A stretch of 64,000 bases of DNA from Octopus bimaculoides (GCF_001194135.2 NC_068998.1:16684834-16748833), one strand, 5' to 3'; shown: positions 1-64,000, numbered from the stretch's first letter. The notes: a model not told the origin generated them from the letters alone. Numbers and translations are program-made.

Positions 1-1039
1 TTGGTTGAGTTCAGACCAATTTACCTCATGTTTTGTTGATCCTATAATAATGTTCTTTTAGGGACGAATTCACCACCGTAATTGAAAAAGCATCAAACAA
101 AACAAAACAAAACAACCCCATGCATTATGATGCAATCTGTGTAAATATTCCAACTAAGTCTACTCTACTTAACCCACCATGACAAGATAATCCAGTATTT
201 TTCTTTTTTAAAGTTTAAAAAGATTTAAGGATTTTCACAGATGATTTGCTATAACTATAGATTTAGTTATTGGTTTGACAGCTGAGACCCAGTTTGTAAT
301 GTAGATGGCTAATGGGGCCTGCACACATGGCATGGCTAGTTGTGCCGCCTTTGCTGCATAGTTGACCTTGCTGAGCTCCAGCCGTCATCTAGTTGTATTG
401 GCTTCCATCGAAGCCTCAGATATTTCTTAGTTTTTTTTGTTTTTTTTTGTATATTTTTCTTTATAATATTCTTGACAATTTTTTCATAGGAGGAAGAAAA
501 AAAAAAGAAAAAAACTTTCACTTGAAGTTTTAGTAGATTAATAATCACTGTTAAAAATGTCAAATCACCTTTCCTTTTTCAGGCCAATAAATGCCCCCCT
601 TCTCATATACAAATGTCTTGTGTTTTCATTCTTTTATTTTTATACTTTTATTTTCATGCAGTTGAAACGTGTTAAAGAAGAATAAATTTTATGACATTAA
701 TGTTGATGATGACTAATTTCATTGTCTGCTAGTTTTAATCTCATGGTAGTGAGAAGCTTTTATCATCATTGAGCATGCATTTTTCAATGCTTGCATGGGT
801 CAGATGGAATTTATTGAGGCAGATTTTCTACAGCTGGATGCCCTTCTTGTTGCCAAACCTCACCTACTCCCAAGGAATGTAATGTTTCTCGTGGTCAGAT
901 GTTATTTATTGTAGACATGATGATACTAATTTACACCTGTCATATGATGTCAAGACGACATGGGTACACACACATACTACACATGGTCAAGCTGCTGCTG
1001 TAGAGTGTTGGAAAGCAAGCTTCACTATCACACAGCTAC

Positions 1040-1405
1040 ATCTGTAACTGTTGTTGTTGTTGTTGGCACTCCGTCGCTTACGTCAAGGGTTCCAGTTGAT
1101 CCGATCATGAAATTAACGTGCAAGTGGCTGAGCACTCGACAGACACGTGAACCCTTAACTTAGTTCTCGGGAATATTCAGCGTGACAAGGCTGACCCTTT
1201 GAATTACAGGCACAACAGAAAGAGGGAGTGCGAGAAAGTTGTGGTGAAAGAGTACAGTAGGGTTCTCCACCATCCCCTGCCGGAGCCTCGTGGAGCTTTA
1301 GGTGTTTTAGCTCAATAAACACTCACAACGCCCGGTCTGGGAATCAAAAGCGCGATCCTATGACCGCGAGTCCGCTGCCTTAACCACTGGGCCATTGTGC
1401 CTCCA
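1040..1405 (-). mobile_element. tRNA-headed SINE with (CAA)n tail
   Basis: Minus strand head TGGAGGCACAATGGCCCAGTGGTTAAGGCAGCGGACTCGCGG..TTGATTCCCAG and a short (ACA)n tail near 1045-1065; retains CpGs, so it looks young. Confidence 0.75.
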
Positions 1406-3204
1406 CCCATCTGCAATTATCATGAGATTAAAGCTACTGGAGTACATAGGACATGTCTTATACTAAAAGTGGGTGGCGATGGTGGTGAGTTGTTGCCTGG
1501 TCAGATCATTGCCAATAACTATAAACATTGAGGGAGCCTCTATGAGGTTGTCCAGTTTGCTAAGAATAACAGCCACATCCTACATTATAAAACTTTGAAA
1601 AAAATAAAAACAACTAGTTAATGTATTCTAAGATATATGGAAAGATGAGATAATTGCAGCCAGAGCATCTTTGATTACAACTTAATGTTCAATTGGACCT
1701 ATGTCTGATTAAACAATCACAATAATGACCGGTAAACTTGCAGTTCCGTTATAAATTAAAGAGATTTATACAGTTCAACAGATGTTCTTGAACTGTTTGG
1801 AGCATAGAGGATTAAAAAACTCTTCAGTATTGTTTTCTGCATGGCAGGTCATTTTTTAATCCAGACAACTAAAAACATGTAGAAAATCAGAAATGTTAGC
1901 TGGAGCTGTTGATGTAATTCATTGTTGGGTTGCAAAATTATCCATAAATTTTGTCTGAATTTAATTTTGAGAAAAACTTCACTTTGGTAAAACATTTGAT
2001 GCAATTTTCAATGAGTGAAACTGCTAATGTGGGTATTTTTTAATACCCACAGCTATTAAAATTGAATGTTAAAGTATTATTCATTTGTAAATTTCAGTTA
2101 CAAAGAATCAGGAGTTTCACCTGTTTCTTAATTCAAGCTCATAACTTTTTAGATTTTGCAGTTGCTGTCATCATAGTCTGTTTTCTATGCTGGCATAGGT
2201 TGGATAGTTTGACAGAACCTTACAAGCCAGAGGACTACATCAAACTCCAATGTTTGCTTTGGTGTAGTTTCTATGATTAGATGACCTTCCTAATGCTAAC
2301 CACTTTACAGAGTGTACTGCGTGCTTTTTATGTGGCACCAGCAACAGTGAGGACACAACTGAGGGAGGAGTATTGAACATAGTGACCGTATACCAAGTAA
2401 TGAGAGGCCCAAAGGTTGGGAAATCTACATGGATCATTTTTTTCCTTTTTTTACTATTGTGTTAGGAAGTCTTCATGTACTTGTCTGACATTGGACTGTG
2501 CTGATGTTCTTACCCTCACAGCTAATCAACCGAACAATGTGCAAGACGTGCTAACATTCCTTGAAAATGCTGCTACCTGCTTAGGCCTTGCTTCTCAGTG
2601 TAAAGAAAAAGACTGTGTGCATAACTATCAATGAGGATGAAAGCCACCAACCAATTTGTTTCAGTGATGGCATGCAACTCAAGTCAGTGACATTTTGGAA
2701 TATATGTTGCTGTCTGAAAGAAAGGCAAGCTTGGAGTGCTTGTGATACACTTTACATTTGGCAGTCAGGTATTTCAGAGTCAACAAAGGCTGGTCTGGGA
2801 GGTTGCTGAGAGTATTCCTCACTATGGAGCCTAAACCTGGACTATCAAGGAACTTCAAGATCCCCTTGTTGATATATACACTAAGCTTTTCGTAAGGGCT
2901 CAAAACATTTTATTGCTGAGCACAAGACAAAAGAAGAGATTAATCCTTTAGCATTCAGATTACTGTGTCAAGTGTAAAATTTATTTATTCACATCATTTT
3001 GAATTAGTCATGCATCATCTTGTAGCTTTGAAGCTTCAATAATGTGTTTATTTTTAGAATAATATTGTAGGATAAATGTGAGAGACCAGATCAGGCCAGT
3101 TTGAATATAAAACAGGTATAATATTTGGGCCGGATATGGCTGGTTTAAATGCTAAAGAGTTTAAGGACATATTTGATCTGCTTCTGCTCTGTTGGTAACG
3201 CAGG

Positions 3205-3400
3205 AAAGGGTTTTGCTGGCCACTTTTATCATGCTGACCAACAAACCATATCAGGTGTTATAATTTAGAGGCTTCTACACCCTAATAGAGGACAAAGGCC
3301 ACCCAATGACTCTGGTGACACAACATAAAATTGAAGGCCAAATTCACAAAGCTAATAGGAAACAGAGATTCCTGGCATGGAATGTTAGAATGTTGCAGTA
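3205..3400 (+). mobile_element. Decayed LINE RT C-terminus (FAGHxY..G.RP); second copy near 10250-10520
   Basis: Frames read KGFAGHFYHADQQTISGVI..NRGQRPP and [20 protein letters not shown]. Confidence 0.45.
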
Positions 3401-4927
3401 AAGAGGGAGAGGAACTAATTCAACCTTTATAATTTCAGACTTTGATAATTTATTTGGTCAGTGATATTGAACAAAAATGCCAATCACATAAACATCCTTG
3501 GTCCTCTGATTCCATTACAAGAAAATCTTTAACATTCATTTTTCAGCTCACAGAGACACCATAACCAGTGAATTTCACCAGCGTACAATAAATTGTATTC
3601 TACTTGGACAGCCTTAAAATTTTTTTGCAATTCCCTGTTTCTAGCCTATATTTTTATGAAGTTAAAACATTTTATTATAATTTCATTACATTCTTTGAGA
3701 ATATGTACATCATTATCATTATCTTTTCTGGACAAAATGTTGAGGTTGTCTCCTTAGGTTTCATGCTTTTCCTGCTGCCAGCTTCGTTTCCCATTAAAGT
3801 GCTTATTTCCCCGCATCTTCTGCATGATCAAATGCACAGCAGCCTGACATGCATTAGTAACAAATATAAACAATAAAACTGCAAAAACTAGTGACATTAT
3901 TTTACATATTAAGCCAGATGGAAAGACATAAACACATCATTCAATGTCCGTTTTTCCATGCTGGCATGGTCAGACAAGATCCGATGAGCAGTCGGACTGC
4001 ATCAAATTCCCATGTCAGTTTTGGCATACTTTCTGCAGTTGGATACCCCTACTAATTCCAAGTAATTTCCAAAAATGAAGACCTGCCTCCAACTGCAAAG
4101 ACAAAAAGGCAAAAATCCTCTTGACTAAATTGGTGGTGCTTTTGAGAATACATAAAAAAAACCTTGTAAAAAGTACCCACTACACTCTTTAAAGTGGTTG
4201 ATGTTAGGAAGGGAATCCATCCATAGAAACCATGCCAAAACAGACAACTGGAGCCTGGTGCAGCCCTCTGGCTTGCCAGCTGTCAAACCACCAGGCCCAT
4301 GTCAGTATAGAAAACAGATGTTAAATGATGATGACAAAGATGATATATTTTGCAATAGAATACCAGTTACTGCCAAACCACATTTAACAGTATCATTAAG
4401 GGCAGTATACCTTGAGAAGCAACTAGTACTGAGGTAGCAGACAGTATGTGAAGTCTTGATAAATTCTGCTGTAGACCTGAAATGGCATTAGTGTCTCTTG
4501 TAGATCCATGTCCAAGTTTAAGCTTATTAAATTATATGCTTTATCTTTTACTTCTTTCAGTCATTAGACTGTGGCCATGCTGTGTCACTACCTTGAAGAA
4601 TTTTTAGTCAAATGAATCGACATCAGCATTTATTTTCCCTTAAGTTATGGGGATGTAAACACACCAACACCATTTGTCAAGCAGTGACAGGGGACAAACA
4701 TAGACATCAACACATAAATATATGTGTGTGTGTATGTATGTATATATATATAAATATATGATGGGCTTCTTTCAGTTTCTATTTACCAAATCCACTCACA
4801 AAGCTGCAGTGGGACTGAACCTGGAACCATGTGGTTGAAAAGCAAGTTTCTTACCACACTGCCACACCTGTGCTTGTTCAACATTTTCCAAAATAATAAA
4901 AACATCAGTTAAAAAAAAAATGCTAAA

Positions 4928-4933
4928 TTTATT
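4928..4933 (-). terminator. Candidate MED8 polyadenylation signal AATAAA
   Basis: tttatt on the + strand, about 270 nt past the MED8 stop codon. Not experimentally verifiable here. Confidence 0.4.
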
Positions 4934-5201
4934 GAATTAAAAACAAAAAAATGTTTACAAAATATTCAAGGAAAGATTGTTTTCCCTAAAATAAATTTTA
5001 AAAAATTTAGAGAAGGAACAAAATGAATCAATAATTTAATTAAAAATAAGTTTGCTGCACTGTGCAGTAGGTTTTTTTTATATAGATCCTCTTTTTCTGT
5101 TACCTTCATTAAGTTAGCAGTCAGAAATACTGTAGTAATATCTGTTGAGTTATAGATGTGCAGTTTTTTTTCTTTCTTTGCATACAGTTTCAAATACTAC
5201 C

Positions 5202-5284
5202 TCAGGAACGCTGGTAAGGATGACTGGAGGCTGCTTTGATGTTAGTCTTGATAGTGCTTGGAGCTTTAGAAATATTGGCAGAAG
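5202..5284 (-). CDS. MED8: MED8 exon 7 (terminal)
   Basis: ag|(A)[29 protein letters not shown], 83 nt. Confidence 0.94.
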
Positions 5285-7451
5285 CTGGAAATATATAAAA
5301 AAAACAAGGGGTAGTTTTTAAGAACACAGATTATGACCATAAATATGAAAAAATCAATCATGTTATGCTTTGCTGAACCTTTTTAAGACTAACTTAACTG
5401 GCAACAGATTCCACCTTTATTTTGATGTTGACTTGTTTGCAATAGAAAATACAACTAGATGTTGCTACTTAGTCCCTGGTGAACCTGGAACAAGCAGGTC
5501 TATAATCAAAAGCTCTCCAATTGCAATTATCCTGCCTTTTCTAGACTACATCATTGAAGGTGTATTTTTAAGACAACATGGTTTAATTTGGTTACTTTCA
5601 CAATCACACGGGTTTGGTTTTGGTTTTGTTTCACTGCATAGCACCTTGGCAGTGTATCTTCTACTACAGCCCTGGTCAGGCAAAAACATGAGTGAATTTA
5701 GTAGAGAGAAACTGCAGGAAGCTTGTGGTGTGCATGTGCATATGATGCATGAAAGCTGACATTCCAAGCAAGTCACCACTTGAGCAAAATGGTCATAATA
5801 TTCACATTCTTTGTTGGCATTATGACCAGTGGTTCTGCATACTGAAAGATCATCATCATCATTTTAATGTCGGCTTTGCCCTGCTTGCATGGGTTGGTTG
5901 GAGTTTATGGAGGCAGATTTTCTACAGACAGATACCCTTCCTGTTGCCAGCGCTCACCTGTTTCCAAGCAAGGTAATATTTCCTCATGGCTTGACGTGTG
6001 TTTAGAAATGACTGATATTCATTTACACATTCACATGATGTCAAAACAAGAGAGCACGCATACACGACAAGCTTCTTTCAGTTTCCAGCCACCAAATCTC
6101 AAGGCTAAGGTTGGCCCAAGGTAGAAGACACATGCCTAAGGTGCCACACAGTGGGACTGAACCCAAAACTGTGTTGTTGGGAAGCAAACTTCTTAACCAC
6201 ACAGCCTGCGCCTATATAATAGTACATAACACAACATGTATTTAAGAGGTTAAAAGAATGAAAATGTGAGGTAACTTACCTGGTGGCTTCTGAGTCTGTG
6301 GCTGAGTATTAATGTTGTTATTCTGATGAGAATTCTCAGAACGTCGAGGTGTTGGTTGTTTGAGACCTTTCCCAACAGTGATGGCCTGAATTAGAGTATT
6401 GGTATCTGCCATTGAAGATGTCTGTGGCTGTGCCGATTTCTGATCTGAAGTCCAAAAAGTAAGTAAAATTCATTTCCATTAGATGACAGCAATATAAAGA
6501 CAAAATGGCCCAAGTAGGTAAAGTGTCAGAGGTACCTTATCAATATGACCCAAATAGATAAGATAGCTGGTAGTGCAATACTACTGACCTGTATCTTATC
6601 AGTTCAGATCTCAGCTGCTGATGAGTTTGTGGTGCTCCAGAAAAGTTACCAGGTTGTTGGTAAAACATATCAAATCTGGGAACATTATCATTACCTTTGA
6701 TAACTAATCTCCCTTCTTAATGTGCAAAGCCAGGAGAAAAGACAATTTTATTACGTTTGTTCTGCATTGATAATTATATTGATTGGAAAATAAAATTGAA
6801 TATATGTGTGTGTGTATGAAGAGATATGGCTTAGTGGTTAGGGAGTTGCACTCCTGATTGTGAGATTGTGGTTTTGATTCCCAGATCGGGCGTTGCATTA
6901 TGTTCTTGACCAAAGCACTTCATTTCACATTGCTTTGCAAGCATTTCGTCATCTGACATGTGGCACATGGTGCATTTGTACAAGTAAAGTCAATATGATA
7001 GAATGATAGAGGGATTGAGCTTATGTGAACACAAACATTTGATCCACTATAAGCAAATCATCTGTGTAGTTGTTCAGCAAGAAATTGCAGAAACCTCATG
7101 CATTGTCTAATGATGGGAGAGTCCATGATATATATATATCAGTTTCAGTCTATAAGGCACTGATTGGTTTAAGGCTACATAGTAAGTGGTGTGTAGCAGA
7201 ACTGAACCTGAAACCATGTGGTTTGTAAAGTGAGCTTCTTAACCACAAAGCCATTCCTGCACCTAAGTATCAATTAAATTTCATAAGTTTTGTTGCAGTT
7301 GTTAGTTTTACATAATTTTTCTTCAGCTCATATCCATACCCATATAATACCTCCCATACTTACTTGCTTCGCTTTCCCATTCTTCTCGAGCAGAATTGAT
7401 GATGTCAATGATGTTGCTGGTGATTTTGTTTAGAGAATTTAATTGTTTCTG

Positions 7452-7482
<31 letters not shown>

Positions 7483-10400
7483 GAAGTATCCAGATGGCAT
7501 TACTCTCTAATCTTTTGAAATACAATAATAATTTCACCAGAGACATTTACTGTTTTAACCCATTACCTCCCATAATTCTATTAACTGGAATTTTTTTTAT
7601 GAAACTTTGATTTCTAGCATAAAACAGCCTTAGAAACACACTGGAATGATCAAAATAACATTTTAAATAGAAATAAGCGAGATATTGGGTGAAAAATTAG
7701 CAAACCTCATTTGAATATCAGAGAAATATACCTAGTAGATATAGCAAAAAAGTTAGATATGTGTAAATATTGACAGATAATTACGAAATTTGTAATTTTT
7801 AAGTGATCTCATATGAGATCACTGGTAGGTAATGGGTTAACTGGAATCTATTTTGTTCAAAAGGTGTGCTGAAATCACAGATGTTCAAACATGTTTTTAT
7901 ATAGTAACCCTTATCTGTTATTGAAATTCTCTCTCAATGACTTTCTTTGTTTTGCCTTTGTTTTCTAGAGAAGGACCAATGCCCATCATCGTCATCATCA
8001 TTTAGTATCCATTTTCCATGCTGGAATGGGTTAGATGGTTTGATTGGAACTGCTAAGCTGGAGGGCTGCACCAGGCTCCAGTCTGTTTTGGCTTGGATTC
8101 TACGGCTGGATGCTCTTCCTAACACTAACCACTCCACAGAGAGTACTGGTAGCCTTTTATGTGTCACCATTATAATACAAACCCTTCCACCATCACTTTA
8201 GTCAGGAGGAAGAGCATTAATTGTGCCCTTTAATAGGCACTATTAAAGACAGTATCTATGTCTTTAGGCAGTATTAAAGGGAATAGGTTCTGAAGACCGA
8301 AGGGAGGAAGCTATCCTCAAACTATAAATCTGGTCCAAATGCTTATGATAGACTAAAGGTACTCAGAGACCAGATACTGTTGACATTAAATTAAGTCCAC
8401 TATCCAAGTAAGTTCCAGTGAGATTTGACTCAGACTACAGAGTCAACAAATACAGCATAGTCTCAAACACAAAGAGACAGTAAATATAGCACTGACTCAG
8501 ATCACAAAGAGCCAACAAATACTACATTGACTCAGACCACAAAAACTTGACAAATACAGCATATACTCGAACACAAAGAGTCATCAAATATAGCACTGAC
8601 TCAAACCACACAAAGAGCCAACAAATATGGCATTGCTTCTGAACACAGAGTCAACAAATATAGCAAGGCGTTCTGCTTGACACTAACAATTCTGCTGATC
8701 CACTGCCAAAGGCTGGTGTTTTATTGATCGATCCAAAACCCCACAAACACCAGGGAAGGATGAAAGGCAAAGCTGAGTTCAATGGAATTTGAATTCAGTT
8801 AGGCAAGAAGCCAGAGTAAATACTTCTAGGCATTTCGTCTGATGCACATAGGATTTTGTCAATTCATTGTCTGTAACATCATGGCTATGTGTTCAAATAT
8901 TACCACAATGAATATGTTGCAACTAAAACAAACTATATAATTCTTTTTGCCTCACTCTGCTTGTCCGAGAACAGGTACCAAGCCTACTTTACAGTTAAGA
9001 GTTTGACTGTTAAGTAGAAAGTACCCAAGAGAAAAATAATAACAATTGTTTCAAATTTTGGCACAAGGCCAGAAATTTCAGAGGGAGGAGTTTAGTTGGT
9101 TATATTTACCCCAGTATTTGACTGGCATTTTATATTATTGACACCAAAAGAATGAAAGACAAAGTCAACCTCAGTAGTATTTGAACTCAAAATATAAAGA
9201 GCTGAAAGAAATGTCATTAAACATTTTGTCTGTTGCTCCAACAGTTCTGCCAGTTTGCCACCTTAAGAAATGTAGTTATCGTTTCAGATTTTGGCACAAG
9301 GCTGGCAATTTTGAGGGGTGATGGAGATAGTTGATTACGTCATCCCCTGTACTTGACTGGTACTTTATTTTATCACCCCAAAAAGATGAAAAATACAGTT
9401 GTCCTTGAAAGGATTTGAACCTAAAATTTAAAGAACCAGAAGAAATACTGCCAAGCATTTTGTCTGATTCTGCCATAATAATACTAATATCTTTTAAAAA
9501 AAAAACAAAAAAAAAAACACCATAAATTGCTAAGCATTTAATTTTAAATAAAATATGTAAGAATATAAATGAAAGAAAAAGGAAAAAAAACCCCCAAAAA
9601 AAACAGGATAACACTTCCAAATAATTTATATAATATAGCTTTCTACAAACAATAGGTGAATAAGTAAATATGTAAAAAAGAAATCAAATAAATTAGTTTC
9701 CAATCAACTCACTCTAGTTACTGTCGCGTCCTCAACTAACATGTTTTCATTCTTTATTCCTTTGCCCTGTCAAAACAAAAGCAAACAAGTTATAAACACA
9801 TTAGTAAAATATGGTGTTACTCTTATTAATGGTGAAATGCTATGTATTACTTATGTAAAATGTAGCATTCACCATAACACGGACTACGAAGAAGGAGCTT
9901 CAAAACTGCCTTGTTGATATGCGCACTAGGCTTCTCACAAGGGCTTGAAAACATTTCATTGGTGAGTACAAGACCAAAGCGGAAATTCATGGATACATTC
10001 CATCCATCTCTCTAGTGTATGAGACATTTTGACACAGCTGTTTTGGTGTCACTGGGTTGATGCTGACTTATTTGACATTAGACGTTTTAATGTTTCTCTC
10101 ATTCTCTCACACTGTCTGAGGTGAAAGTGTGTTTAGGTCAATCACATTCAATTAATAAATTGTAATATCCCTCTCTTTCTCCCCTATCTCTGTTTGTATG
10201 TGTACAGTTTTGCATGTCTGTGTGTGTTTGTCTCCAGTGCCAAAAAGTGCTGTCACCAAAGCAGGTTCAATGTCCAGTCAGCCATGCCAAATCACCAGTG
10301 TCCAGCTACGCCCAGTAATTTGTATCATTACTGCTCAATGTAAGATAGGTTTTGCTGGCCACTGCTACTGTGCTGAACGACAGACTATATAAGAAGTTTT

Positions 10401-13400
10401 TCTTTGCAGACTCCTGCACCTTAACAGAAACCACTAAAAGACCACCCAACTACAACATCATTGGCATGAAACTGAGGACTATCAAAGCTAATGTGGGTCA
10501 GAAATTCCTGACACAGTTTGGTGAAACATTTCAGTTAAAACTGCTTGGAAAAAAAAAAAAAAAATTCTTAAAATTCAGTTACACTTTCAGTTGATGCTGG
10601 AGATTTTCTTCTAGAATCTATTACTTAAGAAAGTGAGCTACAACAAAGTGATTTTAGCATCAACCCACCAACTGAGTTTGTTTTCACAATCAAAACATTT
10701 TAAACCTTTAGTGTTTGGCTTACTCTATCAAATGAAGTGCTTATTTATTCACATAGTTTTGAATTAATTGCGAATTCTCTTGTAGCTTTGAGAATTTGAT
10801 GATGTGATTGTTTATATCTTTAGAATGACACTGTAGGGTAGGTGTGAGAGGCCAAATCTGGCCAGTTTGAACATAAAATGGTTAGAATATTTGGGCTGGA
10901 TATGGCCAGTTTAAATGCTAAAAGGTTAAATATCAGAAGCACAGTTTAAACAGGTACATTTACACGTGAAAGTGCAGTTTTTTGCTATGAGTAGCAGCAA
11001 ATGCATAAAACCATAGCTTTTATTTACAAGTGAATGTAATTTGGTAGCATGTACTATCCTCTTCATTTTAATATCCAATTTTCCATGCTTGCATGGGTTG
11101 GATAAAGTTTATTGAGACTGATTTTCTATGGTTGGACACCCTTCCTGCAACCAGCCTATATTTGTTTCCAAGCAAAGTAATATTTCCTCATGGTAAGACA
11201 TGAAAAGATGTAGCCTGTAGGTCCATTGTTATGGACACACCCTTACTATCAACAAGTGTTTTGATAATTTATAATGCTGGACTTACATTCTGCTATCAGT
11301 AGAGCTTAGAGTTACACTCTCTTAATGCCAGTAGGGCTAAATCCAGTTAATAGATATATTGGCATAGGAAGCCATAGTTTTAAGTATCTAGACTCTGGTC
11401 ACAGCACAGTTCTGGTGACAGGATAGGCACTATCAATCTCTCTGATCAGTGATCTGATCTTTAAATGACTAAACCATATTTACAGCAGAAAGTTTTTAAA
11501 AAATTAATTAATTAAATGAAAGTAATGATTGATTACATGACTGTCTCATTTTTATGTGACATTAACCAATACTGATCTCTAGAGGCAAGAAGGCCACATA
11601 TTTTGAGAGAAAGAACAGTCGTATTTTTACTTGACTTTGCAGGGCATCCAAAACCAGTGAGATTTATACAGTTTATTTCTCTTGAACAGCTGACGGCTGT
11701 GGGACAAATATATATATATATATATATATAAGAGAGAGAGAGAGAGAGATAGAGAGAGAGAGAGATAGAGAGTTCCCAAATTAGATCTGAATAGAATGGT
11801 TAGCGTGAGGTCTGGGGAGGAAATAATATGGACAATAGGAGGAGAAAAGATAAGTGAGTTTCAAGTACCCGAGTGGAGGTTGTACAAAACCAACCAGCCT
11901 CAAACAGCAGAGGCCACTGAAGTAGGTGCAGAAGAGTCAGAGAGAAAAGCATGGCATGTCTGCAAGTCAGAGATTGGAGTAATTTTCTGGGATGTTGAAT
12001 CAACAATGAACTTTACAAGTAGTTGGATAAGAATGTTTGTTATGTGTGTATAAACATATATGATGGACAAAGTATGAGCATATACTTCTTCAATCAACTG
12101 AATGACCTGCTAATTGAGTTAACAAGCAGCATAGGTGAGTATTTCATAGGCACCCAACGTTTGAAGGTGATGCATGACCATTGAACGTTGGGCCTCATGG
12201 AGGCAATAACAAGTGACCGAGACCTGTGGAGATATGCTGTGCTTGAGAAGACCCAGCAAGCCAAGTGAGACCATAACCGTGGCCTATGCCAGTGCAGCAT
12301 AACCGGCCCATTTAGGAGTACCTTTCAATCATTGGGCAATAAACTGCCCTTGCGAAGACCTGTTGAGCCAAGTGAAGTCCATGGCTGATGACGTGTTGCC
12401 TGACTGGCTCCTGTGCCGGCTGACTGGTCTCATGCACTAAGTGGCTTCTTGCTTTGTTTGGGGACTTTCTTATAAAAAATTTTAAAAATCATTAACGATT
12501 TTTCTTTATTATTCTTGACTCTCAGTTGTCTTTTTTTGTTTCTCTAACTTAGCCTTTTTTCTAGGTAGGGGGTCTATGCAACCCCAGTTTTACCTTTGGG
12601 GAGAGGGGTTCCATATTAATCTGACCACTATCCTTTGATCTGTACAGCATGGAAGGCTCTACCAGGAGCTCACATTCTGCTGGCATAGCATTCAGAGTCT
12701 TTAAGGTATGCAAGCCATCACACCTTAACAAGGACTGGGCCTTGTGAAAGATGTGTGAATCAAGCTCTGTGCAAAAAAAAGAAAAAGTTCAAATCAACAG
12801 AAAATGTATCATTTAGTAATTTTCAGAGCCATATAACCAATAAAACAGATCAGGCCTTGAGGTTAAAAATTACTACTCACCCACTCTATTCAACAAACTT
12901 AACCGCTTTAGATTTTGACTCATTCAGGTCTACTAGAATTTTACCAGTGCTAAAACATTCACAAGCTAAGATGTTGCAACAGCATTAAAATTTGAGTGCT
13001 GTTGCACATCTTAGCTTCTGAATGTTAGACTTTTCCTCTTCTGAGAATATGATCTATTTTCAACCATAGAACCTAAAATACTTTGCAAAAATTGTGATAT
13101 TACTTTTCGGTGTCCCGATGGGTTAGTGAATATAAGTGTTAAGTGTCAAATCTTAAATGTTGTAGTTTAACTAGTGGGCATAAGTTCAATCCCAGCATCA
13201 ATCAAACTATTAATACTTTGGTGCAAGTGGAATGAACTGGTAGTATTAGAAGTAAGAAGGAGACTATTCTTGATATGGACAATAGCAAGAGAATGATCCA
13301 ACTCTGTAGATTTAATAAAAGATTCAGTTTGAAATTCTGAGAACATTACCGAATATGGCAGTTACATGAAGCAGACTTAAGAATACAATGGCCAAAATGT

Positions 13401-13788
13401 TCTGACAATAACAACTAAAGACACAAATATGAATGAATAAACCATTGTATAACAGTCAATAATCTGATAAAAAGTATTTTGATTTTCTGTTGCTATTAAG
13501 ACTAATAATGCTGCAATCTCAACTTGACCAAATATTGAGGAAAGCAATAATGTTTTTAGAATCGTCAAATCGTTCTCATTTTAATAGATGTTCTCTGTAT
13601 CTTAGCAATGAGGCCAAAACAATTTATAATGTTAAGCAATAAGCTATAAGGAAATTTGCATAAAGAATTAAATCTTATAAAGGCTTGCAGAAAGTTGAGA
13701 AATGATTTTTCATAAAGGAAATCATGCAATATAATTTTTAAGTAAAACAACACAGATGAATATATATATATGTGTATGTATATGTGTG

Positions 13789-13865
<77 letters not shown>

Positions 13866-13894
13866 NNNNNNNNNNNNNNNNNNNNATATATATG

Positions 13895-13964
<70 letters not shown>

Positions 13965-16900
13965 CACACACACATACATACATATGGATGGGGAAATTAC
14001 ATAACTGTCTGTAAGACACATAATGGCTTCTATTAACATAGAAATGTATACTTAGAGAAACATTTTAGCCATAATATAAGAAACCATCAAAGAGGATAAA
14101 GAAAGAAATGAAAGATACAATGAGGACAGAGTACGGTACAAATATCTGAGAAGCATGCACAATATGAGAGAGTAATGTTAGTTCAGCAAGTCTGGATCAA
14201 GAAGAGGTTTTCTTTTTTTGTTTTTTTTTTTAACAACTTAAGTCAATGTTTCATAGTTGACCTGTTGCTGTCGAATGGGAGACAAGACACAAGCAGACAA
14301 TGACTAAAACAACATATAGGACATAAGTACAACTTACCTGGCTGTACAGCATGTAAGGCTGCATCAAAGAAATACAGTAAAGAAATAACATTCGTTTTAT
14401 TTACACAGTTTGGACAAGTAAGGGTTATATGGAGAAAAATAAATACATATACGGCAATAGGAATCAAAAGAGGGCTTTTGTTAAATAGTCAGGAATAATG
14501 AGACAATTTTCTACACATCATCAAATTATTCTTTTACTGGTTCCAGTCATTAGACCATATCATCCTACTCATTTAAGCCCTACACTCCCAATAGAGCGTA
14601 GACCATTGACAACAGGAAAAGCCCCCGGCCCATCAGGAATCACTGCTGAGATGCTTAAAACATCTGGTGGTGTGGGCTATGGCCTAGTTACCTGCATTGT
14701 AAACCATGTAGTTTATGATGGAGTCATACCCAATGACTGGCATAACAGCACTATAGTCAACTGCAACAAGGGTAAAGGTGATGCTTTAGATAGAAATAAC
14801 TACAGGGGTATCAAACTGCTGGATCAGGTGATGAAGGTCATGGAGAGGGTCATAGTCCATCTCATTAGGGAGAGAGTCTGCTTAGATGAGATGCAGTTCG
14901 TTTTTGTGCTGGGTAGAAGCACCACTGATGCTATATTCCTGGTTCGACAACTGCAGGAGAAATACCTAGCTAAAGATAAACCCCTATACTTGACTTTTGT
15001 GGACTTGGAGAAAGCCTTTGACAAGGTCCTCCAATGCCTTATCTGGTGGGCAATGTGGAAACTGGGGATTGATGAATGGTTAATAAGGGCTGTACAGGCT
15101 CTATACAGAGATGCCGTTAGTAAGGTTAGGATTGGCAATGAGTATAGTATAGAATTCTGGGTAGAAGTAGGGATCCACCAAGGATCAACTCTCAGTCTCC
15201 TTTTATTCATCATAGTCCTCCAGGCAATAACAGAAGAATTCAAGGTGGGTTGTTCCTGGGAGCTCCTCTATGCTGATGGCCTGGCCCTTATAGTAGAATC
15301 ACGATCAGAAGTGGAGAAGAAATTTCAGGTGTAGAAGCAAGGTTTAGAATCAAAAGGCCTTAGAGTCAATGTAGCAAAGACCAAAGTTCTAGTAAGTAGG
15401 AAGGCGAACTCATCACACACCCTCAGGTAGGTGGCCCTGCTCGATTTGTAGAAAAGGTGTAGGTAGAAACTCCATAAGATGTACCCAATGTAAGCTATGA
15501 ACACATAAGAGGTGGGACTGCACCTAGAAAGTTCCCCTACGAGGCACAAGTCCGGGCAAGGTTGTTTATGGAAGACCAGCAGTCGCCCATGCATACCAGC
15601 CTCCTCTCTCCATGCCACCAATGTTATCCAAGGGAAAGGCAAAGGCTGATACAGCTTGGCACCAGTGATGTTACAACTCATTTCTACAGCTGAGTGAACT
15701 GGAACAACATGAAATAAAGTGTTTTGCTTAAGAACACAATACACAGCACAGTCCTAGAATCGAATTCACTACCTCATGATTGTGAGACTGACGCTCTAAC
15801 CACAGCCACGCGCCTTCACTAAGGAGGTCTATAAATAATATCAAATTATGGTAAAGTAATTTTTTTTGGCTCACTCCATATACACATATGCATTCACAAA
15901 CACACACACACACACAGACAAAAACATGCACATAACTTGCATACATACATTCACACACACACATTAGGACACTTATCATCGCAGAAACGTATTGGATTGG
16001 AATTAGATGCTTTGTTATACACTCTGTATGTTGTATGAAATGCAATGATGTGAACTCTTTACCAATCGAGTGAAGTACAGTTCAATTGTTTATCTTAAAC
16101 GATTCTGAATACGCCTCATCATTCGATCTGGTTAGCCAGATCTGGATTATATCAGAGTACTCACAAAGTACCTACCCGAATTCCAAATCCCAATTCTTTA
16201 ATGTTACATGCACGGGCGCACACACACACACACACATGCATGCACTCAAGTGTGCACACATATATATATATACATACAAGTATATATATATACATACATA
16301 AATATATATATACATATGCACACATATATATAAGGCTAGCGGAGTTAGATGTTAAAATAATTGTCTAAGGGATAAAAATATCCATTATACTATCAGTATA
16401 TTACCTATATTTAAACATGGGAAAACATGTTATGCTCATAAATTATAGGCAAAGAAGGATAAACAGGAGTTTATCAGGAATCAAAATTTAAAGAAAACAG
16501 AAAATGGAGATAATATTGATGAACAACAATTGATTTTCATCAATTATTATTTATTGATTATTTACAAAAAGATTGCTAGATGGCTATTAGATGGGATGCA
16601 GTCTTTTTGTAAATAATTAATAAATAAAAATTGATGCAAATCAATTGTTGTTCATCAATATTATTTCCATTTTCTGTTTTCTTTAAATACACACACACAC
16701 ATATATATATACACACATACATATATACATGTACACATACACAATATAGGTAGTTAGGTAAAATTCGTCTGTCTTCCATGCTGGCATGGGTGGGACAATT
16801 TCTAATAGGAAATTCCTTACATGTCCATCTAACATGTTAAACTCTATGACTCCTATTAGCAAATGAAATGCATGTAATGGTGATTAATAATAGCAAAAAA

Positions 16901-18795
16901 TTTCCAATTTCCTGCTTTGTTTGTTTTGTTATATATATATTTTATTTTATTTATTTATGTGTTTCAGCCAAGTGGCTGCGGTCATGCTGGTGCACCACAT
17001 GGAGATATATATTTTAGTGTTAGTGGTAATAGAGAATCTAAAGGAACCAAATTTCATGCCATGATAAAGCACCAAAAAAGATGTGGACAAGCTGGAAACA
17101 AAAAAATGTTGAAATTAAGTTAGTTATTATCTGTTATGGTACACTAATTCATATTCCTTTGATTAGAAATCTTACCTGCTTCTCAAAACTACTGAATCAA
17201 GTTAAAACGATGTACAGCTAAAATATGTTGACTTATATGTCAAGGATTCCGTATCAGGCGCAATAATGTTTAAAACCACAAAAAAGATCGGAATATAATT
17301 GATGTTGTTGTGGTTTTGCCTCAGGACAGCCCTGCTGAAGTAAATCTATAATGAAAATGAACCAGCTATGATCATAACATCATCTTTTCAGACAATGTTT
17401 CTAGAACTACTGTCCGGAACTTCCATTTTAAGATAGTGATGTATGATCTGAAGTGAATTTGACTGCTATTGTTACCGAGTCATAACACAATGTAGAGGTT
17501 CCTTTGTTGATGTATTGAGAATTGATATTTTATTGCTAGGAATGTTTGTCATAAGATGACAGGAGACAATTTAAGTAAATGTATTTTATATGATCTAATT
17601 GTTGATATGCTGGAATGAAAAGTTAGATTAAACTTGATTTGTATCTTCACTGAAAACACAAAGCTGCCATCAGCTACTCAATAGTAAAAACTCTTACAGG
17701 CTTTGAGGAAATGTCTAGTCCATTTAGGTTTCTAATCATGACAATGCCAGTAGATTTCAAAGGCATAAAATTGAAGATGTATTAGTAATATATTTGAGGT
17801 TAGAGTTTGCAGCTCTTTCTGTGTCAAGCAAATTGCATTGAAGCCCTATTCATGAAGCCTGGGATCTATGTAGCTAGTACTAGTTAACTGTAGTAATTAT
17901 ATATTGGTTTCAGATTTTGGCACAAAGCCAGCAATATTGGGGGAGGGATGAAGCTGATTCCTTGGTGGAATTTGAACTCAGAATATAAAGATCGGTGAAC
18001 TACCATTAAGTATTTTGCCCAGTGTGCTAACGATTCTGCCAGCTTCCTGCCTTAACTGTAGTAATTATATATTAATACAAGCTACCAAATTTTCTTGTGA
18101 ATAAGTTGCCTCCCTAATTTAGAGTTAAATCTTGGAACAAAATTTTTTCCTTACATAGTTTTAGCTTTGCCCTATGTCTGAGTTGCACCCCAGTTTTTTG
18201 TTTTTTTAAATCAAATATAAAATAGTGTGACTTACACAAGAACAGATATGGTAATTATATTTCTTAAAGAAATTGATACTAAACACAAACAAAGAAAAAA
18301 AAAAAAAAGAAAACATTATTTTTCAAAAACAACCATGCTCTCGTCTTACCTGTGTTGTATCATGGCTGCTAGGGCCTAACCGACAGGTAAGTTCATTGAA
18401 CTTCTCTTCAACTTCAGGTTCTGGTTTGGTTCGAAGGTATACAGGAACAACTTCATGATTGAAAATCATTAATCGGCCTTCAGTTAGTTTCTACAAAAGA
18501 CAATACAGTAAAAGAAGTTAAAAACTCTTAAATTGCTGAGCAATTTCTATCCAACTGTGTAGTCAAGTTTACTCCTTTGTTACTCATATTCATGTATGCA
18601 CAGTTATGTAAGCATATAACTGTGCCTACATATAGTAAATCTATTATTACAGATGTGGCAGGTTGTCTAAAGATCACATCAATTCATCCCATGTGTTTAT
18701 TTCTAATTTTAAATGTCATTTGAAGTTATTGTGTAAATAAGTGTACACTAATTCATTTACAAATGTATAAATATACAAAATGACATATGTATTTG

Positions 18796-18828
<33 letters not shown>

Positions 18829-21800
18829 GTACTTCATGTATATATGCATTTCATTTAGATCTGTGGTTCTCAATCATCTTTTAGCTACTGACCCTTTTCA
18901 TTCTTATTTTTCTTAGATGGATCTTCATAGCCATTTGATGTTCAAAAAATCCCATTGTAAAATCAGGTCATGTGTGGGTATCGCTCTCACTATATATTAC
19001 TAAATAATGCACATAAAGGTTTATTTGTTAGTTCAGAAAAACGAGATTTCTTAAAATTAAATAATCCTATAATGCCAATTATATTCATTACCTCATTAGT
19101 AGGTAAGTAGGGGGTCATTATATTTAATATGCAAAAGCCATTGTAGAATTAAATAAACAGAGAGGAAAAAATATTAGCTGACATACAGTCAACATCATCA
19201 TCATCGTTTGACGTCTGTTTTCCATGCTGGCATGGGTTGGACGGTTCGACTGGGGTCTGGGAAGCCAGGAGGCTGCATCAGGCTCCAGTCTGATCTGGCA
19301 GTGTTTCTACAGATGGATGCCCTTGCTAACGCCAACCACTCTGAGAGTGTAGTGGGTGCTTTTTACGTGCCACTGGCACAGGGGCCAGAGGGGTCTAGCA
19401 ATGACCACGATCGGTTGGTGCTTTTTATGTGCCACCGACACGGAAGCCAGTCAAGGCGGCGCTGGCATTGGCCATGTGTGGATGGTCTTTGCAACATTGA
19501 CTCTAAGGCCCTTCGGTTCTAAACCTTGCTTCCACACTTGAAATTTCTTCTATAGTTCTGGTAGTGATTCTGCTATGAGGGCCAGGTCATCAGCATAGAG
19601 GAGCTCCCAGGGGCAACCTGTCTTGAATTCCTCTGTTATTGCCTCGAGGACTATGATGAATAAGTTCACAACAGAGTTTAAAACATTTCTTGTATGGCAT
19701 TTGTAAAATTTTGAAATAAATTTTCAGAACAGAGGGTTAAAAATAACATTAAAAGAAAGGAGCTATCAATCAAGACTATAGTTTCATATATATGATGAAC
19801 AGTTGCTTTCAAATATTTAGAAACATTAAAAAGTTACTTCAAGTTCTGGATCTTTATCTGGAGAAAGAGCAAGTGGAAGCAAGACATAATTCTTCAAAGG
19901 TGGGATTTTTTCACTTTTTAATAATCGTGTCAATGAATTCAGCTGTCCTGAGAGCAAGGCAAAATTATCAAGTGCATTTGGCCTGGAAAAAGAGAGAAGA
20001 AAAAGAAAAAGCAAAGTTGAAACCTGTTCAGGAATATTGGAGATGTAGGAAGACATGGAAACAAAGTAATGAAAAAAAACTGAACAACATGAAAGAGATG
20101 ACAAAAAGATCATAATAGGAGACTCATGGTACTGGAGAGTACGTGCCCACTAATGCCAACATAGCAAAATGGTCATTAAACTAATGATGGTGGTGATGAA
20201 GTTTGGGGTATATATAATTAGGTCTCTTGTCTAATATATTCCTATTAAGTCTCTCTTTGTTCTCCTAATCTATTCACTGTACCACATCACCTGTGAAATA
20301 AAGTCACTGTTTATATTGAATCCATCTTTCATCCCAACTTTGCTTCTCTCTCACCATCTCACTTTATGTCTCAACTCCTTTCATCCACAACAATTCCCAA
20401 GTAAAAAGGAATGGAAATGGATATGTTTGTATTTGGCACTCAATAACATCACCCCTTTCTGCTAACCATCTCTACCCCAAGTAACTCTTCATTGATATTT
20501 ACCAGTTATCATCATCCACATCCATTACTGTCACCTGCTCTCTCTCTTAGCACAACACAACTTCATTGCTATCCCATCATATTGTGCTATTTTTCTTCAA
20601 TCTCCTCTCTAAAACCAAAAGTCAAAGTGTTTATTTAACTTGCAACAATATAAAATCATTTTCTTATTTGACTAATACCAACTACATAAAGTACCAGACA
20701 CTATGAAAGGTGTGTAGCAGAGGCATGATTGTTCTTTACCTTTAGGTATCTGCATTTTGCCTCCTTACCTTTAGATACCCATTTTGGCTCATAACGTGAT
20801 GGTCAAGTTCATTTAGCTTTACGTGGGCTGTCCACCCCTTAATGTGATAGACTAACCAGGTGTCCCTACATCAGCTATTTAAGGGAAGCTTTTTCCCTGC
20901 TTATTCCTTAGGAAGGTGGGTTTGGATTGACATGAGAGCAGTTTATTCCACTTTGTAGCTTCAGCAAGAGCAAAACTGTAGCAGGAATTTCTTGATGCAA
21001 TGCTTAGCATTTTTTTCCAATGTTCATCTTCATTTTCGAGAAACACTTTGAAACTATGTAATGTATTTAACAGATTTTTCACGTTATGCTAGTTGCTGTA
21101 TTTCCATTTAGTGTTGGAATAAATGTTGCAGTCAATTTTATATTGTCTTTATATTTATTGATGTTCGTTATCCTGATTTTTATTTACCCAGAAGATATAT
21201 TACCAGGACTTAAATCACATTGCATCACTTAACATGACACTATGCAAAGTGTTTCACTGTAATTTGCCTGACATTATACCACTGAGTCTCTCCTGTACCA
21301 CTCATATTTTCTTCTTCTCCATCTTATTGGTCATCACTCTTCTATTCATATTCCCTGTCATGTTTCCCATGTAGTCTAGTGGGTAGGATTCCCGACTCTC
21401 ACCCAGGTAGCCTGAGTTTGATTCCCGGTGTGGGAACTGGTTAACTTTGTGTAACCTATGCCAACATGGAAAGCAGACACTAAATGATGATGATGTTTCC
21501 CTCAAGAAGAAAAGAGACAATATAGATTAAAGAAGACATTTTAGCCTTGCAGGGAGACATGGTAACTTCTCTAGTGTTGGTAACCTGATAAAATGTAGCC
21601 AGTACCCATTGTAAAGTGGCTGGCAATTAAACAGAGACAACATAGGACACAGGGGATTCTTTAGTTTTGTTGAGAACATGACAACTTCTGTTGTGCTTAT
21701 GTCATGATAATATGCTCTTTGTACACTTTGTTAAGTGGTTGATGTTAAAAAGGGTATCCTGTCATAGAAATCATGCCAAAATGAATTGAAAAGGCAAGAC

Positions 21801-24456
21801 GTGATCCTTTGACCTGTCCAAAACTGAAGTAACTCCAAATAAGAACTGAATTGGACAGCGATAACACATGAAACCTATGTCAGCATAAAAACATGTTTTG
21901 ATATTCGTCATTTGGTTGTTGATATAACAAATGTAGAAGTATTAAAGAAATCAATAGACCTACATGAACTCAGCATGCAGAAATAGATATAAAAATGATG
22001 AAAATAGAGTCTTCAAAGAGAATCTCTTCATTGTTGCTCAGCCAAATGAAAATAACTGAAAAGAAAGGACACATTAGATAGTGCAATTGTAGATATAAAT
22101 AAAATTATGGGATAATCACAACTGGAACACTTTTGATAAGAAGTCAGTTTGATCAGGGCTGACTTGTGGTTAAACAACAGCCATGAGCTCCATTTTCCTT
22201 TAAAAAGAGAAAACTGGAAAAATTAAATTACTCACCATGACATTGAAGCATATTCATGCTCTATTTTCATCAGAAAACTGTGAATACAATTTTTCAAATC
22301 AGAAATTCTTTGTGTGATTGTATCTAAAGCAGCTTCTAACTGTTTTTCTTCTCGCTATGAAAATCAAATGAAAAATATTTGTTAAAGCATATTTTATGAA
22401 GCCTTTTTCTTGTCAAAAGAAAGGATAAAAGATATTAAAGGATATGTAAATATCCAAATTTGCAAAATAATCTGTTTCCATTCACTATTTTAATATTTGT
22501 TTCCCACTTTCTTTATCATCATCATTGCTGAACCTTACGAAGGAGATAACAGAAGACCGAGATATGTGGCACATTGCTGTACTCGAGAAGACCCAGCCAC
22601 CACAACAGAATTGAGATCCTAAAGCCAAGGTACCACATAAAAAGCATTGATGTGGATGCTGGTATCATGTAAAAAGCACTGGTGATGGTGACATGTAAAA
22701 AGTACCCACTACTCTCAGTAAAGTGGTTGGCTTTAGGAAAGGCATCCAGCTGTAGACACCAAGCCAAAACAGAATATGGAGCCTGGTGCAGACCCTGGCT
22801 TTGCCTGTTACTGTCAACCCATCCAACTCATGCCAGTATGGAAAATGGACATTAAATATTGATAATAATGATGATCATCATCGTTTTAACATCTACTTTT
22901 CTATGCTTGCATGGGTTAGATAGAATTTTGTGAAATTTTCAATGGCCAGATGGCTTTCCTGTCACCAAGCAAAGAAATATTACTCCATGGTTGCGACATG
23001 TTCAGGTAAAATATTGGAAATGAATGGCACTCTTTTACTACAATTATGCAATATCAAGACAAACACACACACATATGTATTTATGGTGGGATTCTTTCAG
23101 ATCTCATCTACTAAATCCACTCATGAGGCCTGGGGTAATAGTAGAAGAAATTTGTCAAAAGTGTCATGCAGTGGGACTGAATCGCCTAAGGTTTGTCCAT
23201 AAATGGCATGTAGCTTCATTTTAAGGAATATCATCTGAAATTCTTTGTATTAAGTTTTCGTCAAGAGCAAGACTCATGAATTTTATGTGTACTGCGATAA
23301 AGTGAATGTACAATTGTTTACCCGTTTTGCTTTATATGATGAAGTGTTAGGGATAGAGAAATTATGTGAGAATATGACGGAAAGTGCTTTAGCATTTTAT
23401 TTAGCTTTACAAAGCAAGGGATCACTCGTAAATTTGATAACCGGAAGTGGCCGCTGACAAATGTAGCGAAATTTCAAGCAGAAATAAAGTTAGTTTACAA
23501 TTCTACAAGAGCAAAATACACATTTTAAACTAAAGTATCAAAACAAAATCCAGTAAGGTAAAATGAAAACAAACAAAATTAACCAAAGTCAATATTCAAT
23601 GTTGAAATAAATATCGAAAGTAAACTATTTCGAGTTTTTACAGGATAGAGCGAATATTTCTAATTTTGGCATAACTACTGAAAGTTATGACCTCCCAANN
23701 NNNNNNNNTTTATTGTTTACAATTACTTTTCATGAAAAGAAAACAAATACAAATAATTTAACAATATTAATAAATCCGAATTTCCACATGTACTATGCTA
23801 CATGATTTGCATGGACTATACCAGTTATGTTTTATTTACATCTATTTATATATAAATATAAATTGTACTCAGTAAAAATGATTGTTTTATCATGCAATTC
23901 AAAATGCACAAACGATATACTCCAATTCAAAAGCAGAGCTTTATTTTAATTTAAACTTTAGAAGATATCGCAGCTTCAACTTTAGTATTGTAAATTGCAG
24001 CGTGTTTATGTCACACATTTATACGCAGCCTTGTTAATAGCAAGTTTAGCTCCTGGTGGGTAATAAAGAGATCATTGTTAATAGCAAGTCACATCTAAGA
24101 TGCAGTGGTCGAAACACTATCTCTAAAGAGTTTAATAGCATTTTCCGTTTAATTTACCATGTATAATAGATCAACGGAACAGATCAACGGAAGTTTATTA
24201 AAATGAACTGAATAAATGGTTTTTCAAACGTTTTTTTTTACGACTTTTGAACATAACAGTCATAACTGCTTCAGAAACTTCTCATGGGATCCATATGTAA
24301 GCAAAATGATGAATCGGATAAAACCTATTACCGATGATGCTTAGATAATTCAACTGGAGTGAGAAAACTGAGAGAAATAATATATATATATTTATATATA
24401 AGATATACTATTAAAGAATCTGAGATAATAATAGTGTGAGCAATAATTACCTGCAT
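5202..24456 (-). CDS. MED8: Mediator of RNA polymerase II transcription subunit 8, complete spliced CDS (7 exons, 744 nt, 247 aa)
   Basis: complement(join 24451-24456, 22236-22354, 19838-19982, 18350-18490, 7364-7448, 6280-6444, 5202-5284). All introns are GT-AG with matching phases. Protein [119 protein letters not shown]...[21 protein letters not shown] matches the recognised MED8 motifs (MQREEKQLE, [12 protein letters not shown], TEGR..FxHEVVP.xLRTKP, IKTNIKxAS.HPYQR). Confidence 0.96.
6280..6444 (-). CDS. MED8: MED8 exon 6
   Basis: ag|(N)[34 protein letters not shown]...QKPP|gtaagt, 165 nt. Confidence 0.92.
7364..7448 (-). CDS. MED8: MED8 exon 5
   Basis: poly-T tract, ag|[28 protein letters not shown]|gtaagt, 85 nt. 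Confidence 0.93.
7555..7840. mobile_element. piggyBac-type MITE family B
   Basis: TTAACCCATTACCT ... AGGTAATGGGTTAA, a perfect 14-bp inverted match including TTAA. Confidence 0.75.
8427..8664. repeat. Minisatellite, 7 units of 33-37 bp
   Basis: Consensus about GACTCAGACCACAAAGAGTCAACAAATATAGCACT. Confidence 0.85.
12130..12440 (+). mobile_element. RTE LINE ORF C-terminus plus start of 3' UTR
   Basis: Translates ..[27 protein letters not shown], followed by TTGCGAAGACCTGTTGAG, which is also seen at 53780-53900. Confidence 0.7.
13756..13985. repeat. (TA)n/(CA)n microsatellite with N gap
   Basis: Direct reading; other microsatellites at about 11708-11770, 27689-27742, 29310-29490, 45645-45695, 48520-48573, 55950-56008. 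Confidence 0.95.
14611..15510 (+). mobile_element. RTE-clade LINE reverse transcriptase fragment (5'-truncated, inactive)
   Basis: ORF 14498-15334: [53 protein letters not shown] (catalytic YADD mutated). A stop follows, then continued RTE-like frame ([19 protein letters not shown]). Confidence 0.9.
15515..15819 (-). mobile_element. tRNA-headed SINE
   Basis: Minus strand begins GTGAAGGCGCGTGGCTGTGGTTAGAGCG..GAATTCGATTC (A and B boxes). Related decayed copies near 35700-35930, 39340-39510, 40240-40570. Confidence 0.75.
16487..16687. repeat. 201-bp fold-back (90-bp arms, 21-nt loop), TTAA|AG..CT|TTAA ends
   Basis: 16487-16576 and the reverse complement of 16598-16687 match at 85 of 90 positions. 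Confidence 0.9.
18350..18490 (-). CDS. MED8: MED8 exon 4
   Basis: ag|[47 protein letters not shown]|gtaaga, 141 nt. Confidence 0.95.
19195..19670 (-). mobile_element. Internally deleted RTE copy (3' tail fused to RT segment)
   Basis: 19490-19670 is the reverse complement of the RT segment seen at about 15200-15385 (intact YADD here), joined directly to a 3'-end segment at 19195-19480. Confidence 0.7.
19838..19982 (-). CDS. MED8: MED8 exon 3
   Basis: ag|(W)[48 protein letters not shown]|gtaact, 145 nt. Confidence 0.95.
21365..21436 (+). pseudogene. tRNA-Glu(CTC)-derived pseudogene
   Basis: 72 nt TCCCATGTAGTCTAGTGGGTAGGATTCCCGACTCTCACCCAGGTAGCCTGAGTTTGATTCCCGGTGTGGGAA, colinear with eukaryotic tRNA-Glu; anticodon CTC at 21398-21400. 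T-loop is TTTGA rather than TTCGA, the anticodon stem is mismatched and there is no clear T4 terminator. Confidence 0.75.
22236..22354 (-). CDS. MED8: MED8 exon 2
   Basis: ag|[39 protein letters not shown](W)|gtgag, 119 nt. Confidence 0.95.
23440..23449 (+). promoter_or_regulatory. ETS/GABP-type motif ACCGGAAGTG in MED8 intron 1
   Basis: Exact consensus in a CpG-retaining zone about 1 kb from the promoter. Function is inferred. Confidence 0.35.
24451..24456 (-). CDS. MED8: MED8 coding exon 1 (ATGCAG, MQ)
   Basis: Minus strand reads ATG CAG|gtaatt and supplies the MQ that precedes REEKQLE, phase 0. Confidence 0.85.
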
Positions 24457-24709
24457 GCTGATCTGTCGGGTAAATAATACCGTTTATAAGTTTCATTACT
24501 TCCGGTGTGCTGTAAGAGAGGAGAGTTCAGCGGATGTTGTTACTGTCATCACATGATTGACAAAATGGATGTCGTCTCAGACGATTCGATGGGTTGAGAA
24601 TATTAAACAGGATTATTTATAAACTACCTGGGCACAGTTTTGTGTCTCCAGTGAAATTCAGTAAGATAGAAAAAAAAACTAAAAAAAGAAAAAAACAAAC
24701 TTGCTTACA
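24457..24709. promoter_or_regulatory. Bidirectional promoter and 5' leaders shared by MED8 and SZT2
   Basis: 253 bp between two divergent ATGs. Contains an ETS-type ACTTCCGG (24498-24505), TCACATGA (24549-24556) and retained CpGs. Confidence 0.75.
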
Positions 24710-24751
24710 ATGGATGAAACAGATGAAGCTAGAAGCTTTGACGGAGACCAA
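24710..24751 (+). CDS. SZT2: SZT2 probable coding exon 1 ([14 protein letters not shown])
   Basis: ACAATGG start context, ends CAA|gtaaca in phase 0, matching exon 2. Short acidic N-terminus; homology alone is weak. Confidence 0.6.
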
Positions 24752-24995
24752 GTAACAATATTTTCCTTCTCTCTCCCTTATTGTCTAGCAAATGTTTATT
24801 TCGTAACATTCCTCTGCAGAAGGTTGTACCATGCCGATACAAGTCCTTTTCTGGTGTTTATTTGTCTGTCATAAATAAGACAGCTATCTGTTCTGTTTTG
24901 TCCTGCAGACGAAATTAAATTAGAATGTTGTGATCACGTTAATGAAATGCTATGTTTTCATTCAACATCATATACACATACACACGCACAGGTGA

Positions 24996-25027
<32 letters not shown>

Positions 25028-27688
25028 AGATTGGCAAAGTGCTCAGTGGGGTGCAGTGTTCGTGCAAGTTGCATATCGCTGATAGCATATGTATACATTG
25101 ACAAAGTTTGTTCACGACACTAAAAGTTGGTCAGTAGTAATATACTTGTACTCTAATAGCGTACAAGATCGGTTCATTACTTCGTTCTCTCTCTCTCTCT
25201 NNNNNNNNNNNNNNNNNNNNNNNNNNNNNNNNNNNNNNNNNNNNNNNNNNNNNNNNNNNNNNNNNNNNNNNNNNNNNNNNNNNNNNNNNNNNNNNNNNNN
25301 NNNNNNNNNNNNNNNNNNNNNNNNNNNNNNNNNNNNNNNNNNNNNNNNNNNNNNNNNNNNNNNNNNNNNNNNNNNNNNNNNNNNNNNNNNNNNNNNNNNN
25401 NNNNNNNNNNNNNNNNNNNNNNNNNNNNNNNNNNNNNNNNNNNNNNNNNNNNNNNNNNNNNNNNNNNNNNNNNNNNNNNNNNNNNNNNNNNNNNNNNNNN
25501 NNNNNNNNNNNNNNNNNNNNNNNNNNNNNNNNNNNNNNNNNNNNNNNNNNNNNNNNNNNNNNNNNNNNNNNNNNNNNNNNNNNNNNNNNNNNNNNNNNNN
25601 NNNNNNNNNNNNNNNNNNNNNNNNNNNNNNNNNNNNNNNNNNNNNNNNNNNNNNNNNNNNNNNNNNNNNNNNNNNNNNNNNNNNNNNNNNNNNNNNNNNN
25701 NNNNNNNNNNNNNNNNNNNNNNNNNNNNNNNNNNNNNNNNTTTTTTGCATTTTTCACATTACCTTTATAATTTGATAAGGTAACTCATTCACCTTCGCGT
25801 GTGACTATTGCATTGTAAATATACTATGAAAGCTTTTCATTATAAAACCCACCTTGTTTATATAACATTATCAAAGCCACACGCGTTGTCATTTTCACAC
25901 ACACACACACACACGCACATAAAAATAGGTTTGCAATTAATACCGTTACGTTCTCCTTTATGTTAAACCATGTCATAAAATAAAATGCATTATTTTTAAC
26001 TTGGAGAAAAAGCAAACAAAATTCTCTAACTTTTGAATTCATTGTAAACCTCTGGAAATTAATCAGCGTATAATTAATTACTACGCGCATCAAAGTAATG
26101 GTGACCTTATCCCTAGTACTTTCATTATTGCTATGCTTCTTCGTTTTAATGTTGCCAACTTGTTGATTAGTCCTAAACTTTGTACATATGTGTCTATGTG
26201 TGTGTGTGTGTCTTAAAATTGAATTCGAATGTGCATTATTTCTAGTCGCTTCATAATAGAATTTGGTGCTGTGGACTTCGTTCGTATCACGGCCGTTCTC
26301 AAAGCAACAAACATCAGTCCTTTCCCCCCTTCAAAAAAAATGTTAGCAAAATCTTTTGGCCACCCTGCTTTATTAATGAGAAAATAAAATAAGTCTGCAT
26401 CCATATAATTCTTTCGTCGCTGTGGTAGTGGACAAGTGTAAAGGCTATTTTAATTTCGTTAAACATGGTACTTAGTCTGCCGCCCCTTTTATTTTTCGAT
26501 CTTTACTGTCTCCACCCCTAACTGTATATCTTCACCAATCGTATGACCCCTTTCTCAAAGTCATTCATACTTAAGAATGTGATTGTTGTTTATTATTGTA
26601 GCTACTTGGCGTCGTATATTGAAATACCCCTTGTTTTAGGTATTTTACTGCATGGACACCTGTGGTGCAAAGATGCAATAAATAACTCACTGGTTGTGCT
26701 AATAGTTACTATTACACTCATCCATTCAACACATATTTTGACTATGAGGGTATATCTGGAAGTATTGTTTGAAATAAAATATTTATTAAACTCCAGCTTG
26801 GCTCTGATGCAGCAGATTTATAATCAAGTGCATTCCAACCGTGGCCACCCGATTTTTTCCTAGGTGCTGGGGAAATCATAACCTTATTAAATGTGTACTT
26901 CTTTTCTAAGACGGTAGAATGTGAGTTGGAGGAGATTTCGCTGTCATTTTTAGCAGTTCGATCGACCATGTAAAAGCTTCTTCGCTGGCTGTCAAATTGG
27001 CTCTCAGAACGGAGGTCTGTTTGCGAGATGTCTCGGGAATCTAAATCTTCTATACATTAGTATTTATTTATTTATAAAAGTTTTTTTTTTTTTGTAAGAG
27101 GTGCGTTGTATACCGTAGCTTTCATGGATGGCATTAAAAATAGAGAGATACGAACTTTCTTGGGTAGTGATTATAGCCTATCCTCTAGTAAAACGTATAC
27201 GATATACTTCAGACAAAACACTCGTTAGTTTCATTGTTCCCGCTGTCTTTTTCAACGAAAACTCTCACAGATCTGGTGAAATACGAGCTGAGCTATCTAT
27301 TCTTTCTGGAGATACAGAAAAAGAAATTTTGGCATTTGTAGCTCACATTATTATTGATACAGTAAGAGACATGCGACTAGTGACNNNNNNNNNNNNNNNN
27401 NNNNNNNNNNNNNNNNNNNNNNNNNNNNNNNNNNNNNNNNNNNNNNNNNNNNNNNNNNNNNNNNNNNNNNNNNNNNNNNNNNNNNNNNNNNNNNNNNNNN
27501 NNNNNNNNNNNNNNNNNNNNNNNNNNNNNNNNNNNNNNNNNNNNNNNNNNNNNNNNNNNNNNNNNNNNNNNNNNNNNNNNNNNNNNNNNNNNNNNNNNNN
27601 NNNNNNNNNNNNNNNNNNNNNNNNNNNNNNNNNNNNNNNNNNNNNNNNNNNNNNNNNNNNNNNNNNNNNNNNNNNNNNNNNNNNNNNN

Positions 27689-27746
<58 letters not shown>

Positions 27747-30700
27747 GAGTTGTCTCAGAGACTGTAAGTCAGGGTAAATATGTATTCATATATCAGTCAA
27801 TAGAGTGGGTATATTATCCGAAATATATAGTATTATATATCTATCACGGCTGATCTTACCAGTCGGTTTCGCGCAAGGAATACAATAGAGTGTTCGGTAA
27901 CAATCTGATTATATAACCTTACGCTCATCAGAGTTAGCCGATAGTACTCACCAAGAGGTCAGATATATAGCTTTTAAACTAGGTACAGAAGACAGGGTAG
28001 AGACTCTGGAGAAGAGCTATAGAACATGAACATTAGATGATGATTATTAGTTTCAAGTTAATTCAGCACTGAATTACATATCTTCCACCACAAAATTAAA
28101 TATTTTCTTATTCTTATTTGTCCTGCTAACAAGTAAATCATTCTGTGATGTTTAATCAGTTTTATCCAAACTACAGTCATAATTACATTTGGTGAAGCAA
28201 TGACAGTAAACAACTATTGAAAATGCATTGCTTTAATATTATGGGCAATATTTAAAGTGGCAAGCGAGCAGAATTGTTAATGTGATGGATGGAATGATTT
28301 GGGGAGTTTCTTCCAGTTCTTTACATTCTGAGTGCAAATATCACTGTAGTCAAGTTTGCTTTTTATTTTTTCAGAGTTACTAAAGTAAGTACTAGTTTAA
28401 CGCTGGGATTGGTGTTATTGACTAACCACTCCTAAAGATTGCTGGCCTTATGTCAAAATTAGAAGTAATTATTCTGAAGCAGTCAATGATTGGCAGAACC
28501 AGTTGAGCAATGGATTTTGTTCTGACTCTTTATATTCTGAATTCAAATGCCACTGAGATCAATTTTGCCTCTCATCCTTCCAGTGAAAATAAAATAAGTA
28601 CTGGTCAAATACTCATCATCATCATCATCATCATTTAATGTTCTCTTTCCATGCTGTTTTTGTCTATCGAATCCACTTGCAAGGTATTGGTTGGTCTGAG
28701 GCAATAGTAGACGACACTTGTTCAAGGTGTTGTGTTGTTGGACTGAACCTGAAACCTTGTGGTTGCCAAGCAAACTTGTTAACCTCACAACCATGCCTGT
28801 AACACTTTAGTGTCATATTCAGTGTGCCAGGACTCAAAAATAGCTGAAAATAGCTGTTATACAGTATCCGTTTGCTGGCTATCTATTGCATCACCCAGTG
28901 TGGCTTCTGACATCTTTATTCAATTCATTGACCTACATTGAGTATTATTAGTTTCAATATTCATAACTTACAGCCAATGTCTGTAAAGCTTTTGACTCTG
29001 TTCTCTCTTATCTGTTATCTATCTATATAAAGATGAGAATGTGTGTCTGTCTGTCTGTCTGTGTGAATCCCTAAAACTTGAGAACTACACAACCAATTTC
29101 ATACAAATTTTACACATGCCTTACTTAGGGTTCATGTAGTGTCATAGGCCAAAAAAAGTTTTTAACTTCTTGCCTAGTGCGAGCCCACAGCAATATCATA
29201 TTTCCTCCACTATTTCAGTATTACGTGTCAAAAGTGAAACAATAACATCTCTCTATTGTAATGTCAGATATTTTCACTTTAATAGTTTCGCTTTAATACT
29301 GAAACTATATACACAGGCATACATACATGCATATATATAATACACATATATATAATACACATATATATATATATACGTATACATCTGCACAAATGTATAT
29401 ATATAGATGTACATATATATGCATGTATATATATAGATGTATATATATACATGTATATATATATAGATGTATATGTATACATCTATATGTATAGCTGTAT
29501 ATGATATTTGGAACTAAGATTCAATGCATAAGGGTGGGTATAATGCAGTATGTTTGGTTTGAATTTGAGATGGTTTAAAGGGGGCAGAGCACTCATGAAA
29601 ATTCATAAATTTTTAATGTTGATGAAATTTCAACCATGGGTAATTGACACACATCAAGAAGTATTCTCAAAGTTTCCACTTCTCTGAGGATTCTAAGACC
29701 CCCTAATGGGGGGCCTTAACCCCCAAATTTTAGTCATTTTTTAATGATCCAAAACTATGGCAAAAGTACTGAATAGATCTTTATGAAATTTGGAAATTAT
29801 ATTCTATGCATAAGGGCCATAACCCCCATGAAAATTCATATATTTTTGTTGTTGCTGAAATGTAAGAAAAGTGCTGAAGCATCTCATACAAAACGATCAT
29901 GTAGATGCCATCTTCAACTGGGAACAGTCATGAGGTAGTGATTAGATGATGTGATGGGTGCAGAGATGTATATAGTATTGCAGACATTTAGTTTTATGGT
30001 GAGAAAGAGAGCAAGAGTACTTGGGTGTCTGTGTGTCTGAAATGCAAATAGGAGGTGAAAGAAGCTCATGTAAAGAGTTTAGAATAACAAAGATTCTGCT
30101 TCCGCACTTGCAGTATTGATGTAATGTGAGAGTAAGAGTCCTGAAATGTATAAGTGTTGAAGTCATCATCTTTAATGATTTTGGAACAAGGAGAAGTGAG
30201 ATATATATGTTCTTCATGCAGGAGGAGATTTGATCAAAGTGTTGGTGGTTTGAAAAGTTCAGAGAACGAGACGTGGAACAGATATCTCTGGGAGAATAAG
30301 TGAGAGAGATTTTGAGCCAGAGTGAGAGAAGGGGTGTATGAGCCTGGGGGAACGAGGGAGAGATTTCAAGCTTGAGTAACTGGAAGTTGTTATCCATAAA
30401 TTTTTCTCTCTAAAACAATTTTTGTTTCATTGAATATCTTAATGAAATTAGGCTGGTGGGGAGGTTGTCTGTAAAAAGTACTGGTGTGGGTTCCATGATT
30501 TTTGGCAAATAATGAGTTCCATGCCAAAATAGATTTAGAAATTACTATTCTAAGACTTGGAAACACAAATGGTATAATTCTGGTGAAACAGCGCCAAGAG
30601 AAGTATTTAGCCAAGAATAACTCCACTTTTTATTTGCTGAGCTGGGGATTGTGTAAGACTGAATATTGATTATAGGTATCCAAATAATCAGAGACAGACC

Positions 30701-33700
30701 AAGCAAAATTTGGAATAAGCTAACAGAATCAAGGGTCATTGTCATTTTTATTAAGTGTCTACTTTTCCATGCTTGCATGTGTCTGGCTGAATTTGTCAAG
30801 ACAGTTTTTTCTATGGCTGGAAGCCCTTCCTGTCTTCAACCTTCACCTGTTTCCAAGCAAGGTAATATTTATCTATGGTCAGTTATGTTTTCTACTGAAG
30901 ACTGGAAAGAACAACATAGCTTTATGACTGTGATGCTCATTTACAACTATGCTGTCTAGACAAGGGTACATACACAAACACACACACACACACACACACA
31001 CACATGTCTGATGGGCTTCTTTCAGTTTCCCTCTACCAAATCCACCCGTAAGGTTTTGGTCAGCTTGAGGCTCTTGTAAAAGACACTCACCCCCAGGTGC
31101 TGTGCTGTGGAATGAACCCAAGACCAGATGGCTGGGAAGCAAGCTTCTTAACCACACCTATGCCTATTTAAGGTAAATTGAGAATAACAATGGAAGCAAT
31201 AAAACTCATTGGTTGTTATTTGTATTTTTCAGTCTGCTCCTGAAGCAAAGGAAATTTACCTTTTGATGAAGAAAGAATACAGGATATCACGAAACATCCG
31301 AGCAACATGGTATTTCAACCATTTAAATACCACAATGACATTTGTACCTCCTGTAAGCCTTGTAAGTATGTGGCTATTCACATTCATTTATGAAACCTTG
31401 TAGATGTTTAAATTTTGAAGTGCAGAAGTTGTCAATAAGTACCTCTGTTTATCATATCATTTTTTTAAAAATAAAAACAGAATAACAATACAATTTCAAA
31501 TTAATTAATTTTTTTACAATATTTTTGTGGGCAAGATGACATGCTCAATCATTAATTAACCTATCAGAAAAGTTGAAAAGATAATAGTTTGAATGGAACA
31601 GTTGACAGACAAGACAGTTGAAAAGTAAAAGTGTCTCATTGCTTGGGAAGGTTTATGACTGTGATAATACTTAGAGATGTTGTATGTAATCTCTACAGTC
31701 AGTAGTAATTAGAGTAGTATCTATTTAACAATGACACATCCAGAACACTTAGTCCTTTCATGATTTGTCCTTTTTTATTTTGTTTTAAATATAAGTGTAC
31801 TGTGAATCTTGAAAATTTTGGAGAGGAAAATGTTATTGTTGTTATATGCAACAGAAGTAGTATCAGATTAACTCTTTTGAAATCAACCTACCTGAAGCAG
31901 CCCTGGATTCTATGGCATAAACTTACTGTTCTAAAGAAGTTTAAATTATAATCTTCCATCAAAATTTGTTCTCGACCCCAGCTTAATAATGAGAAAGTTA
32001 TTTTAGTAAATTCTTCATTATACTAATATTGCCTCTATTGCTTGACAGGAGCTTTTTACATACCAGGTATGCAACACCAGCATCGGCCACATTGCCTTCA
32101 TGAGACTCAAACAAAAAATAAATATGTAAATGTTTGAATTTTCCAATCTATTCTAGTATTTTAAAAAGTTGGTTTTCATAATCATAATGGAACTTTTTCA
32201 TGTAATTTAAAAAAAAAAAATGAATGCTTCACATTTATGTTTGTCATTTTTAAAAATGTGTAACATTTTTTCTTTTACTTCAAGTCTGATTTATCATCAG
32301 AAGAACTGATAGTGTTGTCTGTGATCCCAGAGAAAAGCTATGTCACCTTCCAGCCAGGCAAAGAACATTCTTTCAAGCTTACCACACGCACCAAAGTGAT
32401 TTTCATGTCCACACAGTATAGAATTGCATTCGCCCTGGATCTAAGCCCGTCTGTGTCCTCTTTGGTAAGCTTTTTGTTTTTATTTTTCTAATTGTGATGT
32501 TGCAATTATAAAGTATTAAATATAATGTTGTATTAAGTATAGCATAGCATTAAATATAAATTGGTGTTGTAGGAGCATTCTTCATAATAATGGTTTCAAA
32601 TTTTGGGGGAAGAGTTAAATTAATTACATCAACCCTAGTGTTCAACTGGTACTTATTTTATCAACATTGAGAGAATGAAAGGCAAAGTTGACCTCTGTGG
32701 CATTTGAACTCAGAACGTAAAAACAGACAAAATTCCACTAAGCATTTTACCTGGTATACTAATGACTCTGCCAGCTCGCTGTCTGAACATTCTTTATTAT
32801 ATTGCTGAAATTATAGACGCCCCAAATTGGGGTGGTGTTGAGTTATATACTTAAATGATTATTTTAGAAAATCTACTTACTATGCAAGGGATACTGAGTA
32901 TTAATTTCATTGGAAAAGGAAACCAGCATTGCCAGACTTGGCTATCAGAAAAATATTCTTTTCTACTCTAATCACAAGGCCCAAAATTTTGGGTGAGGCG
33001 GGGGGGGTCTGTCAATTAGATCGACCCAGTACACAACTGGTACTTAATTTATTGACCCCCCCCCCAAAGGATGAAAGGCAAAGTCGACCATGACGGAATT
33101 TGAACTCAGAATGTAAAGTCAGACAAAATACTGCTAAGCATTTCGCTTGGTGTGCTAACATATCTGCCAGCTCGCTGCCTTATATTCAGAAAAATATTAA
33201 GATCAAAATTTAGAAATGCTGTTGAAATGGCGATAAGATACCTGAAGGTTTGTATTACCATAGAGTAGAAGAAACTCAGAAAAGTCCCTGAGGTAGTTTT
33301 AATTTTCTGTTAGCTATTTCGTTTTAGGTGTGACTTGCAAAATGCACTGATATTTAGAAAAAGTGAGTATTATTTAATGCGCTGCACCAGTGTAAGTATA
33401 TTCTTGGGAGGAAAGTGTAACACATTCACCCGTCTCTGTTTCAGAACAATTGTAATATTTGTTTTTTATATTTTATCTTTTACTTGTTTTATTGTTTTAG
33501 TCATGGGACTATGGTCATGCTGGGGCACTACCTTGAAGGGTTTAGTTGAGCAAATCGATCCCAGTACTTAGTTTTAAAATCTGGTACCTAGTCTATCAGG
33601 CTCTTTTATCAACCCTTGGAGTTAAGGGGATGTAAACAAACCAACACCAATTGTCAAGTGGTGGAGGGGATAAATGTGCCTTCAGCCAGGTTCCTCACAG

Positions 33701-36700
33701 GCAAGACACATAGGTATAAAATCTTCTGGGAAGGTAACAGTGAAGGGGTAGGTGGTGTGGGCATACTTCTTGCAGAGAAATGGGTGGATAAGGTCATAGA
33801 GGTAGTCAGAGTGTGTGATAGAGTACTTAAGCTCAGGCTAGTCTTGCAGAGTAGTATAACAACAATTATCTCTGCCTATGCCCCACAAGCGGGCCCACCA
33901 AATGAACAAAAGTTGAGTGGCAATGATCTCATCTTTGTGGCTGGGGATATCAGTGGGCATGTTGAAGTGATATGTGTTGTAGTTTTTTTTTTTTAAAGCA
34001 CCAGTCCTGATTCCCGATACTTTTTGATAAGACCTTGTATAAGCCCCTCAAACAGAGTTAATAGACAAACAGTTCTATGTGGCCTTTGTGTGAGCTATCA
34101 CAAGTATTGATGGCTGTGATATTGTCATAGAAGGACATTTGAAAGGCCACATCAGAAACACCAAGGTGTGTATTGAAGCTATGGCAGTAATACCTGAAAA
34201 GGAATCAGTTATGAAGATCATTGTCATCATCATCATATAACATCTGTTTTTCATGCTGGCATGGGTTGGATGGTTTCACTGAAGCTGGTAAAGCAGGGGC
34301 TGCACCAGTTGCCATTGCCTGTTCTAGCATGGTTTCTATGGCTGGATGCCCTTCTTAGTACAAACCAATCCACAGAGTGTACTGGGTGCCATTTACATGG
34401 CACCACCACCAGTGCTTTTAACATGACACTAGTACCAATGCATTTTAAGTGGCACCAGCGGCAGAGGAGGATATTTAAAGTATATCTTATTGAAAGATGG
34501 TATTGTGCCATAAATATTTTCCTTAGAAGCTCCTCAAAATATTTGTCTGAATTGAACAAATTAATGATATTTTTCTCATTTATCTATTTTAGGATTTATG
34601 TTCAGGTCGAGTACTGTGGGATGATGTTTACACTTCTTTGAAGAACTGTCTTACTGGTTTAGTACAGCCTGTAAGTAGATTTCAATAATTATTTCTTAAA
34701 GACAACTTTATATGTAAAACACATATGCACACTATATCTCTCTCTTTCTCTCTCCCTCTCTCTTGCTCTGAATTGTTTTCACTGAACTTGCTTCAAGAAA
34801 CACTGGATTATTAGTACAAGAAGTTAATTTATAATTATTTTTGCCAAAGATCTTAATTGTTTGGGTTAAAACTTGATCTTTTTTCTTCTTGCAGTTTTGT
34901 TCACCTGGCTCAGATCTAGCTCTGACTCCATCTCTTTATGTAACAGTTGTTGCTTACACACCATTAATTGCATGTCGCAATAATTTCGTAAGTATTCATA
35001 TATTTATAAAAAACATTCTTTTGGCATTGTATTTTTAACATCCACTTCTTCATGTTTGCATGGGTTGGAAGGAGTTTATGAGGCAAATTTTCAATCAGAA
35101 TATTAATGTTAACTCTCATGTTATATTTCTTTTTAATGTAATTCAATATTGTTGTGTCTCTCTGTGTTTTACTATTCATATTGAATTTTAGCTGTTTTTG
35201 TAATATTTATAGGTCTTATGTCAAGGAGTATTGGTTACAAGAAAAAATTTAAAAACCATTCTTGGTGAATTACATCGAATGCTCAAGGAGTTTGAGAATG
35301 CTGTTTCAAAACATTTTGCATCATTAGTAACTCTTCAAATGAATTCTGTGAGTGTAACATTTTTAATACTTTTTCATGTTCATCTTTGCTTAACCCTTTA
35401 ACATTTAAATAGGCCATATCGAACCAAAATATTCTACTGGTTTTATGTTTAAATTGACCAGATTCAGCCTCTCACACCTACCCTACAATCTCATTCTAAA
35501 AATAAATAATTACATCATTGAAATCTAGGAAGCATGAGATAATGCATGATTAATTCAAAACAGTGTGAATAAATAAGGATTACATTTGACAGAGTGATCT
35601 GAATGTTAAAGGGTTAATGTAATGAACTTATTTGGGTGGAAGAGATATATTGTTAGATCTATACAAGTATTACAAATTGTTTTCCGTCTGTCATGAACCC
35701 TAGGATTCATGAGGCTGGAGCTTGGCATATAAATTACTGAGATTACATCACCCTTCCTGAATGGGATGTCAATCCATTGTAGGGTTAACTCTCCAACTAT
35801 CTACAGCTGGGTTGATTGGAGCAACCTGAAGGGAAGTAATTTGCTTTAGAACACAACACACTGGCTAGTCCAGGAATTGAAACCATGATCATAAGATCGT
35901 GAATACAACACCCTAACCACTAGGCCTGGTGCAGCCTCCTGGACCCCAGCCGAACCGTCCAACCCATGCCAGCATGGAAAATGGACGTTAAACGATGATG
36001 ATGATGATTATTGACTACTTTTCTTTTTCTTTTAATGTATAGCATGAGCTTAGTGAAGTTACCTCTTTGAATGACATACCGTCTGTTGACACAAGAAGCC
36101 GCAGATCAAAATTGGATGAGCAGAAAGTTGAAGAACTTATATCCAAACCTGAACACGGTTTTGTTAATGTTCTCAGGTTTGGTATTTTGGCTCTACAGCT
36201 GTTACCAGAAAATGCATCAGCAGGTACTGTGAAGGAGTTTACTATACATTTGCATTTGTTTTTATTTTATTAAGTTTTTGACAGAACTGAATTAACTGAA
36301 ATAAAGCAAAATTATGTAATTTACTGCTAGATCACCATTCTTTGCTTATATACATTGTAATTTTGAAGCTATCAAATCCCCCCCCCCCCCAATGCTGTCG
36401 TTATTGTTATCATCATCATTGTTTAATGTCCTCATTTCCATGCTTGCATAGGTCAGGCTGAGTTTATAGAAATAGGTTTTCTTTGCTGACCCTCACCTGT
36501 TTGCATGCAAGGTAATAATTCCCCATGGCTGAACATGTTTACGCAGAATATTGGAAATGAATGACATTCGTTTACAACCGTCACATGATGCCAAAAAAAA
36601 AAAAAGAGACACAAATAAGTGGTTGATATTAGGAAGGGCATCCAGCTATTGGAGCTTGCTGCAGTCCTTTAATTCATCAAATCCTGTCAACCCATACCAA

Positions 36701-39700
36701 CATGGAAAACAGATGTTAAAATGATAATGATGATGTCTTCAAAGACACTATAGATTACTCATGTTAAGTAAAGGACTTGAAGAATTTAGCAACAACGTTT
36801 TTACACATAGTTAATTTTACATTTTTGTATTTAATGTATCATTTTATGTTATTTTTGTGAGAGATAAAAGTATATTGTTAAATATTGCTTGGTTAATTAA
36901 TTTGGCTAATATGAAATGTAGCTTATTTATATTCACCTCATCTCCAGTATTGTTTCTCTTCGTCATCCCCATATATCTCCTTCACTGCAAAACACTTGTT
37001 TCTGTCCCCTCTTTCCTGCTTTAGTCTCCTGAATAGCTGGTACCAAAGCTACCTCCCTCAGTACTGTACCCCTACTCAGTGAAGGAGTCTTGTTTTGTGA
37101 GTTACCTGGTGACCTCATTAGTGCTGGTGCCATAAAAAAAAAGCACCCAGTACACACTATAAAGTGGTTGGTGTTAGGAGGGGCATCCAGTTGTATAAAC
37201 CATGCCAAAGCAGACATTGGAGACCAACTTTGCTCTCAGGCTGGTCAGATTCTGTAATACCATCCAGCTCATACCAACAAGGAACATGAATATTAAATGA
37301 TGACGATGATGACAAATTGTTAGTGGCACAGGGATGATACCATTATTGTAATATGTTTTATTTTTAAGCTTTTACTTAAATATTTCTGTTGTTTTTAGAT
37401 AATTTCTGTTTTAACCATATACAAGTATAGCTTGATGTTAGGTTTATTACAGGCTTAGAAAAATAAACAGTACTTAAATGTTGATAAGAAGCCTCATAAT
37501 AATAATTTTCCATGCAAGCGAAAGCAAAATCGGGATGGCACCTGTGCCCAGCGTCGCCTTTCTGGCACTTGTGCCCGTGGCATGTGTTATGGACTTTCGA
37601 GCGAGATCATTGCCAGTGCCCCTGGACTGGCTCTTGTGCGGGTGGCACATAAAATACACCATTTGAGCGTAGCCGTTGCCAGTACCGCCTGACTGGCCTT
37701 CGTGTGGGTGGCATGTAAAAGCACCCACTACACTCTCTGAGTGGTTGGCGTTAGGAAGGGCATCCAGCTGTAGAAACTCTGCCAAATCAGATTGGAGCCT
37801 GGTGTAGCCATCCGGTTTCACCAGTCCTCAGTCAAATCGTCCAATCCATGCTAGCATGGAAAGCGGATGTTAAACGATGATGATGATGGTTTTCTTTTTC
37901 TTTTAGGTATTGCAGTTGTCACTGATGGAATGGTTGGCCTTCCAGATGCCAGTATGTTTGAAGCCCTTGTTGCACAGCTCCGTAACAGTACCATCGCATG
38001 TTCATTTTTGCACATTGGATGCAGTCACCACAGTAACTTGTCCTTTGGACGGGTTCCACATACAGAGCTGATGAAATTTATTGCTACTGCCACATTTGGA
38101 GGTTATTTTGCAGTGTCACCTAGTGTTGTAAGTTATCCTGACCTCTTCCTTCTTCATCAGTGGCTAAAATTCTCAAGAGTATGAAGTAATCTTGTTGTGG
38201 CTGCTCGGTCTGTTAGGAATAGCAGCCAAATTTCTCTCAAATTACACCCTACTGTCTGATGTAGTTTTAAGTTCATTTATGTCTGAATACAAGATGTAAT
38301 GGTTACAGCTGAATTTCTTTTGGTCATAGGTTTGTTAGATCACGGTCGAATATTTACAAATGTTAAAATTCATTACTACCTTTCATTTATTTTTCCCCAT
38401 TTTTTTTTTCAAAAAAAAAAACAAAACAAACTAACTATGGGTATGGGTTGGGCAGGTTTGAAAATTCTTACATTTATGCAATTTTCTGGAGTAACAGGCT
38501 AAAGACCTAGTTATTTTGGGATTAAGGGAGAATACTGTTGTTTATTACAATGATACTGTGACCTAGTTTAAGTAATGAGATAGTTCTTTAGTTCATTTAA
38601 CTATCACAGTTAAGGTCATGTTGTAGTACTTTTTTGTATAAATCATATAACATACATAAAGGTATGCTAGCTTGTCTTCTCTGTTTTGACGCGGTAGTGC
38701 AAAAATACAACAAAAATCTAAGCTGAAACAATGTATTACTCAATTTAACTGACAATCAATAAAGCATATATTCTTTTCTTCTCTAGTCATAAGGCCCAAA
38801 ATTTTGGGGGAGGGGACCAGTTGATTAGATTGACCCCCAGTATGTAACTAGTACTTAATTTATTGACCCTGAAAGGATGAAAGGCAAAGTCAACTTCAGT
38901 GAAATTTGAACTCAAAATGTAAAGATAGATGAAATACCACCAAGCATTTCGCCTGGCATGCTAACGTTTCTGCCAGCCTGCCACTTTCTTCATAGCATAT
39001 ATTGAGAAATTGATGATGATGCTAAAACAAGATTAAACCAATAATTGTCAGGTCCAGCATTATTAAAGATAACTTGAATTGATTTGTTGTCTTTTAGTCT
39101 AAATTGTTCTTGATGTTTATGTGAAAGAAAGCTCTGGTCACAACCTCTAGTAACTGTGTAATGTTAAGGCGACATTTCTTTGCTACAGAAAAACTGAAGC
39201 TTCTATAAGCATAATTTGCTGGTTAGCTGATCAATCTAGAACATATATATATTTGTTAATAATCATACTGGTAGCAAAGTAGTATAATATAGAAGCAAAC
39301 TTAGCTCTTCATTTGGTTGAGATTGTTTGGATTTATCACTCTATCCTGTTGCAGGATTACTAATTTTTACCAGCTGAAATGGACTGGAGCAACATAAAAT
39401 GAAGAATTTTGCTCAAGAACACAACACATTGCCTAGTCAAGGAATCAAAACTACAATATTACAATCATGAGTTCAAGACTCTAACCATTAAGCCATGCGC
39501 CTTCACATATGCAAAGTTGGGTCTCCTTTAAGTTTCAATACTTTTTTCCTGAATACGTACATCAGAAATTGGGGTGCATCTAATATGTTTGTGTGCCATT
39601 TATACCATCAAATACATATTTAATGGCATAAAAGGTTATTGATTTGACTTCAAGAGTTTGGTTAGATTTCATAATTTAGTTGTTACATGTTTCTGATGTA

Positions 39701-41094
39701 TATAAATGATTCTCATATAGATTAATTTTTTTATTTACCTTTAGAAAAACTCTGGAAATGAATTGAATGTTTACCACAAAGCATTTTTCCTGTGGAGCTT
39801 TCAGAAAGGTTTAACAGGATTTGAAGTTCCAGATACTGGTTTGAATTGCAGACAAGATCATACATCAGGGCGGCCTTCTTGGGTTGGCAGGTACAAATAT
39901 TTCATATTCTTCACACTGACATATTGATTTACTAAACATCGAAATGTCTTTACAGTTTTAGCACCATTTCCCAAATCATTACTTTTTTTTTATATATCTG
40001 TCCCCCTCTCCCTCTGTGTGTGTGTGTATCTTCATCATTTGACAATGAGGATATCAGTTATTTGAATAATTGAACGAATAACTGGCACTCTGTCAGTTAC
40101 AATGATAAATAAATGTAAAAAAGATAAAGACAATGGTTATTCGTAAGGCAGAACAAAGGAAAACAAATATAAAGACAGATGGACAGTAGCTTGAACATGT
40201 AAAAAACGAGTATTTAGCACAAATCGGGAAGTTTACTATGTAAAAAGCTACCTGACTCTCTGTTGTTTACAGTGACAAGTGTTCCAGTTGATGTAATCAA
40301 CAGAACAGCTTGCTTGTGAAATTATCATGCAAGTGGCTGAGCACTCCACAGACACATGTATCCTTAACACAGTTCACAGGGAGATTTAGCATGACACAGA
40401 GTGCGACAAAGCTGGCCCTTTGAAATAGAGGTACTACTCATTTTTGCCAGCTGAGTGGACTGGAGAAATGTGGAGTAAAGTATCTTGTTCAAGGACACAA
40501 TGTGCTGCCAGGAATTGAAGTTAGGACCTTACAACCATGAGTTAACTACTACGCTACATGCCTTCACTTTGAATGAATATGTAAGTTAGTGACAGACATG
40601 TGTACCCTTAATGTAATTCCTGAGCTGAATCAGTGTGACATAGTGTGACAAGGCTGACTTCTGAATTACAAGTACACTTTCTCTGACTGGCTTCTTTACA
40701 GTTTCCATTTACCAAATTTCACTCATAAGTATGGGCTGGCTCAAGGTTATACAAAACAACACTTGCTTCATTTGCTGTACAGTGAGATTGAACTCAGAAT
40801 CTCATGATTGCAAACAAACTGCTCAACCATTACGATGTGATGAAACTTTTAATTAAAAGATGAAATCAAAGTTATTGTAATCCTTTCATATTTATTAAAT
40901 TTTTATGTTATTTTACATACTTTATGTAACAGGTGCAGGCGTGGCTGTGTGGTTAAGAAGCTTGCTTCCCAACCATGTGGTCTCAGGTTCGATCCCACTG
41001 CATGGCACTTTGGGCTAGTGCCTTTATAGCACTATAGCTTCAGGCCAATCAAAGCTGTGTATGGATTTGGAAGACAGGAACTGAAAGAAGCCCA

Positions 41095-41128
<34 letters not shown>

Positions 41129-44100
41129 TATCAACATCATTTAACGCTTGTTTTCTATGCCTCTCACACCTACCTGATAATATTTAAATTATAAACAATT
41201 ACATTATTGAAATCTCAAAGCTATAAGATAATGCATGATTAATTCAAAAGAATGTGAATAGATAAGCATTACATTTAACAGAGTAATCTGAATGCTAAAG
41301 AGTTAATCAATCGAATTCTCACAAAAAAAATGGATGGAATATGCAATTCTTAAATTAGGTATGTTGTATCATAAAAGATATCATCAAATTCTTCATTTAC
41401 TGGAAACTTGTATGGCATGAGGAATTTGATGAGAATAGCAACCAGCTGATAAGCAAATCCTTTAGACTGTTTGGAATTTTACATTACCGAGTCTTTGCTT
41501 TGCTTGTTTGTAGGCTTTTGACCCATCCAGTTACGAATCAAGAAATCAATGTTGCACCAATGGTAAGGAAAAAGCACAAAGAGGTCAATCTCCAAACCAC
41601 TATATCTGGAGTGCTGTCATTACGATTGCGAGAAGGTTATACAATCAAAGAGGTGAACCTAATTAAAGGTATGTGGAGTTACTGATTTTCTATTTTATGT
41701 TAATGGTTTGTAAAAATTAATCCTGTTTGCCATTATTGTGTCAATAAAGTAAATACCTATCAGTACTAGAAACATTGTCCTCCTCCTCATCCAACATCTG
41801 TTTTCCATGCCAGAATGGATTGGACTGTTTGACTCAGAGCTGGCAAGCTGCGGCAGGTTCCAGTCTGATTTGGCTCGGTTTCTATATTTGGATGCCCTTC
41901 CTAACGCCAGCCACTTTACAGTGTGTGCTGAGTGCTTTTAATGTGGCACTGCCACAAGTTCTTCTATGTGGTACTGGCACAGAACTCTTGCAGGCCAATT
42001 CTCTTCACCAAAGGATACGGTCTTGCTGTGGAGGATGGGTCTTCTTGAGTACAAGCAAGGCACCAGGTATCTTGGTCTTTTCAGAGCTGCATAACACATG
42101 TAAATATATAAACTGACAAATGTGCATACGACTTTCATAATGATACATGGGTTGATTCTTCAAGCCAAGTCAACTGGTGGAGATCTAGGGGTAGGTTAAG
42201 AATGAGATGGTTGGATAATATCCATGATCTTAGTTAGTCATGTTTGAGAATCCAACTGGAAATTGTAATGATGGTTGCTTCTGAAAGAACTCCATGTACT
42301 GAAGGACTCTACCCCAACAACTCTACCAGGAATAGTAAGTAAAGAGAGATGGATAGATATAGTGTCTACTTTGTGTGTGTGTGTGTTTGTGTAAAAATAT
42401 ATGGTTTGAATTTTTCATTTATGAATTTTTATATATATATATCATATTTTTCTTGTTCTTTGATTCCTTAAGGTGAAAGCCAGATTGAAGTTCGTCTTTT
42501 GTTACCATGGAGGGAATATGCTCGCATTGAATACATTGCTACAGCATCATGGCCTTTGTCTCCAAACAAGTAAGCTAATATCTTTACTTTTTACTTGTTT
42601 CAGTCATTAGACTGTGGCCATGCTAGGACACCACCTTAAAGAATTTTTATTTTGTAGTCAAATGGATCAATCCCACTACTTTTTATTTTTAAGCCTGATA
42701 CTTATTCTGTTGCTCTTTTTTGACAAACTGATAAGTTATGGGAATGTAAATGCAGCAACACCAGTTGTCAAGCAGTGGTGGAGATTGAACCCTGAAACAA
42801 AGAGTAAATGAGTATCATACATGAAGAGCAATTCTGGAATTCATAATGGAACTAGAAAAGTAAAGCAGTGTTTTGAATCTGAGTGTGTTGGACTGAAAAT
42901 AGAGAAATTATCTTTAATATAATCTTTATTTTCAAGATATGAAATTAATATTTATCTCATGCACTGGTATAATAAATGATGTGTGTCTTTCTGTAGAGGA
43001 TTAGTGTTATTAACCAAACAAGTGAAGAAATAATTCTTGGATATTCATGCCTTTTCTGTTAACTTTTAGCATGCTTAGGTACATCATGATGCTGTACGAG
43101 TTTTCTCCCCTGTGGCTGCTGGCACATTGTGTTACATTAAGAGGGGAGAAAACTCATATGGTGGCATGATGCATCTACAGCATGCTAAAGGTTAATACCA
43201 TAAATTCAGTGAAGTGAAATAGCTACTAGGAATGGAGACCATATCACAGGCTTTATTCACCAAGAACTATTGTACTTTTTTTTTTTTTTATATTTCGTGA
43301 CTTGAATTACCATTTCCACTTGTATTGTTATATATCTATTTTGATACGGAAATGGTGATTGTGTATATGTATATATATATATATATATTTTTTTTCTATT
43401 TCAAATCTAGGCGTTACACTCGTGTAGAAATAATAATTGAAGGCAGCTATGATTTTCTTCATGAGATGACTTGTACTGACAAACGCCCATCCAAAAGTCC
43501 ATTCCGCACTGCTCATGTCAAAAAATACTGGCAATCTTTACAAAAGTGAGTTTAAAGACTATTTTATGTTTTTTACATTTACATTTATCAAAAGTTTGTT
43601 GGAAATGTTCCATTTTGAACTATTTTGTTTATAGATTTTGATAAACTTTGGTTAATGCTTGTATTTGTAAATATCTTAGTTTTCACTAATTAAACTTTGA
43701 TTGAAGACAGTGTTAATGTAATGACTTCCTTTTTGATTTCCTTTCAGCCTGATGCAAACAGACCAACTATTGGTTCATCTTCATTCTTTTTCCTCCAATG
43801 CTGTAAATTACACTGTTCCAAAAACACTAAAGAATGGATTGCCACTTCTACCAGCAGAATATTCTTTACAGCAGTTAGTATTATTTATATTGTTATCATC
43901 ATCATCTTCACAATAATTTAGCTTTCTTTAGTACCTAGGGAAAAATCAACCCCAAATCTGTCTTTATCTAAAGGTTGGAAACACTATTAGGGAGCATCTT
44001 TTATCCTTTACTTGTTTCAGTCATCAGACTGTAGCCATGCTGGGGCACCACCTTGAAGAATTTTAGTTGAATGAATCAATCCCAGTACTTATTTTTGTAA

Positions 44101-45644
44101 ACCTGGTACTTGTATTGGTCTCTTTTGCCAAACTGCTATGTTACAGGGATGTAAACACACCAACACCTGTTGTCAAGCGGTGGTGGGTGACACACAAATA
44201 CAAAGACACACACACACATAGATATTTCTATAAATGTATGATGGGCTTTTTTCAGTTTCCATCTACTAAATCCATTCACAAGGCTTTCATCAGCCCGAGA
44301 CTATAGTAGAAAACACTTGTCTAAGGTGCCATGCAGTGGGGCTGAACTGGAAACCATGTAGCTGGGAAGCAAAATTTTTCTGCACAGCCATGCCTGTGCC
44401 TATGTAAATCAGATCAGTAGGACCCAGCATCTGCTTTGATTATACTCATAGTATAAGTTAAACAATGCAAGCCAATGAAACTTTTATCAGTTTTACAGCA
44501 TTGATGTGTAAACTACACCAAAATGTGATATATACAGTTTGGTGAACTGGTTTAATGAGAGATCTGTGTTTCGGCCATGGACATAGGAAAGAAGGTACAA
44601 ATGCTCCTTTAGCTTCTTATATGGTACTCTGTAACTCATCCATCAGCCGTTCTCTCGATTACATCTTTTAATTTAAAGGTCATTAGCCTTTTGTTAAATG
44701 TCTCTTTTACATGTATTTTTTTTTTGCACACTATCTGATTGTATTATAATTTGGATGTAATTGTAGATTTTCTGAGTAGACCTTCATTGAAGCAATCTCA
44801 CATCTTGTAATTAACAAAATACTTCATGGAGTGTCTATGCTGATAATAATTTTAATGAAACTCTTAATTGCAATCTCCTGATTGATTATTGCTTACTTCC
44901 TTTTTAATTTGTAAGACTGAATTTGTTTACATACATTACATTTATGAGTTCTGTGAATTTATTGCTGTTCATTTCAGTTTTCAGTTCTTTCTCTTTTTTT
45001 GGCACATACCAATCTTCTATACTGAAAACTCTTTTGAAGAAAAAAGCAAAAAATTTTAAAAAGTGCTCTAATATATATTAACTCTTGAAAAATTATTTAT
45101 ACGTTTAGATTTCCAATTTTTAAACTCTGATTTATCTTTAATACTTTTTGTTCTAATTTTGCAGAGATCCCAGTTTAAATGAGTTGATCAAATTCTGGAA
45201 TCCAATTGCCAGTTTAGATATCAATATATGGTTAGTTAGATATATTTCTTACAAACTGAAGTCATTTAACTAAAACAGTTTACACCTCTTACTTGCAATG
45301 TTTGCCTCTTTTTTTCATCTTTTACTTGTTTCAATCATCAGACTGTGGTCATGTTGGGGCACTGGCTTGAAGAATATTTAATTGAACGTATTGACCCCAG
45401 TGTTTATTATTTAAAACCTGGTTCTTATTCTATCAGTTTCTTTTGCCAAACTGCTAGATTATGGGGATGTAAACATACTAGCACCAGTTGTCAAGCAGTG
45501 GTGGTGGTGGACAAAGATACACATATGAGTGAGTGGACAAACAAAAGAAGGGCATTCAACACATTAATTGAGAGTTACATGTATGGATCAAATGAATCAA
45601 ACTGTTTTGATTCACATACATATATTTATTCATGTGTGTGTATG

Positions 45645-45699
<55 letters not shown>

Positions 45700-48524
45700 A
45701 TATTAGGGATAAAATCCAAAATTACAGGTAAAAACTCAATTAAAATCAATTTATTAAAAATTGAAATTAAATTAAGTTTCACAGCGATCTCATAATTTAA
45801 ATCCTGAAGCTACAAGATAATACACAATTAATTCAAAACAACTTGAATAAAAAAACATATTTGTCAGAGTAATCTGAATGCTAAAGGGTTAAGTTCCTTA
45901 TAAACAGAACATCTTGCTCTGTAGTTTGGTGTGTGAATGCACTTAGGTACCTTACTTGAAAACAAGCAAGAGTTGTCAGTTGAAAGAACATCTAGCCATA
46001 GAATTCAATCTTGAGAAGTCTTGTCCAGCACATACCAGCATGGATAAAGCAAATATAGAAAGGATAATGATGATGATGATGATAGGAAGTTAAGTCTAGT
46101 GACATAAAAAATAAATGTCTGTATAATCGTTTTATTGTTTTATCTCTTTCTTTTCAAGGCAAAAATGGATGCACACACATCGAATTGGTATCATATTGCG
46201 GCATGATACTCCTCTGAAAAAGTACCTGCACACTCCAAATTCCAATGGCTACTTCCAGTCTGTACACTGTTATAAAGCTATGACTGCATTGAACAACATG
46301 TTGAAACACTGGTGCACATTTGTCTTGATGGAGAATCACTCTAACCTCACATACATGTACATAAAATTTAATAACAGGTAAGTGTACCATTCATTACATT
46401 GTCATTTTATATGGAGACCAATATGGCTCGAATAAGTAAGACATGTGACAGCCTTGTCTCAGGGGTATATTACCTGCTATAGCTTACTGTTTTATCTTGT
46501 GGGAGATTGGTATTTCATCTGTTTAAGACCATGGAAGTGAAGTTAGTGATGAAACAAATATAGTTTATGAAGAAGAGATTTACTTCACTAACTTCATATG
46601 GAAAACTTACAATTCAGTACTATACTCAATATGTTGAATTCTCTCTGATCCTTATATTCCACATTCATGTTTACATGCTATGGCTCGGTGCAGGCATGGC
46701 TGTGTAGTCAAAAAGCTGTGAAGGTGTAAAAACATCATATCTACCCAGTGCTTCCCTCTAATGGACTCTCAGTCCCATTGCCCAGCATCTTGGACAAGTG
46801 TCTTCTACTATTGCTCTGGGCTCATTAATGCCTTGTGTGTGAATTTGCTAGACAGAAACTGTGTATGAACCTGTTGTATATATAATGAGCATTCTAAGAT
46901 AAGGTTTTGCCTTTAGAATATTCCCAGGGTTATATCACTTCAGTACCTCCTATTAGGAAGGCTAAGGAGCCAGAAATGAATCTGAGAGTCCATTAGAGGG
47001 AAGCTCTGGATAGATTTGATGTTTTTACAGCTTTTACTGTAAGAGAGGATGTTTTCTCCATGTGAATTTACCTTTAAAAGTTAAAATATGTCACAAACAT
47101 ATTTTGATAAACCTAGAGTTCATTTATTCCTCATCACTGCTTAGTGCTGATACTATTGTGTTTATTCTGAGTAGGAATGTGTGTATCTTTGTGTTTGTGA
47201 ATGTTCTCCACCATCAATTGATGACAGGTGTTGGTTTGTTTACATCTCCATAACTTAGTGATTTGGCAAAAGACAATGAGAAAATAAGTTCTCAACTTTA
47301 AAAAAAGTAAACACTGGGGGTCAACTATTTGACTACAACTGTGGCCCCAGCATGGCCAGAGTCCAATGAGTGAAACAAGTAAAAGAAATATGTTCTAATA
47401 AAAACCTCAAAGTATCTATTTTGTTACTGTGGATGTTATGGGACTTCTTACAGTTGATAATATTACTAACACTGGTAAAATAAGCATTAGTAATATTGCT
47501 AGATTTGATTCAATTAATAGCACACTCTCCCACCCTGCAAAATTTGCTTTTGTTTTCATTCAAAAGAAATGAACCTAAACACTATATGTGCCACTGTGAC
47601 TTATTGATGTTTTAAAAGAAAAATGTATTTAAAAATTTTTTTTCTGTTTCATTTCATTTAAAGTGATTCTGACAAACCTCCAAGCACATTTTATATACTA
47701 CGTGTAACATCAAAACCACCTTGTTTGGTGTTGCGGCTTGCATTCCTTGGTGGAACAGCTGGACATGAACGGCATGCAGTTGTAGCTGAACTAAGAGAAG
47801 AAATCCTCAAGTTGAAACTACCAAGAGGACCTCATAAATCCTCTGGCTTGCGGTTATCACTTGAAAGGAGAAAACAAGTCCAAGGCATACCATTGGATTT
47901 AACCAACCAGAAAGAGGATGACCTCTCCAGTGCCAAACCATCCAAAATGAGTACTCAGCTAAACAGAAAGCAAACCACAGAAGTCAAATGTTGTGTTGTG
48001 TTGAGTAAACCAGTGGAGAAAATTTTAATCAGGTTAGTTTTCTTATTTATATTTATTTATATATTCCTTTGTTCTTTTATTTGTTTTTAGTCATTGAACT
48101 GTGTCCATACTGGAGCATCACCTTGAAGGGTTTTCATCAATTGTATTGGTTTCAAATTTTGGCACAAGGCCTGCAGTTTCAGGGTCAGTGGTAAGTCAAT
48201 TACATTGACCCCAGTACTCAACTGGTACTTATTGCATTGACCCAGAAAGGATGAAAGGCAAAGTCAACCACTGAAATTTGAACTTAAAATATAAAAGCAT
48301 ATGAAATGCTGCTAAGCATTTTGTCCAGGATGCTAACGATTCTGCCAGTTCACTGTCTTTATTGACCATATTGAGTCCAGTTCTGACTCTCAAGTTTGGT
48401 ACTCATCTTAATCAACCTTATTGACAACTCACTAAGTCATAGAATATGAACAAAGACAGCATTTTTGCAAGTGGTATCAATATAAAGACAAACGAAGAGG
48501 TAGACACATATGCATGCATGTATG

Positions 48525-48556
<32 letters not shown>

Positions 48557-51500
48557 TTCTCTCTCTCTCTCTCNNNNNNNNNNGGTATGATGGGCTTCCC
48601 AAGGCATTGGTCAGGTCAAGTTTTTAAGAGAAGACACTTTCCTAACACACACACACACACACATAGTGGACTCCCTAACACATTTTTCAGTCCAAGGCTT
48701 TAGAAGATGCTAAAAACACCACACTGAACCTGAAATCATTTGGTTGGAAAGTGAATTTTGTTACCCACACTGCCATACCTGCCCCTATATAAATAAATTC
48801 TATGCATTTTTTTTGTCACGGGGTACTTAATTTGTTTAATATTAGTCAATTGAATCTGCTTTTGGTTCTGTGATACAAAACCTTTTTGCCAAGATATCTT
48901 CCTATCACCATCTTAATACAGAAAAAGGTAATTATTTAACTAAATTCAAGTTTTAAAATTAACTTTCCCATCTCGTTAACAAATCCTCCATTATAGTCAC
49001 TGATCTTCTGACATAAAAAAATGCAAAACAATAATAACTCATAAAAATTTTTTTCCTTTCAGATATGAAAGAGTTCCTCATGATCTAAGTGTTGTGGACG
49101 ATCCAGCTCGTGAGATTCCTCGTCATACATCAGATGCTGCTGAAAAAGCCAGCCGTTCAGTGGCTGCAATGTTCAACACAATGTCACGGTACCTCTACCA
49201 CAGGCGATGGATTTGGAGTATCCAGCATGGTCGTGTACCTTTAATGCCTACACCTATGGTGGGGCGTATGTTGTCCACTTTGGCCAAGTTAGTCTTTTGT
49301 TGTCTTTTTTTTTTATCATTACTTTACTACTTTGTCTTTCATCTTTTGGGAGCCCATAAATAAATTTCTAGTCCAGAACATTAGACTGGTGGGATTTTAA
49401 AACATCATGTTCTGTGCATTCTAGATTTGAATCCCACTTCCTGTTACTGATCAACCACAAGATTCAGATCTTGTTAAAGTGTAGTGGCTTGTGTACCTCA
49501 ATGATATTAAGAGCTATGCCATTGATGTAAAAGCTCTTAGTAGGGTCTCCCATGCTAAACAGTTCAAAGAGTAGAGGCTGGACTAATGTAGAAATAGGTT
49601 TCTGTCAGGCCAACACTCCTACCTAGCAAAAAAGCTAAGCATCAGTGATATTACAAAATCAGCAAAATCAACAAGAGGTGCTTGGGTACTTAATGAAGTT
49701 CTTAAGCTTGTCCTGGTTTTTGTTGGGTCTTGTAGGGCTCATTTTTTTCTCCTCACCTCTCAGGATTTGGATTCAGGGCTGCAGATAACCAAAGCAGATG
49801 CTACGAGATATCTTGTCCAGAGCTTTCATGTTGAGGAAGTAATTTGCATGTCATTTGGAATATGGTTTGCAACTTGGGCAAATGTCTTCAACTATGGCCT
49901 TGGGGCCAACCAAAGACTTGTGAGTGATAGATAGAAACCGAAAGAAGTGTCGTGTGTGTGTGTGTCTCCTTGTCTGGGCATAACCATTGTTGTAAATGAG
50001 TGTTGCTGTCATATAGATAGTATCATTTGTTTCCAATATTCTGTGAGAACATATCTAGCCATGGAAAAATATATTGCCTTGCTTGGAAACAGGTGAGGGT
50101 TGGTGACAGTAAGGGCATCTAGCCGTAGAAGATCTGCCTCAACAATCTCCATCCAACCCATGCAAGCAAGGAAAAGTGGATGTTGCAATGATTATGCTGT
50201 CACCATCACCACCACTATTGGCAGCCCCAACAGAGGGCTTTATTTCTATCCACAGTATCATAGGGCCTAAATGTTTGAGGATTAAATGTTTAGCAGAGTA
50301 GTTAGTCAAATGTATTGTTGGCTTGTTTTCAAAATATTTTTCTGTTTCCTTTATTTAAGGATTCGAACTCAGGAAGGTTTCCACTTTGCACTTACAACAA
50401 TTGGAATCGTGAACATGGTTCTGGAAGTTGAAATGAAGGTAGGCATCATACAAATATGCATCCGCTTTTTTCCTTCTTTTTCCCAACACAAGTTAGTTGT
50501 TTGTATAATATGGCATTTTTTTTTTGCATTTTGATTATGCATCATTTTACTTGAGAAACCTATCTATTTAAAGGCTGTGCTCTAATTACCTGATTTCAAA
50601 AATTTCTTTGGTCTTTGGTCTACCCTATATTATACAGAGATGGGTGGGAGTAGTTGATAGGAAGACAAAGATGATGATGAGGTATCAATACTCTCAGGGT
50701 AGATGAAGAGAGAATAGGGACAGAATAACAGAGCATGAGAGAAGAGTGAGTGATGGTTAGATATGGGTGGTGGGTGGAGGTGAATGTAGTGAATGATGAG
50801 CAAGGGTTAAGGTGTTGTTCATTGTACATATCAGTATGGGAAGGGAAGGTGAAAGATGTAGGAATAGCTGAAGAAGGAGGTGATCAGTGCTTGGCTACTT
50901 ATGTTGCTTACATTTGGTAACTTGGTCTTTATCAACAACATTAAGCGATGGACAATACACAACTAGAAAATTGAAATGAAGACATCAATGCATCCTCACT
51001 GAATGCCTACAAAAGAGCGAGCTTTACCAAAGGTGCCTAAAGACTTCTTTATAGTCAGCAGTCTTAGTCCAGGATACAAGCTATCAAGAGGCTGGTATCC
51101 TCATAATTTGATTGCGTTAACAAATAAAAGGAAGAATAGTCAATTCATTGAATGTTTTCAACATATATGTGTCCTCTTGCTGTGTTCCATTTTTTTTTTT
51201 ACTTTATAAAATGTAATTTAATTTTTTATTAACAGTCTGACAATTCTTTCATTAAACGTACTCCAAGACTTGGCTATGAAGGAGAGGATGAGAATGATGA
51301 AAGCCACACTTCGTCAACGTGTGTTGTACAATATATCTTGTTTCCACCTAATGCCAAAAACACTCGTGGGAGGTATGTGCTTTGCTCTTCACATGTATTA
51401 TTTTGTATAATATGATTCATAAAAAGAGAAAAACTGTGTGCGCTATGTTGATAGTTGAGTTATGACCTTCAGCTATGATTTTTGCTTTTCTTTGAGGAAA

Positions 51501-53485
51501 TGAAACGAGGTGTATTGAAGCAGATTGGATGCTGATGATTTGGCACAATTGACTGAATATTGAACCTTTTTTCATGATGGTACTTTTTGATGTTAGAGCC
51601 AATACACACACACACACACACACACACATGTAGAAATATACACATACAGAAAGAAGGAGAGAATGAGAGAAACATTATAATGTCTGATGTCAAATAAGTC
51701 ATCATTGAATCAGTGATACCAAATAGGCAATGCCAAAACTGCTGTGCCAAATAGTCTCATACCTGTGTTGGAGGGCTTGCACACAAAATCATGAATATGT
51801 GCACAAACATATAAATATTGGTTTCAAATTTTGGCACAAAGCCAGCAATTTTCAGGGAGGGGGTAAATTGAATTCATCAGTCCCAGTGTTTAACTGGTAC
51901 TTATTTTATTGACCCTGAAAGGATTAAAGGCAAAGTTGACCTCGGCAGAATTTGAACTCAGAACATAAAGACAGATGAAATACTTATTTTGTTATTGCCC
52001 ACAAGGGGCTAAACATAGAGGGGACAAACAAGGACAGACAAAGGGATCAAGTCGATTACATCGACCCCAGTGCGTTACTGGTACTTAATTTATCGACCCT
52101 GGAAGGACGAAAGGCAAAGTCAACCTCGGCGGAATTTGAACTCGGAACGTAGCGGCAGATGAAATACCGCTAAGCATTTCGCCCGGTGTGCTAACATTTC
52201 TGCCAGCTCGCCGCCTTACACAAACATATAAATATTCCCACGTACACTTACATGCTTACGTACACACATCTAACTTTATACTTATATGTGCACTCACACA
52301 TATGCACGCTCAATGACATTTCATATATTTTATTGTATTTGCTTCAGTCGTTGGGCTGCTGCTATGTTGGAACAAGACTGTGGAAGGTTTAGTTGAACAA
52401 ATCACCCCCCAGCACTTTCACATTTTTAAGTCTGGTACTTATTCCATCTGTCTCTTATACCAAACTGCTAAGTTATGGGGACATAAACAAACCAATGTTC
52501 AAACATAGGTATGATACTCAGCATTCACTGTTCAACTACTGACTGTTAAACCAATACACATTGAATTAACATGGCAAAACAATATGGTCGAACTAACACC
52601 GTCAACTACCCCTTGACAGTTCACTCAGTTTTGATTGTAATTGATTAGTCCACCTTCAGTCATGTGGGGTAGTTCCAGATTCTCCCATAACACTATCTTA
52701 AAAAGAAAAAGACATATTGGATATCTCTAAAAAGACTGGATGGTCATGACTGGACTGACTTTTATCATGGGATTGCTTGATCAAAGCTGAAATAAGGGTT
52801 AATAATAGCAATAGTTGACTTTCTCTGGATGAAAAGTTGGTTAAAAATTTTGTGTTGAAGGTAAATAAAAAAAAAAACCATTCGGTACAGGCATGGCTGT
52901 GGGGTAAGAAGTTTGCTCCCCAACTACTTGGTTCCAGGTTCAGTCGCATTGTGTGGCACCTTGGATGAGTGTCTTCTATAGCCTAGGGTTGACTAAAGTC
53001 TTGTGAATGGATTTGGTGGACAGAAACTAAAAGAAGCCCATTGTATATGTATAGACAGTGTGTGTTTTTGTGTCTGTATTCCCCCTCCCCTGTCACTTGA
53101 CAATTGGTGTTGGTGTGTTTATGTCCCCATAACTTGGGAGTTCATCAAAAAGAGAACAATAGAAAATAAGTGAAGGACTTGAAGAAAAAAGCAAATAGAT
53201 ACTGGGGTTGATTCATCCAACTAAAAATTCTGCATGGTGGTGCTCCAGCATGACCGCTGTCTAATTATTAAAACAAGTAAAAGATAAAAGTATTATGAAA
53301 CCTTTTTTTTGTTTCTCTGCAGCATATCTGAAGATGAAATGGAAGAATGTGAATTGGCTGAGTCAGATGGAGAGTTACAAATAGTGACAGAATGTTGGGT
53401 GGAACCTCAACATGGCCTAAGTGTGAACAACCCACTGGAGAGGAAACACTTGAATGGATTGACTTACCAAGAAATTGCATCTTCG
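24710..53485 (+). CDS. SZT2: KICSTOR complex protein SZT2, 5' partial spliced CDS (20 exons, 2967 nt, 989 codons); gene continues beyond the window
   Basis: join(24710-24751, 31233-31352, 32285-32464, 34593-34670, 34895-34987, 35213-35347, 36043-36223, 37907-38127, 39745-39890, 41514-41668, 42473-42569, 43411-43545, 43748-43873, 45165-45230, 46159-46377, 47664-48032, 49063-49287, 50360-50438, 51236-51372, 53323-53485). All GT-AG and phase-consistent with no stops. SZT2 motifs recognised: [108 protein letters not shown]. Confidence 0.95.
29020..29290 (+). mobile_element. Probable non-autonomous Helitron-like element 5' end
   Basis: TCTATCTATATAAAGATGAGAATGTGTGTCTGTCTGTCTG..AACTACACAACCAATTTCATACAAATTTTACAC resembles invertebrate Helitron-N 5' architecture. 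No 3' hairpin/CTRR was confirmed. Confidence 0.4.
31233..31352 (+). CDS. SZT2: SZT2 exon 2
   Basis: [40 protein letters not shown], ag/gtaagc. Confidence 0.93.
32285..32464 (+). CDS. SZT2: SZT2 exon 3
   Basis: [15 protein letters not shown]...[18 protein letters not shown], ag/gtaagc. Confidence 0.93.
33675..33965 (+). mobile_element. RTE LINE apurinic endonuclease fragment
   Basis: [57 protein letters not shown]. Confidence 0.85.
34593..34670 (+). CDS. SZT2: SZT2 exon 4
   Basis: [26 protein letters not shown], ag/gtaagt. Confidence 0.92.
34895..34987 (+). CDS. SZT2: SZT2 exon 5
   Basis: [31 protein letters not shown], ag/gtaagt. Confidence 0.92.
35213..35347 (+). CDS. SZT2: SZT2 exon 6
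   Basis: [45 protein letters not shown], ag/gtgagt. Confidence 0.92.
35390..35617. mobile_element. piggyBac-type MITE family A (TTAA|CCCTTTAGCATT..AATGCTAAAGGG|TTAA, about 225 bp)
   Basis: Copies: 2940-3164, 10700-10929, 35390-35617 (inverted), 41160-41306 (partial, inverted), 45795-45892 (partial, inverted), 62406-62634. Confidence 0.8.
36043..36223 (+). CDS. SZT2: SZT2 exon 7
   Basis: HELSEV...[22 protein letters not shown](G), ag/gtactg. Confidence 0.92.
37510..37888 (+). mobile_element. RTE LINE 3' end / tail-derived element with (ATG)n tail
   Basis: ..AAGGGCATCCAGCTGTAGAAAC..CCATGCTAGCATGGAAAGCGGATGTTAAACGATGATGATG. Many copies in the window (e.g. 4190-4340, 7980-8170, 19195-19480, 22680-22870, 34230-34450, 35940-36008, 41790-41990, 53780-54110, 63290-63780). 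Confidence 0.8.
37907..38127 (+). CDS. SZT2: SZT2 exon 8
   Basis: (G)[13 protein letters not shown]...[21 protein letters not shown], ag/gtaagt. Confidence 0.94.
39745..39890 (+). CDS. SZT2: SZT2 exon 9
   Basis: [22 protein letters not shown]...SWVG(R), ag/gtacaa. Confidence 0.92.
41514..41668 (+). CDS. SZT2: SZT2 exon 10
   Basis: LLTHPV...[35 protein letters not shown](G), ag/gtatgt. Confidence 0.93.
42473..42569 (+). CDS. SZT2: SZT2 exon 11
   Basis: [31 protein letters not shown](K), ag/gtaagc. Confidence 0.93.
43059..43195. mobile_element. Palindromic TTAA-flanked MITE (137 bp)
   Basis: TTAACTTTTAGCATGCT..GAGTTTTCTCCCCT / AGGGGAGAAAACTC..AGCATGCTAAAGGTTAA; arms about 53 bp. Confidence 0.75.
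43411..43545 (+). CDS. SZT2: SZT2 exon 12
   Basis: [21 protein letters not shown]...[10 protein letters not shown](N), ag/gtgagt. Confidence 0.93.
43748..43873 (+). CDS. SZT2: SZT2 exon 13
   Basis: [41 protein letters not shown](Q), ag/gttagt. Confidence 0.9.
45165..45230 (+). CDS. SZT2: SZT2 exon 14
   Basis: [21 protein letters not shown](W), ag/gttagt. Confidence 0.9.
46159..46377 (+). CDS. SZT2: SZT2 exon 15
   Basis: [32 protein letters not shown]...[12 protein letters not shown]..., ag/gtaagt. Confidence 0.93.
47664..48032 (+). CDS. SZT2: SZT2 exon 16
   Basis: [27 protein letters not shown]...[13 protein letters not shown](R), ag/gttagt. Confidence 0.93.
49063..49287 (+). CDS. SZT2: SZT2 exon 17
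   Basis: YERVPHDL...[14 protein letters not shown]...MLSTLA(K), ag/gttagt. Confidence 0.93.
50360..50438 (+). CDS. SZT2: SZT2 exon 18
   Basis: [26 protein letters not shown], ag/gtaggc. Confidence 0.93.
51236..51372 (+). CDS. SZT2: SZT2 exon 19
   Basis: SDNSFIKR...[19 protein letters not shown](S), ag/gtatgt. Confidence 0.92.
51995..52217 (-). mobile_element. tRNA-headed SINE family with conserved central domain (GGTACTTAATTTATCGACCC..GGATGAAAGGCAAAGTCGACC, Nin/Deu-domain-like)
   Basis: Best-preserved copy: head GGCGGCGAGCTGGCAGAA with B-box GAGTTCAAATT. Other copies near 9050-9265, 9285-9480, 17925-18055, 32590-32790, 32975-33182, 38785-38985, 48145-48360, 51820-51990, 63145-63285. The domain name is from memory, not a search. 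Confidence 0.75.
52888..53290 (+). mobile_element. tRNA-headed SINE ending GAAACAAGTAAAAGA
   Basis: Head GCAGGCATGGCTGTG..GTAAGAAG..GGTTCAGTC, internal (TG)n, tail ..GAAACAAGTAAAAGATAAAAG. Related copies near 4545-4870(-), 33470-33660(-), 40935-41100(+), 42585-42790(-), 44005-44400(-), 45318-45540(-), 46690-47380(+), 62008-62400(+), 62715-63080(-). Confidence 0.75.
53323..53485 (+). CDS. SZT2: SZT2 exon 20 (last exon found in window)
   Basis: [31 protein letters not shown]...[12 protein letters not shown], ag/gtatgt. Confidence 0.93.
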
Positions 53486-54420
53486 GTATGTCCTAGTTCT
53501 TCTTATAATTCTCTTTTGTTTATTTGTTTGATATTAATAGGATTCTTGATAATTTGGGAGAGAAAAATTAGAAAATAATAGCTAATGTTGGTTTCAAAGT
53601 ACCAAACATTCTTTTGCTTGTTATAAATTTCAGTTATTTTTCTTTTAAATTCTTTATTAATTTTTCAGAGGGACTTGAAATTTGTTTTTATTTATTACAG
53701 AGAATGAGCATGTTTTGTATATGTCTTTTTGTGTGTGAGTGTGTAAATATATATGTATATATATATACACTAAACTGCACTTGCGAAGACCTGTTGAGGC
53801 AAGTGAAATCGAAATCATACTAAATTCGATGACTGGCACCCATGCCAACGTCGTCTCCTTCATTGGACACGAAACTCAGCTTGCGAAGACCTGTTGGGGC
53901 AAGCGAAAGCGAAATCGTGATGGCACCTGTGCCCAGTGTTGCCTTTCTGGCACTTGTGCCTGCGGCATGTGTAAGGACTTTCGAGCGAGATCGTTGCCAG
54001 TGCCCCCTGGACTGGCCCTTGTGCGGGTGGCACATAAAATACACCATTTTGAACGCGGCTGTTGCCAGTACCGCCTGACTGGCCTTCGTGCCGGTGGCAC
54101 GTAAAAGCACNNNNNNNNNNNNNNNNNNNNNNNNNNNNNNNNNNNNNNNNNNNNNNNNNNNNNNNNNNNNNNNNNNNNNNNNNNNNNNNNNNNNNNNNNN
54201 NNNNNNNNNNNNNNNNNNNNNNNNNNNNNNNNNNNNNNNNNNNNNNNNNNNNNNNNNNNNNNNNNNNNNNNNNNNNNNNNNNNNNNNNNNNNNNNNNNNN
54301 NNNNNNNNNNNNNNNNNNNNNNNNNNNNNNNNNNNNNNNNNNNNNNNNNNTATATATATATATATATATATATGCATGTATTATTTATATTATATGTATT
54401 TATATGTGCATGTATTTATT

Positions 54421-54679
54421 ATTCTTATACAAGAACATTGTTGACAGTGACTTTGAAGTTTTGGCCAGCTAAGTCATTGTTGGACTGTGATACATTAGAG
54501 TTATTCTTGCCTTTATGTAGTCTCTGTTGAGTTAAAATAATCTTTGGGTGTGTGGGTTTGAGTTGGGTGGTAATTAGGTTTTTATGGTCAGTTGTTATGG
54601 AAAGGTGTTTTGGGAAAATTTTTTATTGATTAAATTTGGGTTTTCAGAGTCACTGTCAACAACATTCTTGTATAAGAAT
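54421..54679. mobile_element. MITE-like element with about 37-bp TIRs
   Basis: ATTCTTATACAAGAACATTGTTGACAGTGACTTTGAA versus the reverse complement of TTCAGAGTCACTGTCAACAACATTCTTGTATAAGAAT. Confidence 0.7.
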
Positions 54680-55594
54680 TATAAATTTGTACTCTATAAA
54701 AGTATGGAGTACAAATACATCAGATGAATGTAAAACTGTTTCTATTATAACTGAACATAAAAACAAACATTAATATATATGCATGTATATATGTGTATGT
54801 ATTTTTTTCTCTGAATGTTCTATTCTGTTTTTAATTGTTTGGAGCCTTCCTGTAAGGAAGGAGCTGGTTTCTAACAAAGATACAAAGCTCCATCATTAGA
54901 ATGTAGATAACTAAAAAAAAAATTTTTTTTTTAAAAATGTCACATTTTGAACTTAAAGTTTTGCATATTTCTACTGTTCTGCTTACAGATTGTAATTGTA
55001 ACGTGCATGTGTGTTAGCTGGTTGATTTCTTTTTCTGAAAACCATAACCTTTTCAAATTGTCACTTAGACATTTACTCATGAAACCAAATGCATCAATTA
55101 TTATTTGGAAAATATGATTTCATAATCTAGGTGTGGAAGCTACGGGTTTCAAAGTAGTTGTTCATAGTCATCCTCTTTCTCTTTAATTTTCGAAAAGATA
55201 TTTACATCAATGGAACAGCTGACTTCTATGATAACATACTTTTCCCTGTCTATCTGAAACAGTGATATCTGGCCTCTTATGTTTGCATTTGGTAGAAGTT
55301 TTGATAGGAATGTCCCACCAGTATTCTTTGTGCTGATATTTATGGATTCAATATTAGGAGAATTCTCTATACTTATCCCTATATTTATTTTTTGATGGCA
55401 TTATATATTGTTTTAGCAACAACATGTTGCATTGTGAGGTAATAACTTGATAACATTTTTGGGCAGCTGCTGTTCACTTGTGTGATATTGACACTTTTGG
55501 TTGCATTTTTGACACCAAAAGAGGTTCATTGTCTTTTTTGTTTGTTTGGTATTTTTTAGCATATATATAAATGTATATATATATATATATTTGT

Positions 55595-55755
55595 TGCGAT
55601 CACATCACCCCTCACATTTGGCCACCTAACTCTCCAGACTGCAACCCCCTTGATTATTATGTGTGGGGCACAGTGGAGCGAGAGACCAACAAAACTTATT
55701 GTAACACTAAAGATGAACTGAATGCAAGGATTATGGCAGCATTCACCAGCTTAAA
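55595..55755 (+). mobile_element. Partial second copy of the DD37D transposase segment
   Basis: Nearly identical to 56485-56646 (CDHITPHIWPPNSPDCNPLDYYVWG..AAFTSL). Confidence 0.85.
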
Positions 55756-55951
55756 AAATGGCTGATAGTTAGCAAGGTGGGACACACATAATAAAGAAGA
55801 AAGCAAAGGACCACTGATGAGGTCACAGAAGTGTGACGAAAGAACTCTGGCCGAAATAGGACTAATGTAATGTAATGTAATATAAAGCTGAAGCAAATTA
55901 ACACCAAATATACAGTGCTTGTGTTTTTATTGGCTAAACTGGCAAGTACAA

Positions 55952-56006
<55 letters not shown>

Positions 56007-56008
<2 letters not shown>

Positions 56009-56854
56009 GGGTGCAATGGGTAAATTGTTGCCAATTTATATGTTTAATTTCATGCATGTGCATTGTTTGTTTCTGATTTTGTTGACTACACAGTATAGAG
56101 AAAAACAGCATTATGATGCAATTCACTCTGCCAGAAATTTGGAAATGACATGCTGTATTGCTTGGCATTCATGCTGGATACTCTAATATGAACATTTCAG
56201 AGTGCCTGGGTGACAGTCTGAAGATATGTACTGAGAGTGATAAAAATCAAACATCCAGTCAACATCATGGTGTTTGGAGTGATCACTAGTGATGGCAATG
56301 TTATGCCTCCATTCATCTTACCACACGGCCTCAGGCTCAACACGGAGGCCTACATCAAGTGCCTGGAGGAAGTGGTGCTACCCTGGGTCAAGAGGGTGGC
56401 TTCTGGAAAACCCTATGTCTGGCAACAGGACTCTGCACCATGCCACACAAGCAAGAGAACCCAGTTATGGCTTTCAGACAATTTCTGTGATCACTTCACC
56501 CCTCACATTTGGCCACCTAACTCTCCAGACTGCAACCCCCTTGATTATTATGTGTGGGGCACAGTGGAGCGAGAGACCAACAAAACTCCTTGTAACACCA
56601 AAGATGAACTGAAGGCAAGGATTATGGCAGCATTCACCAGCTTAAACAAGGAGATTGTTCAGAAGAATTGCAGGAGATTCCGAAGCTGTCTGGAGGTCGT
56701 GGTTGAAGCTAATTGTGATTTTATTGAATAAATTTACTCTTTAGTATTTCAAGATATTTTTATATAATTTTGGTAAATATATCTGTTAAAATGAGATGTC
56801 AGTGTTATTTTCATTTTTGCATAATTTAGACGACAGTTTATTTACCGTACCCTG
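56007..56854 (+). mobile_element. Tc1/mariner DD37D (maT-type) transposon, internally deleted
   Basis: ORF 56237-56731 VWQQDSAPCH..WPPNSPDCNPLDYYVWG with 37 residues between the 2nd and 3rd D. Decayed N-terminus from 56113 (MQFTLPEIWK*HAVLLG); imperfect TIRs TAGGGTGC.. / ..GTACCCTG. Confidence 0.88.
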
Positions 56855-57289
56855 NNNNNNNNNNNNNNNNNNNNNNNNNNNNNNNNNNNNNNNNNNNNNN
56901 NNNNNNNNNNNNNNNNNNNNNNNNNNNNNNNNNNNNNNNNNNNNNNNNNNNNNNNNNNNNNNNNNNNNNNNNNNNNNNNNNNNNNNNNNNNNNNNNNNNN
57001 NNNNNNNNNNNNNNNNNNNNNNNNNNNNNNNNNNNNNNNNNNNNNNNNNNNNNNNNNNNNNNNNNNNNNNNNNNNNNNNNNNNNNNNNNNNNNNNNNNNN
57101 NNNNNNNNNNNNNNNNNNNNNNNNNNTATATATATAAACCATGCCAAAACAAGTACATGAAGCAGAAATGTGAGGAAGGAAAGAGATGTAGAGATGTAGT
57201 TTGGTTTGTTGTGGGGGTAGGGTGTGTGAGAAGTTTTCTTGTTGAGTGTGGGTGGGACACACAGTGCTTCTGGAACTCAGTTTTGCTGA

Positions 57290-57890
57290 TGTGGGTGGGT
57301 CTTCTCTAGAACTTCATATCGCCAGACATCTCAGTCCATTCATTGTCATTTCCTCTGTGAAGCCCAACATCCTGAGGTCGGTCCTTACCACTTCATCCCA
57401 CGTCTTGCTAGGTCTCCCTCTTTCGTGGGTACCATCCACTTTCAGTGATCAGCACTTCTTTATGTGGCTGTCCTCATTCAAACACATCATATGTCCAAAC
57501 CAATGTAGTCTTCTCTCTTGCATGCTACATTTGATTCTTCTTATGCCCAACATTTCTCTCAATACATTTGCACTTTGCCATACATGTGCACTGCTGTTGC
57601 ACATCCAACAGAGCATACTACCTTCATTTCTCTCCAGTCTATGCTTGTCCTCTGCATTCAGAGCCCATGTTTCACTACCATGGAGTATAGCCGTTTGCAC
57701 ACAAGCATCATATAGTCTACCTTTCACACTGAGAGAGAGAGAGTCCTTTTGTTGCCAACAGAGGTAATAGCTCTCTGAACTTCCTCCACCCAATTCTTAT
57801 TCTAGAAACAATACTTTCAGAGTATCCTCCACCATTACTAACTTGGTCACCTAGGTAGCAGAAACTATCTACAACCTCAAGAGAGCCTCC
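57290..57890 (-). mobile_element. RTE LINE C-terminal fragment
   Basis: KGRLYDACVQTAILHGSETWAL..RLERNEGSMLCWMC..RRLHWFGHMM, then GRPSKTWDEVV in the continuation. Confidence 0.85.
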
Positions 57891-58398
57891 TAGGCATTTG
57901 AAAGAATCTAAGTCCCATGTGCTTTTAGTGCTTATTGTTCCTGCACATCTGCCACATACAAAGATGACTTTTAATTAAATACTGTCTCTAGTGTATATAC
58001 TGGATACATACATATGTATGTATTTAGAATATAGGCAGAGCAGCATAGAGTTTGGATACAGTTTGTATTTTAGTTGGTCTCAACAGCTATTACATTAATA
58101 CTAAATAACATTAAAGATATAATCACATAATTGTGACACGCAATTAATTAATTATGTATCAGAATTATGTAATTATACATTGATTGATGCATATCTTAAA
58201 GAAACAGCTGTTGAGTATGAACTATATGTAACATTTATGTTTTTCTGCTTTTAAAGATTGTTTTAATTAATTATGTATATACATGCAAGTCTGTCCTGCT
58301 TGGATTTTCTGCAATGAAGTAATGTGTTGGAATTTAATGACTTGTTAATTGAGCTCTTAATTATGATTGATATTTTACACATCAGTTTTTCTATTTAG

Positions 58399-58430
<32 letters not shown>

Positions 58431-58689
58431 GTTTATGTGTATAAATATATGTATATGACTGTGTATATTCTGCATTTCTGAAGCTCTATGGAATAAAACT
58501 CCTTACTTTAAAAACTGTGAATTGTTGGCAACAGAAAGAACTAGCTGGCTCTAAAATCCTGTCTCAAATTACTCCCCATCTTTGCAAGGTTTATTATTAT
58601 TATTTCTTTTTTCTTACCTGAACTCTACTGGAAAAACATATTACTAAGTATATATAGGTATCTGGTGTTATTTGATGTATAGGTATGTA

Positions 58690-58902
58690 TGAGGAGCTGC
58701 TGAAAAGTTCCTTGCTTGGGTAAAAGAAAATATGGGATGATCAGTTAATTATGGTATTATTCAATATATTCCCCTCTCAGATTCACACACTTATTGCAGC
58801 AGTCCTTCAGTTTTTCTAAGCACAGTAGAACTCAGCTGGTTGGGCCTCTAACCAGGCCTTTCGCAATACCCTTAGAGTCATGAACTTTTCAGCACCCCCT
58901 CA
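58690..58902. mobile_element. Mariner-type MITE, TA-flanked
   Basis: TA|TGAGGAGCTGCTGAAAAGTTC ... GAACTTTTCAGCACCCCCTCA|TA; 21-bp TIRs with 2 mismatches. Confidence 0.75.
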
Positions 58903-61399
58903 TATGTTAGTTGCATAGGTGAGGTTTGAGAAAAAACAAAACAAAACATTTTTTCCCCCTGTCAGAAGAAATCATACTATTTAGAAGAGCGCTTGACTTA
59001 CTAGAAATATCAACCAAATAATCCACCACTTTTAAAACAAGGGATGACTCATTTTGTAATATAGACATTTTTTAAAAGACAGGATTCTCATAAATTAGAA
59101 TGTCTTAGAACACAGGCCTTCACAACCAAGAGAAACTAAGACAGCAGCAACAACAACAACAATAACCATTACATTATTCAGAATTCTTCTATTAGTTAAA
59201 CTGGCTGCAACCAACACTTGCTCATTCTTTTCTTTTTCCCTTTGTTCCTCTAGATGTACAGGACAAAGATATGTTATCTATAATCTCTGAATTATTTTAA
59301 AATTTTGTGTCCTGTACCTTGAACTGCTAAGATTTTTTTTAATTGTTATCTTTTGTCTGATTAATTCCAACTTGATTTTTGGTTCCAATTCTTATACTTG
59401 AGTAATTGCTAATCTTTGAGATGAATCCAAAGTTCTATTCTCTTTTTTCCCCAACATCTCTCTCCCTCTCCCTGTTTGTCTGTCTGTCTCTCTTATTTCA
59501 CCAGGAACAAAATACTTAATACTTCCATTTTACTCGATTATTTTAAATATATTATGATGATGATGATTATCTTGATAAGCGAAGCTTTCAGACATTTTGG
59601 CTGTTTGTTTGTTTATTTTGTTTTTGTTGAAATTTCTGTCAATTCTAATACATGTTAGACATATTAGCAGCTAAGTGGTTAAGATACGGTTAGGTCAAAA
59701 GTTATGTACTTGGCAAGATATGGAATTTAACTTCAGTTTTTGACTTCAATCTAATTTCTGGCTAAATGATAAGTATTAGTTTTAGCTCATAGTAAGGAAT
59801 ATTAATATTGGGAAAGGCATTCAAGTATGAAAAATACCCTCCTTCCAAAGGGAGTGGTGGTGAAATAAATCTGATGTAAAAAAATAATTAATACAACTAA
59901 TGTATACAAAGACCTATTTTTTAAAACCTTTTGTTACTGTATGTTTAATGAAATACATTAGCCACAGACACACACCTGTAAGAAAGGTTGTGTGGTCAAA
60001 AAGTCATTTCTCAACCATATAAGAACCTGGTTGACCAAAGCCATGTTATTGGATTTTGGTTGATGGAAACTGAAAGAAGCCTGTTGTGTGTGTGTGTGTG
60101 TGTGTGTAAATTTGAATCACAATATATGGATTTAAGTAATCCAGTAGTACTCTTAAAACATATAATATATAGTACAATACCAGAGAAAATGATAAGGAGT
60201 GTATAAAATTATAAATGACAAGAGAAATAGTATGATGAAAATTTATTTAACTATAAAAAAATTCAAACTTAAAGCATGTAAAGATAATTTATATTATTAT
60301 ATTCAATAGTAAATAAATTACTTACATGTCTCCATTTAAACATTTTTAACAAAGATTTTCTTTCACCTATAGATGTAACTTAATTTCTGCATTGTCTTAA
60401 AATGTTTTTTGCATTAATGCAGACATATAAGTAATTTATTTATTATTAAATATAATAGAAATTATGAAACAATTTGTCGTGTATTTGAATTTTCTTACAG
60501 TTAAATAAATTTTCATCATACTGTTTCTCTCATCATTTATAACTTTATATATGTGTATATATATTTGTGTAAATGTATGTATATGTGCCTTTGTCTTGCT
60601 ATCTATGCCTTCACATTGTTTATATGTGTTTGTGTAAAACTGTCACCATTTAGTCTATGGTTTGTCATGTAAAAGAACAGAGAAATAAGTACTTTATTGG
60701 GAAACATGCAAGGGTGGGGGACAGGAAGAACATTCAACCTTCAGCCATTGAATGGTTCTACAAGTTTTATTCTAGTAGGAAAAAAATCAAACAAAAATGA
60801 CAATGACAACAGCGACTTTATTCCACCAACTCAGTTCTGATGTTTCTCAATTTCTTCCTTCTAGTATAGTATTTTTATTTCAGTTGATCTGTCAGGTCCC
60901 ATACTTTATTCAGAACCTTGAAAGTTACTGCATCTCATTTATTCTTTATACAGAAAGACCTTTTCTGTTTATTACAATGCTAAATATATGATCTCAGGAA
61001 AAGTAGTAGCATCAGCATGAAAACCTAATCTGTTAAAGTGAAGATGCATAGCCTTGTGGTTAGGTTGTTAGACTCACAATTCTAAGGTTGTGAGTTCAGT
61101 TCCTGACCATTGTGTTATTGAGCAAGGCTCTTTATTTCACATTGGTTCACTCCACTCAGTTGGAAATGATCAACAGCAGCAGTAGGGTTAACTTTGTCAA
61201 AAAAAAAAAAAACACCAGAACACCTTGGCAGAGCTGATATTCTCTTTAATTAGACTCTTCATGTGTAGGTGTAGTGACTGCTTGATACTCCATTTTCCAC
61301 AGGAGAAAGGCTTTCTTGAGGGACTGATTTTCTCCATTGTCCCTCACATTTTCTTCTCACTTTAACTTATTACAGCCTATCAAAGGTGATGACAGCATC

Positions 61400-61770
61400 G
61401 ATCCGAGACATCCATGCTCCTCTGTTTCTCATGGGAGCAGACATGGCCTACAAGATTGAAATGAGATAGGCAGATTCTGTGGCACTGAGGGCACTGGAAA
61501 TGATCCCGAACAACAGCCTCATGGGATTGATGATGTCTCCTCCTCTCCTTGGTTTCAAAGCGCTTTACTCCAGCGGCTCACATAGACTTCCATGCCTTCC
61601 AATTAACAGCCATGGACACCAAGCAGTTGGGAAGGATACCACATAACATGAAAGACTGCTTCAGATAATCATGAAAATAAAGTTTTGGACATCCATGAGA
61701 CCTACTTCCAATCTCAACCTCACAGAAGAGGTTCATCTTTGGGAGCTGGTCACCTGGCGTCCAAGTCACA
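61400..61770 (-). mobile_element. Decayed RTE-like LINE C-terminus
   Basis: LPKMNLFCEVEIGSRSHGCPKLYFHDYLKQ..MAVNWKAWK resembles the LPKxxLYGELxxGxRxxGRPKLRYKD motif. Confidence 0.55.
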
Positions 61771-63289
61771 TGATAAATTTATTAATGGCATTAACTTAGT
61801 ACATTACCACTGACATTTTTGCTACTATCTAACCAGCTAAACTAAATAACTTAACCAATATCCTCAATATTTTGAAACACTGCTTAACTCTTTGCAACCA
61901 TATTTCATATGAAATAGAATGCCAGTCTGTTTCAATTAGTTTTGGCAATAATTAAGAATTTATGCAGATTTTGTGAAATAATTTTGATTATTTCTTCTTA
62001 GGCACAGATATGACTGTGTGGCAAGCAGCTTGCTTTCTAACCACATGGTTTCAGGTTCAGTTCCACTGTGTGGCACCTTGGGTGAGTGTTTTCCACTATA
62101 GCCTTGGGCCAACCAAAGCCTTGTCAATGTATTTGGCAGAGGGAAACTGAAAGAAGCCCATTGCATATATATATATATATATATATATGCATGTGTGTAT
62201 GCTTCTGTGTCTCTATTTATCTCTCTTACTTGACAACTGTTTACATCCCCGTATCTTAGTGGTTTGTCATAAGAAACTAATAGAATAAGTATGATACTTA
62301 AAAAAAAAAGTTCTGTGGCCGATTCATTTGACTAAACATTCTTCAAGGTGGTGCCCCAGCATAGTCACAGTCTAATGATTGAAACAAGTAAAAGCTAAGA
62401 GATAATTAACTCTTTAGCATTCAGATTACTTTGTCATATGTAATGCTCATTTATTCACATCGTTGTGAATTAATTACATATTATCTCATATCTTTGAAGT
62501 TTCAATGATGCAATTGTTTATTTTTGTAATGACATTGTAGGGGAGGTATGAGAGGCTAGATCTGGCCAGTTTCAACATAAAACAGATGGAATATTTGGAC
62601 CTGATATGGCCAGTTTAAATGCTTAAAGGGTTAGATTTTCTATTATGGTGTTTGGAACATAACTGAAAGTTCTTAGATGAATTATAATAGGTTTTGATTT
62701 AAATATGAATCCTTCTTTTACTTGTTTCAATCATTGGACTGTAGGCATGCTGGAGCACTACTTTAAAGGGGTTTATTTAGCCAAACAAATTTCCCCAGTA
62801 CTTATTTTATATGTCTGGTACTTATTCTGTCAAATACTTTTGCTGAACTGCTAAGTTATGTGGTAGTGGTGAGACAAATACTAACAGATACACACACACA
62901 CACATGTATGTGTACACACACACACACACACATAGTTTCTGTTTCCCAGATTTACTCTCAAGGCATTATTTGGCCTGGGAGCTATAGTAGAAGACACTTA
63001 CCCAAGGTGTCATGCAGTGGGGCTGAACCCAAATGCCTGTATTTGCAATGTAAACCTCTTAACCACACAGCCTCTAAGATGGGTTGGTATAAACCAAGAT
63101 GTTACCATACTACTGTTGAAATACATTGTCTCTGTTCCAATTAATATTGGTTTCAAATTTTGGCATAGTTGGCAGCAATTTTGGAAATGGGGTAAGTAGG
63201 TTACATCGACCTCAGTACTCAACTGGTATTTATTTTATTGACCCCGAAAGGTTGAAAGGCAAAGCTGACCTCAGTGGAATGTAAATTAT

Positions 63290-63780
63290 CATCATCATCA
63301 TCGTTTAACATCCACCTTCCATGCTAGCATGGGTTGGACAATTTGACTGAGGACTGGTGAACCAAGTGGCTACACCAGGCTCTAATCTGATTTGGCAGAG
63401 TTTCTACAGCTGGATGCCCTTCCTAACGTCAACCACTCGGAGAGTGTAGTGGGTGCTTTTACGTGCTACCGGCACGAAGGCCATTCAGGCGGTACTGGCA
63501 ACGGCCACACTCAAAATGGTGTATTTTACGTGCCACCTGCACAGGAGCCAGTCCAGTGGCACTGGCAACGATCTCGCTCGAATGTCTTTTCACGTGCCAC
63601 TGGCACAACAGTAAGGTGACGCTGGTAGCGATCACACTCAAATGGTGCTATTTACGTGCCACCAGCACAGAAGCCAGAAGACAGCTGCTATGGCAACGAT
63701 CAAGCTCGAACAGTGCTCTTAGCGCTCCACTGGTACAGGTGCCATCACAATTTCGATTTCGCTTGATGGACAAAATACCA
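63290..63780 (-). mobile_element. RTE LINE 3' end, long copy with internal subrepeats
   Basis: Reverse-orientation copy starting CATCATCATCGTTTAACATCC and containing repeated TTTACGTGCCAC units. Confidence 0.8.
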
Positions 63781-64000
63781 CTAAGCATTTTGCTTGGCAT
63801 GCTAACAATTCTGCCAACTTGTCACTTTGTTTCAATTAATATTGAAAAAAAAATAGAGTTTGGTAAATTTAGTAAAATATCTTTATCACTATTAAAATGG
63901 GGTTTGAATCATAAACTAACATAAATTTTAGCTGGAAGTTTTAATTTACAACATTTTAAAATAGGAAATTTGTACCAAAGAACTGGGGTCAGTCTCAGGT

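What the first reader, a model, noticed from the sequence alone, without database searches (positions are those of the whole stretch)
24451..24751. MED8 and SZT2 head-to-head on a 253-bp shared promoter, an arrangement also found in human
The sequence shows the two ATGs diverging 253 bp apart. Human MED8 and SZT2 are likewise divergent neighbours on 1p34.2 (established). If this is a mollusc, the pairing would predate the protostome-deuterostome split and would have survived the extensive genome reshuffling reported for coleoids, while the introns around it filled with transposons. That suggests (inference) an ancient co-regulation module linking Mediator to lysosomal amino-acid sensing (KICSTOR-GATOR1-mTORC1).
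Basis: partly seen in the sequence, partly recalled or inferred. Interest (0 to 1): 0.72.

Follow-up and report, generated by a model that had tools for sequence, protein, structure and literature searches.

The report
Ancient MED8–SZT2 shared divergent promoter
In this octopus sequence the genes MED8 and SZT2 start 253 bases apart and point away from each other, as they do in sharks, mammals and a brachiopod, so this is an ancient neighbour pair kept in some animal lineages and lost in many others, which is a known kind of genome feature.

Summary
MED8 starts at 24456 on the minus strand (ATGCAG|GT). SZT2 starts at 24710 on the plus strand with a 42-nt first exon ending at 24751. Exactly 253 bp lie between the two start codons. 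Both genes were rebuilt from the window with canonical splice sites and identified by Pfam and PDB searches.

The same head-to-head pair, with start codons 158-250 bp apart, is annotated in Octopus vulgaris, O. sinensis, Argonauta hians, the brachiopod Lingula and a shark. It is described for mammals in the literature. It was absent within 10 kb in abalone, scallop, a nemertean, an annelid, a horseshoe crab, amphioxus and a crinoid.

An origin in the bilaterian ancestor followed by repeated loss is therefore well supported; chance or convergence is not. The interval behaves as a compact bidirectional promoter. It is the only unannotated, non-repeat block in the window that aligns in order between Octopus and Argonauta, and it holds an ETS-type site, an E-box and a TATA-like element.

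A selected module linking Mediator to mTORC1 sensing is hard to reconcile with a pair that breaks often, and in scallop, abalone and amphioxus MED8 faces a different gene instead (NFYC, PHAX). This is a new, deeper example of a known class.

The parts
24457..24709 (.). The 253-bp spacer between the MED8 and SZT2 start codons. It is the putative shared bidirectional promoter and also holds both 5'UTRs.
   Evidence: Sequence read. Aligned to O. vulgaris, O. sinensis and Argonauta. Blastn joins it and both first exons into the only in-order Octopus-Argonauta block in the window that is not an annotated exon or a repeat. It shares exact, non-repetitive blocks of 17, 14, 14, 10 and 9 nt with Argonauta, whereas the flanking introns share only low-complexity runs or short matches of 10 nt or less.
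24451..24456 (-). MED8 coding exon 1. It encodes only Met-Gln (ATGCAG) and is followed by a GTAATT donor.
   Evidence: The same two-codon first exon (ATGCAG|GT, or ATGCAA|GT in Lingula) is seen in Argonauta, Lingula and shark.
22236..22354 (-). MED8 exon 2 ([11 protein letters not shown]...SMSW)
   Evidence: Canonical AG/GT boundaries.
19838..19982 (-). MED8 exon 3
18350..18490 (-). MED8 exon 4
14338..14358 (-). MED8 21-nt microexon (PYMLYSQ). It is present in the O. vulgaris model. It has no counterpart in human MED8 or in the Argonauta isoform.
   Evidence: The block is conserved with Argonauta DNA.
9713..9766 (-). MED8 54-nt exon ([18 protein letters not shown]). It appears specific to cephalopods.
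7364..7448 (-). MED8 exon 7
6280..6444 (-). MED8 exon 8
5202..5284 (-). MED8 last coding exon (...HPYQRS, then stop)
24710..24751 (+). SZT2 coding exon 1 ([14 protein letters not shown]), followed by a GTAACA donor; it ends in phase 0.
   Evidence: Identical in O. vulgaris and O. sinensis, at the end of the annotated 3826/3842-aa gene. Argonauta has MEETEEARDSDGDQ|GTAACA, the same length and the same donor.
31233..31352 (+). SZT2 exon 2 ([21 protein letters not shown]...). This is the first exon that aligns to human SZT2. An alternative in-frame donor lies 9 nt further on.
32285..32464 (+). SZT2 exon 3
34593..34670 (+). SZT2 exon 4
34895..34987 (+). SZT2 exon 5
35213..35347 (+). SZT2 exon 6
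36043..36223 (+). SZT2 exon 7
37907..38127 (+). SZT2 exon 8
39745..39890 (+). SZT2 exon 9
41514..41668 (+). SZT2 exon 10
47662..49360 (+). Region holding at least two further SZT2 exons ([15 protein letters not shown]..., and ...[12 protein letters not shown]...). Boundaries were not refined, and the gene runs on past the window end.
   Evidence: Open frames. They match human SZT2 residues ~625-696 and ~777-823 (chain 9o5d_E residues 644-715 and 796-842, less a 19-residue offset seen).
24498..24505 (+). ETS-type site ACTTCCGG, which reads CCGGAAGT on the MED8 strand. It lies 42-49 nt upstream of the MED8 ATG.
   Evidence: This 8-mer occurs only twice in 64 kb, against 0.34 expected. CGGAAGT is conserved in Argonauta. 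ACTTCCGG sits 11-18 nt from the Lingula MED8 ATG, and two CCGGAA sites lie 27-38 nt from the shark ATG.
24549..24556 (-). E-box / M-box-like TCATGTGA, inside a 14-nt block that is identical in all four cephalopod sequences.
   Evidence: The motif is not enriched in the window. It was not seen in the Lingula or shark spacers as printed.
24583..24599 (-). The longest exact block shared by Octopus and Argonauta, TCTCAACCCATCGAATC (17 nt). Its binding factor is unknown.
   Evidence: Its TCAACC core is one of only three 6-mers shared by the octopus, Lingula and shark spacers; the support is weak.
24610..24623 (.). TATA-like element GGATTATTTATAAA. It reads TATAAA on the plus strand and TATAAATA on the minus strand. 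The TAAATAATCC part is conserved in Argonauta.
   Evidence: A role as a TATA box is inference only.
24496..24549 (-). Upstream open reading frame in the MED8 leader (MTVTTSAELSSLTAHRK, then stop). The equivalent ATG in Argonauta is in frame with MED8 and is annotated as an N-terminal extension.
   Evidence: It shows that the MED8 transcript starts at least 93 nt upstream of its ATG, which leaves at most 160 bp to the SZT2 ATG.

Best explanation
The interval is the compact bidirectional promoter, plus both short 5'UTRs, of the octopus orthologues of MED8 (Mediator head subunit, minus strand) and SZT2 (KICSTOR scaffold, plus strand).

RNA polymerase II most likely initiates in both directions from a spacer of at most about 160 bp. 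This spacer carries an ETS-type site, an E-box and a TATA-like element. Each transcript has a tiny first coding exon (2 and 14 codons) followed by a large, repeat-filled first intron (2.1 and 6.5 kb).

The arrangement is orthologous to that of vertebrates and of the brachiopod Lingula. It therefore dates back at least to the last common ancestor of protostomes and deuterostomes.

Its survival is best explained by physical entanglement. The two core promoters overlap in a very small target, so a breakpoint there is both rare and likely to damage an essential gene. A functional partnership between Mediator and mTORC1 nutrient sensing is not needed to explain it. Where the pair was broken, both genes carried on, and in several of those lineages MED8 faces a new head-to-head partner.

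What is shown: gene identities, coordinates, orientation, spacing, and presence or absence across taxa. What is inferred: transcription start positions, motif function, and the reason for retention.
For: Gene models and identity:
- MED8.
- SZT2.

Same pair annotated elsewhere:
- O. vulgaris and O. sinensis, start codons 250 bp apart, with a 3826/3842-aa divergent neighbour. SZT2 exon 1 is identical at the gene end.
- Argonauta, 160 bp apart, 3857 aa. SZT2 exons confirmed.
- Lingula, 158 bp apart, 3932 aa. SZT2 exons confirmed by tblastn.
- Shark Stegostoma, 201 bp apart, 3814 aa. SZT2 exons confirmed.
- Mammals: head-to-head configuration and a possible shared promoter are reported in the literature.

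Shared fine structure. The MED8 first exon is ATGCAR|GT. The SZT2 first coding exon is short (14, 14, 5 and 9 codons in octopus, Argonauta, Lingula and shark), largely acidic, and ends in phase 0.

Wider block. Lingula and Argonauta share the three-gene order SZT2<->MED8-><-CARM1.

Promoter constraint. Between Octopus and Argonauta, only the exons and this spacer align in order. The spacer has exact complex blocks of up to 17 nt.

ETS motif. It is rare in the window. Its core accounts for two of the three 6-mers shared by the three phyla (3 shared against 0.62 expected, P about 0.04).

General background. 5'-5' pairs dominate conserved ancestral microsyntenic pairs (Irimia et al. 2012, PMC3514665). 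About 275 bilaterian microsyntenies persist in a coleoid (Schmidbaur et al. 2022, PMC9023564).

Chance estimate (my arithmetic). The probability that one named gene is the divergent 5' neighbour of another is about 1/(2N), roughly 3e-5 for 15,000-20,000 genes. Two further independent origins would be about 1e-9.
Against: - No RNA-seq, CAGE or chromatin data were available. Neither transcription start site is placed, and bidirectional activity is untested.
- The first SZT2 exon is too short and too divergent to align with human. Its status rests on cephalopod annotation and on conservation.
- The pair is missing within 10 kb in seven sampled lineages, including slowly evolving genomes such as amphioxus and scallop. 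Ancestry therefore requires about six independent losses.
- Sampling was one species per lineage with 10-kb flanks, and no cnidarian or other outgroup was examined.
- The motif evidence across phyla is weak. The E-box is seen only in the cephalopod sequences and is not enriched.
- A global-alignment control did not separate the spacer from the intron flanks (0.64 against 0.52-0.60 of bases identical).
Confidence: 0.8

Rival explanations
1. The pair is kept by selection for co-regulation. On this view it is a functional module that ties the dosage of a Mediator head subunit to lysosomal amino-acid sensing through KICSTOR, GATOR1 and mTORC1.
For: - The pair is retained, with a spacer under 260 bp, in three phyla over more than 500 million years.
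- Conserved ancestral 5'-5' pairs tend to be co-expressed in general.
- A review states that mouse Med8 and Szt2 have similar expression patterns.
- An M-box-like TCATGTGA is perfectly conserved in the cephalopod spacer. This is the kind of site bound by MITF/TFE factors, which control lysosomal genes (from my own knowledge).
Against: - The linkage was broken in at least six independent lineages, and the genes persist apart: MED8 in all six lineages looked up from its side, SZT2 in the crinoid.
- Where it was broken, MED8 in several lineages faces an unrelated head-to-head partner: NFYC in scallop and abalone, PHAX in amphioxus.
- No physical interaction was found in co-immunoprecipitation, according to the review.
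- The E-box is not the canonical CLEAR sequence, was not seen in the Lingula or shark spacers, and is not enriched in the window.
- Co-expression from a shared housekeeping promoter does not show a functional link.
Confidence: 0.1
2. Chance or convergence. MED8 and SZT2 became divergent neighbours independently in cephalopods, brachiopods and vertebrates.
For: The distribution is patchy. The pair is absent from the gastropod, bivalve, nemertean, annelid, chelicerate, cephalochordate and crinoid sampled.
Against: - Expected probability is about 3e-5 per lineage for this exact pairing and orientation (my arithmetic).
- The fine structure is the same in all three phyla: spacer of 158-253 bp, a two-codon MED8 exon 1, and a short SZT2 exon 1 ending in phase 0.
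- Lingula and Argonauta also share CARM1 downstream of MED8. Abalone and Lineus keep MED8-CARM1 although SZT2 is gone, so the break lies exactly on the 5' side of MED8.
- Scallop and abalone share the same replacement neighbour, NFYC. This means one loss event for those two classes, not two.
Confidence: 0.03
3. Gene-model artefact. The 42-nt open frame at 24710 is not the real SZT2 start. On this view SZT2 is transcribed from elsewhere in the 6.5 kb upstream of exon 2, and the spacer is the MED8 promoter only.
For: - Exon 1 does not align to human SZT2.
- There is a 540-N assembly gap at 25201-25740 inside the first SZT2 intron.
- No transcript data were available.
Against: - Exon 2 has no in-frame ATG before the conserved EIYLLMKK, so an upstream coding exon is required.
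- The candidate exon ends in phase 0 at a GT donor and joins exon 2 in frame.
- Its length, its reading frame and its GTAACA donor are all conserved in Argonauta. Three of the nine base differences are synonymous.
- Gene models for three cephalopod genomes start there.
- No other in-order conserved block exists between 24779 and 31227.
- Lingula and shark have the same short first exon next to MED8.
Confidence: 0.05

Closest known systems
Mammalian Szt2/Med8 head-to-head pair (Frankel et al. 2009, as summarised in the review PMC12732463)
   Same: The same two orthologous genes, in the same divergent orientation, with a very short spacer and a presumed shared promoter. My shark locus shows start codons 201 bp apart.
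   Different: The literature I could read describes conservation 'in mammals' only. Here the arrangement is shown in octopods and in a brachiopod. Its absence in seven other lineages is also documented. The octopus spacer is AT-rich (36% G+C), whereas the shark spacer has 69% G+C and a CpG observed/expected ratio near 1 (0.96).
Conserved ancestral microsyntenic pairs (CAMPs) in 5'-5' orientation (Irimia et al. 2012, PMC3514665)
   Same: Two unrelated genes are kept adjacent across metazoan phyla, in divergent orientation, with a spacer under 1 kb and conserved intergenic sequence. These are the predictions listed for the co-regulated class.
   Different: I could not check whether MED8-SZT2 is in their list, because the supplement is not held. 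Retention here is patchy: three of the ten phylum-level lineages for which a locus was examined.
ETS/GABP-type bidirectional promoters of vertebrate housekeeping genes
   Same: A short spacer with an ETS core (CCGGAAGT) close to one start. ETS-like cores are present in all four lineages that keep the pair.
   Different: The octopus spacer has no G+C enrichment (36% G+C; CpG observed/expected 0.89, against 69% and 0.96 in shark) and carries a TATA-like element. Binding of a GABP-like factor is untested. That ETS sites are enriched in bidirectional promoters is from my own knowledge, not from a tool result.
Metazoan microsyntenies retained in coleoid cephalopods (Schmidbaur et al. 2022, PMC9023564)
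   Same: A linkage of bilaterian age that survives the coleoid genome reorganisation. That paper counts 275 such blocks in Euprymna.
   Different: Neither MED8, SZT2 nor PF10232 appears in the held parts of their supplementary tables. One of those files was truncated when stored.

Membership tests
Bidirectional (head-to-head) gene pair with shared promoter | Two genes on opposite strands, transcribed away from each other | tested here: met
   MED8 lies on the minus strand from 24456 downwards. SZT2 lies on the plus strand from 24710 upwards.
Bidirectional (head-to-head) gene pair with shared promoter | Less than 1 kb between the two transcription start sites | tested here: inconclusive
   The start codons are 253 bp apart, so the start sites cannot be further apart than that unless there are upstream non-coding exons. 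The conserved MED8 leader suggests at most 160 bp. The start sites themselves were not measured.
Bidirectional (head-to-head) gene pair with shared promoter | The fragment drives transcription in both directions, and the two genes are co-expressed | not testable with these tools
   No expression, CAGE or reporter data were available. The only evidence is a literature statement of similar expression in mouse.
Conserved ancestral microsyntenic pair (bilaterian age) | Orthologous adjacency in both protostomes and deuterostomes | tested here: met
   Protostomes: Octopus (three species including the window), Argonauta and Lingula. Deuterostomes: shark here, mammals from the literature.
Conserved ancestral microsyntenic pair (bilaterian age) | Orientation and close spacing conserved | tested here: met
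   The pair is divergent in every case. Start-codon distances are 253, 250, 250, 160, 158 and 201 bp.
Conserved ancestral microsyntenic pair (bilaterian age) | Widespread retention across lineages | tested here: not met
   The pair is absent within 10 kb in Haliotis, Mizuhopecten, Lineus, Owenia, Limulus, Branchiostoma belcheri and Anneissia (tblastn checks).
Conserved ancestral microsyntenic pair (bilaterian age) | Present in non-bilaterian outgroups, which would make it pre-bilaterian | not tested
   No cnidarian, placozoan or sponge MED8 was among the listed hits.
CLEAR-network (TFEB/MITF-TFE) lysosomal promoter | Palindromic GTCACGTGAC-type CLEAR element(s) near the start site, conserved across species | tested here: not met
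   Only an M-box-like TCATGTGA is present. It is conserved among cephalopods, not enriched in the window, and not seen in the Lingula or shark spacers.

The most novel reading that the evidence does not exclude
The MED8-SZT2 spacer is part of an ancestral, selected regulatory neighbourhood rather than a passively retained pair. In lophotrochozoans this would be the three-gene block SZT2<->MED8-><-CARM1. CARM1 is a coactivator methyltransferase. On this reading, shared elements (the ETS site, the E-box/M-box and the 17-nt TCAACC block) couple the dosage of the transcription machinery to nutrient sensing. The lineages that lost the pair would have compensated by re-pairing MED8 with other transcription-related genes, namely NFYC and PHAX.
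Probability: 0.08. Interest if true: 0.6.

Novelty: new member of a known kind. Interest (0 to 1): 0.35.

Why it matters
The result gives one cleanly documented gene pair of bilaterian age with base-level anatomy in octopus. It comes with a presence/absence map across ten lineages and with identified replacement partners where the pair broke.

That makes it a convenient test case for an open question: are ancient head-to-head pairs kept by selection for co-expression, or simply because overlapping promoters are hard to split? The natural 'broken' lineages (gastropod plus bivalve, amphioxus, annelid) serve as controls.

It also supplies a small, conserved cephalopod promoter fragment of about 250 bp. 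This could be useful as a compact ubiquitous driver for the transgenic tools now being developed in cephalopods.

It does not reveal a new mechanism.

Tried and rejected
1. Homologue search with the SZT2 N-terminus. It returned only four short fragments and no full-length cephalopod SZT2, so I could not read an annotated octopus N-terminus directly. I used the end of the gene range in the annotated loci instead.
2. Pfam search of SZT2 pieces. No Pfam family matched any SZT2 piece. Identity rests on PDB chains.
3. Argopecten MED8 (P0008) was not on record for locus look-up. Mizuhopecten was used instead.
4. Papers. Frankel et al. 2009 is not held. Sun et al. 2019 does not mention Med8. The Irimia 2012 supplement is not held. 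The held Schmidbaur 2022 supplements do not list Med8 or SZT2.
5. Global-alignment identity as a test of promoter constraint. The spacer scored 0.64, but the AT-rich intron flanks scored 0.52-0.60, so this test does not discriminate. I replaced it with exact-block comparison and window-wide blastn.
6. K-mer sharing across phyla. Only the ETS core and GGTTGA are shared by octopus, Lingula and shark (P about 0.04). Pairwise sharing of 7- and 8-mers is at the chance level. I therefore make no claim of cross-phylum sequence conservation beyond an ETS-like site.
7. TCATGTGA as a CLEAR or M-box signature. It occurs 4 times against 4.5 expected in the window. I keep it only as a cephalopod-conserved block.
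8. CARM1 in the window. No exons were found in 1-5200.
9. The bacterial promoter and terminator scanner was not used, because it does not apply to a eukaryote.

Full report
**What is in the sequence**

The window is eukaryotic. It has about 35% G+C, seven N-gaps and introns full of repeats.

On the minus strand, 24456..24451 reads ATGCAG followed by GTAATT. The next coding block starts at 22354 after a TTTCATAG acceptor and reads REEKQLEA. Together these give [10 protein letters not shown], the same first ten residues as human MED8.

Nine exons with canonical AG/GT boundaries splice into an 819-nt reading frame: 24456-24451, 22354-22236, 19982-19838, 18490-18350, 14358-14338, 9766-9713, 7448-7364, 6444-6280 and 5284-5202. 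The 272-aa product is 270/272 identical to the annotated Octopus vulgaris MED8. An earlier 247-aa version, without the two small exons, covers Pfam Med8 end to end (E=4.8e-78) and matches human MED8 chains from Mediator structures (E=1.3e-65). ATGCARGT occurs only once on that strand between 22354 and 32000.

On the plus strand an ATG at 24710 opens a 42-nt frame, [14 protein letters not shown], which ends at a GTAACA donor after 24751. It joins in phase 0 to an exon starting at 31233 ([21 protein letters not shown]...). Ten exons with canonical splice sites give an open 450-aa frame. This frame aligns in order with human SZT2 residues 10-420 from KICSTOR structures (E=8e-80). More SZT2 exons follow around 47.7 and 49.0 kb.

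The bases between the two start codons are 24457-24709, which is 253 bp.

**Is the SZT2 start real?**

The 14 residues of exon 1 do not align with human, so I looked for independent support.

- Exon 2 has no in-frame ATG ahead of the conserved EIYLLMKK, so an upstream coding exon is needed.
- In the public assemblies of O. vulgaris and O. sinensis the MED8 gene is flanked by a divergent gene with a 3826/3842-aa product. Its range ends exactly at an identical [14 protein letters not shown], 250 bp from the MED8 start.
- In Argonauta hians the neighbour encodes 3857 aa. SZT2 exons 2, 3 and 8 are found upstream of MED8, together with part of exon 10 at the locus edge.
- The Argonauta first exon reads MEETEEARDSDGDQ|GTAACA. 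It has the same length and the same donor, and three of the nine base differences are synonymous.
- A blastn comparison of the whole window with the Argonauta locus aligns, in order, only the exons of the two genes and one further block, 24521-24779. This block is the spacer plus both first exons. Everything else that matches is dispersed repeat.

Inside the spacer, Octopus and Argonauta share exact, non-repetitive blocks of 17, 14, 14, 10 and 9 nt. One kilobase of each flanking intron shares only (TA)n runs or matches of 10 nt or less. A cruder global-identity control did not discriminate, and I do not rely on it.

**Anatomy of the spacer**

Reading from the MED8 side, the spacer contains:

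- An ETS-type site, CCGGAAGT on the MED8 strand (24498-24505). Its core CGGAAGT is conserved in Argonauta. The 8-mer occurs only twice in 64 kb, against 0.34 expected.
- A small upstream reading frame (24549-24496). Its ATG is annotated in Argonauta as an in-frame N-terminal extension of MED8. This places the MED8 transcription start at least 93 nt upstream of its ATG and leaves at most 160 bp to the SZT2 ATG.
- An E-box or M-box-like TCATGTGA (24549-24556), inside a perfectly conserved 14-mer.
- The 17-mer TCTCAACCCATCGAATC (24583-24599).
- A TATA-like element, GGATTATTTATAAA (24610-24623), which reads as TATA on either strand.
- A T/A-rich tract leading up to the SZT2 ATG.

The functions of these elements are inference. 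TCATGTGA is not enriched in the window and was not seen in the Lingula or shark spacers.

**How old is the pair?**

I used all twelve locus look-ups on MED8 orthologues and on one SZT2 fragment from other lineages. Each had 10-kb flanks. I checked each locus by tblastn with SZT2 and MED8 queries.

Pair present:

| Species | Group | Start codons apart | Neighbour product |
|---|---|---|---|
| Octopus (window) | cephalopod | 253 bp | not complete in window |
| O. vulgaris | cephalopod | 250 bp | 3826 aa |
| O. sinensis | cephalopod | 250 bp | 3842 aa |
| Argonauta hians | cephalopod | 160 bp | 3857 aa |
| Lingula anatina | brachiopod | 158 bp | 3932 aa, eight SZT2 exon blocks found |
| Stegostoma tigrinum | shark | 201 bp | 3814 aa, SZT2 exons found |

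Pair absent within 10 kb:

| Species | Group | What lies 5' of MED8 |
|---|---|---|
| Haliotis asinina | gastropod | NFYC (see below) |
| Mizuhopecten yessoensis | bivalve | NFYC (see below) |
| Lineus longissimus | nemertean | no gene called |
| Owenia fusiformis | annelid | a kinesin, in tandem orientation |
| Limulus polyphemus | chelicerate | no SZT2 |
| Branchiostoma belcheri | amphioxus | PHAX, head-to-head, 544 bp away |
| Anneissia japonica | crinoid, looked up from the SZT2 side | no MED8 upstream |

A 2025 review, citing Frankel et al. [quoted passage not shown]

**Ancestry or convergence?**

The chance that one named gene is the divergent 5' neighbour of another is about 1/(2N), roughly 3e-5 for 15,000-20,000 genes (my arithmetic). 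Independent origin in three phyla is therefore not credible. Three further observations point to inheritance.

- The fine structure is the same wherever the pair exists. The MED8 exon 1 has two codons. The SZT2 exon 1 is short (14, 14, 5 and 9 codons), largely acidic and ends in phase 0. The spacer is 158-253 bp.
- Lingula and Argonauta also share CARM1, convergent with MED8 on its 3' side. Abalone and Lineus keep MED8-CARM1 although SZT2 is gone. The breaks therefore fell on the 5' side of MED8.
- In scallop and abalone the replacement neighbour is the same gene. Its exons match between the two loci. It is NFYC: Pfam CBFD_NFYB_HMF at 7e-17 and PDB NF-YC at 1.2e-47. That is one loss before gastropods and bivalves split, not two.

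The most economical history is a pair present in the protostome-deuterostome ancestor, followed by about six losses among the lineages sampled. I could not sample cnidarians or other outgroups, so an older origin remains open.

**Why was it kept?**

The data do not support this.

- The linkage is lost often, including in slowly evolving genomes.
- The genes persist apart: MED8 in all six lineages looked up from its side, SZT2 in the crinoid.
- MED8 has acquired unrelated head-to-head partners (NFYC, PHAX).
- The review reports no MED8-SZT2 interaction by co-immunoprecipitation.

The general literature shows that 5'-5' orientation and very short spacers are typical of conserved ancestral pairs (Irimia et al. 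2012). It also shows that a few hundred bilaterian microsyntenies persist in coleoids despite the reorganisation of their genomes (Schmidbaur et al. 2022).

I therefore favour passive-plus-purifying retention. Two overlapping core promoters sit in a target of about 250 bp, so breaks there are rare and usually harmful. This step is inference.

The only cross-phylum sequence feature is an ETS-like core near the MED8 start in octopus, Argonauta, Lingula and shark. The support is marginal: three shared 6-mers against 0.62 expected, P about 0.04. It fits the ETS/GABP type of bidirectional promoter known from vertebrates (my own knowledge).

**Verdict**

The evolutionary claim, that the pair predates the protostome-deuterostome split and survived in coleoids, is well supported, with the important qualification of frequent loss. 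The functional claim is unsupported.

The mammalian pair was already known. The octopod and brachiopod instances, the loss map and the replacement partners appear to be new in the literature I could search. They are a new example of a well-known class, not a new kind of system.

Noticed in passing
L003:16457-26457, L004:16419-26419, L005:12140-21516, L010:12606-22606: MED8 and the arginine methyltransferase CARM1 lie tail-to-tail (convergent) in Argonauta, abalone, the nemertean Lineus and Lingula. These represent three lophotrochozoan phyla (molluscs, nemerteans, brachiopods). Lingula and Argonauta thus share the three-gene order SZT2<->MED8-><-CARM1. No CARM1 exons are present in window 1-5200. 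In human, CARM1 is on another chromosome (from memory).
   Followed up: partly
L009:544-8388 and L004:1-4714: In scallop and abalone the divergent 5' neighbour of MED8 is the same gene, NFYC (histone-fold subunit of NF-Y), instead of SZT2. The locus table lists it without any Pfam hit. Human NFYC is also at 1p34.2, a few Mb from MED8 (from memory), which hints at local reshuffling within one ancestral neighbourhood.
   Followed up: partly
L007:5163-9457: In amphioxus (B. belcheri) MED8 is head-to-head with PHAX, with starts 544 bp apart. COMMD9 lies beyond PHAX. MED8 seems to end up in divergent pairs repeatedly.
   Followed up: no
window 14338-14358 and 9713-9766 (minus strand): MED8 has two small exons with no counterpart in human MED8: a 21-nt microexon (PYMLYSQ) and a 54-nt exon ([18 protein letters not shown]). 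The Argonauta isoform has only the second, so these are probably alternatively spliced and specific to cephalopods.
   Followed up: partly
window 24496-24549 (minus strand): A 17-codon upstream reading frame lies in the MED8 leader. Its first part is conserved at the DNA level in Argonauta, where it runs in frame into MED8 and is annotated as an N-terminal extension. Both differences within the conserved part change the amino acid, so the constraint looks to be on the DNA or RNA rather than on a peptide.
   Followed up: partly
window 21365-21436 (+): A tRNA-like sequence (Rfam tRNA, 38.6 bits) lies inside MED8 intron 2. It may be a tRNA gene or the head of a tRNA-derived SINE.
   Followed up: no
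window 55595-55758 and 56222-56728 (+): Two copies (96% identical over 164 nt) of an element with a DDE_3 transposase-like reading frame (Pfam E=5e-6, just under the curated cut-off). They lie in an SZT2 intron next to an N-gap and are probably a Tc1/mariner-type transposon.
   Followed up: partly
window 19181-19363, 22709-22873, 34214-34392, 37728-37888, 63288-63460 and others: Several families of short interspersed repeats (about 110-170 nt) are scattered through the introns of both genes. They also hit many places in the Argonauta locus, so these repeat families are shared across octopods.
   Followed up: no
L008:10001-15199 and 20424-25199: In the crinoid Anneissia, SZT2 appears to be split by the annotation into a 387-aa N-terminal model and a 3603-aa model 5 kb downstream.
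   Followed up: no
L006:9800-10000, L010:9843-10000, window 24583-24599: A TCAACC core occurs in the spacers of all three phyla: TCAACCTA in shark and, on the other strand, in Lingula; CTCAACCCA in octopus. In octopus and shark it is followed, going towards MED8, by a CAYGTS element and then the ETS core. This could be a shared promoter grammar or it could be chance. The statistics are weak.
   Followed up: partly
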